Assembly: GCA_044892525.1 (NCBI GenBank)
Contig: CM097885.1
Span: 12,712,001 to 12,776,000 of the forward strand
DNA from: Schmidtea polychroa
Lineage: Eukaryota
DNA length: 64,000 bases
Direction of reading: 5' to 3'
In this document: positions 1-64,000 of the stretch, one piece after another
Layout: each line of letters begins with the position of its first letter
Position numbering within the stretch: position 1 is the first letter of the stretch
The notes under the pieces: generated by a model
Seen by the model: the letters and a program-made list of their open reading frames with translations, nothing else
What the model was told of the DNA's origin: nothing
Database searches by the model: none
Made by a program: the position numbers and the translations under genes

Positions 1-170
1 GGCAGCTGGCATTTGGCATTGGGCATTGGCATTTGGCATTTGGCATTGGCATTGGTATTGGTATTGGCATTTGGCATTGGCATTTGGCATTGGCATTTGG
101 CAATGGCATTTGGCATTTGGCATTTGGCATTGGCATTTGCATTTGGCATTTGGCATTGGCATTTGGCATT
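1..170. repeat. TGGCAT/TGGCATT 6-7 bp tandem repeat
   Basis: Directly visible; explains the spurious W/H/G-rich ORF 26..250. Confidence 0.95.
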
Positions 171-1311
171 CCTTAACAGTACTGCCGTATAATATTTCTG
201 ATGGGTTCTGGAAGGCCGAAAGGAGGTCTTATGTCGGATGTATTCCTTAATAATTTATGGTCATATGAACACTTTGGTAACGAGTGATAACACACAAAAA
301 CAGATTCGCCTTTGTGCCTTCTTTCCATATTTTGCATATGGCTTGATGTTTGACTTACTGTGATTAAACTCTGATGAAGATCTGATTCAATAACATAAAA
401 AAGGAAAAGAAACAACATTATTATTTATTATAAGGAGATAACTAATGGTACATTATTTCATAAAATGGTGACGATCACAAGAGGAGGTATCTCCTAATTC
501 ACATGATCACAAGTTTGATTTTTCCTTTGGAACTTCTCCTGAGGTAGTTCCAGAACGGGCGTGCGCAGATCAATAGTTGTCGCCAGGAGCTGAACTCCAA
601 AATATGTTCAGATGACCAGTGTTGTCGATGTTGTACAGCATAAGAGAGCAGATGAAGCGAGTAGAGTTACTTCTGAAGCCTTAAAATTATTAGCAACAAC
701 ATTATCTGGGCAACTATCGAGAAATTTCGCAATATCGAAATCTGTGAAAATTTGAGCGTCATGATATCACTTGCGATTTCACAACTGAATTTAGAAGAAT
801 TAAAATTTTTTAAAATAGCCAAATAAAAAAAGATGTGTTTAAAATTATCTAGTTTTTGAAAAAAGATTTCCAATAATATTTATTATTTTAATACCACATA
901 ATAACAACAACAACAACAAAAACATAAATAATAATTTTATTTTAAATAATTTTCAGTTCATAAGAATTATTAATTTATTACAAAATTTCTCTATACACAA
1001 TATTGCGCGTGAATATATGATTGTATATATAGTATAATAATAATAATAATAATAATTATTCATTTAAGTTACTAATAACAATTAATAGATAAATTTATTA
1101 AAATATAACTGAAAAATATATTGAGCGCCACAGAATCAGTGAGTGAGTGAGCGATTGAATGACCTGGACCTTTATAACATATATATTTAAAATTTATTGT
1201 TGATAAAATTATACTATTTACGGTAAATATAAATTATATATAAATACAATAAAGTCTATATAGATGCGTCCTAAGAGTACAAATTGGTATTATTAAAGAA
1301 AGGATTCGAAA

Positions 1312-2935
1312 AGAGACTAACAATTTCAATAAAACAGATATATTATTTTTCATGTTTTTGAAAATAATTTTTCAAAATAAAAAGACAATTTAAATGTTTG
1401 TCTGTCAAACGTCCTCTTAGTTTGGATGCAAAATTATTTGAAACGGAAAAGTTTCTCTCATTTTCTGTTGAAGTAGGTTTTATAGTCATTATTGCTTCCT
1501 TTAGTTTTTTTAAATTTTCGGTTATATTTCCAGTTGCTTCATAAATACTTATTTCTTGGGAAAGTACACGATATTCGTCATCGCTCACAATTTTGATTGG
1601 TGCCAGTGTTTTTGAAATAGATTCTTCCAATTGCTTGCTCATATTACACATTTTTATATTAGAATTATTATTATTTTCTTGAGTAATTGTAATACAATTT
1701 TCGTCATCATTTTCTATTACCATATCCACATCTTCATCAGTGTTTTTAAACAACCATTTTAAAATCAATTTGGCTCTCTTCATTACTTTTATTTTAGAAA
1801 AATTAATTTTAAAAAAATATCCTCATCCTCATGTTGATCTTCAGGAATACAAAAAGTATTATGATCCAGTATAAATTTAAGCAGTGATACTAACGTAACG
1901 TCTCTTCTTTTTGATATTTGAGTTTTATTTCTTTTAAAAGAGATGAACTTTTTATAATAGTAAATTTTAAATTAAATTCAGTAGCCTCAGTTGATCTATT
2001 ATCAGTATCACCAATACCATATTGCAGGGGTGCCCATAAGGTCGATCGCGATCTACCGGTAGATCGCGAAGGATTTTTTAGTAGATCTTCATAAAAAAAT
2101 ATTTTTTATATAAATTTAGATTTTATATAAAATTTCTGTTTTATGCTTAAATTTTTTGTCAATTTTCATGTTCTGTGTTCCATTTCTATGGTAATACTAA
2201 ATAACATTTTTTAATTTTGATTTCACCATTTCCAAAATGTTATTTAGTTTATTTAGTTTAATTTAATTATGTTTATTGTAGGTAAATATTATGTAAGTAT
2301 TAAAAAAGTAGATCGCATACACATTTTGGATGTGAATGTAGCTCTCCTAGAAAAATTAGTGGGCACCCCTGCCATATTGCCAGTCATATTCATCTTCTGA
2401 TGAATCGGAGCAACCAATATCACTATTTTGTACACTAGAGCTAAAACCTTTTTGATAAAATGTTTAAATAATAGCTAAATATACTGCATAATTATAACAT
2501 AATTGTTGGAATGCTGGTGAAAGTTTACCGAATTTTATCATCACACTCGCACAATCACTTGCAGTAGCAACTATATCAGTTGAAAAATTTAAACTGAATG
2601 ATTTCAAATTTAAATCAACTAATTCAACGGCTTTTTCGGCAGAACAAGATCCATCTATACGAATTAAGACCAAATATTCGGTATTTCCGTCATGATAATA
2701 TAATTGTATACTTTCCACTCATCGATTGACTTCGAGAATTTTTTATAATTGGATTCGATCAAATTTTTTTTTTCAATTATTTCTAACTTTTTTTACAGCG
2801 GTGGCTTAAATTTCGATTTTTGAACATAAAAAATATTTTTTCTCGAGAAAACCCGAAATATGGGGAAAATGGAAAAACAAATAAATTAGTTTTCCAGAGA
2901 ATTCCAGCAGGAGAATTCTTGAGACAGAAACTCTA
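1312..2935 (-). mobile_element. Degenerate hAT transposon remnant, copy 1
   Basis: ORF 1343..1783 ends in a hAT dimerisation-type motif (IKPTSTENERNFS...RLTDKHLNCLFILK). ORF 2464..2718 has DIVATASDCASVM...QLCYNYAV. Putative terminus TAGAGTTTC (minus) at 2935. Broken by a MITE and an approximately 70 nt deletion relative to copy 2. Confidence 0.85.
2025..2371. mobile_element. hAT-type MITE (347 bp)
   Basis: 12-bp TIR CAGGGGTGCCCA, 8-bp TSD CCATATTG (2017-2024 and 2372-2379). Empty site in the paralogous hAT near 26400. Confidence 0.95.
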
Positions 2936-3289
2936 AATATTTCATAACATTGAGCACGCATATTGAAATTTTAATTTTGAGAGAATGTAAAAGAGTGAGA
3001 TATAGAGAAAGTTAAGAAACTATGTTTTTACGGTTAGTTTTTTATAATATTCATAATGCGTATCAGCTAGGAAGAAATTCTTGCTAGAGAGTTACAGGAG
3101 GATAAATTACAAAGTTAACTTTTATCCGAGAATTTTTAAGTTCTCCAGACTATGAATAGTAGTAGGGTTTTAGGCGATATAAGCCAGGCGCCCCCAGCCA
3201 AAGTAACATTTATTAATTTCTCTAATTTACAATCTAAATATCACTTCATAAACCCATTTTCAAGTCTTAAAGTTGATATATTACAAAGC

Positions 3290-3475
3290 CACAGGTTCCA
3301 CAGGTTAGGAGTTTAGGAGTTTTTGGGTGTGTGTTTTATACTTTCGGCTTTCTGCTTTATGATTTGTGCTCTGTGCTATGTAGTACTACTAAACCCACAA
3401 AGCACAGGCCATAAAGCAGAAATTATAAACCACACACCCACAAACTATTAAACTCCTAACCTCTGGAACCTATGT
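3290..3475. repeat. Imperfect palindrome, MITE-like
   Basis: GGTTCCACAGGTTAGGAGTTTA...TTTCTGCTTTATG mirrored by CATAAAGCAGAAA...TAAACTCCTAACCTCTGGAACC, centred near TAGTACTA at about 3384. Confidence 0.65.
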
Positions 3476-4489
3476 GGAACAACCCATGACCTTGAACTAC
3501 AAGTCTAAACAGCCTTAAAGTATTTGGCGTGGTTACCAGGCCACATGGTTACTTGGTCATATAGATTTATTAAACAAATTATACAAATTTTATTAATTAA
3601 ATTAATTGTATTTAAATAACCAATAATTGTTCAATTTAGACGGTTTTAATAAATATATCATTTCTGTACTCGAATTTTTGAACATTGTTGGCTATTAATG
3701 AGCAAAATAAATGTTTGATTTTAAAGTTTTACTAAGAAATTTTAATAATTATTGAAAAACATTTTATTTGGGAGGTCTTTAAACCAAATATCCAATCGTT
3801 TTGCCCGAGGCGGCACTTTGGGTCACTACGCCACTGAACATACATGATTATGTATTTACTGATTCACATATAAATATAACAATTTTTATCTGAATTTTGC
3901 TTATTACTTGATTACACAAGTTTATTGGTCAAATAGACATTAAAAAATTATTTTAAAAATTATTTTGTATTAATAATTTGACATTGTCTATTTAAGGACC
4001 GGGTCATGAGAAACACTTTAGAAACGACACAGATCAGTGACTACGATGACTTGCAACCTCCATAAGGTTTATTGTTAATGTTAGAAGATGGGAGAATCCA
4101 AAAAATTTTAAAATTAAAATATTATACAATAAGGGCAGATAGATATAGAATAAATATACATATTCAGAAATAAGTTAATGAAAATTGATTCGAATACAAG
4201 ATAACTATGATGATAACAATTTGGTGATGTATCGACAATTATGACTATATTGATTATTTTATTTTGATTATGAGAATTATAAATACATCGATTGTTTTTA
4301 TTTTTATGGTGATGTGAATTTTTAAATAGCAATCAATTTTGAACTTAATTACAGATTATATTGATTATTTTAAGAATTTAATGACATTTTATTGAAAAAT
4401 ATTGTTGACAACACACAAAAATAGGTCTCTTGAAAAAAAATAATTAATTTATATTTTTATCTTGTTATTTTACTTACAATTATTATTAT

Positions 4490-4503
4490 AATAATTATTA
4501 TTA

Positions 4504-4575
<72 letters not shown>
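4490..4575. repeat. (ATT)n microsatellite
   Basis: Directly visible. Confidence 0.95.
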
Positions 4576-5965
4576 GCACATTTGCACAATTCGACAGAGA
4601 AACACCTGCCAATGAACAAATTGAAAAGAGAGACTTGATTTGTCTGTTGTTTTATTCTTTAATGACCAATAGTGAACGGCAAATTCCTGCTAATTGAAAT
4701 CAATGTGCTTTATTTGTTTTTTCTTCTGCACTGAGTGCAGGATTGTTTGTTTTATTTTTTTATGCAATAAGTGCACATTATTTTTAAAAAAGAAATTTTA
4801 TCTATCAAAACAAGGTATGTTGACACTCCAAATGGGGTTTCAAAAGAAAATTGGTATATATACAGACTTATATTTCAGTCAAAGCACCCCAAAAAATCAT
4901 TTGCGAAGAAGAGTTGCAAATTCAGTAATTGATATTGCAATATAATTTGAGCATACAGATTTACATAACCGAGCTCAGGTAATAGCATTTAGAAACTATT
5001 AGCAAAGAAAACAAGACAAAAAGAGAACCCTATATAAAATTACATAATTCACTGTGTGAAAAGGTGAATATTTTATTTTGTAATATATCATTATTGTTAT
5101 CAAATAAAAGTCTTGAAAGAACCAGTGTTTGACTTATTTATTTATATAAGATCATCAAGTTGAGATTCTTGGAACCTCAACACTAATTTTATTTAAATGA
5201 CTTTCCATGGTGACATTTATGATACTCGGAAGCCTAAATTTCATATAACTATCTCCTCGAATTTAGAGACTTTAAATGTATTAACTTGAGATAAATCTAT
5301 TTCCCTGGCCTTGGTTACCCTTTCCACATTTTTTTTGAACTTCAAAAGTTTTAGATAAAATTTTGATAAAAGCTGAAGAATAAAAGTAGATTATAAAAAT
5401 AGTGAATATTATAGTAAATTGATAAATTCCCTACCTATATGTCATAGCTTCTATTAAGGTTGGTACATTATGCTCAACACAAATTTGCCTTGCAGCCTTT
5501 GTTGCAGTGTAAACTGCTAATGAATCATTTCCATCAACCTTCATATAATTCCTTAACCGTAGCCATAAGCAGCTATAAACAACAAATTTAGGTTTGAAAG
5601 CATTAAATAGTAAACTAACCGACTCCATCACCATCATAGTGTTGACTGCTTTGTGTAGATATGGCATAACCATTATTCCGACAAAATAAATTAATTGGAC
5701 ATTTTATAGTTTCAGCAAAATTAAATGCAGCATGAACAACATCCACCCCCTCCCATAGAAGAAGCTCCTTCTCCAAAGTAGCACATAACACATTGTTTAT
5801 TGTTATGAATTTTATTTACATATGCATATCCGACAGCTGAAATGTTTATAATAACAATTTATGAATTTTGTCAGTTTTTTATGAAAATATGAATTGGGCA
5901 TAATTACATTTATACGATGTAGTGATAGATAAATAACATGAGTTCTAATGTTTAGTTTAAAATTT

Positions 5966-8384
5966 AAGTGGTTCTCAAATTCTTTGAAATTTTCTGGGAG
6001 GCGGTCCCTTTAAAAATTGTTAGATAGCTTGCGGACCCCCAATAATAAAAAATAAAAAAGGTATAGCAAATAAAACATATATATTGAGAAAATATTACAT
6101 CGTAAAAGTTAAATAACAATTTTAATGCGACGGATGCAGGCGTTTTTCCAGAACTAGAGCTTCTAGGTTTGGCTTTGTCTTGGCCAGTGCAACTCGCATA
6201 TCATTTGTCGCGCATAATCTATTTCTTGCTTTTGTTTTAATTGTAAATAGTGTAGAAAAAGCCGACTCAGACTCATAGGTGGTTGCAAATGGAATGAGGA
6301 CTTTTAGAGCCATCTTTGCAACATCAGGATAGGACAGTGCCATTTCAATCTAAAAGTCACTACAGCAAGTTCCACGGAAAACATGTTTTGCACCCTCATC
6401 GTTCATTAAATCAATAAATTGTTCCTGAACTAAATTGTCGTCCTAGGGCAGGTCACTAATGGATACTTCAAATGGGTTAATGATAAACCGATGGTGTTTT
6501 TCAAATTTTCGCAGATCAGGAAAATAGTGAGACATTTCTTTGCTAAGAACGAATACATGCTGTTTCATCATTTCAAGAATATCGGCATCGACTTCAAGCT
6601 CATTTTCATCAATATATGTATTCAGCTGCGGAAATGGAGCAAAATTCTTATTCTCTAACTTTGTAATCCATAGTTCGAGCTTCATTTTGAAAGCCGTCAA
6701 TTTTTCATGACAATGTAGCACTGTGATATCTTTTCCTTGCAGCGCCAGATTGATATAATTCACGGATTCAAATATGTCTACCAAAAATGACAAGGAAATA
6801 AGAAAACGGACATCGGAGAATTTTGTGTGCATGTCTGGTTTGGTATCTTTCAAAAATTGCTGAATTTCTTTATGGAGTATAAAAACCCTCCTTAAAACTT
6901 TCCTTTTATAAAAGCCACCTCAAGTGTGAGTGCAACAAGAGTTTTTTAATTTCGGAATCACTTTCTTTGCATAACTCGGAAAACAAACGAAAGCTAGGTG
7001 CATTTGATTTTATGAAATTTACTGCTGTAATCATATGATTGAGAACATTTTTCAAGTCGTCAGGCATGGTTTTTACCATTAAAGCTTGGCGATGAATAGT
7101 GCAGTGTGTACCAATCATGCTTGGGGATTTTTTTAACCAAAGTTTGAAACCCAGAACGACAACCAAGCATTGCTGGAGCACCGTCAGTACACACGCCAAT
7201 AAGATTTTCCTATTTGATATCATGCGCTTCAAAGAATCTGTCCACTTTACCAAAGATTTCTTTTGCAGTTGTTCTGGTATTGAGAGTTTCACAGAACAAA
7301 AATTCATCTTCCAGGTGTTTATCATACGTATATCGTACGTAGACGCAAAGTTGTGCTAAGTTGGCGACATTCGTCGTTTCATCAAGTTGAATTGCAAAGA
7401 AGGAGAACGTTGAGTTTTGAATTTTTGACACCACTTGCGACAGAATGTTTTCGGACATTTCTGCTATTCGCCTCCGAACAGTGTCGTTTGACAGGCAAGC
7501 GTAACTTAGCTTGCTGAGCTCCGAACATTCCAGAACATTTGATATTATATCTTTGCAGCAAGGTAATATCAACTCTTCTCCGATATTGTGTGGTTTTTGG
7601 CCCGCAGCTATTTTCCTTGAAACCTCATAGAACGCCCTCAGACCAGCCTTAATGTTCTGCGACCAGATTCCTGTGTCATCAATCCTAAAGTTGTGCAGTC
7701 GTTCGGCTTAACGCTTAAAGAAGTCGACATCTTTGGTCATTGAGCTGGGATGCTTCGTTTCTAAGTGTCTCTTTAACTTGCTGGGTTTAAGAGAAGAGGG
7801 TGCCAGCACCTCAGAACACAAGACACACTGTGGTTTCTCTTCTCCTTCCGAATTTATTACAGTAAACCCATATTGTACATATGAAATGTCATATTTCATT
7901 TTCTTTTTGGTGGGCATCTTAAATCTAAAAAAATCGATAAAATAAAATAAAAATATAAATTTATAAAATTATATAGCAAAAGTTAATGTTTATTATACCA
8001 CAAACTGTTTAGAAGAAAATATAATACTAAATGTCATGCGTCGTTCACTCGGAGAAAATACAATTAAAGGCAAAGAATAAGCAGACAAGCCTGCTATATA
8101 AACCCTCGAGGTTGGACCGAGTCGAGGTGACAACGTTACAATTTAAAACAATGACGTCACAAATAAGCATACAACCTCAACATGCACGCAAAATATTGGA
8201 GACACAAAACGCAGTTTTACCCCGTAAGGGGGCTAATGTTGAATTGATTTTTAATAACAGAAATGATTAAATTATTTTGTGATGTTTTTTTTAAATGATT
8301 TATAAAAATGATTTAAAAAAATAAATATGCGTTAGTTCGTCGCGGTCCCCTAGGGGACCGCGGACCCCACTTTGAGAACCGCTG
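5966..8384 (-). mobile_element. Buster/Charlie-type hAT transposon with decayed transposase (about 7917-6122)
   Basis: BED finger PQCVLCSEVL...KLKRHLETKH, FAIQLDETT, HCTIHRQAL and PFATTYESESAFS spread over 5 broken ORFs. TIRs (A)AGTGGTTCTCAAA and TTTGAGAACCGCTG; subterminal GCGGACCCC motifs; TSD degraded. Confidence 0.92.
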
Positions 8385-9240
8385 GTTTAAATGATGTCAA
8401 ATGTATTTTTATATTTTTTAATAAAGATAATGATGTAAAATTTAATAACATAAATATTTAAAACATAAAGAAAATTTTGATTTAATCTTACAATTATCAA
8501 TTATGTACAAAATATTATGAAATTTGGTTAAAATTTAAATGCAAATCCGATGCCCTTGAATTTAATATAATAGCTAAAATAATATAAAGCAACCTGAAAC
8601 ATAAATAAACAATTTTGGTAGATACCTTCACTCTAACATCAATAATATCAATGTTGTAAAAAGTTTGTTAAGATCATCAAATATAGGTTAATGAAAAGCG
8701 TTTTCATTATAAATTTTGTTAATTAATTAAACCTATTTTTAATTAATTATTATTTTTTTTATATTTATTATCAGTCTTATGAAGGGGCCTCATTTTCATT
8801 ATGACAATAGATGAGACGATTAATTTGTTATGTAACACAAGTTAAAAACATTGATAAAAATGTGTGTTACACATGAAAATAAATTTTTGACCTACAGCCA
8901 TAATGAAAATAAATGAAATATCAAATGAAAACAGTTCAAATGTGAATAAAATAATTTATGATTTTACTCAAATAATAATCGAAGTATGCAACTGTTGGAT
9001 ACAACGTTCCCTCAAATATTTGTTTTAATCGAATTGTTTTAATTTTTCACCACTAAACAGTTTTTAAAAATATTTTTAAAATTTGATAAATTAATAATTT
9101 AATATTTAAGAAGTCTAAGAAGACAAGCTGGATTACATCTAAAAACAAAAAAATCAATAACCGAATCTCATTCAGAATCTTCTAACATCGCTGAAAATTA
9201 CAATCATCTTCTTAATCCGAATAGTAGAACATACGGCAAC

Positions 9241-11072
9241 TTGCCGGACAATCCAAATAGCATCGATGGGAACATCAGCAGTATGGAAAATGACATTAAG
9301 AACATTGTCAAGAAACAGGCTTATCTCATGAAAGAGCAACTCTCGACACAAAAATCTCTCACTCGTAATATAAAAATACTTAAAAACCTTAAAGATTTAA
9401 CAATACTGCCTTCAGATAAAACAAACAGACTTGTGGCGCTTAACACAGATCATTATGAATCACTTGTCAACGAGCATCTCGCCAATTATACCGCAACAAA
9501 CAAAATAATCTTACCATCCTACTCGCAGATCGCATTTAATAAGAAGCTTGCTGTCATTGCTAACAAACAGACTAACCTCGAAATCAAAGATTTACTTGCA
9601 AAATGCAATTGTAGTGAAGAACATCAGTGAGTACAATAACAACGTTGCCCAAAGATCACAAAGATCCGTTAAAAGGTAGACCTCTTGTATCTGCTGTTGA
9701 CACGCCATCCACAACTCTTTCAAAGATTCTTCCTGAAATCCTTAAAAATCTACTAAATTTTATCCCCTGTCATCTTAAAAACACACTCCAATTTGTTGCA
9801 GAAATTACAAACCTATCTCTTTCAACATCACTAGAGCAACAATACTTTTGGGGATATCTTGATGTCTCTAATCTTTACGGATCCATCCCTCTCACTGTAG
9901 AGAACAACGTCTTCACGGTTGCAGCTTCTTTCTTCGAAACCTTCAAACCACTAACTGTTTTTGCAGACTTATCTGAACAAGATTTCATAGAATTTGTCAA
10001 ACTAGCCATAAACTCAGATACTGTATTAATTAAAGGAAAACCGTTCAAACAAATTCATGGTCTAGCTATGGGTATCAACTTTTTGCCGATTTTAGCCATT
10101 TTTTACATGCATCATGTAGAAACAAATATTAAATCATTTTTTGTAGATAAAATCCTGATGTGGAAAAGATACATTGATGACATTTTCATAGTCTCCACGG
10201 TACCTCTCAATATAATCTTGCAAACTCCACTAACACTAATATACAATTCACTCTTGAACTACTTGACCCAGAAGGCAAGATTGCTTTCTTAGATACCATG
10301 ATAAGCCCTTCTGAAGGTCCAAACACGCTCATATTCAAGACAGATTTATTCACTAAAAGTCTACACAGTGGGCACATTCTTCCTTGAGAAAGTCACGTTC
10401 CACTCCAACGAAAGATCGCTCTATTAGTAATAGATAGAAAAAGAGCAATACGGAACTGTTCGGACAAAACCAAAACACAAGAAACCCTAGAAAACTTTAA
10501 AACACGGTTTTTACAAAATGGATACCAAAAGGAGTTCGTAGAAAAATACTGCTTGAGTGAATAACTCTAATATGCATAATTCAAAAAATGAACATGTCAA
10601 TAACCGAGTAATATACCTACGCTTCCCTGTAGGACATGTAACACAATCAGAGCTTACATTCGCAATATTGTGCTGCCAGTTCATATTCGCCCAATTTTTA
10701 TAACTGCTGCACCTCTTAAATCACAGCTTCGTAAGTCTCAAAAATCTCTAACATCAGACCTATTTCATCCAGATTGTATATGCCTATCCTCCATCAAATG
10801 TTTCTGCTTCTCAAAGAACATCGTTTACCAAATTACTTGCACAAGATGTAACATATCGTACATAGGCGAAACACTTAGAACGTTACAAACAAGACTCAAC
10901 GAACCAGCAATTATCACGAACACTGGAAAAAGTGCACAAATTACCACCACTCTTACACGAAACAAAATGCAAAATGTTACAAGATTCCTTCAAAAACTCA
11001 TTGCAAAGATTAGCCACTGAGGCTCTTTATATCCAAAAACTTAAACCGTCCATCAACATTCAACTAAATTAA
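9241..11072 (+). mobile_element. Penelope-like retroelement (RT plus GIY-YIG endonuclease), decayed
   Basis: ILPSDKTN, LPKDHK..GRPLVS, LDVSNLYGSIP, QIHGLAMG, WKRYIDDIF. Endonuclease NIVYQITCTRCNISYIGET and terminal EALYIQKLKPSINIQ. Several frameshifts and stops. Confidence 0.92.
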
Positions 11073-12904
11073 TATTTAATTAGAATGATTAGATTAAAAT
11101 TTAAAATTAAAAAAATATTTAAAATATAAAAAACGTTTTTTTATTAAAAAATTAAAATTTAATTAAATTACAGAATTTTAAAAATAGGAAATATATTTTT
11201 TGGTTAATTAAAATAAAATATAAATAGAATATAATTAAACCAATAAATTTATTATAAAATACGAAATAAATTATTTATCCTCCAACAATAATTATTTAAT
11301 GTAATAATGATCAAATTCACTTGCAAAAGGCAGTGCCGAAAATTCAGGAGTGTCAACAAACATCGATATATTACTGATTTATAGTCTTCAAGCTATTTTC
11401 AAAATTTCTATTTATTTGAAAATTTTAAATTTAAGAACCCAATACACACACACACATTTATATATAATGGTTTTGTTATCGACAAATGAAATATTGTTCA
11501 TTTTAAAATGTTAAATAAATAAAACTGCTTACCAATATCAAGAGCGGCTTCACCAACGGATGGAACGTAAAATGAAATGCGTTTTCTCAATTCCAAATCG
11601 CAAACAACTTTGTCAAACAAATTCAGTTTAATCATAGACTGTAATATATTTCTCAGAATTTCTTTATTAATCTAGACTTAAAACAACAAATTTAAATAAA
11701 AAAACACTGGGAAAATGTATTAAATTCGTCACCTATGTCAAGATAGAGGGAGGAGAGTTCATTAACCATGACTGAACATAGGATGTCTTAGTTTTAATTG
11801 CAGACGTAACCCTAATTGAGCGGACATTATATATTATAAGAATTTTTTATATAAAAATAAATCAATGCAAAAAAACATTTATTTTGAACAAGTGACAAAC
11901 ATAAAGAAATGTAAAATGAAAGCGTTCAAATATTTAATAAATTCAGTCAAAATGAGAGATTTTGTGACTCTACAAAACGTTTTGATGTTGAAATGTTCAA
12001 TGTTTCTATGGATATTGTTGTTGGGAATATGATGAAGGTTTCAAGGAACTCCTAAAGGTGTAAATTTGGTGGCTACCTAGCAACATTATTATAAATATGG
12101 AATTGTAATTATCGATAATATTAATGATAATTTGGCTGGCCTTCAAGGGATTCTATCAAATGCACTTTTACCTTCAATTATAAGAAATGCTCAGTTGTAA
12201 TATTATTATAATAAATTCAAATAAATGATCTGATAGAAACCTAACATGGCTGCCATAATATCTGATCCGGATTGATATAATAGATCAGATAATGACATCA
12301 ATTGTGAGATCCCCTGATGATGTGTGTTACATGCTCATAATGACAGCTGCTCAATAAATAATTCAATTTCATATCAATATAATGCTAATTTTCATTGATT
12401 TTCTCATTTATTTTTGGCGGCAATATTATTGATATTTGAGGGAAATTGGTTGAGAAATATAAAATAGCAATTGAAATCTGAATTTGAAAACAAACCAGTG
12501 TAACAATTGAGGCGAAATTAAATGCAAAAATTTCACATATTGGAAAGAAAATAAAAATTAAAAATGTTTCCAAATAGAAAATAAATATTTTGAATATAAA
12601 ATGAAAAAGTAAAAATTTCAAAATATTTCAATTCAAAATGATGAACAACAATAAAAATTAATTCAAAACAGATCAATAAATGGATCTGCACAAAGCTCAT
12701 TAAATGCTGATCCAATTTGATCCAATCAGCATTAAATGCGGTTACAGCTGATCCACAGCATCAATAATGTTGCAATCAGTTTATAATTGGGCAAATGCAT
12801 CAATAACTGATCCAGACAAATTGATCCACCAGCACAAGGCAAATAATAAAACTGATCAAAAGCCAAAATAAATCAATTTTTTATTGAAATGTTTTTTTAA
12901 TTTT

Positions 12905-14379
12905 TCAAAATTTTTCAATTCTGCACCTGAGCAGCAATTTATCACTTTTGGCTGCTAATTTATAGGTTGAGGAACCATCATAAATGCGAATTGGAATATT
13001 TCTGTCATTTGACGGTTTCCACCATGCGGCAACTTCAAACCAACCTGAATATTTTATTGACTTGCTCTTATAAATGTTGCCATTTGCTGGATCGATCACA
13101 TCGATTGTCACGGATTGATTGAACGGCCAATCCAATTGCTCATCATTTGCCCCACGCATCAAACAGAAACCAGCATAAACACAATCACCACCAACCCAAT
13201 TACCCCAATGCTCACCCACAAGCACATTTTGTAACCGATTGGCCCCAAATAAAATGCCTCACTGTAAATATATTCACCTCTTTTTTGTTGTGAAAATTTA
13301 TCGATTTGCCATTCAAAATATCCGTCATTTATATATTTTTCATTTACTAATTTTGTTTCATTCTGCCGAATTTCATTGGCGCAATTCGCCATTTCAAGCT
13401 GCAACTGAATCTCAAATTCAAACATTTCAAATAATCAATGAATCACTTTTTCAGTCTCCTGCTGCAGCCGCTGCTCGCATTTCTCTTTCATCTCATCAAT
13501 TTGCTGTTGACATTTTGATTCAATCACCTCAATTTGCTGTCTGATCTGCTTTCCATCAATAATAAATCAATAACAAATCAAATCAATAATCAAACTTGAT
13601 TGATTGATCCAATATTTGTATCCATCTCCATTCTCAATGAGCGATTCTCATTCTTCAATGCCACCATTTTCTCATTCAATTCTTCTATTTCCTTTCTGTT
13701 CTCCGCCTCCTTCCTTTCAACATTGCACAATTTCACCTACAATCACAAAATATATATAAAATTAATTACAAATAAAATTTACATTGATATTATCAAATTG
13801 TTGTTTGAATTGCGTCATTTCTCCTTTCAATCCGATAATTTCGTTACGCAATCTCACATTCTCATCTCTCATTGATTGCATTCCATTGCATAAATTACTG
13901 ATGTGATCGATCAATAATTGGCTATGAGCTTCATTGTTCTCATTGATATGGACTTTCATTTCGTCCTTTTCTACGTCACTCATTTCGCATCCAATTCTAT
14001 TGAACGGACATCTGATTGGCTGCTTGTTGCATGTTCTCATGTGGCTCTCCATCATGCACAACTCGGTTTTCAATTCACAATTTTGCATTTTGCATTTTAC
14101 AATAACTTCAGATATTTTTAAATTGGCTACATGATCCACAGAAACATCTTTAGTGAAAAGAATCGTTTGAACTTGACAATATTTTGCTGCTCCTGGACAG
14201 AATTTATCTTTTCCATCCAAATAATGCTCAATGCAATCAGAACAAAAGCGACAACCGCAAGGAGCTTGGCAAGCTTTTATCATTAAACATTTGCAAATTT
14301 TGCAAATCAATTCACTGCTAATTTCATTATCAAATTCAAATTTATTTCCCCTCATCATTTCCCATACGCTCGCAAACAT
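12905..14379 (-). pseudogene. TRAF: TRAF-family gene (RING, TRAF zinc finger, coiled coil, MATH); exons 14379-13783, 13736-13596, 13545-13447, 13404-12905; one frameshift in MATH
   Basis: RING-like CKICKC...CGCRFCSDC; zinc finger C...C...HMRTC...CPFNRIGC; MATH GYFEWQID...SEAFY...GYKMCL then, in a shifted frame, MRGANDEQLDWPF. Three phase-0 GT-AG introns of 42-50 nt. Last exon is 500 nt, not a multiple of 3. Confidence 0.88.
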
Positions 14380-16787
14380 TTTATCTAAAATTAACAAAAT
14401 TATCAAAATATTTCAACATTTTTTTCTCTGACGTTTACAATTTCAATATTTATAATTTGTATTTTGATGTAGATAAAGAAATATCATATAAGTATTGTAT
14501 TTTGACTTTGGGCGCAATTAAAATATTTTTTTTATTTTAATGTTAATTTTCAGTGTTTTTCTCATTTATTTTAAATCTTACAAAATTATTTAAATTAAAA
14601 TTTGATAACAAAACGGAAAATGTTGATGGAAAATTAAATAACATTTTGTAACAGAGAATCCAAATTAATAATAGATCAAAATATAAAATCAAATATTTTC
14701 ATAAATAAAATTTATTTGAACAGATTAAAAAGGAATTCAAAATCATCAGAGCAAAAATCGAAATTCAAATAAAATTAATATTATGAGAACTTTTTTCCCC
14801 AATTTCACCATTGATTTTGTTCCATTGAATTTATTAAAGAGCTTGAATACTATAAATCAGTAAATATCGATGCTTTTGATATATTTACTCATTTATAGTC
14901 TTCAAGAACTTTTAATAAAATCAAATTTATTTTACGAAATACTTTTCAACAAAAATTTTATTAATTTCTAAAGGGAAAATTATTTAAGATTTGAATAACA
15001 TTTTACTGGGTAACGCTAAACGGGTTATTAATGTATTCAGAAATTGTGGGGTTTCGGCCTTTGATCTCATGATCTCGTTATGGTTATAAATATTGGGAAT
15101 GATCAACAATTGGATAAGGATATTACACTCATCCAAATATTAGAATATAATTCACTCAGAACATTTAATCTAAATCTTGTATCAAGAATTTTATGAAATA
15201 ATTAGAATAAGTCAATCGGGAAAATGAAAATTTGTAGTAAAATAAATAAATAAAATATTAATATCTGTGAAAATGTTAAAAATCCAAATATTTTGTCAGA
15301 TTTGAATAAGTTCAAATAATAATTTTGAAAATAAATCAATTAAATATTTCATTATTAAAATATTTCAAAGTTTTTCATAATTCATAAATTATAATTATAA
15401 ATAATAATTATTTCCTCTTACTTTTGAAATTTCAATATTTAAAATATGTTTTTTGATGTAGATGAACAAACATTTTATAAATATTGGTTTTTAGCAAAAA
15501 ATTAATACTAATGTTAATTTTCCAATTACTCTCTTATTTATATGTAACTTAATTTCCAAAATTTTTGTTAAAAAATAAAATTAATATTTTTAAATATCTT
15601 TCAAAATTATTTAAATCAAAATTTGAAAACAAAGTAAAAATTGATGAGAAATTGAATAAAATGAAAAATTGTGTAATAAATGGTAAATTATTTTGTGTTA
15701 TTTATTTATAAATTGTAATTACTAAATCTGTGTGTGTGTGTGCTAGACCTAGCCCCAATATACGAACCTATCACTATTGATTTCAATGATAAAGATAAAT
15801 GCATTCAGTGCAAGATATCAAACTCATTATTGAGCGCCCTGGATAGATAAATATTTTTAGCAATATTAATAATCTATAATTATAAAATATGACGATGCCA
15901 GCTTCTAGAGCTTTGATTACGAATCGAATGATTTACAAATAGTTTTGTTTAAATGTTAAATATTTGAGGTGAAAGCTGCAAACCAAAAAAATCAATATAT
16001 TTGATCAATATCAATATTTCAACTTTATTGATCATGTAGACAATTTATTTAATTTCGAATATTTATTAAATACTGATTTTACAGAGTAAAATTAAACCAT
16101 CAATATTTCTAGATAATTATTATACCATCTTGACAGGCAATTTATTACGAGTGTAACGATATGGAGATTATTTATCTGGATGGCTTTGATTGTTGGCAAA
16201 TTGAATATACTGATTAATCAATATTTCCTGTAAAACATATTTAATCATGTTGCGGGGCCCATATCTTACAGTCAAATGTTGTATAGTTGGTAGGAAATCT
16301 GTCCAGTTAATCATTTGTAAATTACATAATCAAATGCCCAACACGAATCAACAAAGAATTGATTATATTCGTATTAGGAAATATTTTTGGACATTTTAGC
16401 ACTTGATTGCACACTTGTGCACTCAAAATATTCAACTAAAACTCAATATTACATGTAAACATAATTTTTACACTATTTCACTTTAATCAATATATTTATA
16501 ATTGATAAATATAAATAATAATAACATTTTGTCACAAAGTCATGGTGGACTGCTATCAAATTTCTAGAAGACTTCAAAAATGCAAAAAATGTTTTGACAT
16601 TAAATTTATTACAATATGAATATTTAAACACAAAAATCATTTATTGTTGTGGACTGTGGAACCCATTTACCTCCAAGTTAACATTTTGACAAATATATTT
16701 TGATTTTAATTATTACAGATTAAATTAAGTACCACAAATAGAGGATAAATTTATAATTAAAATCAAATAGTTTATCTTAATTTGAAA

Positions 16788-16970
16788 TCTAATATATAAA
16801 GATGAAAGTTTGTTTGTTTTCTATAGAATTCCCCACCGTTGGACCTAGGGTGCTGAAATTTTGCATGTGGCTCTCATTTGACTGAGGATAGTTCATAGGC
16901 TATATTTCAACCCCAGGTGACCCCCATTAGGGTACCCTTAGTCGGTTTTTTGTCTGTTCGGTCAGCAATT
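16788..16970 (+). mobile_element. Possible 5' end of a non-autonomous Helitron-like element
   Basis: A|TCTAATATATAAAGATGAAAGTTTGTTTG start and CTGAAATTTTGCA motif resemble invertebrate Helitron-derived repeats; no 3' CTAG end identified. Confidence 0.35.
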
Positions 16971-17084
16971 TATCATATAAATAATTTATTATATGCCTGC
17001 TACTTGCAGTTGAAAGTAATATAATTTAGTCAAAAGTTTTCAAAGAAGAATTCAAACATGGAGAATTTCAATTTGCAATTAAAT

Positions 17085-17648
17085 AATTAAATTAAATTTA
17101 AATTAAAAAATAATTAAATTAATTCAAAAAAAAAAAATAAAAAAAAATAAATAAATAAAAATAAAAATAAATAATAATAAAGCTTAAGTAATTAAAATAA
17201 AATATTAATAAACTAATAAATTAATTAAATATAATAAATTAAAAATTAACTAAAGTAAGTAATTAAAATATAACATCATAAAATAATTAATTAATAAAAT
17301 TAAAAAGAAAAAAAAAATAAATAGAAGTAATTAAATAAAATTTAAATTAAAAAATAAATAAATTAATTAAAAAAAAAATAAATAAATAAAAATAAAAATA
17401 AATAATAATAAAGCGTAAGTAATTAAAATAAAATATTAATAAACTAATAAATTAATTAAATGTAATAAATTAAAAATTAAATAAAGTAAGTAATTAAAAT
17501 ATAACATCATAAAATAATTAATTAATAAAATAAAAAAGAAAAATTAAAAAGAAGTAATTAAATAAAATGTTAATTTAAAAAATAAATGATTCGATTGGTC
17601 TATATTTGATCTTGATATTCCATGACCTTGAAAGTGCGCTGGAGTCCT
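17085..17648. repeat. AT-rich approximately 240 bp tandem duplication with unique tail, repeated directly at about 24100-24489
   Basis: Both copies end in GATTCGATTGGTCTATATTTGATCTTGATATTCCATGACCTTGAAAGTGCGCTGGAGTCCT. Confidence 0.85.
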
Positions 17649-17934
17649 TACTACATACTACTATAACCCTTAGTCATACCGGTCGACAAATGCCCTCCCC
17701 AGGTGCCCCGCAATATTTTCATTTGGTTAACTGGTTATTAGTCACTGGTTATTGGTCACTATATATAACAAAGTTTTTTAGAAGTTGAGGGAATCATCCA
17801 AGTATTTCTCTTATATTGAACGATCTTTTGGTCACTGGTTATTAGTCTGATTATCCTAAATATATTTTTGTACTTGTTTTAGCATAAATTTCGAAATATT
17901 TATTAATTATTTAATACAAATTAGGATTACTTAG

Positions 17935-18997
17935 CGTTTTCTTGGATTTTTATTCATACATTATATAGATAAAATTTAATTTTCTATAAAATAGCTTGAT
18001 TAAAAATTATGTCTCCTATGTTGTGTGTAATACACACATGTTTTTACGATAAATTTGTATTTTTCATACAGTTAACGTAATTTTCTTAGGATTTTATTCA
18101 TATAATATATAGATAAAATTTAATTTTCTATAAAAGGGATTGATTAGAAATTATGTATCTTGTTTTGTGTGTAATACACACATGTTTTTACGATAAATTT
18201 GTATTTTTCATACAGTTAACGTAATTTTCTTAGGATTTTATTCATATATTATATAGATAAAATTTATTTTTCTATAAAATAGCTTGATTAAAAATTATGT
18301 CTCGTATGTTGTGTGTAATACACACATGTTTTTACGATAAATTTGTATTTTTCATAAAGTTAACGTAATTTTCTTAGGATTTTATTCATATAATATATAG
18401 ATAAAATTTAATTTTCTATAAAATGGATTGATTAGAAATTATGTATCTTGTTTTGTGTGTAATACACACATGTTTTTACGATAAATTTGTATTTTTCATA
18501 CAGTTAACGTAATTTTCTTAGGATTTTATTCATATATTATAGAGATAAAATTTAATTTTCTATAAAATGGATTGATTAGAAATTATGTATCTTGTTTTGT
18601 GTGTAATACACACATGTTTTTATGATAAATTTGTATTTTTCATACAGTTAACGTAATTTTCTTGTATATTTATTCATATATTATATAGATAAAATTTAAT
18701 TTTCTATAAAATAGCTTGATTAAAAATTATGTCTCGTATGTTGTGTGTAATACACACATGTTTTTACGATAAATTTGTATTTTTCATACAGTTAGCGTAA
18801 TTTTCTTAGGATTTTATTCATATAATATATAGATAAAATTTAATTTTCTATAAAATAGCTTGATTAAAAATTATGTCTCGTATGTTGTGTGTGTTAATAC
18901 GATAAATTTGTATTTTTCATACAGTTAACGTAATTTCCTTGTATATTTATTCATATATTATAGAGATAAAGTTTAATTTTCTATAAAATGGATTGAT
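17935..18997. repeat. 144-bp tandem array, about 7.4 copies, two unit variants
   Basis: CGTAATT recurs at 18076, 18220, 18364, 18508, 18652, 18796 and 18929. Confidence 0.95.
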
Positions 18998-19579
18998 CTA
19001 GAGTTTAAAATGTTGTATTATTTTATTACTTTGTTGCAATATTTTTATAATCTTATAACAATTTGCTTAAATATTTTACATCTGGTGAAATATTTCCGAA
19101 ATATGTTATTACTTTGTTGATTTTACTGAAAGACTTCACAATTTATTACAATATTCTTTTTAATTTGTTGTCCGTCTTCGAAATAATGTATTTATTTGTC
19201 CCAATTAACATCATTATTTTATTACTTTGTTGCAATATTTTTATTATTTTAGTTACAATTTGATAAATATTTTAGAACTTTGTTGAAATTTTCTGAAATA
19301 TGTTACTACGTTGTTGTAATATTTTCTAATCTTGTTACAATTTGCTTAAATATTTTACAACTGTTGAAAATTTATCTGAAATATGTTATTACTTTGTTAC
19401 AATTTTATGAAAACGTTATTACTGTTTTGCAATTTGATGAAAAATGATATTACTTTGTGGGTTCATCGCATTATTTTTTATTAAATTATTATGAAAATGT
19501 TGAATAAGTCAACTTTAGCATTAAAATGTGTTTTAAAATATATTGAAGTTTTAAAATACTGCAACGTAATGCATTTATT

Positions 19580-19690
19580 TTTCCTACCCCTTCCATGATT
19601 TTGATTGGTCAGAATATATTTATTTTTCCTACCCCTTCCTTGATTTTGATTGATCAGAATGTAATCATGTGTAATATATAAGCAGTAACT
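19580..19690 (+). promoter_or_regulatory. Putative pPolB promoter (duplicated inverted CCAAT module plus TATA)
   Basis: Two copies of TTTTTCCTACCCCTTCC.TGATTTTGATTG.TCAGAAT followed by TATATAAG. Also at about 27496-27552, and a related copy at about 40435-40475. Confidence 0.55.
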
Positions 19691-19941
19691 TTTCAAATGT
19701 TTGTCATTTAAACTTTTAATTTAACTTATATAAGTGAATAATTTTTTATTCTCTATCTAATATTAATGATTATTTTCTTTTAGTGAACGGATGCAGTTTA
19801 TATAAATTTTGTATTGCCGAAAGTCATGAAGATGTGGAGAACTGTAAATCAGTTACATCATCATATTTCAAGATAAATGACTCTACCTTATCGGGTTACA
19901 TATGTCCGGAATGTCTTATTATATCACCAGGTAGGTGGTAA

Positions 19942-22900
19942 ATGTTTGTACGACAACACGGACACCATCTTAGAAGATTCGAAGAAACGAAGAGCAGGAT
20001 GATCACTAAAAGTAATACTCTTTCTACTATTAACAATTATTAATTTTTTATAGTACAATCGAAAATGAATACATCATACGATCCTAAGCAGATTAAAGAA
20101 TATGTTACAAGTTATGTTATTTAAGTTGTTTAATATTAATTATAAATATAGTTAGACAAAACTCTGGCACCACAAAACGAAAGTCAATATTTTACGGAAA
20201 TGGAGACTCTAACATACAATTGTGTCCACGTCGGGAGTCTGACTTAAATGGTTCTCGTGTTGAATTGACAAGCGATGTATCTGCAATTAATTCTCCTGAC
20301 ATTGTTGTTCCAGATTGCCTCATCAAAGAAATAGAAGATCATATTCAACGAATGGGGACAGTAAAAATCCAATTTGGACTTTGTGCAGAGTTTATCAAAG
20401 AGGATGGTGAAATTAAAAAATGGTGTTTGTCGAATAAAGCAATTACAATGTCATCTTCATTTATTAATGATGGAATTGAAAAATTAAAAGAAAAGTTGAA
20501 GAAATACACTCAACAAAGTAGTGGGTGGAGAATTCATAAAATATTAGAAGTTACTATGATTTTAACTAAATTATCAGACATAATCCATGTATCTGGTAAG
20601 TTTATTTACATTATTATATATATAAATCAAGATATTTACTTAGGTTCAAGTTACATTAAAACGCCAAATTACCTGAAAAACTGCCAGGCTTTAGTTAATG
20701 TTCAAAATAATGATCAATTCTGCTTTTTATATAGCATACTGGCCGTATTTCATTATGATGACATACGTCGGGATAGAGAAAGAACAACAAAATATAACTT
20801 AAGTGGTAATATATATATTTATAAATGTCATAAATCATTGAAATTTGTTTTTAAGACTTAAAATGGAAATTTGAATGGTTTCCGATGAAGTTGGTTAACA
20901 TTTGCCAATTCGAAGCAATGAATCTAAATCTAGCGATCAATGTTCTCAAATATAATAAAGATCCAATTAAACAAAAAACTAATGATATTTTCAAGAATCC
21001 GTTCGTTGACTTGGTATATAGAAGTACTTCGACGGGATCTCAAATATATCTCTTATTGATTGAAGAAGGTAATATTTCCATTAATCATTAAAATATTAAC
21101 TAAATTTTAGAATTAAATTATCATTTTTTGGCTGTAACCAATCTCGATCGACTGCTGAATTACAGAGATAAAGTAGAAGGAGTCAGAATCCAATCACATT
21201 GGTGTCATACATGTCTTCATGGGTTTCAAAAACGTCCTGCTTTTGAAAGACATATAGGTCTTTGTAGGAAGAATGTGGAGCGGACGACTCTATACTCAAT
21301 GCCAGAGAATAAATATATCGAATTTAAAGACTGGAGTAAAACTATAAAACAGCAGTTTGTTGTCTACGCGGACTTTGAATCAATATTACCTCTAGATGAC
21401 AAGCACTTCCAAAAACATGAGCCGATTGCATCTGAATTTGTGCTTCTTCATCAAGGTTGTCCGATTCGAAATGAAACATTTGTTGGGAAAAACTGTATCA
21501 TTCAGTTTATACAAGCATTGGATGATATAGCTACAGACATAGTTTATCCGTGGTATAAAATTAATGGATCGAAGGAAATGATGGAACTCACTTGGGAACA
21601 GCAGGAAGAATTTACGAATCAAACTCATTGCTACCTTTGTAAAAAGATTATCAATATACCTGTTCGGGATCATGATCATTTTACTGGTCAATATCTCGGA
21701 GCAGCATGTCAACATTGCAACTTGGCTAGAAGAATCAATCCGTCTTTACCTGTTGTATTTCACAATCTTCGTGGATATGACATTCATCATATATTAAAAT
21801 ATGCAATTGCAAAATTCCCCGATTGGAATTTAAATGTTATTCCTCAATCAACAGAAAGTTTCTCACACTTACAGCGACATCGAAAGGCAGAAGAATTAGA
21901 TTCATTGATTCTTTACAACTTTTAAATAGCAGCTTGGCAAATTTATCAAAAAATTTACCATGTCTTCCACTGACCTCAGATGTTTTCGAATCACAGATGA
22001 TGACTTGTAAAACCATTTTTCCTTATGATATGGCTACATCAATGGATGCTTTACAGTCAATAACAGAATTACCACTGATTTGGGAGGGAGTTAGTGAAGA
22101 AGATTATATACATGCAAATCGAATCTGGCAACAATACAACTGTGAGACACTGCTAGATGCTAATATATCTCAAGCTGGATGTTTTTCTGTTGGCCGATGT
22201 TTTTGAAGCTTTCAGAGAAAAAACATTTGACGAAGATGGACTTGAGGCTTTATCGTTTGTTTCCATACCCGGATTAAGTTGGGCATCAGCTATTAAACAG
22301 TTACCTGAACCGGTAGAACTTATTCAAGATCCAGAGCTTTACCGTTTATTTGAAGCTGGTATTCGTGGTGGAATGACATTTATCAACAAACATCATGTTG
22401 AAGCTGATGAATCAACACAAATGTCATGCCTAGATGTTAATAATTTATATGGATGGGCGCTGTCGCAAAAACTTCCTATTGGTGAATTTAGATGGATAAA
22501 TGATCAGACTGAAATGAATGGTATTGTTGAAAGATGTGCAAATGGGGATGAGTTTGATGGAGATCGTGGATATGTTCTAGAGGTTGACATCGTCATTCCT
22601 GATAGTATACAAGATAAGCTAGATGATTTACCTATAACTCCTGAGCTTTGTTATCCACCTGGTAGTAAAGTTGAAAAGCTGTTGTTAACTCATGAGCCTA
22701 AGAAAAACTATGTAGTTAATGGTAGAATTTTGACAGAGTGGTTGAGTTACGGCGCAAAAGTCACAAAAGTTAATCGTGCTGTAGAATTCAAGCAAGTGGC
22801 TATTTTCAAAGGATATATTGATTACAATACCAAAATGAGAGCAGCTAGTACGGATTCGTTTCAGCGAGATTATTATAAGTTAAAGAACAACAGTTTATAC

Positions 22901-23710
22901 GGTAAAACTGTGGAAAACTTGAAGAAACGTATAAATTTGAGATTATGCAGCAAAAGCAAAAGATTGATAACTTATTGTAGTAATCCTATGTTTTGTCGTA
23001 GCATCAAGATTGTTGATGATCTCATTGCTGTTATACTTGATAAGGAAATGGTGTGTTTAGATAGACCAATGTATATTGGACAAACCGTACTTGATTTATC
23101 TAAACTTCGCATGTACCAGTTTCAATATAAAGAACTACAGAGTTATAGAGAAGAATTCAATTGTCAAATTAATATCGTAGCCGGTGACACAGATTCCTTC
23201 TTTTTAGAGTGTAAAAATGTTGATTTACGCTTACAACTATATCCAAAAATGATTGAAGATGGGCTCCTAGATACTTCAAATTATCCAGTGACTGATCCAT
23301 TGTTCTCAGATAAAATTTGTTCGGTAATCGGGAAAGTTAAGGATGAGAATAAAGGAAATCAATATAAAGAATGGGTGTTTCTTCGACCCAAGTGCTACTC
23401 ACTCCAAGGCGATAAAAACACTCTAAAAGCCAAAGGAATAAGTCTTACAAATTCTAATATCACCCATGAAGCTTATAAAAAAGTGTATACTGATGGTCGA
23501 ACAGTGAGCATCCAACAAAAGAGAATAGGAAGTGTTAATCATCAGTTGTATACTTTCATTACAGAAAAACGAGCTCTCCAATGTTTGGATGATAAAAGGT
23601 ATTGGTTCAATTCTAATGAAAGCTATGCCTACGGTCACTATAAGATTCGTCAAATGCATATTGCAACTGCTCCGTCTACAAATGAATACAAATCGAAACA
23701 AGCACTTTAA
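19942..23710 (+). pseudogene. polB: Polinton/adintovirus protein-primed DNA polymerase B, spliced, with two frameshifts
   Basis: Exonuclease motifs YADFES, FHNLRGYD, YLKLDV; polymerase motifs LDVNNLYG, KLKNNSLYGK, GDTDS; EndoVII-like CYLC..RDHDHFTG..CQHCN. Introns 20012-20053, 20111-20151, 20596-20643, 20806-20855, 21069-21110. Frameshifts near 21860 and 22157. Start codon uncertain. Confidence 0.92.
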
Positions 23711-25621
23711 CAATTAAATTTATGTGAATAATAAAATATATATTGTGAATTATTTGACTTAGTTAATTAAAATGTGTTTTATCATTTAATTATTCATTTG
23801 TCCAATTAATTTAGATAATTAGTTTCAAGTAAGAAATATTATTTTTGTGTTTATTTTATTTATTTTTTCCGAAAAATTAATATCCGGTTTATCCAAAATT
23901 AACTCAGCGTTTTATTTTATAATAAATTAAATAATTTCTAATTAAAATTTTATTCAAATTGAATAATTACTAATTAAAATTTTATTCAAATTGAAATATT
24001 ATTGTTATAATTTACCTCTTGTTAGAATATAATGTAAATGTAAAATTAAAAAAAAAAATAAATAATAATAATAATAATAAATAAATAAAATAATACTAAA
24101 ATAAAAACATAATAAAATAATTAATTAAGAAAATTAAAAAGAAAAAAAAATAAATAAATAAATATAAGTAATTAAATAAAATTTAAATTAAAAAATAAAT
24201 AAATTAATTAAAAAAAAAATAAATAAATAAAAATAAAAATAAATAATAATAAAGCGTAAGTAATTAAAATAAAATATTAATAAACTAATAAATTAATTAA
24301 ATGTAATAAATTAAAAATTAACTAAAGTAAGTAATTAAAATATAACATCATAAAATAATTAATTAATAAAATTAAAAAGAAAAATTAAAAAGAAGTAATT
24401 AAATAAAATGTTAATTTAAAAAATAAATGATTCGATTGGTCTATATTTGATCTTGATATTCCATGACCTTGAAAGTGCGCTGGAGTCCTCATTATATACT
24501 ACTGGTTATCGTTGTGATTTATTCATCCCAGATGCCCAAATGATTTGTTGAAATATATTCCCTCCTGTGTACCCATGACTCCGAGTCATGTTGGTGCTGT
24601 ACACCGAGGTCGGAACTTGTGAGCAGGTGAGCTCCGTTGCCAAAACTACTCCTCACAGCATTCGCGGTTCGGGTTCGGAATGCCTTAGAAGGACTTACAT
24701 CACTAAATGTAGGGAAATCGAAAAAATAATTCGACAAGAATATTTTTTTCAATGAAAAACAAATAAAATTTTTAAAATAATTAATATAAAAAATAAAAAT
24801 ACTTAATCAAAAATTAAGAATAAATAAAATATTATATCAAAAATGAAATTTTAATATTAAAAAAAATTAATTTTTAAAAATGATAAATATTAAATATTAA
24901 ATAAATAAAATTTAAAAATTTAACAAAATTAAAATAATATTTTTTCTGTATTTTTCTTAATATTTCATCTTTTTACTATATATTAATTTCATTTTATATG
25001 TATGTTTGAATGTTTATATAATCCACACAAATCTTGCGACGACAAAATAATTTACTTCTTGCGCTCAGATCGAGCTGAAATTTGGCAGATTATTTCTTCA
25101 TTGAGAACAATGCATTCGTTCAAAATTTCAGATCGATCGAAGGTATCATAATTAATTTTTAAAGGTTTTCAAAATTTCTTTCAAAATATTAATCAAATGT
25201 TCATTTCAAAGAAATTTCTTAACTAGGTGATTTTTCGTAATATTAAATATTTCTAGATTTTCTGGTTTCCCGACTTTTTTTAATTTTCGGGATTCGAAAA
25301 ATTCTCATTTTTGATAAAAATATTTCTCGAGAATCGGGATGATTTTTAAATTTCCCGAGAATTCTCGTGATTTCCCGAATAAAAATCCTATATAAAACTA
25401 AAAAATAAAACTAATTTGAACAAATAAATGGTATTTTGGTATTCCTTTATTGAAAACAAAAATTATACATTAAATAATTCATAATAATTAAATTAAAAAT
25501 ATTCATATATAACTATATATTTTTTGTATTACAAATACAATTTATTGAAAAAAAATGAAAATGAAAAATAAAAGAAGCAATAATAACCTTAAAACCTACT
25601 GGTCCCAACTAATACAATAAA

Positions 25622-27330
25622 AGGACTAACAATTTCAATAAAACAGATATATTATTTTTCATGTTTTTGAAAATAATTTTTCAAAATAAAAGGACAATTT
25701 AAATGTTTATCTGTCAAACGTTCTCTTAGTTTGGATGCAAAATTATTTGAAACAGAAAGGTTTCTCTCATTTTCTGTTGAAGTAGGTTTTGTAGTCATTA
25801 TTGCTTCCTTTAGCTTTTTTAAATTTTCGGTTATATTTTCAGTTGCTTCATAAATACTTATTTCTTGGGAAAGTACACGATATTCGTCATCGCTCACAAT
25901 TTTGATTGGTGCCAGTGTTTTTGAAATAGATTCTTCCAATTGCTTGGTCATATTACACATTTTTATATTAGAATTATTATTATTTTCTTGAGTAATTGTA
26001 ATACAATTTTCGTCATCATTTTCTATTACCATATCCACATCTTCATCAGTGTTTTTAAACAACCATTTTAAAATCAATTTGGCTCTCTTCATTACTTCAC
26101 ATTTAGAAAATTTAATTTTAAAAAAATATCCTCATACTCATGTTGATCTTCAGGAATACAAAAAGTATTATGATCCAGTATAAATTTAAGCAGTGATACT
26201 AACGTAACGTCTCTTCTTTTTGATATTTGAGTTTTTATTTCTTTTAAAAGAGATGAACTTATTGCAGTCTTTTTTTAAGAGTTGCAAATAAAAATTTCAG
26301 TACATCTTCAGCAGATAATAAATTCATATTTTTTTTATAATAGTAAATTTTAAATTAAATTCAGTAGCTGCAGTTGATCTACTATCAGTATCACCAATAC
26401 CATATTGCCAGTCATATTCATCTTCTGATGAATCGGAGCAACCACTATCACTATTTTGTACACTAGAGCTGAAACCTTTTTGATAAAATGTTGAAATAAT
26501 AGCTAAATGCACTGCATAATTATAACATAATTGCTGGAATGCTGGTGAAAGTTTACCGAATTTTATCATCACACTCGCACAATCACTTGCAGTAGCAACT
26601 ATATCAGTTGAAAAATTTAAACTGAATGATTTCAAATTTAAATCAACTAATTCAATGGCTTTTTCGGCAGAACAAGATCCATCTATACGAATTAAGACCA
26701 AATATTCGGATTCTCCGTCATGATAATATAATTGTATACTTGTCCACTCAACGATTGACTTCGAGAATTTTTTATAATTGGATTTGATCAAATTTATTTT
26801 TTCAATTATTTCTAACTTTTTTTACAGCGGTGGCTTAAATTTCGATTTTTGAACATAAAATATATTTTTTCTCGAGAAAACCCGAAAAATAGTTTAAAAA
26901 AAAATCTCGGGAAAATGGAAAAACAAATAAATTAGTTTTCCAGAGAATTCCAGGAGGAGAATTCTTGAGACAGAAACTTTAAATATTTCATAACAATGAT
27001 CACGCATATTGAAATTTTAATTTTAAGAGAATGTAAAAGAGTGAGATATAGAGAGAGTTAAGAAACTATGTTTTTACGGTTAGATTTTAATATAATTCAT
27101 AATGCGTATCAGCCAGGAAGAAATTCATGCTAGAGAGTTACAGGAGGATAAATTACAAAGTTAACTTTCATCCGAGAATTTTTAAGTTCTCCAGACTATG
27201 AATAGTAGTAGCGTTTTAGGCGATGTAGGCCAGGCGCCCCCAGCCGATGTAACATTTATTAATTTCTCTAATTTACAATATAAATATCACTTCATAAACC
27301 CATTTTCAAGTCTTAAAGTTGATATACTAC
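25622..27330 (-). mobile_element. hAT remnant copy 2 plus flank (duplicate of about 1312-3285), without the MITE
   Basis: ORFs 25652..26092 and 26324..26791 are near-identical to those at 1343 and 2464. Confidence 0.88.
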
Positions 27331-27337
27331 AAATTCT

Positions 27338-28675
<1,338 letters not shown>

Positions 28676-28756
28676 AGTAGATGGTATGGTCACCGCGAAA
28701 ACAGGTCACCGCCAGCACAAAGACATTCCCCCCCCGCCGGGAAAATTTTTTTTTCA

Positions 28757-28949
28757 ACTTGAGAACAAAGACATATGACTCATCCGATGACTCATCAAGC
28801 ATTCAAGGTCGACTTGAGAACAAAGACATATGACTCATCCGATGACTCATCAAGCATTCAAGGTCAACTTGAGAACAAAGACATATGACTCATCCGATGA
28901 CTCATCAAGCATTCAAGTTCGACTTGAGAACAAAGACATATGACTCATC
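28757..28949. repeat. 55-bp tandem repeat x3.5 in the left Polinton arm
   Basis: ACTTGAGAACAAAGACATATGACTCATCCGATGACTCATCAAGCATTCAAGGTC unit at 28757, 28812, 28867 and 28922. Confidence 0.95.
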
Positions 28950-29168
28950 AATGATATATAATTATTATTATTTTTAAAAATATTATTATTTCTAATGTCT
29001 TTGTGCTCGCGGTGACCTACTATTTGGCCTGCCAAAAGATATCGTTTCCATCAACTTATTTAATCGATCAATGACTCATTCTGAAGCTTGGTGCAAGACC
29101 TTTCGAATGAGCTATAGTTGTCATCACCATCTTTATTATTGGCAAAGCTATTAACATTTTCCAAAGAC

Positions 29169-29252
<84 letters not shown>

Positions 29253-29361
29253 ATTAGTATTATTATTATTATTATATACTCCGAGTTTATCCGACAAAAT
29301 ATTTTGTCCCCCTATGGGTAATGCTCAAAAGGGTACTGCTCACGCTCAACAACTCACAAGG

Positions 29362-29417
<56 letters not shown>

Positions 29418-29529
29418 ATTAGTATTATTATTATTATTATTATATACTTCGAGTTTATCCGACAAAATATTTTGTCCCCTTATGGGTAATGCTCAAAAGG
29501 GTACTGCTCACACTCAACAACTCACAAGG

Positions 29530-29573
<44 letters not shown>

Positions 29574-29584
29574 ATTATTATTAC

Positions 29585-29659
<75 letters not shown>

Positions 29660-29891
29660 ATTTCAAATTTCTATCATATGTTAACTAAAAAAATCATGGT
29701 TAACTAAAAACATAGTCGAATATTATAAAATTTATAGTATTGTGTTAGCACACACTCGTTATAATAATTAGCAATATAGTTTTCCTGGTGTATCAAATCA
29801 AAACCTTTCTTTTACATTTATAGTCTATCAACCAATCAAAATCATACGGTATTAGTATAAATAAAACATCATATTTTAAATTATTGTAGAA

Positions 29892-30409
29892 ATGTCTCAT
29901 TTTATGGAAAATCTTTTAAGCGAACTTATCAACAAGAAGATTATGGAAAGCCTCAGTTTCCTGGTCGATCGGACCGAAAAGATTATAGAAGGAAATCATA
30001 TTGATTACGAAGATATGCTCAATTCCGATTGTCTCGAAACAAAAAAGTTTTATTTTCACCGGATATTTAATTGTCTATGTGATGACGAGATGAAGTGGAC
30101 CTGAATACTAGTAGGGTTTGCATATATGAAAATCATCATAGAAAAAAGTTTATGGGACTCTGAACATTATTATCAGTGGTCTCAAGAAGTAATACTTTTA
30201 TAATCTATATTTTAATAATATTTATTTTCTAGATAATCAAGTCCAAATTTCAACCATGGATTGAAGCCAATGGCGGATGGGGTGTATTGAACCAACTCGC
30301 TCGAAATGCAAAAGAAATAGATGAACAGAAAAAGTTTAAAACCTATGTAAAACTTGCAACAGGTGTTGCTATTTTGTATGCTTTATCGCGATTTGTAAAT
30401 AAAAATTAA
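29892..30409 (+). pseudogene. Bcl-2-like protein (exons 29892-30188, 30233-30409; about 157 codons; premature TGA at 30102)
   Basis: BH1-like LCDDEMKWT*ILVGFAY, BH2-like WIEANGGW, hydrophobic tail LATGVAILYALSRF; 44-nt GT-AG intron. Confidence 0.8.
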
Positions 30410-30526
30410 TGTAGTTATTTTGTTTTTTAAATAGATTTTTAAATAAAAAATTAATCTAGTTTTTTTTTTTTTTTTTAAATAAAATTAATATAGTTTTTTT
30501 TAAATAAATTAACAAACAATAATTAA

Positions 30527-30894
30527 CTAAAATTTATTAACACATTCGCAGTCGTCATCTCCACATTTCATTATATTTTCAACGACATGATCAATACAAT
30601 CATTCGTAATATTATCTTTAGGTTCCTCTATAGGTTCATCTATAGGTTCATAGATTTCGTCATCAATTTCTTGAGTATCGGTTTCTTGAGTTTCTTCCTG
30701 ATCGTCAAATCCTGTATCTTGACTCTCAACTACCCAGCCGATATTTAATGCATTTGTAACAGATAATATGTCCTCAATTTTTACACCAGCTATTTCTGCT
30801 AATTTTTCAAACAAAAAGTTGATTAATAATTCTAAATAATAAATAATTCGGTATTTAATTAATCATGTTAACCTTTTTCTGCAGTCATTTTCAT
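30527..30894 (-). CDS. Small acidic protein of unknown function (exons 30894-30873, 30831-30527)
   Basis: A 41-nt GT-AG intron joins MKMTAEK to ELLINFLFEKLAE...; D/E-rich, Cys-containing C-terminus; TATAAA upstream. Confidence 0.65.
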
Positions 30895-31021
30895 CACTTT
30901 AAAGCTATATTTTAAGTTTGTTTATAGATTTTCTTTGTTAAATTTGCATGTCATTTGCATTTATGTTGCAATTAATAAATAGAAAAAACAAATATGACTA
31001 ATACATTTATAAAATATAACA

Positions 31022-31432
31022 TTAAAATATTTGTGATAGTCTAGCAGACATAATTTTCCAAATAGGGGAATATACATCATTATTATCAACTTTATATCCC
31101 TGGATTGCAATTGTTATATACCAATTTTCATTTTCTTTGAAACCGATTTCATCAAAAGCATCATAAAATCTTGCATATCTATTGTTGAACCAGGCATGTT
31201 GATTACACGATAGATTCGAATCTATCCGTTTAAAAACATCATCAATAGTTTTAACATCTATCATTGAAAGCGTGCCGGATAAGAATTGAAATTTAGTTGG
31301 AATTAGCTTGACGGGTGCAGCCAATTTCATATTGATTTCTTCTTTCAAAAAATACATTTTGTAGTTGTGGAACATTTGAACTGGTTGTACCATTTCTTTA
31401 GGTCTTTCGGTGCATGAAATTTTCTTGGTCAT
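31022..31432 (-). CDS. 136-aa protein, putative OB-fold single-stranded DNA-binding protein
   Basis: Intact ATG ORF with upstream TATATAAA. C-terminal strand pattern YITIAIQGY...YSPIWKIMSARL resembles T7 gp2.5/NCLDV-type SSBs; function is inference. Confidence 0.6.
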   Translation of the reverse strand: MTKKISCTERPKEMVQPVQMFHNYKMYFLKEEINMKLAAPVKLIPTKFQFLSGTLSMIDVKTIDDVFKRIDSNLSCNQHAWFNNRYARFYDAFDEIGFKENENWYITIAIQGYKVDNNDVYSPIWKIMSARLSQIF

Positions 31433-31692
31433 CGTAAATAATGATTAAAATGAAATGTTACAGGGTTTATATACCTTTGACTCATGCCTATCAACCAATC
31501 AGATTATAGCATGTCTTTGTTTAAATTGCATGTCATTTGCATTAATGTTGCATTAATGTTTTTATTATAAATATTGTTTTTATTATTATTATTTCAAATA
31601 TTACTATTATTACTTATATTATTACTATTTCTATTATTATTTCTATTTCTATTATTTCGATTTACAAAAACAAAACAATTCAACATAAAAAT

Positions 31693-32099
31693 TTATTTTG
31701 ATACAATCTGACTCGAGTGGTGATTTCTCAGAGTCTTCACCAAACACCATTCAACATATTGTTGATAACGGAAATTGCAGCAGCTACATCCGAAAATGCA
31801 AGGAGCCTCTGGTTTCATTTCTTTCATCACCCTTCCTATCTTGACATCCCATAGAAAGGTGTTTATTATATCGAATATCCAGATTCGTGTTTGGTTGTAT
31901 ACCGAATCCGGAATGATAGCTGGATCTCTATCTTGTAGAATTTCATTTAATTCTGGATAATAAAAGCATAATCTTTGCAGGATAATTGATTGATATTCAT
32001 CTGTAAAAATATATATTAATGTAATAATAAAAATTTGAAATTACCATAATTTGCATACTCTTTCATTGAGGTGATTGCGGAACTTTGTATGTTGTACAT
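31693..32099 (-). CDS. Spliced 120-aa hypothetical protein (exons 32099-32045, 32000-31693)
   Basis: MYNIQSSAITSMKEYANY|DEYQSIILQRLCFYYPEL...PCIFGCSCCNFRYQQYVEWCL...SK*. 44-nt GT-AG intron; open throughout; missed by the ORF track. Confidence 0.7.
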
Positions 32100-32159
32100 T
32101 TTTGTTGAATAAATGATTTCTAAACAGAAAACATATTGTTTAAAACAATCATTAACCAA

Positions 32160-32597
32160 TTAGAAATTGACCAATGAAATTATCTCATTTCGAACATTGT
32201 CAACAAATTCTCTATACTCCAAATTTCTCAACCCCAACATGACAACCTTTCCACTAGCAAACACGTTGACACATATAGGGTTATATTTTAATAGTCTTAG
32301 TGCCGGAAACAATTCTGGTTCAAACATACAATCACATTTTTTTGACATGTTATATAGGTTGATACTATGTCCCATATCCATAGTAACGGTAATTGATTGG
32401 ATTTTAATATTATTTATTCGATATTGTAATTTATTAATATCCAAGGGTTTCTTACATCCCATGATTCTACATTTGCCTGTCTTGAAAAATATTATCGGAT
32501 ATTTCCCGCTTCTATCGATAATTTGCTGGGGTTTCCCTGGTGGGAACCTCATATTCGATACATCAAAATTTCCTCGATAATTTATATTTGCTAACAT
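32160..32597 (-). CDS. TATA-binding-protein-like protein (145 aa)
   Basis: Two TBP-type repeats: ANINY...IIFFKTGKCRIMGCK and KIQSITVTMD..HSINLY...FEPELFPALRL...VNVFASGKVVMLG (compare TBP YEPELFPGL...LIFVSGKVVLTG). Confidence 0.88.
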   Translation of the reverse strand: MLANINYRGNFDVSNMRFPPGKPQQIIDRSGKYPIIFFKTGKCRIMGCKKPLDINKLQYRINNIKIQSITVTMDMGHSINLYNMSKKCDCMFEPELFPALRLLKYNPICVNVFASGKVVMLGLRNLEYREFVDNVRNEIISLVNF

Positions 32598-32696
32598 TAT
32601 TAAATCATTTATGAAAGTTAGTCTTTATATACAAATTGAGCACGAGTTCATTAAATCATCGAATATAAACAAATACACATTTATAAAATTTTTGAA

Positions 32697-33323
32697 ATGG
32701 AATTAAGAAATGATGCAGTATACCAAATCGTTGGTCCGAGTGGTAGTGGAAAAACATTATTTGTTTGTAAATTACTAAAATCAAATTTATTCAAATCAAA
32801 ATTCAACAGGATTTATTGGCATAGGGGTGCTGATGAAGAACATGGATTAACTCAATCAAGTTTCTGTAAATTAAAAAACATGAAAATAGTAAAGGGATTC
32901 GATAAAAACTGGTCCAGCCGATTAAAGAAAGGTGATGTCATTATTATCGATGATTTGTATCAAGAAGCTAATAAAGAAAAAGATTTTAATAATTTATTTA
33001 CAAAGATCAGCAGACATGTCGGTGTAACAGTTATTTTCATAACACAAAATCTATTTCATCAAGGTGGAGCACATCGAACACGTAATTTAAATGTACAATA
33101 TTTAGTTATTTTCAAGAATCCTAGAGATGCAATAGTGATTGATTTTCTTGCACGTCAAGCATACCCTAACAATCGTAATTTTCTTATCAGTGCATTTCAA
33201 GATGCTACAAAAATACCTCATGGATATATATTTCTTGATTTCACACAACAATGTCCCGATGATTTACGAGTAAAAACAGATATTTTCAACCCAAAAGGTG
33301 CCATGGTTTATAAACAAAGTTGA
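32697..33323 (+). CDS. A32/FtsK-like DNA packaging ATPase
   Basis: Walker A GPSGSGKT, Walker B IIIDD, SRH..VTVIFITQNLF, YLVIFKNPRD. Confidence 0.95.
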   Translation: MELRNDAVYQIVGPSGSGKTLFVCKLLKSNLFKSKFNRIYWHRGADEEHGLTQSSFCKLKNMKIVKGFDKNWSSRLKKGDVIIIDDLYQEANKEKDFNNLFTKISRHVGVTVIFITQNLFHQGGAHRTRNLNVQYLVIFKNPRDAIVIDFLARQAYPNNRNFLISAFQDATKIPHGYIFLDFTQQCPDDLRVKTDIFNPKGAMVYKQS

Positions 33324-33341
33324 AAACCTCTATGAATAATA

Positions 33342-33875
33342 ATGTTTCTAAAAGCAAGGGTGAAAAATATTAGGAAATTAAGAAAAAGTATTAGAAAGAG
33401 TATTAAAGTTCCAAAAGTTCCACCAACTACTAGTTATACACCATCTAAAAAACTTGTAACTGAAAATTTCTCTGCAATGAATCTTATTTCGAAAAATCCT
33501 AAACCTAAACGTAAAACCCGTAAAACCCGTAAAACCGGTAAAAAAGTAGTTAAAAATCATCGCAGTTTTCCATTTTTTAATGCATTGTTAAAGGCCACGA
33601 GTATGAAAAGAATGAATATATTGCAATCATTTCCAAATTTTGTTGTCGATGATTTACTCAATATTATACTTAAAGTAGTCAAAGGCAAAATTAAAATCAG
33701 TAAATCAAAAAAGCATTTATTGAGCAAACATAGGAAACCATTGTTATCTTTAGTAAATAATAAAAATCGTAAGCAAATGAGGAAAATTATATATAAACAA
33801 CAAGGTGGATTTATTGGTGCATTGATACCTCTGGCATTATCATTATTAGGTGGAGTTGTAGGAAATCAATCATAA
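33342..33875 (+). CDS. Basic core protein with pX-like C-terminal peptide
   Basis: Very K/R-rich. Ends QQGG|FIGALIPLALSLLGG, resembling an adenain cleavage site plus an adenovirus pX-type hydrophobic tail. Confidence 0.75.
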   Translation: MFLKARVKNIRKLRKSIRKSIKVPKVPPTTSYTPSKKLVTENFSAMNLISKNPKPKRKTRKTRKTGKKVVKNHRSFPFFNALLKATSMKRMNILQSFPNFVVDDLLNIILKVVKGKIKISKSKKHLLSKHRKPLLSLVNNKNRKQMRKIIYKQQGGFIGALIPLALSLLGGVVGNQS

Positions 33876-33936
33876 ACAATGGGTGCTAATCCTTCATTGC
33901 CCGACATTAAATTTAATTTTAAATCTTCTTGTTGTA

Positions 33937-35071
<1,135 letters not shown>

Positions 35072-35075
<4 letters not shown>

Positions 35076-36088
35076 ATTTTTATACTATTTTACCGAGCAA
35101 TAGTTGCCCATTAATTCATCCAGACAATCAAGCCAGTAAATTTATGGTCAATCTCCAGAATCCGATTTCTTTAAATGGGGACTGGGAAGTTGCACTGCAA
35201 GATTTTACATTCGTGTACAATACATTCCAATTTTATAGTCAATGTAAGATTGATTTCAAAAGGAATATTGTGAAAATATGTAGCGGTATCTTTGTTATCA
35301 GTAATTATGATAAAACATATCATATTCCGAATCAAATATTAGATTCGCATTGCTATATGTTTTACAAGGATGGATTAAATATCAGTTGTGATTTTAAACC
35401 ATTTACAATAACATTCGAAACTATTGAAGATGCCAAACGAATGGGTTGTAATAAGTTGAAAAATATTGTTACGGAGACCGAGTATTTATTACGTTTTAAT
35501 CTATTTGAAGCAAACAGTGTAATGAAAGAAGAAATCAAAATATCTGTATCGTATAATGATGAAGTTGAAGAATCATTTACCTTTGCTGATGAATTATATT
35601 TTGATAAACTTGATGATTTACTTAAATATTTAAAGTTCAATTGTTCACACATATTTAAAAATTTGGAAATTGTGAAAGATTTGATGTTTACCTTCAGTTT
35701 GAATGATGATATTTGCGAAGTTACATTTGATAAAAATTTGGCAAATTCACTTGGATTAGATAGGCAAAAATATCGAGAAAAATCGACTGGTATACGCAAA
35801 CCAAGAATACTAGAACATCATCAACAAATGTTCATATATACTAACATTATCGAACCCATAATTGTTGGTGATTCCAGTGTTCCTCTTTTGAAATCGGTAT
35901 GGATTGGAAAATATGAACATGATGAAGTTGTCAATATAAATATCGATAATCCCATGTATTTACCAATAGCAAGTTCATGTATAAACAATATAGAAATAAA
36001 TATTCGTGATGATAGTGGAAAACTTATAAACTTTCCAAAAGGTTCAAAAACTCATTTGACATTACATTTTCGTAAAATAAATGGCTAA
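35072..36088 (+). CDS. Minor capsid (penton-like) protein; start apparently mutated to GTG
   Basis: NFYTILPSNS...F.V.L..PI.L.GDWEVAL and MFIYTNIIEP.IVGD...PLL...NPMYLP...IEINIRDDSGKLINF...LTLHFRK are typical Polinton penton motifs. Confidence 0.88.
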
Positions 36089-36443
36089 TTCTGATATTAT
36101 TAGTATGTATAGTGGTAGCCAATCTGGCGGTGAATTACCATATTTTATTGGTAAACAGTACGGATCAGGATGGTTGAGAACAATTGGTAGATTTGCCCTG
36201 CCTATTCTTAAACGTATTGGTAGTTTTGGTATGAAAACTGCAAAAGATGTTATTATGAATGAACAGAAAATATTACCATCTCTAAAAACAAATGCTATAG
36301 CTGAATTAGGGAAGGTTTTACCAGGGGTTGCAGGTATGTTTCAAAAAGATACGCCTCCAGCTCCAGCTCCAAAGCGTAAAAGACATGGAATATCACGTAT
36401 AAACAAACGAATGAAAGGACACGGAACTATATTTGCAAAATGA
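36081..36443 (+). CDS. Conserved Polinton small virion protein with amphipathic helix (pVI-like)
   Basis: QSGG and QYGSG motifs followed by WLRTIGRFALPILKRIG; basic C-terminus; overlaps both neighbours. Confidence 0.75.
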   Translation: MANSDIISMYSGSQSGGELPYFIGKQYGSGWLRTIGRFALPILKRIGSFGMKTAKDVIMNEQKILPSLKTNAIAELGKVLPGVAGMFQKDTPPAPAPKRKRHGISRINKRMKGHGTIFAK

Positions 36444-37636
36444 TTTGTGGTAAATCCGAATTATGTATATTTGATAGACCATCGCCTCAAGCGGTAATCG
36501 AATTTGGGGCATTTGAGGAAGTTTTTCCTATGAATTCAATTACCGATAGTAGAAATGATATAGAGTTTTATATTAATGGTTCGCAAACTGAATATTTAGA
36601 TTTGAACGATACTTTATTGACTGTTCAGATCAAGGTTGTAGATAAAGATAGAAAAGTTTTGGATGCCAATGCAGATGTAATACCGAACAATTTCATGTTT
36701 CATACTCTTTTTAAAGATGCAGTGTTGGGATTTAATAATATCAAGATTGAGGGTGGAAATAATACATTCATTCACAAGGCTTTGATAGAAACTATTTTAA
36801 ATTACAATTCTGATACTAAAAATACATGTCTTACTCCTATGGGTTATGGCAGTGATGATGAAAGAAAAAAGTGGGTAAAAGGCTCAAAGGTTTTCACCAT
36901 GTGCTCATCATTACAACTTGATTTTATGGATCAACCGAAATATTTACTACCGGGAGTTAATGTACATATTATACTGAAAAGGTCTGATTCTGCATTATCT
37001 CTTACTAGTGCAACTGGTGCACCAATGTGTCAATTAGTTGATGCAAAATTATTGGTGAGAAGAGCAGGTCATCAATTGGGTCTTAATTCAAAACATGCAA
37101 TTTATCCATTAAAAACAAAGAAAATTGTACAATTTGCTATTGCTAAAGGTGCTTCATCTTTCTATAAAGAACAAATATTTGGTGACCGAAGAATGCCTAA
37201 TTTTATTCTGATAACATTTCAAAGTGAAGCACAATATAATGGATCATATACTGCGTCCAGCTCAATTTTCAAAAACTTTGGTGTTAAATCATTGACTTTG
37301 TCGAAAAATACTGATTATAGAGAAACATATATTCAAGATTTCGAGAATGACAATTACTGTGCGACATATATGCAGAGTATTGTTAGAAATCTGGGTTATT
37401 TAGATAAAAATTTGAATTGCGGAATAACTCTAGAAGATTTAAAAAGCAAATACCCATTTTTTACATTTGTTTTAGCCCCTGATTTTGATTTAAATCAAAG
37501 TCAATTACCTCAAAATGGAAATTTACGACTGGATATAAAGTTTGCAAAAGCTATTACTGAACCAGTACATGTTATAATATATGGAGTATTTGAAAATGAA
37601 GTTCAAATTACTGCAAATAGAACAGTGTTGGTATAA
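36440..37636 (+). CDS. Major capsid protein (double jelly-roll)
   Basis: CGKSELCIF..P..Q..IE...IEFYI.G...YLDL, QPKYLLPGV, GNLRLDIKFAK. Possible short in-frame deletion after LLVRR. Confidence 0.92.
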   Translation: MICGKSELCIFDRPSPQAVIEFGAFEEVFPMNSITDSRNDIEFYINGSQTEYLDLNDTLLTVQIKVVDKDRKVLDANADVIPNNFMFHTLFKDAVLGFNNIKIEGGNNTFIHKALIETILNYNSDTKNTCLTPMGYGSDDERKKWVKGSKVFTMCSSLQLDFMDQPKYLLPGVNVHIILKRSDSALSLTSATGAPMCQLVDAKLLVRRAGHQLGLNSKHAIYPLKTKKIVQFAIAKGASSFYKEQIFGDRRMPNFILITFQSEAQYNGSYTASSSIFKNFGVKSLTLSKNTDYRETYIQDFENDNYCATYMQSIVRNLGYLDKNLNCGITLEDLKSKYPFFTFVLAPDFDLNQSQLPQNGNLRLDIKFAKAITEPVHVIIYGVFENEVQITANRTVLV

Positions 37637-37775
37637 ATGTATACAGAAACACAAAAAGTTGTCATGGAGTAAGTTGTTTTTTTATACTCTGGATTTATTT
37701 AAGTAGTTCTGTTCAGGTCAATAAAATCGGAAAACAGATATTGGGAAATGAATTTGTTGGAGTTTTTCCTCTTTC
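37637..37775 (+). pseudogene. N-terminal stub of an adenain-like cysteine protease
   Basis: ATG abuts the MCP stop. After a short GTAAGT..AG intron it reads ..MD(S)SVQVNKIGKQILGNEFVGVFPL, then breaks off; catalytic region absent. Confidence 0.55.
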
Positions 37776-39559
37776 CAGATAACAACTCACCTGAATGTTT
37801 TGAACAAAAATGAGCGAAATTGAGAACAAACGATTAGATGGCGATTAACTTCTGGCCACATCCCTAACAACATGAAAATTAAGATTTTAATTATTGAATT
37901 CGTTGTTTTCTGCCTGGAAATACTAACAGAATATTTTTTAATTCAAAGAATCTTCATTATAAATTTTTGAATTTAAAAAATTAAATGAAGGATATATTAA
38001 ATTTACAATACATAATATTATATAAAATTATACTATATTTATTAATAAATTTAGAATACATAAAATTATAATATTATAATATTTTATAAAGTTATACTAT
38101 ATAATAATGTTTAAATATGCTTAAATAACTAAAGTGTTTAAATATGTTTAAATACTAAATTTAAATTATTTAAATTTAGATTATTTAAATATAATTTTGA
38201 TATAACTTTATTTCTTTCGTTTTAGTATCCATAAAGTAAGTAAATAAAGAATTTACTACAATATTTTAATTATTTTACTTAGTAATGAAGAAAATGAATT
38301 ATATGATTATGAAGAAAATGAACCAGACAAAATGGTGAAACACTAATGGAGTTATAGTTCCGGATTTTTTAAATGAATTAGATGATTGTGGGTGTCCTTC
38401 AACATGAATGTTTACTTAAATTATGTAAACTTTCTTTCAACGAATGTCAAGAAAAATGGGAAAAATCGATGTTTTATCAATTAAGTAAAGTACTCGTCAT
38501 ACCTGAAGAATATTATTATTAATGTAAGATATGAATTAATTCTTTAAAATATATATATTATATTTAGGTATCTGTGTTTTATGGTGGGAAATGATATTGA
38601 AAAAGTATACCACAAATAACAGTTGCCTAATTTATCAAGCCTGTGATGATAAAATGTTAGATAATGTAAGTTAATTGCTTTTAAATCAATATAAATTTAG
38701 CAATGATAGTTGACACCACATCAGAAACTAAGAAATATGTCCAATTCGCAAGATGTATTCCATGAAATCACTATCAAATGGCCTGATGGAGAGATTAATT
38801 TTGAGATGGATTACCAACAGAAGAGCGAGAAAAATTTGTAAATTAAATATAATAGGGTTGGGTGGGTCCTCTTTATCCCTTAATTAATATATATTTACAA
38901 GCTGATCGTCGTGGTGGGCGGTTGTAATCCAACTAGTGGGAGGCCTCTGTAAATATATATTTGTGTTAGTGAAAACAATAATTAATTTGGTTATAGTGCC
39001 AATGACGCATGTATTTTGAAATTATACGTTTCGAATGTGCTAGTAGTTGACTACCCATGCTAGGCGTAATGTTCCGTACGGAAAACTATAATGCCCAGGT
39101 TCTTCTGACCCCACTTGGGGGAGGCACAGACGACCCTTGTGGACGCGAACAAATATCCACCGTGTCTTTCAGGCACAGATATTTGGTCACTGCTCATTAG
39201 GCCTGGCAATACTAAATGCATTAACTTTGCCTTGTCCTCTCTTGTCTTGATTTTTATCGTTTAAAAGTGTGTGTGATAAGTTTTATTTACTAACCTTAAT
39301 AAACCATAATATGCTTTAAGATCGAAAACCCTTGTTGAGTGTGAGTAGTACCCTTGCTAGCAATACCCATAGGGGGACAGAATATTTTGTCGGATAGACT
39401 AGGAGTAAATACACCCATGTTAAACAAGGTATGTGTATATAGAATGTGTGTGTAAAATTATCGCTCCTTATTGACAACTTCCTGTAAAGGCAAACACAGA
39501 ATACTGCAAACATAATAATACTCTACCCCATAACTTAGTATGTAAAAATTATTTAAGGT

Positions 39560-40267
<708 letters not shown>

Positions 40268-40622
40268 TCCCGCGCGTGTTAATACTTAAAAAGAAAATAT
40301 TGAAAATTTAAAAAATAATAATATTTATGCAAAGCATGTGCAATAATTATGTCTTTGTTAATTAAGTAAACTTTAGTGTCAAAATAAGTTTTTAAAATAT
40401 TTTTAAATTTAAAATACCGCAACTTAATATATTTTTGTTCTACCCCTTCATTGATTTAAGTTGGTCAGAATTTAATAATAATTATATTATACCCTTTGAG
40501 ACATGTTGAATGTGAGTAGTACACCTTTGACCATTACCCATATGAGCAATACCCATAGAGGGGGACAGAATATTTTGTCGGATAGACTCTGACTATATAT
40601 GATAATAATATTCCCTGCGCGC

Positions 40623-40670
<48 letters not shown>

Positions 40671-40929
40671 TGAAATTGTATTTGAAAATGTTATGAACTG
40701 TGGAGATGATGAATTTGAATGTGTTAATAAATTATAGTTTGAGTGTATATTTAAAGTATAATATTTAGAATTTCTTTGTTAAAGTTTTGTCTTGAATATT
40801 TTTACCAGTAGCTTTGTGAACAGTACCCATGTGACTTGTTGAGTGTGAGTAGTACCCTTGTGTGCAGTACCCATAGGGGGACAGAATATCTTGTCGGATA
40901 GACTAAGTGTATATATAATAATAATAATA

Positions 40930-42270
40930 ATAATAAATGACCTTGAAAAAATAAATGACCTTGATGAGTCATCACGATGAGTCATATGACCTTGGGAATG
41001 ACCCTGGGTGAGTCACGCGACCTTGAAATGACCTTGATGAGTCATGGTCTTTGTTTAAATGACCTTGGTGAGTCATATGTCTTTGTTTAAAATTTGACCT
41101 TGACCTTTTATTAAAAATTTAACCTTGACCTTTTATTAAAAATAATATTTTGAAAAAATAAATGACCTTGAAAATAGTCTCGGGTAAACGTTAATAACTT
41201 TGTCAATATTAATGATGATGATAATATTTATACATCAGTAGATAGATCTTGCACTAAGCTTCAAAATAAGCTATCAATTAATAAATTCGGATAATGGGAA
41301 CGATAACATTTGGGGCAAACGAAAACCAGGTCACCGCTGGACCACTAATAATTATATGACCTTGAAAATGATTTTTGGTTAAATGTTAATAACTTTGTTA
41401 ATATTAATGATGATGATACCTTCTATGGATCAATCGAAAGGTCTTGGACCGAGCTTTAAAATGAGGTATCGTTTAATAATATTTGTTGGAACTCTGTACA
41501 TTTAAGTTTTAAAATATGACCTTGAAAAATTTAATGATCACTTAATTAAAACAAAAAATTAAATTAAAAAATGACCTTGAAAAAAAAATGACCTTTATGA
41601 GTCACGCGACCTGGAAAAAATAAATGACCTTGAAAAATAAATGACCTTGGGAATGACCCTGAAAAATTAAATGACCTTGAAAAAATAAATGACCTTGGAA
41701 ATAATGATATTTTGAAAAATAAATGACCTTGAAAATGGTCTCGGGAAAACGTTAATAATTTTGCCAATAATAATTATATTAATAATATTTATATATCAAT
41801 AGTTAGATCTTGCACTAGGCTTCAAAATAAGCTATCGATTAATAAATTCGGATAATGGGAACGATAACTTTTGGGATGGAAAAAAGTGTGAGCCCACCAG
41901 GCCACATAATAATATTTTGGAAAATAATAATAATTTAACTTTGAAAAGATGGTGGTCATCAAATTTTAATAACATTAAAACTATCAAAGATATATAAGAT
42001 ACCTATAGCTCATTCGAAAGGTCTTGGACTGAGCTTTAAGATGAGGTATCGTCCAATAAAGTCCGTTGGCGGGAACATTAATTTTTGGGATGAAAAAAAG
42101 TAGGAGCCCGCCAGACCACTTAATTAAAACAAAAAATTAAATTAAAAAAAATAAATAAATGACCTTGACCTTGACCTTTTATTTTTAAAAAAAAAATTTT
42201 TCCCGGGGGGGGGGAGGGGGTATATGTGTCGCGGGGAGCTCCTGTTCTGGGGAGCTCCAATCATACTACT
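40930..42270. repeat. Right terminal arm of the Polinton with TGACCTTG/TGAGTCA clusters and duplicated subterminal blocks
   Basis: Blocks at about 41130-41560 and 41700-42180 are diverged duplicates, inverted-homologous to 28960-29170. Confidence 0.8.
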
Positions 42271-42970
42271 AACATACAATTTGTAGGACTATAGTTATAT
42301 ATAAACTAAACCTGCACGCTACTAACATAAAATTGTGTGCTTATTTCTCAAAAGGATGAATATAGAACCAGATGCATTTCGCATTGGTCTTTTCTTTCGG
42401 ACACTATGATGCTAACAAGAATTTATACACAATTTTCATATAGCCGAATTAATTTGGAAATAGTGTATAAGGACTGAGCAGTATTTTCAAATTCAATATT
42501 GAAACATTTACACTGGGTGATTTCTTTCTCTGATTCTGCCAAAAAATCACCCTACATGCTTTTTCATGCCATAACTTGTAAGTCATTGTTTTGTATTAAT
42601 ATTTGTTTCACCAATGGGATAATGCCGTCCACTCTCTTAAAATAAACTACCCCTCGTGAGGGAGGATATTAACAATTTTCAAACTCTTCCTTAGAATTTT
42701 AATTATTAAGTCTTAATTCGCTGATGAAGTTATAAACTTCCTTTATGAAATCGTAAAGGCAGCGTATAATTATAATTTCATAATTATTTATTTAGGCTTA
42801 TGAAGTTGAAAAGTACATTAAGGTAAAGAGAAATCCAGTTCACTTCAGAAAATCTATACGTATCGCACTTGCATACTTTTCAGTGAAAGGTTTAAATTAT
42901 CATTTAATTGTTTAATATTTTATTAATGCTAATACGAAGAAATCATCACTTTATAATAATTATTATTGTT

Positions 42971-43063
<93 letters not shown>

Positions 43064-44058
43064 TATAATAATAATTATAATAATTATATTAATGTTATTT
43101 TATGATATAAAAGTCATTTCAAGTCGTCAATGATATAGATTTATTAACTTTTATTGACTGTTGACAGTCGTAGTGCCATTCAGCACAATTATATGAAAGC
43201 ACTTGTGTATATCAATCATAAAATGCTTTTGGATTTTGGTGTAATTACCATGAAATTAGAAAATCTTGATAATAGTCAACAAAAATAGATGCAAAATTAT
43301 AATAATATAGTGATATAATATTACTAAAATAAAAAAAAGAATAAAAAAAAATTAATTAATTATCTATGGCGACATTAACACAGCTATAATTAATTAAACA
43401 ATAAATATAAATATTTATATTTAATATTAATTTCATTTATTTTCATTTTGACAAAAAATTAAATATAGTTTTTTTATTAAATTTCAAATAACATTTTATA
43501 ACATTTTATAAATCCGATAATTTGTGTTGAGTATAATAAAAACATTTTATTTTTTGTCAAAATGAAAATAAATGAAATTTCAAAAAATATATCAAAAATC
43601 GGTTCAAAAAAATTAGAAATTTTACTGATATTAATATTAACTTGAAAATCTTCAACGATAAATATAGAATGAAAAATTTCCCATTAATGGAGTTAATGAG
43701 ACCGTAAATTATAATAAATTGTATTTTCCGAAATATTTTTATATCGAATAATTCTATATTAAAAAATACAGTCCTCCCTCCACATAAAAGTAGTCAAAAA
43801 TTGGAAATTTTTTTTTATAATCATTTTATAATTAACATATATAATCAAGATAAAATATATTTTAAAATTTAGGAAATGTTGTGATTATTTCTAAAGTATT
43901 AATAATTCTAACGACATCAAAAATCAAAAAAAAATTTCTAATTAATATTATTCCTAGACTATTATACTAATTTTTAAATAATTTTAATAAATTTGTTTGT
44001 TTTACTACATCGACGAGTATATAATCTATCAAATTAAATCAGTTTTCATTCTATAATA

Positions 44059-50772
<6,714 letters not shown>

Positions 50773-51543
50773 AATCCTATTTAAAAATTTGAAAAAACTC
50801 ATTATTACATCATTTACTTATTAATTATCAACATATTTTGTAATTTTTCTCAAAATTATATCAACATTGAATTATTTTAAAAATATAATTTACTTACACT
50901 TAACACTTAAACTATAAAAACTGATCGAATTTTGCTACCTTAATCCTTAGCAAAACATTAAGTAGTTTCATCCAATTAACATAATTTCCAAATTGATACT
51001 GCTATAAGCAAACAACTTGTTTATCACATTCGCATGATAGAGCTAAAATAAAATTGTCTGTGTAATAAATGTTTTTTATATCTGTAATTTCACAATTTCA
51101 GATATTTTGAATTTACTGAAGAAAAGATTTTAATTCGTCATTTTACTTTTATTTTATTCACTAAATTCAAAATCCATAAATTCAGGATCATATATAGGGA
51201 CAATTATCCGATTAGGTTACAAATTAATAATCACAGGTATCCAAAAACCTTACTAAACCACTAATAATTGAAATGAACTTTCCCAAGTGACATTCTAAAA
51301 TTCATTTAGATCTTGGAGATTAAGAACAACTTCCGCTCTTCAATCGATGAAATGCGAAATCTATTTACTGATGCCAGAAATAGATCACATTAGATCAAAA
51401 GCGACTGAGATGCCGACCCGTCATTCATAAACAATCAAATTCTTTATTAATTAATAATTATAAAACCCCATACAACTAAGCGCTCTAACTAACTCTAATC
51501 ATCGCCATTTTCAAACAAAATCAACAAATTTAAAAATAAAATC

Positions 51544-51740
51544 TCTTATCCAATGCCACAAATAAATTATATTCTCAATAAGGTATCCAGAAATTCAATG
51601 TTCAGTAAAGTAGATCTAAAATCTGATTACCATGAGATTTCAATATATCCCGCAGAATATTATCTGACAGCCTTCGAAACTTGTGGTAAGTTATTCGAAT
51701 TCAAAAAACTACCAGTCCAATAAACTAATGCTGTACCAAA
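51544..51740 (+). mobile_element. Ty3/gypsy reverse transcriptase relic
   Basis: SYPMPQINYILNKVSRNSMFSKVDLKSDYHEI...TAFETCGKLFEFKKLP.*TNAVP. Confidence 0.8.
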
Positions 51741-52170
51741 TATTTCAGAAAACCATTGACAACCATTATCATTGGAGGCGAAACTCAAAAAAGACACGAT
51801 CACCTTAACAACCTTTAAATTAAGACAAAAGAATATTTTCTAAGATTCCCTTATCCTTTCTGGCGTATAGAATCAAAAATCAGTCACTCACCAAACCATG
51901 TACGATACAACATCTAATTGAATTCTTTGCATATTATGCCTAATAGATTCAAATTTGATCAAATTACATATAGATCCTAACCAACTGCAAAGGATGACTT
52001 TCCTTCCTTATGAAAACCAATGGAATTGGAAAACGACGCTTCAAACTGTTGATTAATTTATAAAGAAATCTGTTGAACTCAGCAGATTTTCCTTTAAAAT
52101 GTGCAATTGGACAACTGGGGTGTTTGTATGTTATTAAAAATATAAATTTTAATATTAGAATAGACTAAAT

Positions 52171-52419
52171 CAGCCAAGGCCAACCGGTGGCCTGTGAAGC
52201 ATTTTGATGTGGCCCAGACACAATTTTAAACATCAAATCAATAATTGTCTTTTTTAGAATTCATATTCGAATTAAGCATGTTTTTAATTTAAAAAAATGA
52301 TTCTAAGTTTATTTGAATCGTAAAAACGAGTTATATTTATTTAAATGAATTTATTGTGCCCCGTGATAGTATTTTTCCGAAAATTTGGCCTTTCGATTGA
52401 TTTGGGTTGGCCACCACTC
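52171..52419. mobile_element. Old hAT-type MITE
   Basis: 8-bp TSD GACTAAAT (52163-52170 and 52420-52427); imperfect TIR CAGCCAAGGCCAACC / GGTTGGCCACCACTC. Confidence 0.75.
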
Positions 52420-53319
52420 GACTAAATAATAAAAATTACTTTTAAATAACTTTTAACAAAAATAAAACTTTATTAGAAAAAAACTGTAAAATATATTTGC
52501 CAACTGTAATTGGGACCAATACATTCGGAAGACTATTTGTTTCTTTGGGATCTTTGTAGTTCTTTGAAAATTTCCTGTCTTCAAATTGGTTAATATTCAC
52601 TTTTCTTTTTATTATATTATTTAATTGTGGGAGCAACACTTCTTATATTCCAACTTGAAAATGTCACTCGTCTATCTCGAACTAATTCCCACTAACAATT
52701 AATGTTTTTAGCTGCAACTACAGTCATCTCTAGTCCTTTCAATGACAATAATTCCTCGTCAACCAAGGAGGACCAAACCACAACATTGTCAAATTTGGAA
52801 TTACAGAATCGAATAGCATTAACAAAAATAAATATTTCAAGTTGTAACAATTTAATTTGATTACCTACTTTTCCGATGAACTATAAGCCAATGAGAACCA
52901 ACCCACAACAATGTTGTCAGAAGTAGCCCGACCAACCACACAAAAGTAAATTCAGTACATTTCGCACCCCCCCCATTTCGGAATATCGGAGCGCCCTTAT
53001 CATCATTTATATTATTATTATTATTATCATTACTATCATTAATATTATTATTATCATTATCATTAATATCATTATTATTTCCCACCCTATATTTTTATTT
53101 ATTTTTAATAAAATTTATCTTCTTGGGCTATATACACCATACACGGGTCGTCACCATCTTTCTGCAATCCTTCGGACCTAAACTCGCTGCTTTCAGCGTG
53201 GACGTTACGATAAAGATGTAGAAACTCATCGGCACACTACAGCGACATTTTTCATACGGCGGTCCTTTGTTGCTATATTTTAATGGCGCGATTCTAAACG
53301 ACTTCGGAGTCACGTCAGG

Positions 53320-55070
53320 GTCAACTATCATATCTTATTCACTATATCTAGTCTATACCGTGATACCGATATTTATGTTAAGAAGCCCAAAATAGTCGCA
53401 AAAAAGCCAAGAGTTACCCGCGATGCCATCCCTGAACAGAGTTCAAAGGCCAAAATTAACTGCCATTTTTTCTGGATGAAAACCAATCTTCCTCCATTTG
53501 GTTGTTTACACCCGAAGCCCTTTTTAAAAGCTGTTCCGTCACTTCGTCGAGAGATAAATTCTACCGAATTTTATCTCTCATTCCACATAAACATTTAGGT
53601 CACCTTTCTTCGGTGATACATCACACAACTCCAATAACCTGTCAAACCTCTTTTGAGAAACTCAGTACCAGTTTGCTGAACTTATTTAAAGTCCCAAGAC
53701 AGGTAATTTTCTCCAAATGTTTTAAAGCCCAATCATAGGGACATGTAAACCATCAGAGATTTTGCAGAAGGCCATCGCAGACCTTGAACAAATGCAAGGT
53801 AGCACTACACCAAAACATTTTGCGTCATTTTTTCCTTCGTGTTTTAGCAACACAAACACAGCAAATTCTCTTCCCTATTCTCTCCGGAAGACATTATCGA
53901 GCTCGACAAAATGACCGACAAATTCACGAAATCGTCCCATTCGGTAGCACTTCAGGTCAATCTGTTAATAGCCTTCCCATAACGAACCCACCAACTGCTT
54001 CGGTTCAGAAAACGTCCTTCTTTGCGCTATCCGTGACCTGACTTACCGTATTTCTCATCTTGAGCGTCACAGGTCCCATTCTCTAAATTTCAAGGAAACA
54101 TCATCCTACCGTCGACATTATCAGTATCCAAGTCCTCTTTTATCATTCGAGATATGGCATGAAAGCAAATTGCTGCACATTGGATGTAGCTGGCGAAATA
54201 AACCAGCCACTTTGAAAATAGTGAATAATTGCATCTATACCGCACGGTTTGGTGATAAAGCCAATAAATACTTTATAGTTTGTAAATCCTTTAATTCCTT
54301 TTAATCAAGAAACATTGAACTAATCATGCGATAGTTCTCGCGGCTGAAGCCGATGGCAAACTACCTCTAACACTTGACCTATTCCTAGTAAGAGCTGAAT
54401 CCTCATCTTGCAGCGTGGCTCCAACAACAAACACGCTTTCGAATACGCTTTCCATTTGCCATTGTATTATGAATCTATTTGTGACGATTCCGTTTTCACC
54501 TTGAAAACCTCAAACGGAAGCACAATCTATACTCATAGCTCTTTTTCAGTCAATTTCATATTGCCATCTTTAAACCGATCTTTCGTATCGAAGTTTTGTG
54601 TTGCAGGTTATTCATCCGATACTCGGCTCAGACTTTCTCGTTCACGCCTTTTGCCGACACACTCCCACGCAAATCAAATATTACTTAATGATTCAAACAT
54701 CCATAACCTTCCTAAGACGTCAGCCAAAATCCAAGTGCCCACCAAAATTGTGCATCATAAAAATACTCTAACAGCGAAAAACCGCTGAAGGTCAGCTCGT
54801 CCACCCTTATTATCATTTCATTGAGACTACGATCTCTAGTCCCTCTCGTTGTAAAGGGCGTCCATTCGCAAATGAGAAACTTGACTTCGTCCGTTCCGAA
54901 TTCTCAAAACTTTTAAACGAAGGAATCATTAGAAGATCAAAATCACCATGGTCTTCACCTTACATCTTGCCCCCAAGAAGGATTTTAATTTTCGACCTTG
55001 CGTTGATTGTCGTCGTTTGAATATGATTATTCATATTCCATGCCTTTAATTAACGACATCCTTTACCGAA
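53320..55070 (+). mobile_element. Decayed Ty3/gypsy gag-pol fragment
   Basis: Gag-like EALFKSCSVTSSRDKFYRIL; RT N-terminus EFSKLLNEGIIRRSKSPWSSP..LAPKKD..FRPCVDCRRLN at about 54890-55025. Confidence 0.75.
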
Positions 55071-56794
55071 CAATAGTAGGAGCGGACCAATAAGCGGTGT
55101 AAGATATATGATTACTAGATTCTTGGGATGGAGCAAAGGTAGAAGAGAAAGAAGATGCGGTGGAAAATATTGATGGCATTTGGTAAAATGAAAAGTATAT
55201 ACAAATGGGTGGAAGTATATCAACAATCTAAAGTGATTTACGTGTTACACATCAAATTTTAAGTATTGACAACAGTTTAATTGTGATATTATTATCGTTG
55301 TTAACTCCTTTATTTTAGAAATTAAAAATTGAATATTAGAAAAACATTTGACTGAAATAGTTAAAGATGACCTTTTGGACACATCAAATTAAATATATTT
55401 TTCAATGGTAATTTTTAATGGAAATTTTTATGAAATAATTTTTTTAAGTTAATTTTTAATGGAAATTTTTATGAAATATTTTTCAATGATAATTTTTAAT
55501 GGAAATTTTTATGAAATATTTTTCAAAGACAAATTTTAATAATAATTCAACAACAAACCAACAACTTAGTACCAACACGTATTTACAACCAGATACCTAA
55601 AACTAGTTACTAACAACCCATTAACTAGCTACTAAGTACTATCAACCCACAACAACCAGCTAACAACTAACTACCACCTACCAACTACTCACAACCACCA
55701 TCAACCAGGTACTAAGCCTTAATTACCAACTACTAAGTACCTCCAACTAGTTACTAACAACCAGTTACCTGCTACCAAGTACTTACAACTAGATACCACG
55801 TACTAAATAACTCTCAAACAACCAAGTACCTACAACAAATTACCAGATACCAAGTACCTACAACTAGTTACTAACAACTAGTTACCTGATACTAAGTACC
55901 TACAACCACCTAACATGTACTAACAACCAAAAACAAGCAACCAACTAGGTACCAAGTACTTACAACCTTCAACAACCAGGTACTAAGCAATATTAACCAA
56001 CTACTAAGTACTAACAACATGTTACTTGCTACCTAGTACTTACAACTAGTTACTAACAACCAGTTACCAACTACTAAGTACCTACAGCCACCTACCCATT
56101 AACTAGCTACAACCAGCTAACAACTACCTATTAACTAGCTACAACCAGCTAACTAGGTACTAGATACCAAGTACTAACAACCAGTTACCAACTACTAAGT
56201 ACCTACAACCACCTACCAAGTACTAACAACCAACAACAACAAGGTACTAAGCATTATCAACCAACTACTAACAACCAAAAACAACCAACCAACTAGGTAC
56301 TAGATACTAAGTACCTACAACCAACTACCCATTAACTAGTTACAACCAGCTAACAACTAGCTACCACCTACCAAGTACTAACAACCAACAACTAAGCATT
56401 ATCAACCAAGTATTAACAACTATACCAAGTACTGTCAACTAGATACCAAACACTTACAACCAGATGACCACATGAAATTATTGGTTAAATATGAAAATAA
56501 GGGTTATATTTAGTTGTTAAGTAAATTATGGTGTAAAATTAAGTAATAAAGAATAATTAGGTAAATTAAGGATAAATTAAGGAAAATTAAGGTTTCAAAA
56601 TTTTAAATTAAGTAACCAATGGTTCAAATTTTAAATTAAAGCAAAAGGAGTAAATTAAAGTAATAATTTTTAAATAAGTAATGTAATAAGTAAATTAAAC
56701 TAAGATTTTTAAATTTATTATCAAAAGATTGAATAACCACCAACTTTTTTGAGAAATGTAATTTATAATGAAAATTTAAATGGAGATTTTAATG

Positions 56795-56855
<61 letters not shown>

Positions 56856-59649
56856 TATAATTATAATAATAATTAAACAGTTACCAACAATCGGTTACTA
56901 AATATTTTTAACTAGGTGCTAACAAATACTTTCAACATGTTACCACGTACTAACTAAATCTCAAACAACCAGATACTTACAACTAACTACTAAATATTCT
57001 TTATTGTATTTTATGAAATGCTTTTTAAATTAATTTTTTATCTGTCTTCAAAAATATATTTAATTACAATCAGTAGAAAAACCTTTTCAAATTTAACAAA
57101 AATGTTGATTTTCATCAAAAAATAATTGACAACTCATCACCACGTGAAATTCAAAATAATTTAAATTACAATGAAAGACTAATGAATTCTAATTTACAAA
57201 ACATTCTTCTTTTAATTGATTACTACTGACTTACTATTGCAACGTAAAATCGCATTCAATAAATACTTATTGTTGATTAGTTTTATTATATATACTCTGA
57301 GTTTATCCGACAGGATGTTTTGACCCCCTAAGGGTACAGGTCGTAAGGGTACTGGTCGTAAGGGTACTGGTAGTAAGGGTATTAGTCGTAAAGGTACTGG
57401 TCGTAAGGATATTGATAACTCTCAATCCCTTACCTACCCATTAACTAGCTACTAAGTACTAACAACCAGGTCTCAAACAACTAAATACTAAACACTTACA
57501 ATCAACTAACAATCAGGTACTAAGTATTATCAACCTATAACTATATAACAACAATCAGTAAACAACACTGTACCAACTACCAAATACAAGATACCAACAA
57601 CTTAGTACCAACAATCAACTAACCACACATAAAAATAATAGCAATTAAATACAAAATATTCTTCATCACATACACTATCTTCTTATCAAAATCTAAAAAG
57701 TCAACCAACTACTTACAACTAACAACTATGTACTAACAAATTGATCTTTAAAAGCAAATACTCATCACTTGACAAATTGGATGAAAAATTAATTGAACTC
57801 AAGGCATCAATAACTAGGTAAAAATTGATTAAATTATTGTAAAAAACTTAAATTATTCAAAACATACTAAATAAAAAAATGTAATTAATGGACAGGAAAG
57901 AACATTAAATTCTAGTCATTAATCATCCAGTAAATAAAAAAAAATACTGATCATTCAAGTTAATATGAATCGACTAAGTTAATAAATAATATCTAATAGA
58001 TAATTGATTTAGATTGAATAAATTAATTGAAATAAAATTAATTTTAATTATTTTTTTTAAAAGTAATACATGTACTCAAATTGATTGACTGATTTCACAA
58101 TATATTCAAAAAAATCAGTATAAATTCATTACAATTATCAAAGTCAGCAATCTACAATAAAAATAATTATCATTAAATTCCAAAAGAGACTAGAAAACTA
58201 ATGATAACATCTAACAAACCAGTAAATTCATTTAAATGTCAATAATTGGTATATCCAAGTGAATTCTCTAATAAAATCATCTAAAAAGCATCAAATATCC
58301 CCCTGAAATATCTATATCTTTTAAGATTAGTATCTTATCGATAAGTACTTGTTAAAGATCATATATTCCCCTCAAACTAACAAAATTCCTTAAAATCCCT
58401 TAAATGACTATATTTCAACCCTTAATTCATATTATTACAAATATTTCACTAAAATCATCTAAAAAGCATCAAATTTCATTGAAATAACTCTATCTTTAAA
58501 GATTGATATTTTAATGATAAGTACCCTTAAAAGATCACATATTCCCCTCAAACTAATAAGATTCCTTAAAATCCCTTTAAATGACTATAATTCTAACTTT
58601 AATTCCTATTATCACGTATATTTCCTTATAAAACATGTAAAATAATTTGGTCATTAACCCTAAATAATTTATAAAATCTAATGATAAAACCGGTTATAAT
58701 TAAATTTTTGTTAATCACTGTAAATAATTGTAAATCACTACTCGAAATTTAAAATAAATATAACTGACTAGGTCCCATTGAAAGATTAAATTTATCCATT
58801 CAATAAAATATATTTCTTCAAATGATCATTTTTACCAATATTCAACCAATTTAATTACTAATTAAAATCAATCTATAGATTTCTTTCAATAAAGATCAAT
58901 TTTATTTAGTCGATGTTTTAAATCAATATTTCTCAACTTTTGTCATTCTCCGCTTAAATAAAGAAAAAAAAATAATTTAAAGTTGATATCAACCCCAATT
59001 ATCTGTAAAGATTTCATTGTCAAAACCAAGTAAATCGATCATTATCCCTACTTAATAAAACATTGTTCTAAATTAATTTCACATTATTATTGATTCATAA
59101 CTGACTAATTGACATTTCCCTTAAAACATTGATATTTTACTAACATCATCCTTAAAAAATCATATATTCCCACCTTATCCGATCCCTCATTAAATTCAAT
59201 CGACTATATCTCCCTTACAATGATAGATTCCCATTTTAACCGATCTCTTATTAAATCTAACCGACTATATCCCCATTAAAAAATCATATATTCCAATCTT
59301 AACCCATCCCTCATTAAATCTAACCAACAATATCCCCTCAAAAGATCATATTTTCCCATCTTAACCGATCTCTCAGCAAATATTTCTACCCTTTTAAACA
59401 TCTATCCGATTATATCCCTTAATTTCCCTAAAGATTCCACCCACTTGAATCCTCCTTTAATTCAGTCAATCCTCTTAAAATCCTTAGAGAACTGCAAAAT
59501 ATGACTTTTAATTAATTGTTATAGACACCAGACATTCTTCCATTGAAATAATTTAGAAGCTAAATAATAAGAGCCCACTAAAAGATCAAAATTCACTAAA
59601 TTTTCTACAAATATTTACCATCAAATACCTAACTGGAGATGATATATAT

Positions 59650-59997
59650 CAGGGGTGCCCATAAGGTCGATCGCGATCTACCGGTAGATCGCGAAGGATT
59701 TTTTAGTAGATCTTCATAAAAAAATATTTTTTATATAAATTTAGATTTTCTATAAAATTTCTGTTCTATGCTTAAATTTTTTGCCAATTTTCATGTTCTG
59801 TGTTCCATTTCTATGGTAATACTAAATAACATTTTTTAATTTTGATTTCACCATTTCCAAAATGTTATTTAGTTTAATTTATTTTAATTTAATTTTGTTT
59901 ATTTAGTTTAAATATTATGTAAGTATTAAAAAAGTAGATCGCATACACATTTTGGATGTGAATGTAGCTCTCCTAGAAAAATTAGTGGGCACCCCTG
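59650..59997. mobile_element. Second copy of the CAGGGGTGCCCA hAT MITE
   Basis: Near-identical to 2025-2371; 8-bp TSD ATATATAT. Confidence 0.95.
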
Positions 59998-61551
59998 ATA
60001 TATATTGTTTGATCATAATTCTTCAGCTATTCAACCAATCATTTTCAAGCAATAAGAGCAAACTAAATTTCTGTATATCCTACAATCATTTTCAAGTAAA
60101 TTTAAAGTTAACTGGTTTCTTAGCTTAGGTTTTTAAAAGTTCATCAATGTGTAAATATTCTTAGAAAATTATTGAAAACATTATTTGGTCAAATATATTA
60201 CAAAGTTATCATTTAAATTTTATTCTATCACTTAATTATTAACCTAATTGTCAATGAAATTAATTTAAAATTTAAAAACTATTCAATAAAATACAACTAA
60301 TTATCAAGAAATTAATTAAATTTATCACCATTAAAATTTTTAATCAGTCAACATGAAATTCTTAGAAAATTATTCAATATCCTCATCAAAATTTATCCTA
60401 CCACTTGATTATTGTAAAAACTCTAATTATTAACCTCATTGAAAATAATTTTTTATTTAAAATTAAAAAACAAGTCTATAAAAATGCATCCAATTATCAA
60501 GAAATTAATTAAATTTATCTTAGAACTAACTTTAAATTTTTAAATATTCTTTCAATAAACATGAAATTCACAAAAATGATAGAAATTCATAAAAATGATA
60601 GAAAATTACAAAAAACGATAAAAATTCACAAAAAACGATAAAAATTCACAAAAATGATAGAAATTTACTTGAATATTTACTAAAACCAACAACTCTAAAA
60701 ATTATCAATGGATGCCTTAAACAACAAATTTGCCTAAATAATCATTCAAATAGAAGCATTAAATACCTTTACGACTAATACCCTTGCGACATGTTGAATG
60801 TGAGTAGTACCCTTGTGAGCAATACCCATAGGGGGACAGAATATTTTGTCGGATAAACTCAGAGTATATATTAATTAACTCATTCAAATTTATCATTGAA
60901 TTAGTCAAATTATCATAAATTTCGATAAAAATTCTAAAGTGGTAAGCAATGTAAAGAGAAATATTCTTTAAACTTTGATAAAATTAACATTGAAGGTGGT
61001 AAGAATCTTCATTAAAGTGAGGAAATTATTCATTACTCGATGATAAATTCAAATGGGTGAAAATAATTGGTAGAATAATTCATTAATTAATTCATTAAAC
61101 TCAGAGTATATATAATAAAACTGATCAACAATAAGTATTTATTGAATGCGATTTTACGTTGCAATAATAAGTCAGTAGTAATCAATTAAAAGAAGAATGT
61201 TTTGTAAATTAGAATTCATTAGTCTTTCATTGTAATTTAAATTATTTTGAATTTCACGTGGTGATGAGTTGTCAATTATTTTTTGATGAAAATCAACATT
61301 TTTGTTAAATTTGAAAAGGTTTTTCTACTGATTGTAATTAAATATATTTTTGAAGACAGATAAAAAATTAATTTAAAAAGCATTTCATAAAATACAATAA
61401 AGAATATTTAGTAGTTAGTTGTAAGTATCTGGTTGTTTGAGATTTAGTTAGTACGTGGTAACATGTTGAAAGTATTTGTTAGCACCTAGTTAAAAATATT
61501 TAGTAACCGATTGTTGGTAACTGTTTAATTATTATTATAATTATAATTACA

Positions 61552-61594
<43 letters not shown>

Positions 61595-61602
<8 letters not shown>

Positions 61603-61766
61603 TAAAACAATAAAATGATAATTTAAGCCTTTTGCTGCAAATAATGTATTTAATGAAAGAATTTTCGACTATACGATAGGACTATCGTATAGTCGAAAAT
61701 TCTTTCATTAAATACATTATTTGCAGCAAAAGGCTTAAATTATCATTTTATTGTTTTAAATAATAA
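61595..61766. repeat. Perfect palindrome, 85-bp arms, 2-nt spacer
   Basis: ...TTTTCGACTATACGATAG GA CTATCGTATAGTCGAAAA...; arms 61595-61679 and 61682-61766. Confidence 0.95.
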
Positions 61767-61797
61767 ATGCTGCTACCAAGCAATCATCATTTTATAC

Positions 61798-61829
<32 letters not shown>

Positions 61830-64000
61830 CATTAAAATTTCCATTTAAATTTTCATTATAAATTACATTTCTCAAAAAAGTTGGTGGTTATTCAATCTTT
61901 TGATAATAAATTTAAAAATCTTAGTTTAATTTACTTATTACATTACTTATTTAAAAATTATTACTTTAATTTACTCCTTTTGCTTTAATTTAAAATTTGA
62001 ACCATTGGTTACTTAATTTTAAATTTTGAAACCTTAATTTTCCTTAATTTATCCTTAATTTACCTAATTATTCTTTATTACTTAATTTTACACCATAATT
62101 TACTTAACAACTAAATATAACCCTTATTTTCATATTTAACCAATAATTTCATGTGGTCATCTGGTTGTAAGTGTTTGGTATCTAGTTGACAGTGCTTAGT
62201 ACTTGGTATCTAGTTGTTAGTACTTGGTTGATAATGCTTAGTTGTTGGTTGTTAGTACTTGGTAGGTGGTAGCTAGTTGTTAGCTGGTTGTAACTAGTTA
62301 ATGGGTAGTTGGTTGTAGGTACTTAGTATCTAGTACCTAGTTGGTTGGTTGTTTTTGGTTGTTAGTAGTTGGTTGATAATGCTTAGTACCTTGTTGTTGT
62401 TGGTTGTTAGTACTTGGTAGGTGGTTGTAGGTACTTAGTAGTTGGTAACTGGTTGTTAGTACTTGGTATCTAGTACCTAGTTAGCTGGTTGTAGCTAGTT
62501 AATAGGTAGTTGTTAGCTGGTTGTAGCTAGTTAATGGGTAGGTGGCTGTAGGTACTTAGTAGTTGGTAACTGGTTGTTAGTAACTAGTTGTAAGTACTTG
62601 GTAGCAAGTAACATGTTGTTAGTACTTAGTAGTTGGTTAATATTGCTTAGTACCTGGTTGTTGAAGGTTGTAAGTACTTGGTACCTAGTTGGTTGCTTGT
62701 TTTTGGTTGTTAGTACATGTTAGGTGGTTGTAGGTACTTAGTATCAGGTAACTAGTTGTTAGTAACTAGTTGTAGGTACTTGGTATCTGGTAATTTGTTG
62801 TAGGTACTTGGTTGTTTGAGAGTTATTTAGTACGTGGTATCTAGTTGTAAGTACTTGGTAGCAGGTAACTGGTTGTTAGTAACTAGTTGGAGGTACTTAG
62901 TAGTTGGTAATTAAGGCTTAGTACCTGGTTGATGGTGGTTGTGAGTATTTGGTAGGTGGTAGTTAGTTGTTAGCTGGTTGTTGTGGGTTGATAGTACTTA
63001 GTAGCTAGTTAATGGGTTGTTAGTAACTAGTTGTAGGTATCTGGTTGTAAATACATGTTGGTACTAAGTTGTTTGTTTGTTGTTGAATTATTATTAAAAT
63101 TTGTCTTTGAAAAATATTTCATAAAAATTTCCATTAAAAATTATCTTAAAAATTTCCATCTAAAATTATCATTGAAAAATATTTCATAAAAATTTCCATT
63201 AAAAATTAACTTAAAAAAATTATTTCATAAAAATTTCCATTAAAAATTACCATTGAAAAATATTTTATTAAAATTTCTATTAAAATTACTTAAAAAATTA
63301 TTTCATAAAAATTTTCATTAAAAAATTTCAATTCTCAAACACCTTCTATTATTTCAACTTTTTGTTAATAAATTTTAAAATCTTACTTTAATTTACTTTA
63401 ATTTACTTATTTAAAAATTATTACTTTAATTTACTTATTTAACTTTAATTTAAAATTTTTGACCATTGATTTCTTAATTTTAAAATTTGGACCTTAATTA
63501 ACTTTAATTTAATTTTTAGAACCTTAATTTAGTTATTTGAGCCCATTCATTACTTTAATTTAAAAATTTGAACCATTATTTACTGTAATTTAATTTTTAG
63601 AACCTTAATTTACTTTAATTCAAAAATTTGGACCATAATTTACTTTAATTTAATTTTTAGAACCTTAATTTACTTTAATTTAAAAATTTGGACCATAATT
63701 TACTTTAATTGAAAAATCTGATCCCATTAATTACTTTAATTCGAAAATATGAACCTTAATTTACTTATTTAGACCATAATTTAATTTAATTTTTTAGAAC
63801 CATAATTTACTTTAATTGAAAAATTTGGACCATCATTTACTTTAATTTAAAAATTTGAGCCATAATTTACTGTAATTTAATTTTCAGACCCATAATTTAC
63901 TGTAATTTAATTTTTTAGGACCATTATTTACTTTAATTGAAAAAATTTACCACGTTTTTTAGTGTAGACCACCTTTTTGTATTGAAATTCTCAGGACCAA

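Follow-up and report, generated by a model that had tools for sequence, protein, structure and literature searches.

A five-gene block with a TBP-like gene and two promoter classes in a Polinton/adintovirus-like family of Schmidtea polychroa

We analysed a 64,000-nucleotide stretch of the Schmidtea polychroa genome (contig CM097885.1, positions 12,712,001 to 12,776,000; hereafter the window), in which a virus-like element carries five compact open reading frames between its left terminal arm and its packaging ATPase gene, A on the plus strand and B, C, D and E on the minus strand. Two promoter classes sort by gene in this element and its relatives: a host-type TATA box precedes A, E and most copies of C, whereas the word YATAAAC, seen only as T/C-ATAAAC, precedes most virion genes. 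E encodes a TBP-like protein. In a single joint judgement, we consider it probable both that the element belongs to an endogenous Polinton/adintovirus family of which the five genes are the conserved accessory block, and that this block controls an infection program in two phases, in which E would drive the late genes through YATAAAC. The sequence-only reading of this DNA had proposed five small genes, and all of them are present, with GT..AG introns of 44, 41 and 44 nt in A, B and D. The main features are as follows.

28676..29660, plus strand: left terminal arm, which begins AGTAGA, holds internal repeats and TAT microsatellites, and has the same terminus as copy L002
29892..30409, plus strand: gene A, Bcl-2-family protein, exons 29892-30188 and 30233-30409
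30189..30232, plus strand: 44-nt intron of A, GT..AG in 29/29 aligned copies
30398..30417, plus strand: AATAAA signal and poly(A) site of A
30527..30888, minus strand: gene B, acidic protein of 106 aa, exons 30888-30873 and 30831-30527, 41-nt intron
31022..31432, minus strand: gene C, 136 aa, OB-fold of the T7 gp2.5 / Enc34 / ASFV CP312R single-stranded-DNA-binding type
31693..32099, minus strand: gene D, orphan of 120 aa, exons 32099-32045 and 32000-31693, 44-nt intron
32160..32597, minus strand: gene E, TBP-like, 145 aa, complete saddle of two repeats, with the long helix of repeat 1 missing
32697..37940, plus strand: virion module, with packaging ATPase, basic core-like protein, 75-aa ORF, integrase (interrupted), penton-like protein, PW, putative MCP and protease (broken)

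The window copy and its relatives together show features of a Polinton/Maverick. Copy L002, spanning 15,850 bp, ends in inverted termini (AGTAGA...) that are identical over 40 nt, with GACAAT as its 6-bp target duplication, and terminal inverted repeats starting AG with a 6-bp duplication are characteristic of these elements, as is the protein-primed family B polymerase of the close copies (PF03175, E 3.5e-19), which comes after the protease in 4/4 copies examined. The characteristic set of rve integrase, A32/FtsK ATPase and adenain was recovered across the window copy and relatives: the packaging ATPase matched Pox_A32 (E 4e-7), rve was below the cut-off in the interrupted integrase of the window and reached E 1e-12 in relative L046, and Peptidase_C5 was matched at E 3e-6 in copy L156. 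The putative MCP is a conserved ORF of ~400 aa at the expected place, with weak matches to Capsid_N (2/11, E 0.007) and to DJR-like proteins (1/11, E 0.04) and none among PDB sequences. Adintoviruses and Polintons/Mavericks thus have in common with this family or its relatives the terminal repeats, the packaging ATPase, adenain, the PF03175 PolB and an rve integrase bearing a chromodomain. Alpha-class adintoviruses are marked by an OTU-PF03175 PolB, a PLA2X gene and clustering with the Mayetiola reference; of these marks, PF03175 was matched here, and a PLA2-like gene was seen in the distant relative L098. The window copy itself is a decaying, defective insert. It is chimeric, in that its two ends do not match one another, it sits within a PolB fragment (28221-28676) of another element, and it has no PolB of its own. 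A PolB at 19.6-23.7 kb was considered as the polymerase of the element and rejected as part of a different element, with 39-60% identity to the PolB linked with the family's other copies.

The suggestion that such an element may be undescribed has to be narrowed, as Bcl2, TBP and SSDBP labels already stand on adintovirus/MELD maps. In the accessible parts of the adintovirus account (PMC8502044), Bcl2 and IAP homologues are reported, SSDBP is a label on a supplementary map, and TBP is named in the legend of a figure on MELD viruses from non-animal datasets. Those parts differ from our data in containing no five-gene spliced block, no conserved TBP-like gene in an animal Polinton clade and no promoter classes, and Schmidtea, Dugesia and planaria do not occur in the searchable text of the supplement. 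The terms TBP, TATA, Bcl and promoter are absent from the text of PMC11071308 and of two Polinton preprints; genome maps in figures, bioRxiv supplements, Repbase and subscription papers may carry such genes already. We found no paper on the YATAAAC box, and TATAAAC was absent among the best 25 of 243 matches.

At least 30 copies in the genome carry the block, as do diverged sister families, with its short GT-AG introns kept, and all five genes show purifying selection (dN/dS 0.08-0.38). Neither of the two outcomes that would have refuted the sequence-only reading, absence of the block elsewhere or lack of such selection, was thus observed. Open reading frames were retained by A in 21, B in 26, D in 18, E in 16 and the ATPase in 12 of 30 copies. 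Selection was strongest between subfamilies and on changes shared among copies, and weaker on singletons (0.10 vs 0.89 for E, 0.09 vs 0.62 for D and 0.15 vs 0.47 for A), the pattern expected of selection during element replication followed by decay after insertion. We conclude that selection acted on the genes while the element was still replicating. This pattern, together with the broken A of the window (premature stop at 30102-30104), makes it very improbable that the genes were kept for the host as domesticated cargo (a Bcl-2 protein protecting stem cells, for example) or are neutral hitch-hikers. Such a role would agree with A being open in more copies than the ATPase, with the reported de-silencing of planarian Polintons in differentiation (PMC8532177, accessible parts), and with the existence of probable-RNA contigs of A. 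Four runs were judged to be RNA by guess; one contig of run X5 joins 30188 to 30233, another carries a loose end of 21 A at 30417, where the genome is T-rich, and contigs across the introns of D (run X1) and B (run X5) were unspliced.

We then compared the sequences upstream of each gene, where the following elements were located.

29832..29863, plus strand: promoter of A, CCAAT at -60 and canonical TATAAATA at -36
30920..30926, minus strand: YATAAAC box of B, 38 nt 5' of the ATG, with two octamer-like ATGCAAAT words upstream (-72, -61)
31465..31499, minus strand: promoter of C, inverted CCAAT at -67 and TATATAAAC at -41, a word that in the window copy fits both box types
32624..32670: two promoters facing away from each other, a canonical TATATAAA at -34 of E (minus strand) and a YATAAAC at -33 of the ATPase (plus strand, 32664-32670)
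33309, 33792, 33871, 35980, 36025 and 36398, plus strand: YATAAAC boxes of the virion module

TATAAA lies 32-41 nt 5' of the ATG in A, B, C and E and not in D, in agreement with the TATA(T)AAA first noticed about 30-45 nt before four of the starts. The word occurs in ~3.2% of comparable element windows, which gives a P of about 5e-6 for four of five genes. In A, TATAAATA was present in 28/30 copies, and both CCAAT and TATA are retained in sister L129. Among the genes downstream of the block, six of eight in the window have a YATAAAC box of their own within 66 nt of the start; the ATPase, core, small ORF/INT, PW and MCP genes carry it, the penton-like and protease genes do not, and the boxes of the ATPase and core genes contain TATAAA and lie at -33. 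The ATPase box is intergenic in the window, and protein coding therefore does not explain it. YATAAAC was found at -60 to -25 before the ATPase in 24/27 dereplicated relatives, against a shuffled mean of 0.4 and none on the opposite strand. For the MCP, the same interval held it in 8/12 (11/12 within -95). Before the TBP-like gene the box was found in 0/59, where a canonical-type TATA pattern was present in 33/59 (shuffled mean 8.8). The sorting of boxes by gene gave a Fisher P of 2e-18, with relatives counted without kinship correction. The box is fixed in strand and distance. In another Polinton class of the same genome, with no TBP-like match in the stretches examined, it preceded 0/18 ORFs; this TBP-less control is one family from one genome, and the box-bearing loci were all obtained through the TBP-like gene. 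The sorting has exceptions in B, in further accessory ORFs and in some copies of C (among them the window copy and L031), and the boxes before C, like the unboxed penton-like and protease genes of the window, count against a model in which E drives the late genes.

The protein encoded by E matched PF00352 (E 1.6e-15), and its predicted structure (pLDDT 95.6) is a two-repeat saddle that superposes on human TBP with Z 13.2 and an rmsd of 2.5 Å over 144 residues. The whole saddle aligns with the cellular TBPs of human (7egb_P) and yeast (1ytb_A) at Z ~13 over 144-145 residues, and E shares with them the stirrup EPELFP, three phenylalanines and N4 (the yeast N69 position). Unlike these proteins, it is ~30 residues shorter, is only ~25% identical, and has polar DNA-facing residues in both repeats. 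It has 110 homologues and falls in a clade separate from the host TBP and TRFs (support 100/100), and the host genome has a canonical TBP plus several TRFs. Among 75 sequences, the DNA-facing changes were N6 in 72, R44 in 74, M46 in 75, P23 in 74, S68 in 71 and N111 in 75, taking the matched yeast TBP positions to have their canonical DNA-contact roles. F38, F97 and F113 were each present in 75/75 and the fourth intercalating position is P23; E thus lacks the full set of four intercalating Phe and canonical DNA contacts, which N6, R44, M46, S68 and N111 replace. The stirrup of the second repeat is intact, with E93, E95 and F97 nearly invariant. An outer clade (L090, L098 and L104) has kept the repeat-1 helix, yet shows the same N/R/M changes and the same boxes. 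If it reads YATAAAC, E would be a natural TBP with changed sequence specificity.

From these data we infer early and late timing, binding of E to YATAAAC and recruitment of TFIIB/Pol II, in the following order. Host-type promoters would first express the Bcl-2-like A, the SSB-like C and the TBP-like E; A would block cell death and C would serve replication with the family's PolB. The product of E would then bind YATAAAC, switching on the virion genes and the acidic B, and would recruit host TFIIB/Pol II through its intact second-repeat stirrup. Such a program resembles that of beta- and gamma-herpesviruses, whose vTBPs (BcRF1/ORF24/UL87) likewise accompany canonical early TATA boxes and a variant box at structural genes; in the element, too, the variant box is restricted to structural genes, exceptions apart. 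In the accessible parts of PMC4893493, EBV BcRF1 and MHV68 ORF24 bind TATT late boxes, five further viral proteins are needed, and BcRF1 alone cannot tell TATA from TATT in vitro. The last two points weigh against the role proposed for E. E differs in being a bare saddle of 145 aa with YATAAAC as its box, and its pairing with that box is read from sequence. Counterparts of the remaining five vPIC proteins did not turn up, and family searches gave no match for B, C or D. We see an even chance that a wider generalization holds, namely that a broad animal Polinton clade has a one-protein late switch, in which a reshaped TBP would read YATAAAC, borrow host TFIIB/Pol II and activate the virion genes together with late accessory genes such as B, with D as a small zinc-binding cofactor in flatworm lineages.

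Alternatively, host factors might read YATAAAC, either TBP/TFIID on replicated naked DNA or a forkhead-type protein, with E acting, for example, as a decoy for TFIIB or for TBP regulators that would damp down transcription of the host. ATAAACA is presumably a forkhead-type word too, and the C(-25) TATA variant of PDB 1qn3 is one that we take to read TATAAAC. Canonical TBP was crystallised on that variant, according to the title of the entry, and the host TBP may therefore read the box; the host owns a canonical TBP and several TRFs. Regulators contact the repeat-1 helix of TBP, which E lacks along with one of the four intercalating Phe. A decoy, however, would need no invariant new DNA-facing residues, and E has these. 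The absence of the box from the TBP-less family and from all 59 TBP-like gene promoters, and its fixed strand, distance and T/C-ATAAAC form, also argue against host readers, and we regard this alternative as unlikely. A late switch driven by E can be tested directly and without virus, using one protein and short promoter fragments, and would, if confirmed, make up the smallest system for viral late transcription known so far and speak for a true temporal infection cycle of these elements in the nucleus. It bears on the long-standing debate over the nature of animal Polintons, as viruses whose life cycle is regulated or as transposons only, with capsid relics.

The layout had initially been likened to that of adenovirus, in which one major late promoter drives the structural block as a major late unit. 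Five separately promoted early genes would then precede one co-transcribed late block with coupled translation. The gene junctions are tight, with overlaps of 47 nt for INT/penton, 8 nt for penton/PW and 4 nt for PW/MCP and a gap of 1 nt for MCP/protease. No AATAAA follows the ATPase or MCP stops within 80 nt, and 3' ends may therefore be shared. The position of the Bcl-2 gene next to the left end and the TATAAA of four genes fit as well. The coupling of structural genes holds for penton, PW, MCP and protease, which abut or overlap; co-transcription does not follow, since boxes at six of the eight genes downstream of the block, before the ATPase in relatives and before the MCP point to separate late promoters. 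Gene order and orientation also vary from family to family, as do block position and orientation in family 2 and metagenomic relatives, and an encoded TBP with a variant box resembles the herpesvirus arrangement instead. We therefore consider an adenovirus-like program improbable.

Nor is the block a uniform early region. The box of B reads TATAAAC(A), a word it shares with most virion genes, and TATAAACA stands before B in 30/30 close copies and in the diverged L129, L127, L179, L146 and L182, where 4-18 of the 20 nt on its left match. B is accordingly sorted with the virion genes by its box, an example of how this word can assign unknown genes to early or late classes by sequence alone. The protein has two conserved, helical-looking ends that flank an acidic linker of variable length. 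Its dN/dS is 0.35-0.38 against the sister, and changes shared among close copies were 11 non-synonymous and 1 synonymous. Profile and sequence searches returned no family. Tentatively, B may serve late as an acidic scaffold associated with the virion, or as an activator carried in it. A DSG-type degron was rejected, the word being lost in L146, L179 and L182, as was an LxCxE 'Oncoid' role for B or D, neither of which carries the motif.

The block appears as a mosaic, in which E and C are old Polinton genes and B and D are found only in families within this genome. C and the TBP-like gene share a locus in 21 of 80 metagenomic loci, where A, B and D were not detected by tblastn or HMM, many of the contigs being short. 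Scanning a viral contig collection with the TBP-like alignment, the ATPase and the MCP alignment confirmed no relative, and for B and D nothing above chance level was matched in Pfam, NCBIfam or PDB sequences.

The proposed SSB identity of C was supported by its predicted structure (AlphaFold pLDDT 90). In a search of 48,161 chains, the best four were DUF2815 and three viral SSBs (Z 6.5-7.2 over 101-124 residues), a gp2.5-type fold at moderate strength, with all Z below 8. C shares the OB-fold and a similar insertion with T7 gp2.5, Enc34 SSB, ASFV CP312R, DUF2815 and NCLDV relatives, but is below 10% identical to the gp2.5-type PDB matches and lacks the acidic C-terminal tail. Foldseek against the PDB placed Enc34 SSB best at a non-significant E of 0.09, BFVD gave 18 matches at E<=0.001, the named ones being uncharacterised giant-virus proteins, and the ESM Atlas gave no usable match. 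C has 102 relatives, and its dN/dS is 0.08-0.23; the SSB-looking ORF of L098 did not align with it (hhalign probability 0.2). Across 30 copies, the box of C was TATAAAAA in 16, TATATAAA in 10 and other or none in 4. Judging from the modelled fold, C likely binds single-stranded DNA and would serve strand-displacement replication with the family's PolB.

D carries a Cys cluster, C-x3-C-x-C-C in the window copy, and its TATA-less promoter has two inverted CCAAT words that lie inside the end of E. Its dN/dS is 0.14-0.19, with dS near saturation. In L128/L139 and L146/L182, a homologue of D directly follows the TBP-like gene (E 2e-4 to 0.06); no database homologue was found, and exon 2 had no usable ESM Atlas match and no candidate among 5.8 billion proteins. 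D might act early as a small regulator that binds zinc, perhaps as a cofactor of E, although this proposal is rather doubtful.

The assignment of A to the Bcl-2 family was likewise upheld. The PF00452 cut-off of 31.4 bits was exceeded by sister L129 (33.1, with an in-frame intron) and the family-2 copy L128 (32.7), and L128 matched Bcl-xL at E 2e-4. The exons of the window, scored separately, fell below PF00452, with a weak match of exon 2 to Bcl-xL (best E 0.08), and exon 1 found one near-identical protein. A has BH1/BH2-like segments and a hydrophobic C-terminal tail, with dN/dS of 0.16-0.22; it is likely anti- rather than pro-apoptotic and would block cell death. Viral Bcl-2 homologues such as adenovirus E1B-19K and planarian Burro retroelements, which carry a BCL2-like motif (PMC6431247, accessible parts), similarly combine a mobile element with a short Bcl-2-family protein with a hydrophobic tail. 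A differs in being closest to one host gene of the same genome, the single-copy L135 (E 1e-17), which lacks the intron position; 7 of 15 inner branches of the Bcl-2 tree were open and the tree did not resolve the host donor. In family 2 the gene is intronless, and sister copies have the intron at the same position with lengths of 30-60 nt. A was likely captured from the flatworm host and gained its new intron later, so that the intron would have arisen within a virus-like element after the host gene had been taken up.

The five accessory genes, encoding a Bcl-2-family protein (A), an acidic protein (B), an SSB-like protein (C), an orphan (D) and a TBP-like protein (E), were found by their ORF coordinates at the positions the sequence-only reading had given them.

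Accessory genes of the window copy
29892-30409, + strand: gene A; 44-nt intron; premature stop at 30102-30104 in the window copy
30888-30527, - strand: gene B; 106 aa; 41-nt intron
31432-31022, - strand: gene C; 136 aa
32099-31693, - strand: gene D; 120 aa; 44-nt intron
32597-32160, - strand: gene E; 145 aa

The TATAAA boxes noted before four genes lay 32-41 nt 5' of the ATG of A, B, C and E (P about 5e-6 for four of five genes, against a 3.2% background within the element), and the structural genes do abut or overlap, with downstream junctions showing overlaps of 47, 8 and 4 nt, or a 1-nt gap. A search of the genome (781 Mb, four very large contigs) with the block gave matches at 54 places, in 40 of 3,449 scored candidates; copy counts below refer to the best 30 of these 54. 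One copy, L002, has inverted termini and a 6-bp target duplication and spans 15,850 bp. Gene order in four close copies was block, ATPase, core, integrase, penton-like, PW, MCP, protease and PolB.

Recurrence of the block in other copies, on which the sequence-only reading had staked itself, was found at the 30 loci and in a sister subfamily. Frames were open in 21 (A), 26 (B), 26 (C), 18 (D), 16 (E) and 12 (ATPase) of the 30, the remainder being broken or scored absent or partial; five of the six copies scored as lacking D hold a diverged D (69-72% DNA identity). The GT..AG ends were kept in 29/29 (A), 29/30 (B) and 22/24 (D) copies. The sister loci (L126, L129, L130, L140, L141) carry the five genes with identical order and intron places, at intron lengths of 30-60 nt in A, 41-42 in B and 41-47 in D. 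Purifying selection, its other stake, was also seen, with dN/dS against L129 of 0.08-0.38 across A-E: 0.16-0.22 for A, 0.35-0.38 for B (upper CI 0.70), 0.08-0.23 for C, 0.14-0.18 for D (dS near saturation) and 0.16-0.25 for E, with 0.09-0.10 for the ATPase. Changes shared among close copies were mainly synonymous (pN/pS 0.08-0.15; singletons 0.30-0.89), gene B being the exception with 11 non-synonymous to 1 synonymous. For one pair dS ranged from 0.3 to 1.7 by gene, indicating single-gene exchange between subfamilies. The sequencing runs used were only guessed to be RNA; in one of them, X5, a contig joins 30188 to 30233 across the A intron and a second one ends in poly(A) at 30417, 14 nt past AATAAA. 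The introns of B and D, across which contigs were unspliced, are predicted from comparison among copies. The five genes are real and selected, and the Polinton family is abundant.

Upstream sequences fell into two classes, one with canonical, host-type TATA boxes and one with a virion-type box, YATAAAC. After dereplication, the latter stood at -60 to -25 5' of the ATPase in 24 of 27 loci (reduced from 30), against a mean of 0.4 in shuffled sequence and 0 on the opposite strand; the counts were 8/12 for MCP and 0/59 (reduced from 74) for the TBP-like gene, where 33 of the 59 show a canonical-type TATA pattern. In complete relatives YATAAAC stands before the majority of the virion genes and also before some accessory ORFs. 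In another Polinton class of the same genome (one lineage) it preceded 0/18 ORFs, and no match to a TBP-like gene was found in three 10-kb stretches of that class. The whole window holds 33 matches against 48 expected; the signal is one of placement, without window-wide enrichment. Within the block, canonical boxes precede A (28/30 copies), E (24/29) and mostly C, and no TATA box precedes D in 25/25 copies; D of family 2 (L128, L139) has TATAAATA with CCAAT. The B box, TATAAACA, is virion-type in 30/30 copies and recurs in five diverged copies whose flanks are dissimilar. This box and the YATAAAC before most virion genes speak against a uniformly early five-gene block and a co-transcribed late one, as had been proposed; a single transcript for the virion genes is unlikely. 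A word of roughly 40 nt with paired ATGCAAAT-like octamers was seen 5' of B, with a similar form 5' of C (30942-30960 and 31520-31560); it is not kept at L127, L146 and L179.

Gene E has 110 homologues; among 80 metagenomic loci with an E-type gene, 26 also held an ATPase and 35 some Polinton core gene. The predicted model (pLDDT 95.6) aligns with the whole saddle of TBP over 144 residues (Z 13.2, rmsd 2.5 A) and, unlike TBP, is missing the long helix of repeat 1. Element TBP-like proteins form one clade separate from host TBP and TRFs (100/100; tree of 18 rows). Three Phe and the repeat-2 stirrup are fixed, and N6, P23, R44, M46, S68 and N111 replace canonical residues at DNA-facing positions in 71-75 of 75 sequences, the roles of these positions presumably being those in yeast TBP. 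The host has a canonical TBP (L186) and several diverged paralogues (L187, L188, L189, L191, L192). TATA-less TBP-like genes (L071, L074, L077, L079, L083, L089, L091 and others) often have TGTTTTA about 50 nt 5' of the ATG, a weak signal by formal count (6/59, shuffled 1.7).

In the proposed scheme, genes A, C, D and E would be transcribed by host Pol II from their CCAAT/TATA promoters, the A product would hold off apoptosis, and the C product would coat the single strands displaced in protein-primed replication. Expression of B and the virion genes would follow once E, through its altered surface, had bound YATAAAC and brought in host TFIIB and Pol II. From the observed gene set and promoter classes we infer, with somewhat better than even confidence, the timing, binding and activities of these two phases. 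The main rival, which we consider rather unlikely, is that host factors read the YATAAAC box and E is a decoy. What makes the block of interest is the late switch that its TBP probably drives. The accessory content is already of known type, since adintoviruses have Bcl2 and IAP homologues according to Starrett et al. (PMC8502044), whose MELD map legends list TBP and whose supplementary maps include one with an SSDBP label. Beta/gamma-herpesviruses are an established case of a virus-encoded TBP paired with a variant late box (PMC4893493), and E with YATAAAC resembles that pair, binding by E being predicted. We found no published account of such a pair in Polintons in a search that left figures, bioRxiv supplements and Repbase outside; the accessible text of 10.1101/2024.03.25.586562 mentions anti-apoptotic genes in adintoviruses and lacks the term TBP. 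Planarian Polintons are described as piRNA targets de-silenced in differentiation (PMC8532177). Metagenomic relatives also carry accessory genes resembling, by eye, an E2 ubiquitin-conjugating enzyme (L046:225-719), a dual-specificity phosphatase (L033:4008-4316) and a RING protein (L068:1710-2168).

The model of C (pLDDT 90, from a 21-sequence alignment) matched DUF2815, T7 gp2.5, ASFV CP312R and Enc34 SSB best among 48,161 chains, at Z 7.2-6.5 over 101-124 residues; baculovirus LEF-3 ranked eighth. Foldseek placed Enc34 SSB first (E 0.09), with 18 viral models at E<=0.001. The scores are middling and the functional agreement consistent, suggesting a single-stranded-DNA-binding type. C has 102 relatives, and shares a locus with a TBP-like gene in 21 of the 80 metagenomic loci.

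Copies of A whose intron is in frame, read through, scored above the Pfam Bcl-2 cut-off, and family 2 has an intronless Bcl-2 gene adjoining C and E (Bcl-xL match, E 2e-4). The best host match of both was L135 (E 1e-17 and 3e-28; runner-up 8e-5 and 3e-4), a single-copy Bcl-2-type gene whose exon ends at a donor site past the BH2 motif; no Polinton genes were detected in the 20 kb examined around it. The simplest reading would be capture of A from the host followed by intron gain, because the A intron has no counterpart in position in L135 and is common to a 41%-identical lineage (L182); the Bcl-2 tree gave no resolved grouping of A with L135 as donor. Long polyproteins with weak similarity to Bcl-2, for which Burro elements serve as comparison (PMC6431247), are also numerous in the genome and, together with its AT richness, would fit a planarian. 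The genome further holds a tandem cluster of at least seven near-identical host-type Bcl-2-family copies (G000:C4:89.9-90.9 Mb, L111-L117).

Genes B and D were found in the Schmidtea polychroa genome only, and neither matched any known family. B has an acidic linker between two conserved ends; D contains a Cys cluster; in two other families, genes weakly homologous to it lie directly 3' of the TBP-like gene. Family copies also hold a multi-exon acidic gene between protease and PolB (L156:5915-6650, L147:5580-6050, L178:3350-3830), varying in content and orientation, with YATAAAC at -53 in L156.

The window copy is defective: A, integrase and protease are broken, the family's own PolB is missing and the two ends are mismatched. 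The PolB at 19.6-23.7 kb was ruled out as its polymerase and assigned to another element, since it shares just 39-60% identity with PolB of the family. A stretch holding PolB alone and a second, partial copy (19580-24050 and 27483-28676) are unrelated to the block's family, whose element is inserted at 28676 within the partial copy; the stretch has an 89-96% identical counterpart within a family-2 Polinton (L163) and may be a PolB-bearing unit with independent mobility. Past about codon 41 of the protease, the window copy (37760-42270) changes to a sequence that matches another element type (L160, 92-94%) and has a different terminus, making the copy chimeric. A TAT microsatellite within the integrase frame (34326-34446), with a GT donor adjoining and AG at its end, is absent in metagenomic relatives and family 2 and looks like a microsatellite-expanded intron. 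A 75-aa ORF (33879-34106) that starts MG, contains a CC pair and runs, in a different frame, over the integrase start is conserved in relatives and possibly encodes a myristoylated virion peptide. Finally, a long inverted repeat at 55392-63266 (arms 55481-57305 and 61096-63152, 99% complementary, made of short tandem words) probably represents the ends of another element.

Follow-up and report, generated by a model that had tools for sequence, protein, structure and literature searches.

The control of Polinton/Maverick genes is poorly understood, notably the passage from a quiet integrated copy to capsid production. The window analysed here, a stretch of 64,000 nucleotides from Schmidtea polychroa (assembly GCA_044892525.1, contig CM097885.1), carries in such an element an open reading frame resembling the TATA-binding protein (TBP), which raises the question of what a TBP could be doing there. 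An earlier note, made from the sequence alone, had described an intact 145-aa ORF with an ATG start, situated inside a Polinton and divergent from the packaging ATPase gene. The ORF was indeed found, on the minus strand and with no internal stop, and the ATG of the ATPase lies 99 bp away in the opposite orientation. The gene is a genuine Polinton/Maverick gene, but the copy of the window is not a whole element. The genes and regions of the locus are the following:

29737..37773, no strand assigned: truncated Polinton/Maverick, the part of the window common to other genomic copies
31022..31432, minus strand: 136-aa ORF of no known family; in 20 of 80 metagenome loci a homologue neighbours the TBP-like gene
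31693..32099, minus strand: Cys-rich gene, probably of two exons, lying downstream of the TBP-like ORF, its putative GT..AG intron read by eye; no Pfam family
32160..32597, minus strand: TBP-like ORF (P0001), 145 aa, ATG start, no internal stop
Residues 1-60 of the TBP-like protein: repeat 1, predicted as strands only
Residues 61-145 of the TBP-like protein: repeat 2, predicted to be complete, with the E93-P94-E95-L96 stirrup, F97 and F113
32598..32696, no strand assigned: divergent intergenic region of 99 bp between the TBP-like and ATPase start codons
32697..33323, plus strand: A32/FtsK-type packaging ATPase, 208 aa (Pox_A32, 30.2 bits, cut-off 22.8)
33342..33875, plus strand: 177-aa lysine-rich basic protein of no known family, conserved beside the ATPase in relatives
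33937..35067, plus strand: rve integrase, interrupted by an in-frame poly-Ile microsatellite (rve, 24.0 bits, cut-off 32.6)
35021..36088, plus strand: 355-aa protein without family match, candidate penton or minor capsid protein by position only
36081..36443, plus strand: 120-aa protein of no known family
36440..37636, plus strand: double jelly-roll (DJR) major capsid protein (MCP), 398 aa, model pLDDT 75
37660..37773, plus strand: only the beginning of a broken gene for an adenain-like protease; the resemblance to other copies ends at 37773

The truncated copy of the window is devoid of the TIRs, of most of the protease gene and of pPolB; full copies are about 18.6 kb long and contain TIRs, adenain and pPolB. 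No TIRs were detected by short-word blast at the ends of the window copy, because the truncated copy lacks them, and the contigs of other copies continue beyond 37773. In a full copy (copy B), the TIRs were located at L025:772-2603 and L026:9416-7993, where they are 85-99% identical in pieces and delimit an element of about 18.6 kb. In another full copy (copy A), the protease ORF was recognized as Peptidase_C5 (23.9 bits, cut-off 21.3) and pPolB matched the phrog_1907 DNA polymerase (4.4e-10 and 5.4e-06); the C-terminal part of the polymerase gave no phmmer match among PDB sequences. The integrase of the window falls below the rve cut-off because it is disrupted by the poly-Ile repeat. In the related contig L042, rve (49.2 bits, cut-off 32.6), DNA_pol_B_2 (32.8 bits, cut-off 25.8), Pox_A32 (27.8 bits) and TBP (63.1 bits) were all above their cut-offs. 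The model of the MCP superposed on the capsid proteins of PBCV-1 (Z 24.6), Sputnik (22.0), mavirus (20.2) and PRD1 (16.2) and on the adenovirus hexon (13.8). With pPolB, rve integrase, DJR MCP, A32 ATPase, adenain and TIRs found across copies and relatives, the element is a genuine Polinton/Maverick. No family was found in Pfam or PHROGs for its 136-, 115-, 111-, 177-, 355- and 120-aa proteins, and the 136-aa protein had no usable match in the protein atlas. The Polinton with the TBP-like gene is present in very many copies in the S. polychroa genome: among 4172 first-look genomic candidates for the TBP-like gene the best 150 were all intact and 98-100% identical, and for the ATPase gene the 150 scored out of 5057 were all 100% identical. 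None of the sequencing runs listed for the element is recorded as RNA, and in three runs guessed to be RNA the reads gave contigs without splice joints.

The 145-aa ORF was recognized by the Pfam TBP family PF00352 in two stretches (57.1 bits, cut-off 22.9, E 1.6e-15), as were its relatives L042 and L120 (62.5 bits for the latter). A phmmer search of PDB sequences returned 35 distinct matches, nearly all named TBP, the best at 1.9e-11, and a profile-profile alignment of the family with cellular TBPs gave a probability of 99.6 (E 5e-24). The structure was predicted by AlphaFold2 from a 49-row family alignment (pLDDT 96.6, pTM 0.85). That no TBP fold would be matched was one outcome envisaged by the earlier note; when the model was compared with the PDB by Foldseek, all 44 matches at E ≤ 0.001 were TBP entries. 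By VIA-align, 38 TBP entries were superposed at Z 11.1-13.3 with 140-145 residues aligned and an rmsd of 2.3-2.8 Å, residues 1..145 of the model covering, for example, residues 66..240 of yeast TBP. The best non-TBP fold reached Z 6.7, and the next fold class after TBP was that of the rolling-circle replication initiators (Z 5.8-6.7). The protein is thus comparable to cellular TBP/TRF (PF00352), sharing the same saddle over all of its 145 residues (Z about 13), with a homologous repeat 2 of about 25% identity in which E-P-E-L and both Phe are kept; it differs by being about 35 residues shorter than the TBP core. By its sequence and its predicted fold, the product of the 145-aa ORF is a minimal member of the TBP superfamily. 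Family lengths are mostly 144-165 aa, and at 145 aa the protein would be among the shortest TBP saddles in these searches.

In the model, DSSP assigned to repeat 1 the strands 2-10, 25-28, 35-38 and 42-48 and no helix of at least 4 residues, and to repeat 2 five strands and the helices 81-85 and 129-144. The ten-strand saddle, made of two tandem repeats in one curved antiparallel sheet, is predicted to be complete, and the H1 and H2 helices of the convex face are both missing from the predicted repeat 1. Much of the convex face on which other general factors act in cellular TBP consists of the repeat 1 helices. These data are in agreement with the strong second repeat and the shortened first repeat announced by the earlier note. 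The same holds for its reading by eye that three of the four DNA-intercalating Phe are kept: in the profile-profile alignment, F38, F97 and F113 are conserved, and the Phe between S2 and S3 of the first repeat is aligned with the invariant P23. Among the 49 family sequences, N6, P23, F38, M46, L81, E95, F97, N111 and F113 are invariant, R44 and S68 nearly so, and in the E-P-E-L stirrup of repeat 2, which contacts TFIIB in cellular TBP, the invariant E95 is accompanied by E93 and P94, conserved in at least 90% of the sequences. About half of the DNA-facing positions carry residues that differ from those of TBP and are invariant within the family. According to the profile alignment and to reading by eye, N6, R44, M46, S68 and N111 replace Val, Val, Thr, Asn and Leu of TBP, and by the same equivalences two Thr and one Asn are replaced on the DNA-facing surface. 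Cellular TBP paralogues that have lost these Phe are not known to bind TATA. The lost Phe and the replaced DNA-facing residues count against a role in promoter recognition. A natural minimal TBP of this type, with one repeat without helices and one Phe lost, informs on the portions of the saddle required to bend DNA and to recruit TFIIB.

The upstream regions of the element contain two kinds of TATA-like box, which are distributed as follows:

32623..32631, minus strand: TATATAAAG, putative TATA box read from the sequence, 26-34 nt upstream of the TBP-like ATG
32664..32671, plus strand: TATAAACA, the first of seven ATAAACA boxes, at 26-33 nt before the ATPase start codon
33310..33316, plus strand: ATAAACA box preceding the gene of the 177-aa protein by 32 nt
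33793 and 33872, plus strand: ATAAACA boxes before the integrase gene
35002, plus strand: ATAAACA box before the 355-aa protein gene
35981, plus strand: ATAAACA box before the 120-aa protein gene
36399, plus strand: ATAAACA box before the MCP gene

Judging by its sequence and place, TATATAAAG is the presumed canonical TATA box of the TBP-like gene itself. In the relatives, TATAWA was found at -60..-20 of this gene in 28 of 61 loci, with a peak in the -50..-31 bins. Both boxes of the divergent region are kept in a second subfamily (L120) despite an otherwise different intergenic sequence.

The seven ATAAACA boxes of the window (32665-36405) are all on the plus strand, each 19-144 nt before a gene start. 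In a de novo count, ATAAACA was the top 7-mer of the -100..-1 windows of late genes, being present in 42 of 56 dereplicated, although not phylogenetically independent, windows; the background is about 0.04 per window and the reverse complement occurred in none of the 56. The box precedes the ATPase (22/25), the MCP (7/7), p120 (5/6), p355 (2/2), p177 (1/1) and, less often, the integrase (5/15); of 56 windows preceding the TBP-like gene, one contained it. Of the 22 ATPase boxes, 20 are located 31-49 nt before the ATG. The longer form TATAAAC is present in 31 of the 56 late-gene windows and CATAAAC in 15. Inside the full copy B, nine boxes lie on the plus strand versus one on the minus strand. 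Over the whole window ATAAACA is not over-represented (29 matches versus 42 expected), and its significance lies solely in where, and on which strand, it stands inside the element. (T/C)ATAAACA is a strand- and position-specific TATA-like box before the ATPase-to-capsid genes, and is new here. A reading of the internal boxes as poly(A) signals was rejected: the best-conserved box stands ahead of the gene that opens the array, and in no case does an A directly precede the box (0/38). The excess of TATAWAWR in the window (414 versus 159 expected) is dominated by (TA)n microsatellites and was set aside as uninformative.

We propose, with a probability of about 0.55, that the element itself encodes, in the TBP-like protein, a factor recognizing promoters for host Pol II. 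Among the genes identified in the element there was none for an RNA polymerase, so any such factor must use the host polymerase. According to this proposal, the host machinery would first transcribe the TBP-like gene from its ordinary TATA promoter, and the product would then bind the variant (T/C)ATAAACA box before the morphogenesis genes. The conserved 3' half (AACA) of the box would be occupied by the altered repeat 1, and the conserved repeat 2 would recruit host TFIIB and Pol II. Lacking the helices on the convex face of repeat 1, the protein may also evade the host factors that bind there. The earlier note had suggested a minimal viral TBP redirecting the polymerase to viral promoters. 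The first half is supported by a TBP fold with a full repeat 2 and a stripped repeat 1, carried by a Polinton, and the presence of the box before the morphogenesis genes suggests that the redirection could also be correct. The complete two-tier programme, in which host TBP fires the TBP-like gene and the helix-less repeat 1 of its product reads the box and switches host Pol II to the packaging and capsid genes, is put forward more tentatively, at somewhat less than even odds. An element-encoded TBP together with a box before exactly the morphogenesis genes would constitute a concrete and testable switch.

The conserved residues bear directly on a second role envisaged by the earlier note, that of a decoy. 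As a decoy or competitor, the protein would occupy host TATA boxes or bind TFIIB but support no initiation, either damping host transcription or silencing the genes of the element until another signal. The conservation of the E-P-E-L stirrup and of the whole repeat 2 is compatible with such a role, and the loss of both repeat 1 helices, by which one interaction is kept and others are lost, is what a competitor could look like. However, a decoy needs no conserved DNA-facing surface, yet N6, P23, F38, M46, N111 and F113 are invariant there, and a pure decoy leaves the position- and strand-specific box of the late genes unexplained. We consider this role unlikely.

The composition of the box raises a comparably improbable alternative, namely that it is read by host TBP or a forkhead-type factor only and that the TBP-like protein works with another polymerase system or on different targets, such as host or Pol III-type genes. 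TATAAAC, the form seen in 31/56 windows, includes the canonical TATAAA, usable by host TBP alone, so that a factor of its own may be dispensable to the element at these promoters. The core of the forkhead-factor site is RYAAAYA, which ATAAACA fits, and a host forkhead factor could be the reader of the box. In cells, TBP works with Pol I and Pol III as well, as is illustrated by PDB matches such as Brf2-TBP and Pol III PIC entries. Against this, the strict orientation and the constant spacing of 31-49 nt from the ATG suit a core promoter better than an enhancer-type site, and the 15/56 windows with CATAAAC carry a weaker site than the canonical one for canonical TBP.

Gene order bears on a possible role outside transcription. 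The TBP-like gene is followed by the ATPase gene in the same direction in 24 loci and is divergent from it in 2. This adjacency in many lineages could indicate an architectural protein, whose task in replication, integration or packaging would be to bend AT-rich DNA in the capsid or at the ends of the element, and TBP-like folds also exist in the rolling-circle replication initiators, but only at the Z of 5.8-6.7 given above. This reading is more doubtful still, since the gene also follows the protease (9 loci) or pPolB, so that its linkage to the ATPase is not fixed, since the ATAAACA box had no match in either TIR of copy B (0 in about 3.2 kb), and since the protein resembles TBP in particular in its sequence, the TFIIB stirrup being conserved.

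To return to the proposed promoter-recognition factor, its gene is widespread. The protein matched 781 representative proteins at E ≤ 0.001 and 110 of 113 candidates proved to be relatives, all with PF00352; the gene was found in 178 metagenome stretches. Another Polinton gene lies beside it in 39 of 80 metagenome loci and in 13 of the 15 loci of at least 5 kb, all of these loci having been found via the TBP-like gene itself. At identities of 31-63%, the relatives keep their length and the invariant residues. The dN/dS ratio proposed as a check by the earlier note is mostly 0.1-0.25: in 26 of the 37 pairs, those with dS of at least 0.2, it is 0.09-0.45, and in 23 of these 26 it is at most 0.24, the pairs not being phylogenetically independent. 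The gene is under purifying selection. In a tree obtained by a 'quick' search, 72 of 72 Polinton rows lie on one side of a branch with an SH-aLRT of 100, and four host TBP/TRF genes group with 13 cellular TBPs. The Polinton sequences thus form a clade apart from the host TBP, TRF-like and paralogue genes, and the other outcome envisaged by the earlier note, a single copy nesting within host TBP, was not what was found. The truncation common to the TBP-like sequences may help to hold this clade together. Polintons capture host genes, and beyond this generality nothing speaks for a neutral, recent and functionless capture of a host TBP fragment, which is hardly credible and is refuted by the spread, the conservation, the dN/dS and the separate clade just described. 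By these comparisons, the TBP-like gene appears to be a conserved accessory gene of one Polinton/Maverick (adintovirus-like) lineage. No relative was found by a capsid-protein scan of IMG/VR viral contigs; the TBP-like scan of IMG/VR gave one distant relative (L033, 25% identity), which groups with cellular TBPs outside the Polinton clade.

The statement of the earlier note that TBP is not part of the standard Polinton set is broadly true, except that the legend of Figure 5 of Starrett et al. 2021 (Virus Evol, PMC8502044) labels a 'TBP' in MELD viruses with an adintovirus-like PolB. Thus, the gene had already been noticed in Polinton relatives, as far as the consulted parts of that article go without analysis: the elements are from non-animal datasets, and these parts describe no truncated repeat, distribution, selection or promoters. 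The supplement of the same article (PMC8502044) gave no match, and no other mention of the gene in Polinton relatives was found in the literature searched.

Among viral structures (BFVD), 24 matched the model at E ≤ 0.001, including proteins of Heterosigma akashiwo virus 01 (1.9e-08), Terrestrivirus, ChoanoV1 and a marseillevirus, and the B263R homologue of an abalone asfa-like virus. These Nucleocytoviricota and asfarvirus B263R-type TBPs also have the TBP fold, but are 186-608 aa long and 8-20% identical to the Polinton protein. Nucleocytoviricota with TBP-like proteins encode their own RNA polymerase, whereas no such gene was identified in the Polinton. Unlike canonical TBP, the Polinton protein combines a repeat 1 without H1/H2 with the replacement of one Phe by an invariant Pro, and it lies outside the host TBP/TRF clade. 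Late promoters of beta- and gamma-herpesviruses bear a variant TATA box. KSHV ORF24 and its homologues in these viruses are reported to be TBP-type factors that direct host Pol II to viral late promoters (PMC7498053, PMC12529657). The comparison concerns the way of working only, and no family membership is claimed for the Polinton protein; none of these mimics was among its sequence matches. They are large multidomain proteins acting in a multi-protein viral pre-initiation complex, whereas the Polinton protein is a stand-alone 145-aa TBP core detectable by Pfam. If the two-tier programme is true, an integrating animal virus the size of a transposon would possess a pared-down equivalent of the TBP mimic by which herpesviruses drive their late genes. 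The Polinton also extends to a mid-sized integrating virus the list of viruses, so far giant viruses and herpesviruses, that bring their own TBP-type factor.

Virophages and polinton-like viruses, small DNA viruses which belong to the same realm, are reported to have a short conserved motif before most genes. Virophages are reported to depend on a giant virus for replication. The promoter motifs of virophages match the late promoters of the giant virus; the Polinton differs in that its box resembles a TATA box and is accompanied by a TBP-type protein of the element's own.

The TBP-like gene of the window was read as follows:

32160..32597, minus strand: intact 145-aa ORF with an ATG start (ORF reading)

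It is divergent from the A32-type packaging ATPase ORF (32697..33323), the two start codons being 99 bp apart. The Pfam TBP model matched the protein with 57.1 bits (E 1.6e-15; cut-off 22.9 bits) in two stretches, strongest at residues 63-125. In a phmmer search of all PDB chain sequences, 35 distinct sequences, named TBP nearly throughout, were matched by alignments confined to residues 55-133, the top match being an archaeal TBP (1.9e-11). The structure predicted from a 49-member family alignment (pLDDT 96.6, pTM 0.85) was compared with solved structures, and all 44 Foldseek matches at E <= 0.001 were TBP entries, which answers the fold check proposed in the earlier note. VIA-align gave Z 11.1-13.3 for 38 TBP entries over 140-145 residues (rmsd 2.3-2.8 Å), the first non-TBP fold class appearing at Z 6.7. 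Because residues 1..145 of the model superpose on yeast TBP 66..240, which is the entire TBP core, the protein is predicted to be a whole saddle, and a half-saddle identity was ruled out. As assigned by DSSP, repeat 2 of the model is a normal TBP repeat (five strands and helices 81-85 and 129-144). Residues 1-60, which make up repeat 1, form strands 2-10, 25-28, 35-38 and 42-48 without a genuine helix, so that the protein is about 35 residues shorter than the TBP core. The earlier note, made from the sequence only, had described an intact 145-aa ATG ORF divergent from the packaging ATPase, with a strong second TBP repeat and a shortened first one; both points are borne out, the shortened first repeat by the DSSP assignment.

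When the family was aligned profile to profile with 15 cellular TBPs, including two encoded in this genome, the match had a probability of 99.6 and an E-value of 5e-24 over residues 13-141. Of the four intercalating Phe of TBP, three are aligned with F38, F97 and F113, which are invariant in the 49 members; the remaining one, located in the S2/S3 part of repeat 1, is aligned with the invariant P23. The by-eye claim that three of these Phe are kept and that the first-repeat one appears lost was therefore correct according to both alignments. The repeat-2 stirrup, E93-P94-E95-L96, is conserved across the family alignment; in cellular TBP, this stirrup contacts TFIIB. The invariant or near-invariant residues N6, R44, M46, S68, N111 and L121 correspond, by profile-profile alignment and by eye, to Val, Val, Thr, Asn, Leu and Thr of TBP, at positions which we take to be DNA-facing from the canonical roles of TBP residues. 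Since these positions carry the family's own invariant residues, the DNA-reading surface appears to be kept within the family yet unlike that of TBP.

Beyond what the earlier note had claimed, a promoter box, (T/C)ATAAACA, was found. ATAAAC lies upstream of the relatives' ATPase at -60..-20 in 25/26 loci and at -120..-80 in 0/26. In dereplicated -100..-1 stretches taken from the window together with the metagenome loci, all of which carry the TBP-like gene, ATAAACA was the commonest 7-mer of the pooled windows and occurred in 42/56 late-gene windows (ATPase 22/25, capsid 7/7, 120-aa protein 5/6, 355-aa protein 2/2, basic protein 1/1, integrase 5/15), against a background of about 0.04 per window. 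Its reverse complement was absent from the 56 late-gene windows, and ATAAACA was found upstream of the TBP-like gene in 1/56 windows. Among the ATPase boxes, 20/22 begin 31-49 nt 5' of the ATG. The boxes of the window are:

32665, 33310, 33793, 33872, 35002, 35981, 36399, plus strand: seven ATAAACA boxes, each 19-144 nt 5' of a gene start

The interior of copy B, a full copy of the element in the same genome, harbors nine plus-strand boxes versus one on the minus strand, and neither of its terminal inverted repeats (TIRs) contains a box. The TBP-like gene of the window is preceded by a canonical TATA, TATATAAAG, 26-34 nt 5' of its ATG; TATAWA is present at -60..-20 in 28/61 relatives, with a peak in the -50..-31 bins, and a second conserved block (ATCATAATT-like) was often seen by eye 10-20 nt 5' of the ATG. 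In a metagenome Polinton (L042), four and three tightly spaced reverse-strand boxes (TGTTTAT) occur as clusters in the non-coding stretches 3139-3205 and 923-963, one of the clusters separating the TBP-like gene from the ATPase, and may constitute a binding-site array.

The structure, the conserved stirrup, the altered and conserved DNA-facing surface and the lack of an RNA polymerase gene among those identified in the element form one line of evidence, the two promoter classes a second; taken together, they fit an element-encoded factor which would recognise the late boxes of the element itself and would recruit host Pol II. Repeat 1 of cellular TBP sits over the 3' half of its TATA box; by analogy, we infer that the remodelled repeat 1 would face the invariant AACA half of the box and that the first base, which varies among T, C and G, would lie under the canonical repeat. 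The TBP-like gene encodes a stripped-down form of virus-encoded TBP-type factor, and the proposed mechanism is plausible and testable via the box. Host TBP could also read the boxes unaided, most of them including a canonical TATAAA, and the box core presumably fits a forkhead-type consensus as well. An AATAAA signal was ruled out because the base 5' of the box was never A (T 25, C 10, G 3, A 0 of 38).

A word-indexed protein search yielded 110 relatives among 113 candidates, all 110 with PF00352 and most of about 145-165 aa; an exhaustive protein search gave 781 representatives at E <= 0.001, of which 112 reached 1e-10 or better and 8 reached 1e-30 or better. In a scan of metagenome contigs, 178 stretches encode the TBP-like protein, and 80 loci were retained. 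A second Polinton gene was detected by tblastn with the element's proteins in 39/80 of these loci and in 13/15 of those of 5 kb or more. The position of the TBP-like gene was variable: co-directional upstream of the ATPase in 24 loci, divergent like the window in 2, after the protease in 9, or between pPolB and the ATPase. In 20/80 metagenome loci, the TBP-like gene is accompanied, in varying relative orientation, by the gene of a 136-aa protein without a known family (window 31022-31432, minus strand); this protein has a conserved C-terminal motif (IQGYK ... PIWKI) and could be a cofactor of the TBP-like protein.

Nei-Gojobori dN/dS was calculated for 37 non-independent pairs of complete metagenome ORFs sharing 70-99.5% amino acid identity. 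At dS >= 0.2, 26 pairs gave 0.09-0.45, 23 of them at <= 0.24, as regards the dN/dS check suggested earlier; eight barely diverged pairs (dS < 0.2) ranged from 0.05 to 1.14, and three were saturated. The host genes of TBP type were the following:

L114: canonical host TBP gene, multi-exon
L115 and L116: two multi-exon host loci matching the TBP model
L117: TRF-like host gene, 215 aa
L119: further host TBP paralogue

In a 90-row tree from a quick search, 72/72 Polinton proteins were separated from four host genes, 13 cellular TBPs and one viral-contig relative by a branch of SH-aLRT 100, a split to which the truncation common to the Polinton proteins may contribute. The neutral capture nested within host TBP, which the earlier note had named as refuting, was not observed in this tree. 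The TBP-like gene is a real, conserved Polinton gene.

In this genome, the best 150 of 4172 first-look candidates for the TBP-like protein are all uninterrupted and 98-100% identical, and the best 150 of 5057 for the ATPase are all 100% identical; comparison of the two lists by eye revealed the same divergent pair with its 99-bp gap at at least 20 places. With 150 best-scoring intact places and relatives elsewhere, the ORF is not confined to one copy. The element family is young and very numerous here; these best-scoring copies reflect youth and abundance, and are not a measure of selection. In a second subfamily (L120, G000:C1:149214200-149217200), compared with window 31000-33900, the ATPase and the basic protein are 95% and 96% identical, whereas the TBP-like protein, with a longer C-terminal tail, is only 54% identical; the left arm with the TBP-like gene has therefore been exchanged as a module. 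Most contigs assigned to a second species label (706/1049) are 90-95% identical to the element, and a related element may exist in another organism.

Within the literature on Polintons, Maverick and adintoviruses searched in full text for TBP or a promoter motif, nothing relevant was found besides Starrett et al. 2021 (PMC8502044, and its preprint), where a TBP gene in a Polinton relative appears as a label in the Figure 5 legend; no TBP mention was found in the supplementary file searched. TBP and TATA terms were absent from PMC11161782, PMC11131425, 10.1101/2025.02.07.637071 and 10.64898/2026.06.19.733378, and the one mention, in PMC10675990, concerns mirusvirus-like elements, not Polintons.

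Copy B is a full element of about 18.6 kb with TIRs of about 1.4-1.8 kb. In full copies, the left TIR is followed by several minus-strand genes, the TBP-like gene among them, then on the plus strand by the ATPase, a 177-aa basic protein, the rve integrase (INT), 355-aa and 120-aa proteins, a 398-aa capsid protein, an adenain-type protease, pPolB and the right TIR. The capsid protein model is a double jelly-roll (pLDDT 75; Z 24.6 to PBCV-1 capsid protein, 22.0 to Sputnik, 20.2 to mavirus MCP and 13.8 to adenovirus hexon). The protease matched Peptidase_C5 (23.9 bits, cut-off 21.3), the polymerase phrog_1907 (4.4e-10), and L042 both DNA_pol_B_2 (32.8 bits, cut-off 25.8) and rve (49.2 bits, cut-off 32.6). 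As these hallmark genes were tested and matched, the carrier is a bona fide Polinton/Maverick, as the earlier note had it; the window copy is a fragment, not the whole element. DNA matches to other copies cover 29737..37773 only, from the inner edge of the left TIR to a break within the protease gene at 37773; the contigs of the other copies continue beyond both limits and match one another there.

The window INT ORF (33937-35067) includes a long in-frame (ATT/ATA)n microsatellite (about 34300-34460) which reads poly-Ile and keeps its rve score below the Pfam cut-off. To the left of the window copy are pPolB pieces at 19573-23710 (also delimited as 19614..23710), bearing an endonuclease VII-like zinc motif (Pfam 24.1 bits), and a partial duplicate at 27483-28675 (first 1.2 kb, 98% identity); under the blast settings chosen, these did not match the polymerase of the full copies at the DNA level. 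Immediately left of the pPolB fragment, a 144-bp unit is repeated in tandem about seven times (17937-19002; copies 83-97% identical). A separate (TAA)n- and (GT)n-rich repeat family occupies the right flank (37771-42150) and is also found near copy C, another copy in this genome, on the opposite side. In the viral structure library, the capsid protein (36440-37636) was best matched by a Cotesia sesamiae Mombasa bracovirus protein that is uncharacterised (25% identity, E 1e-23), which suggests a Maverick-derived capsid gene in the record of that wasp virus.
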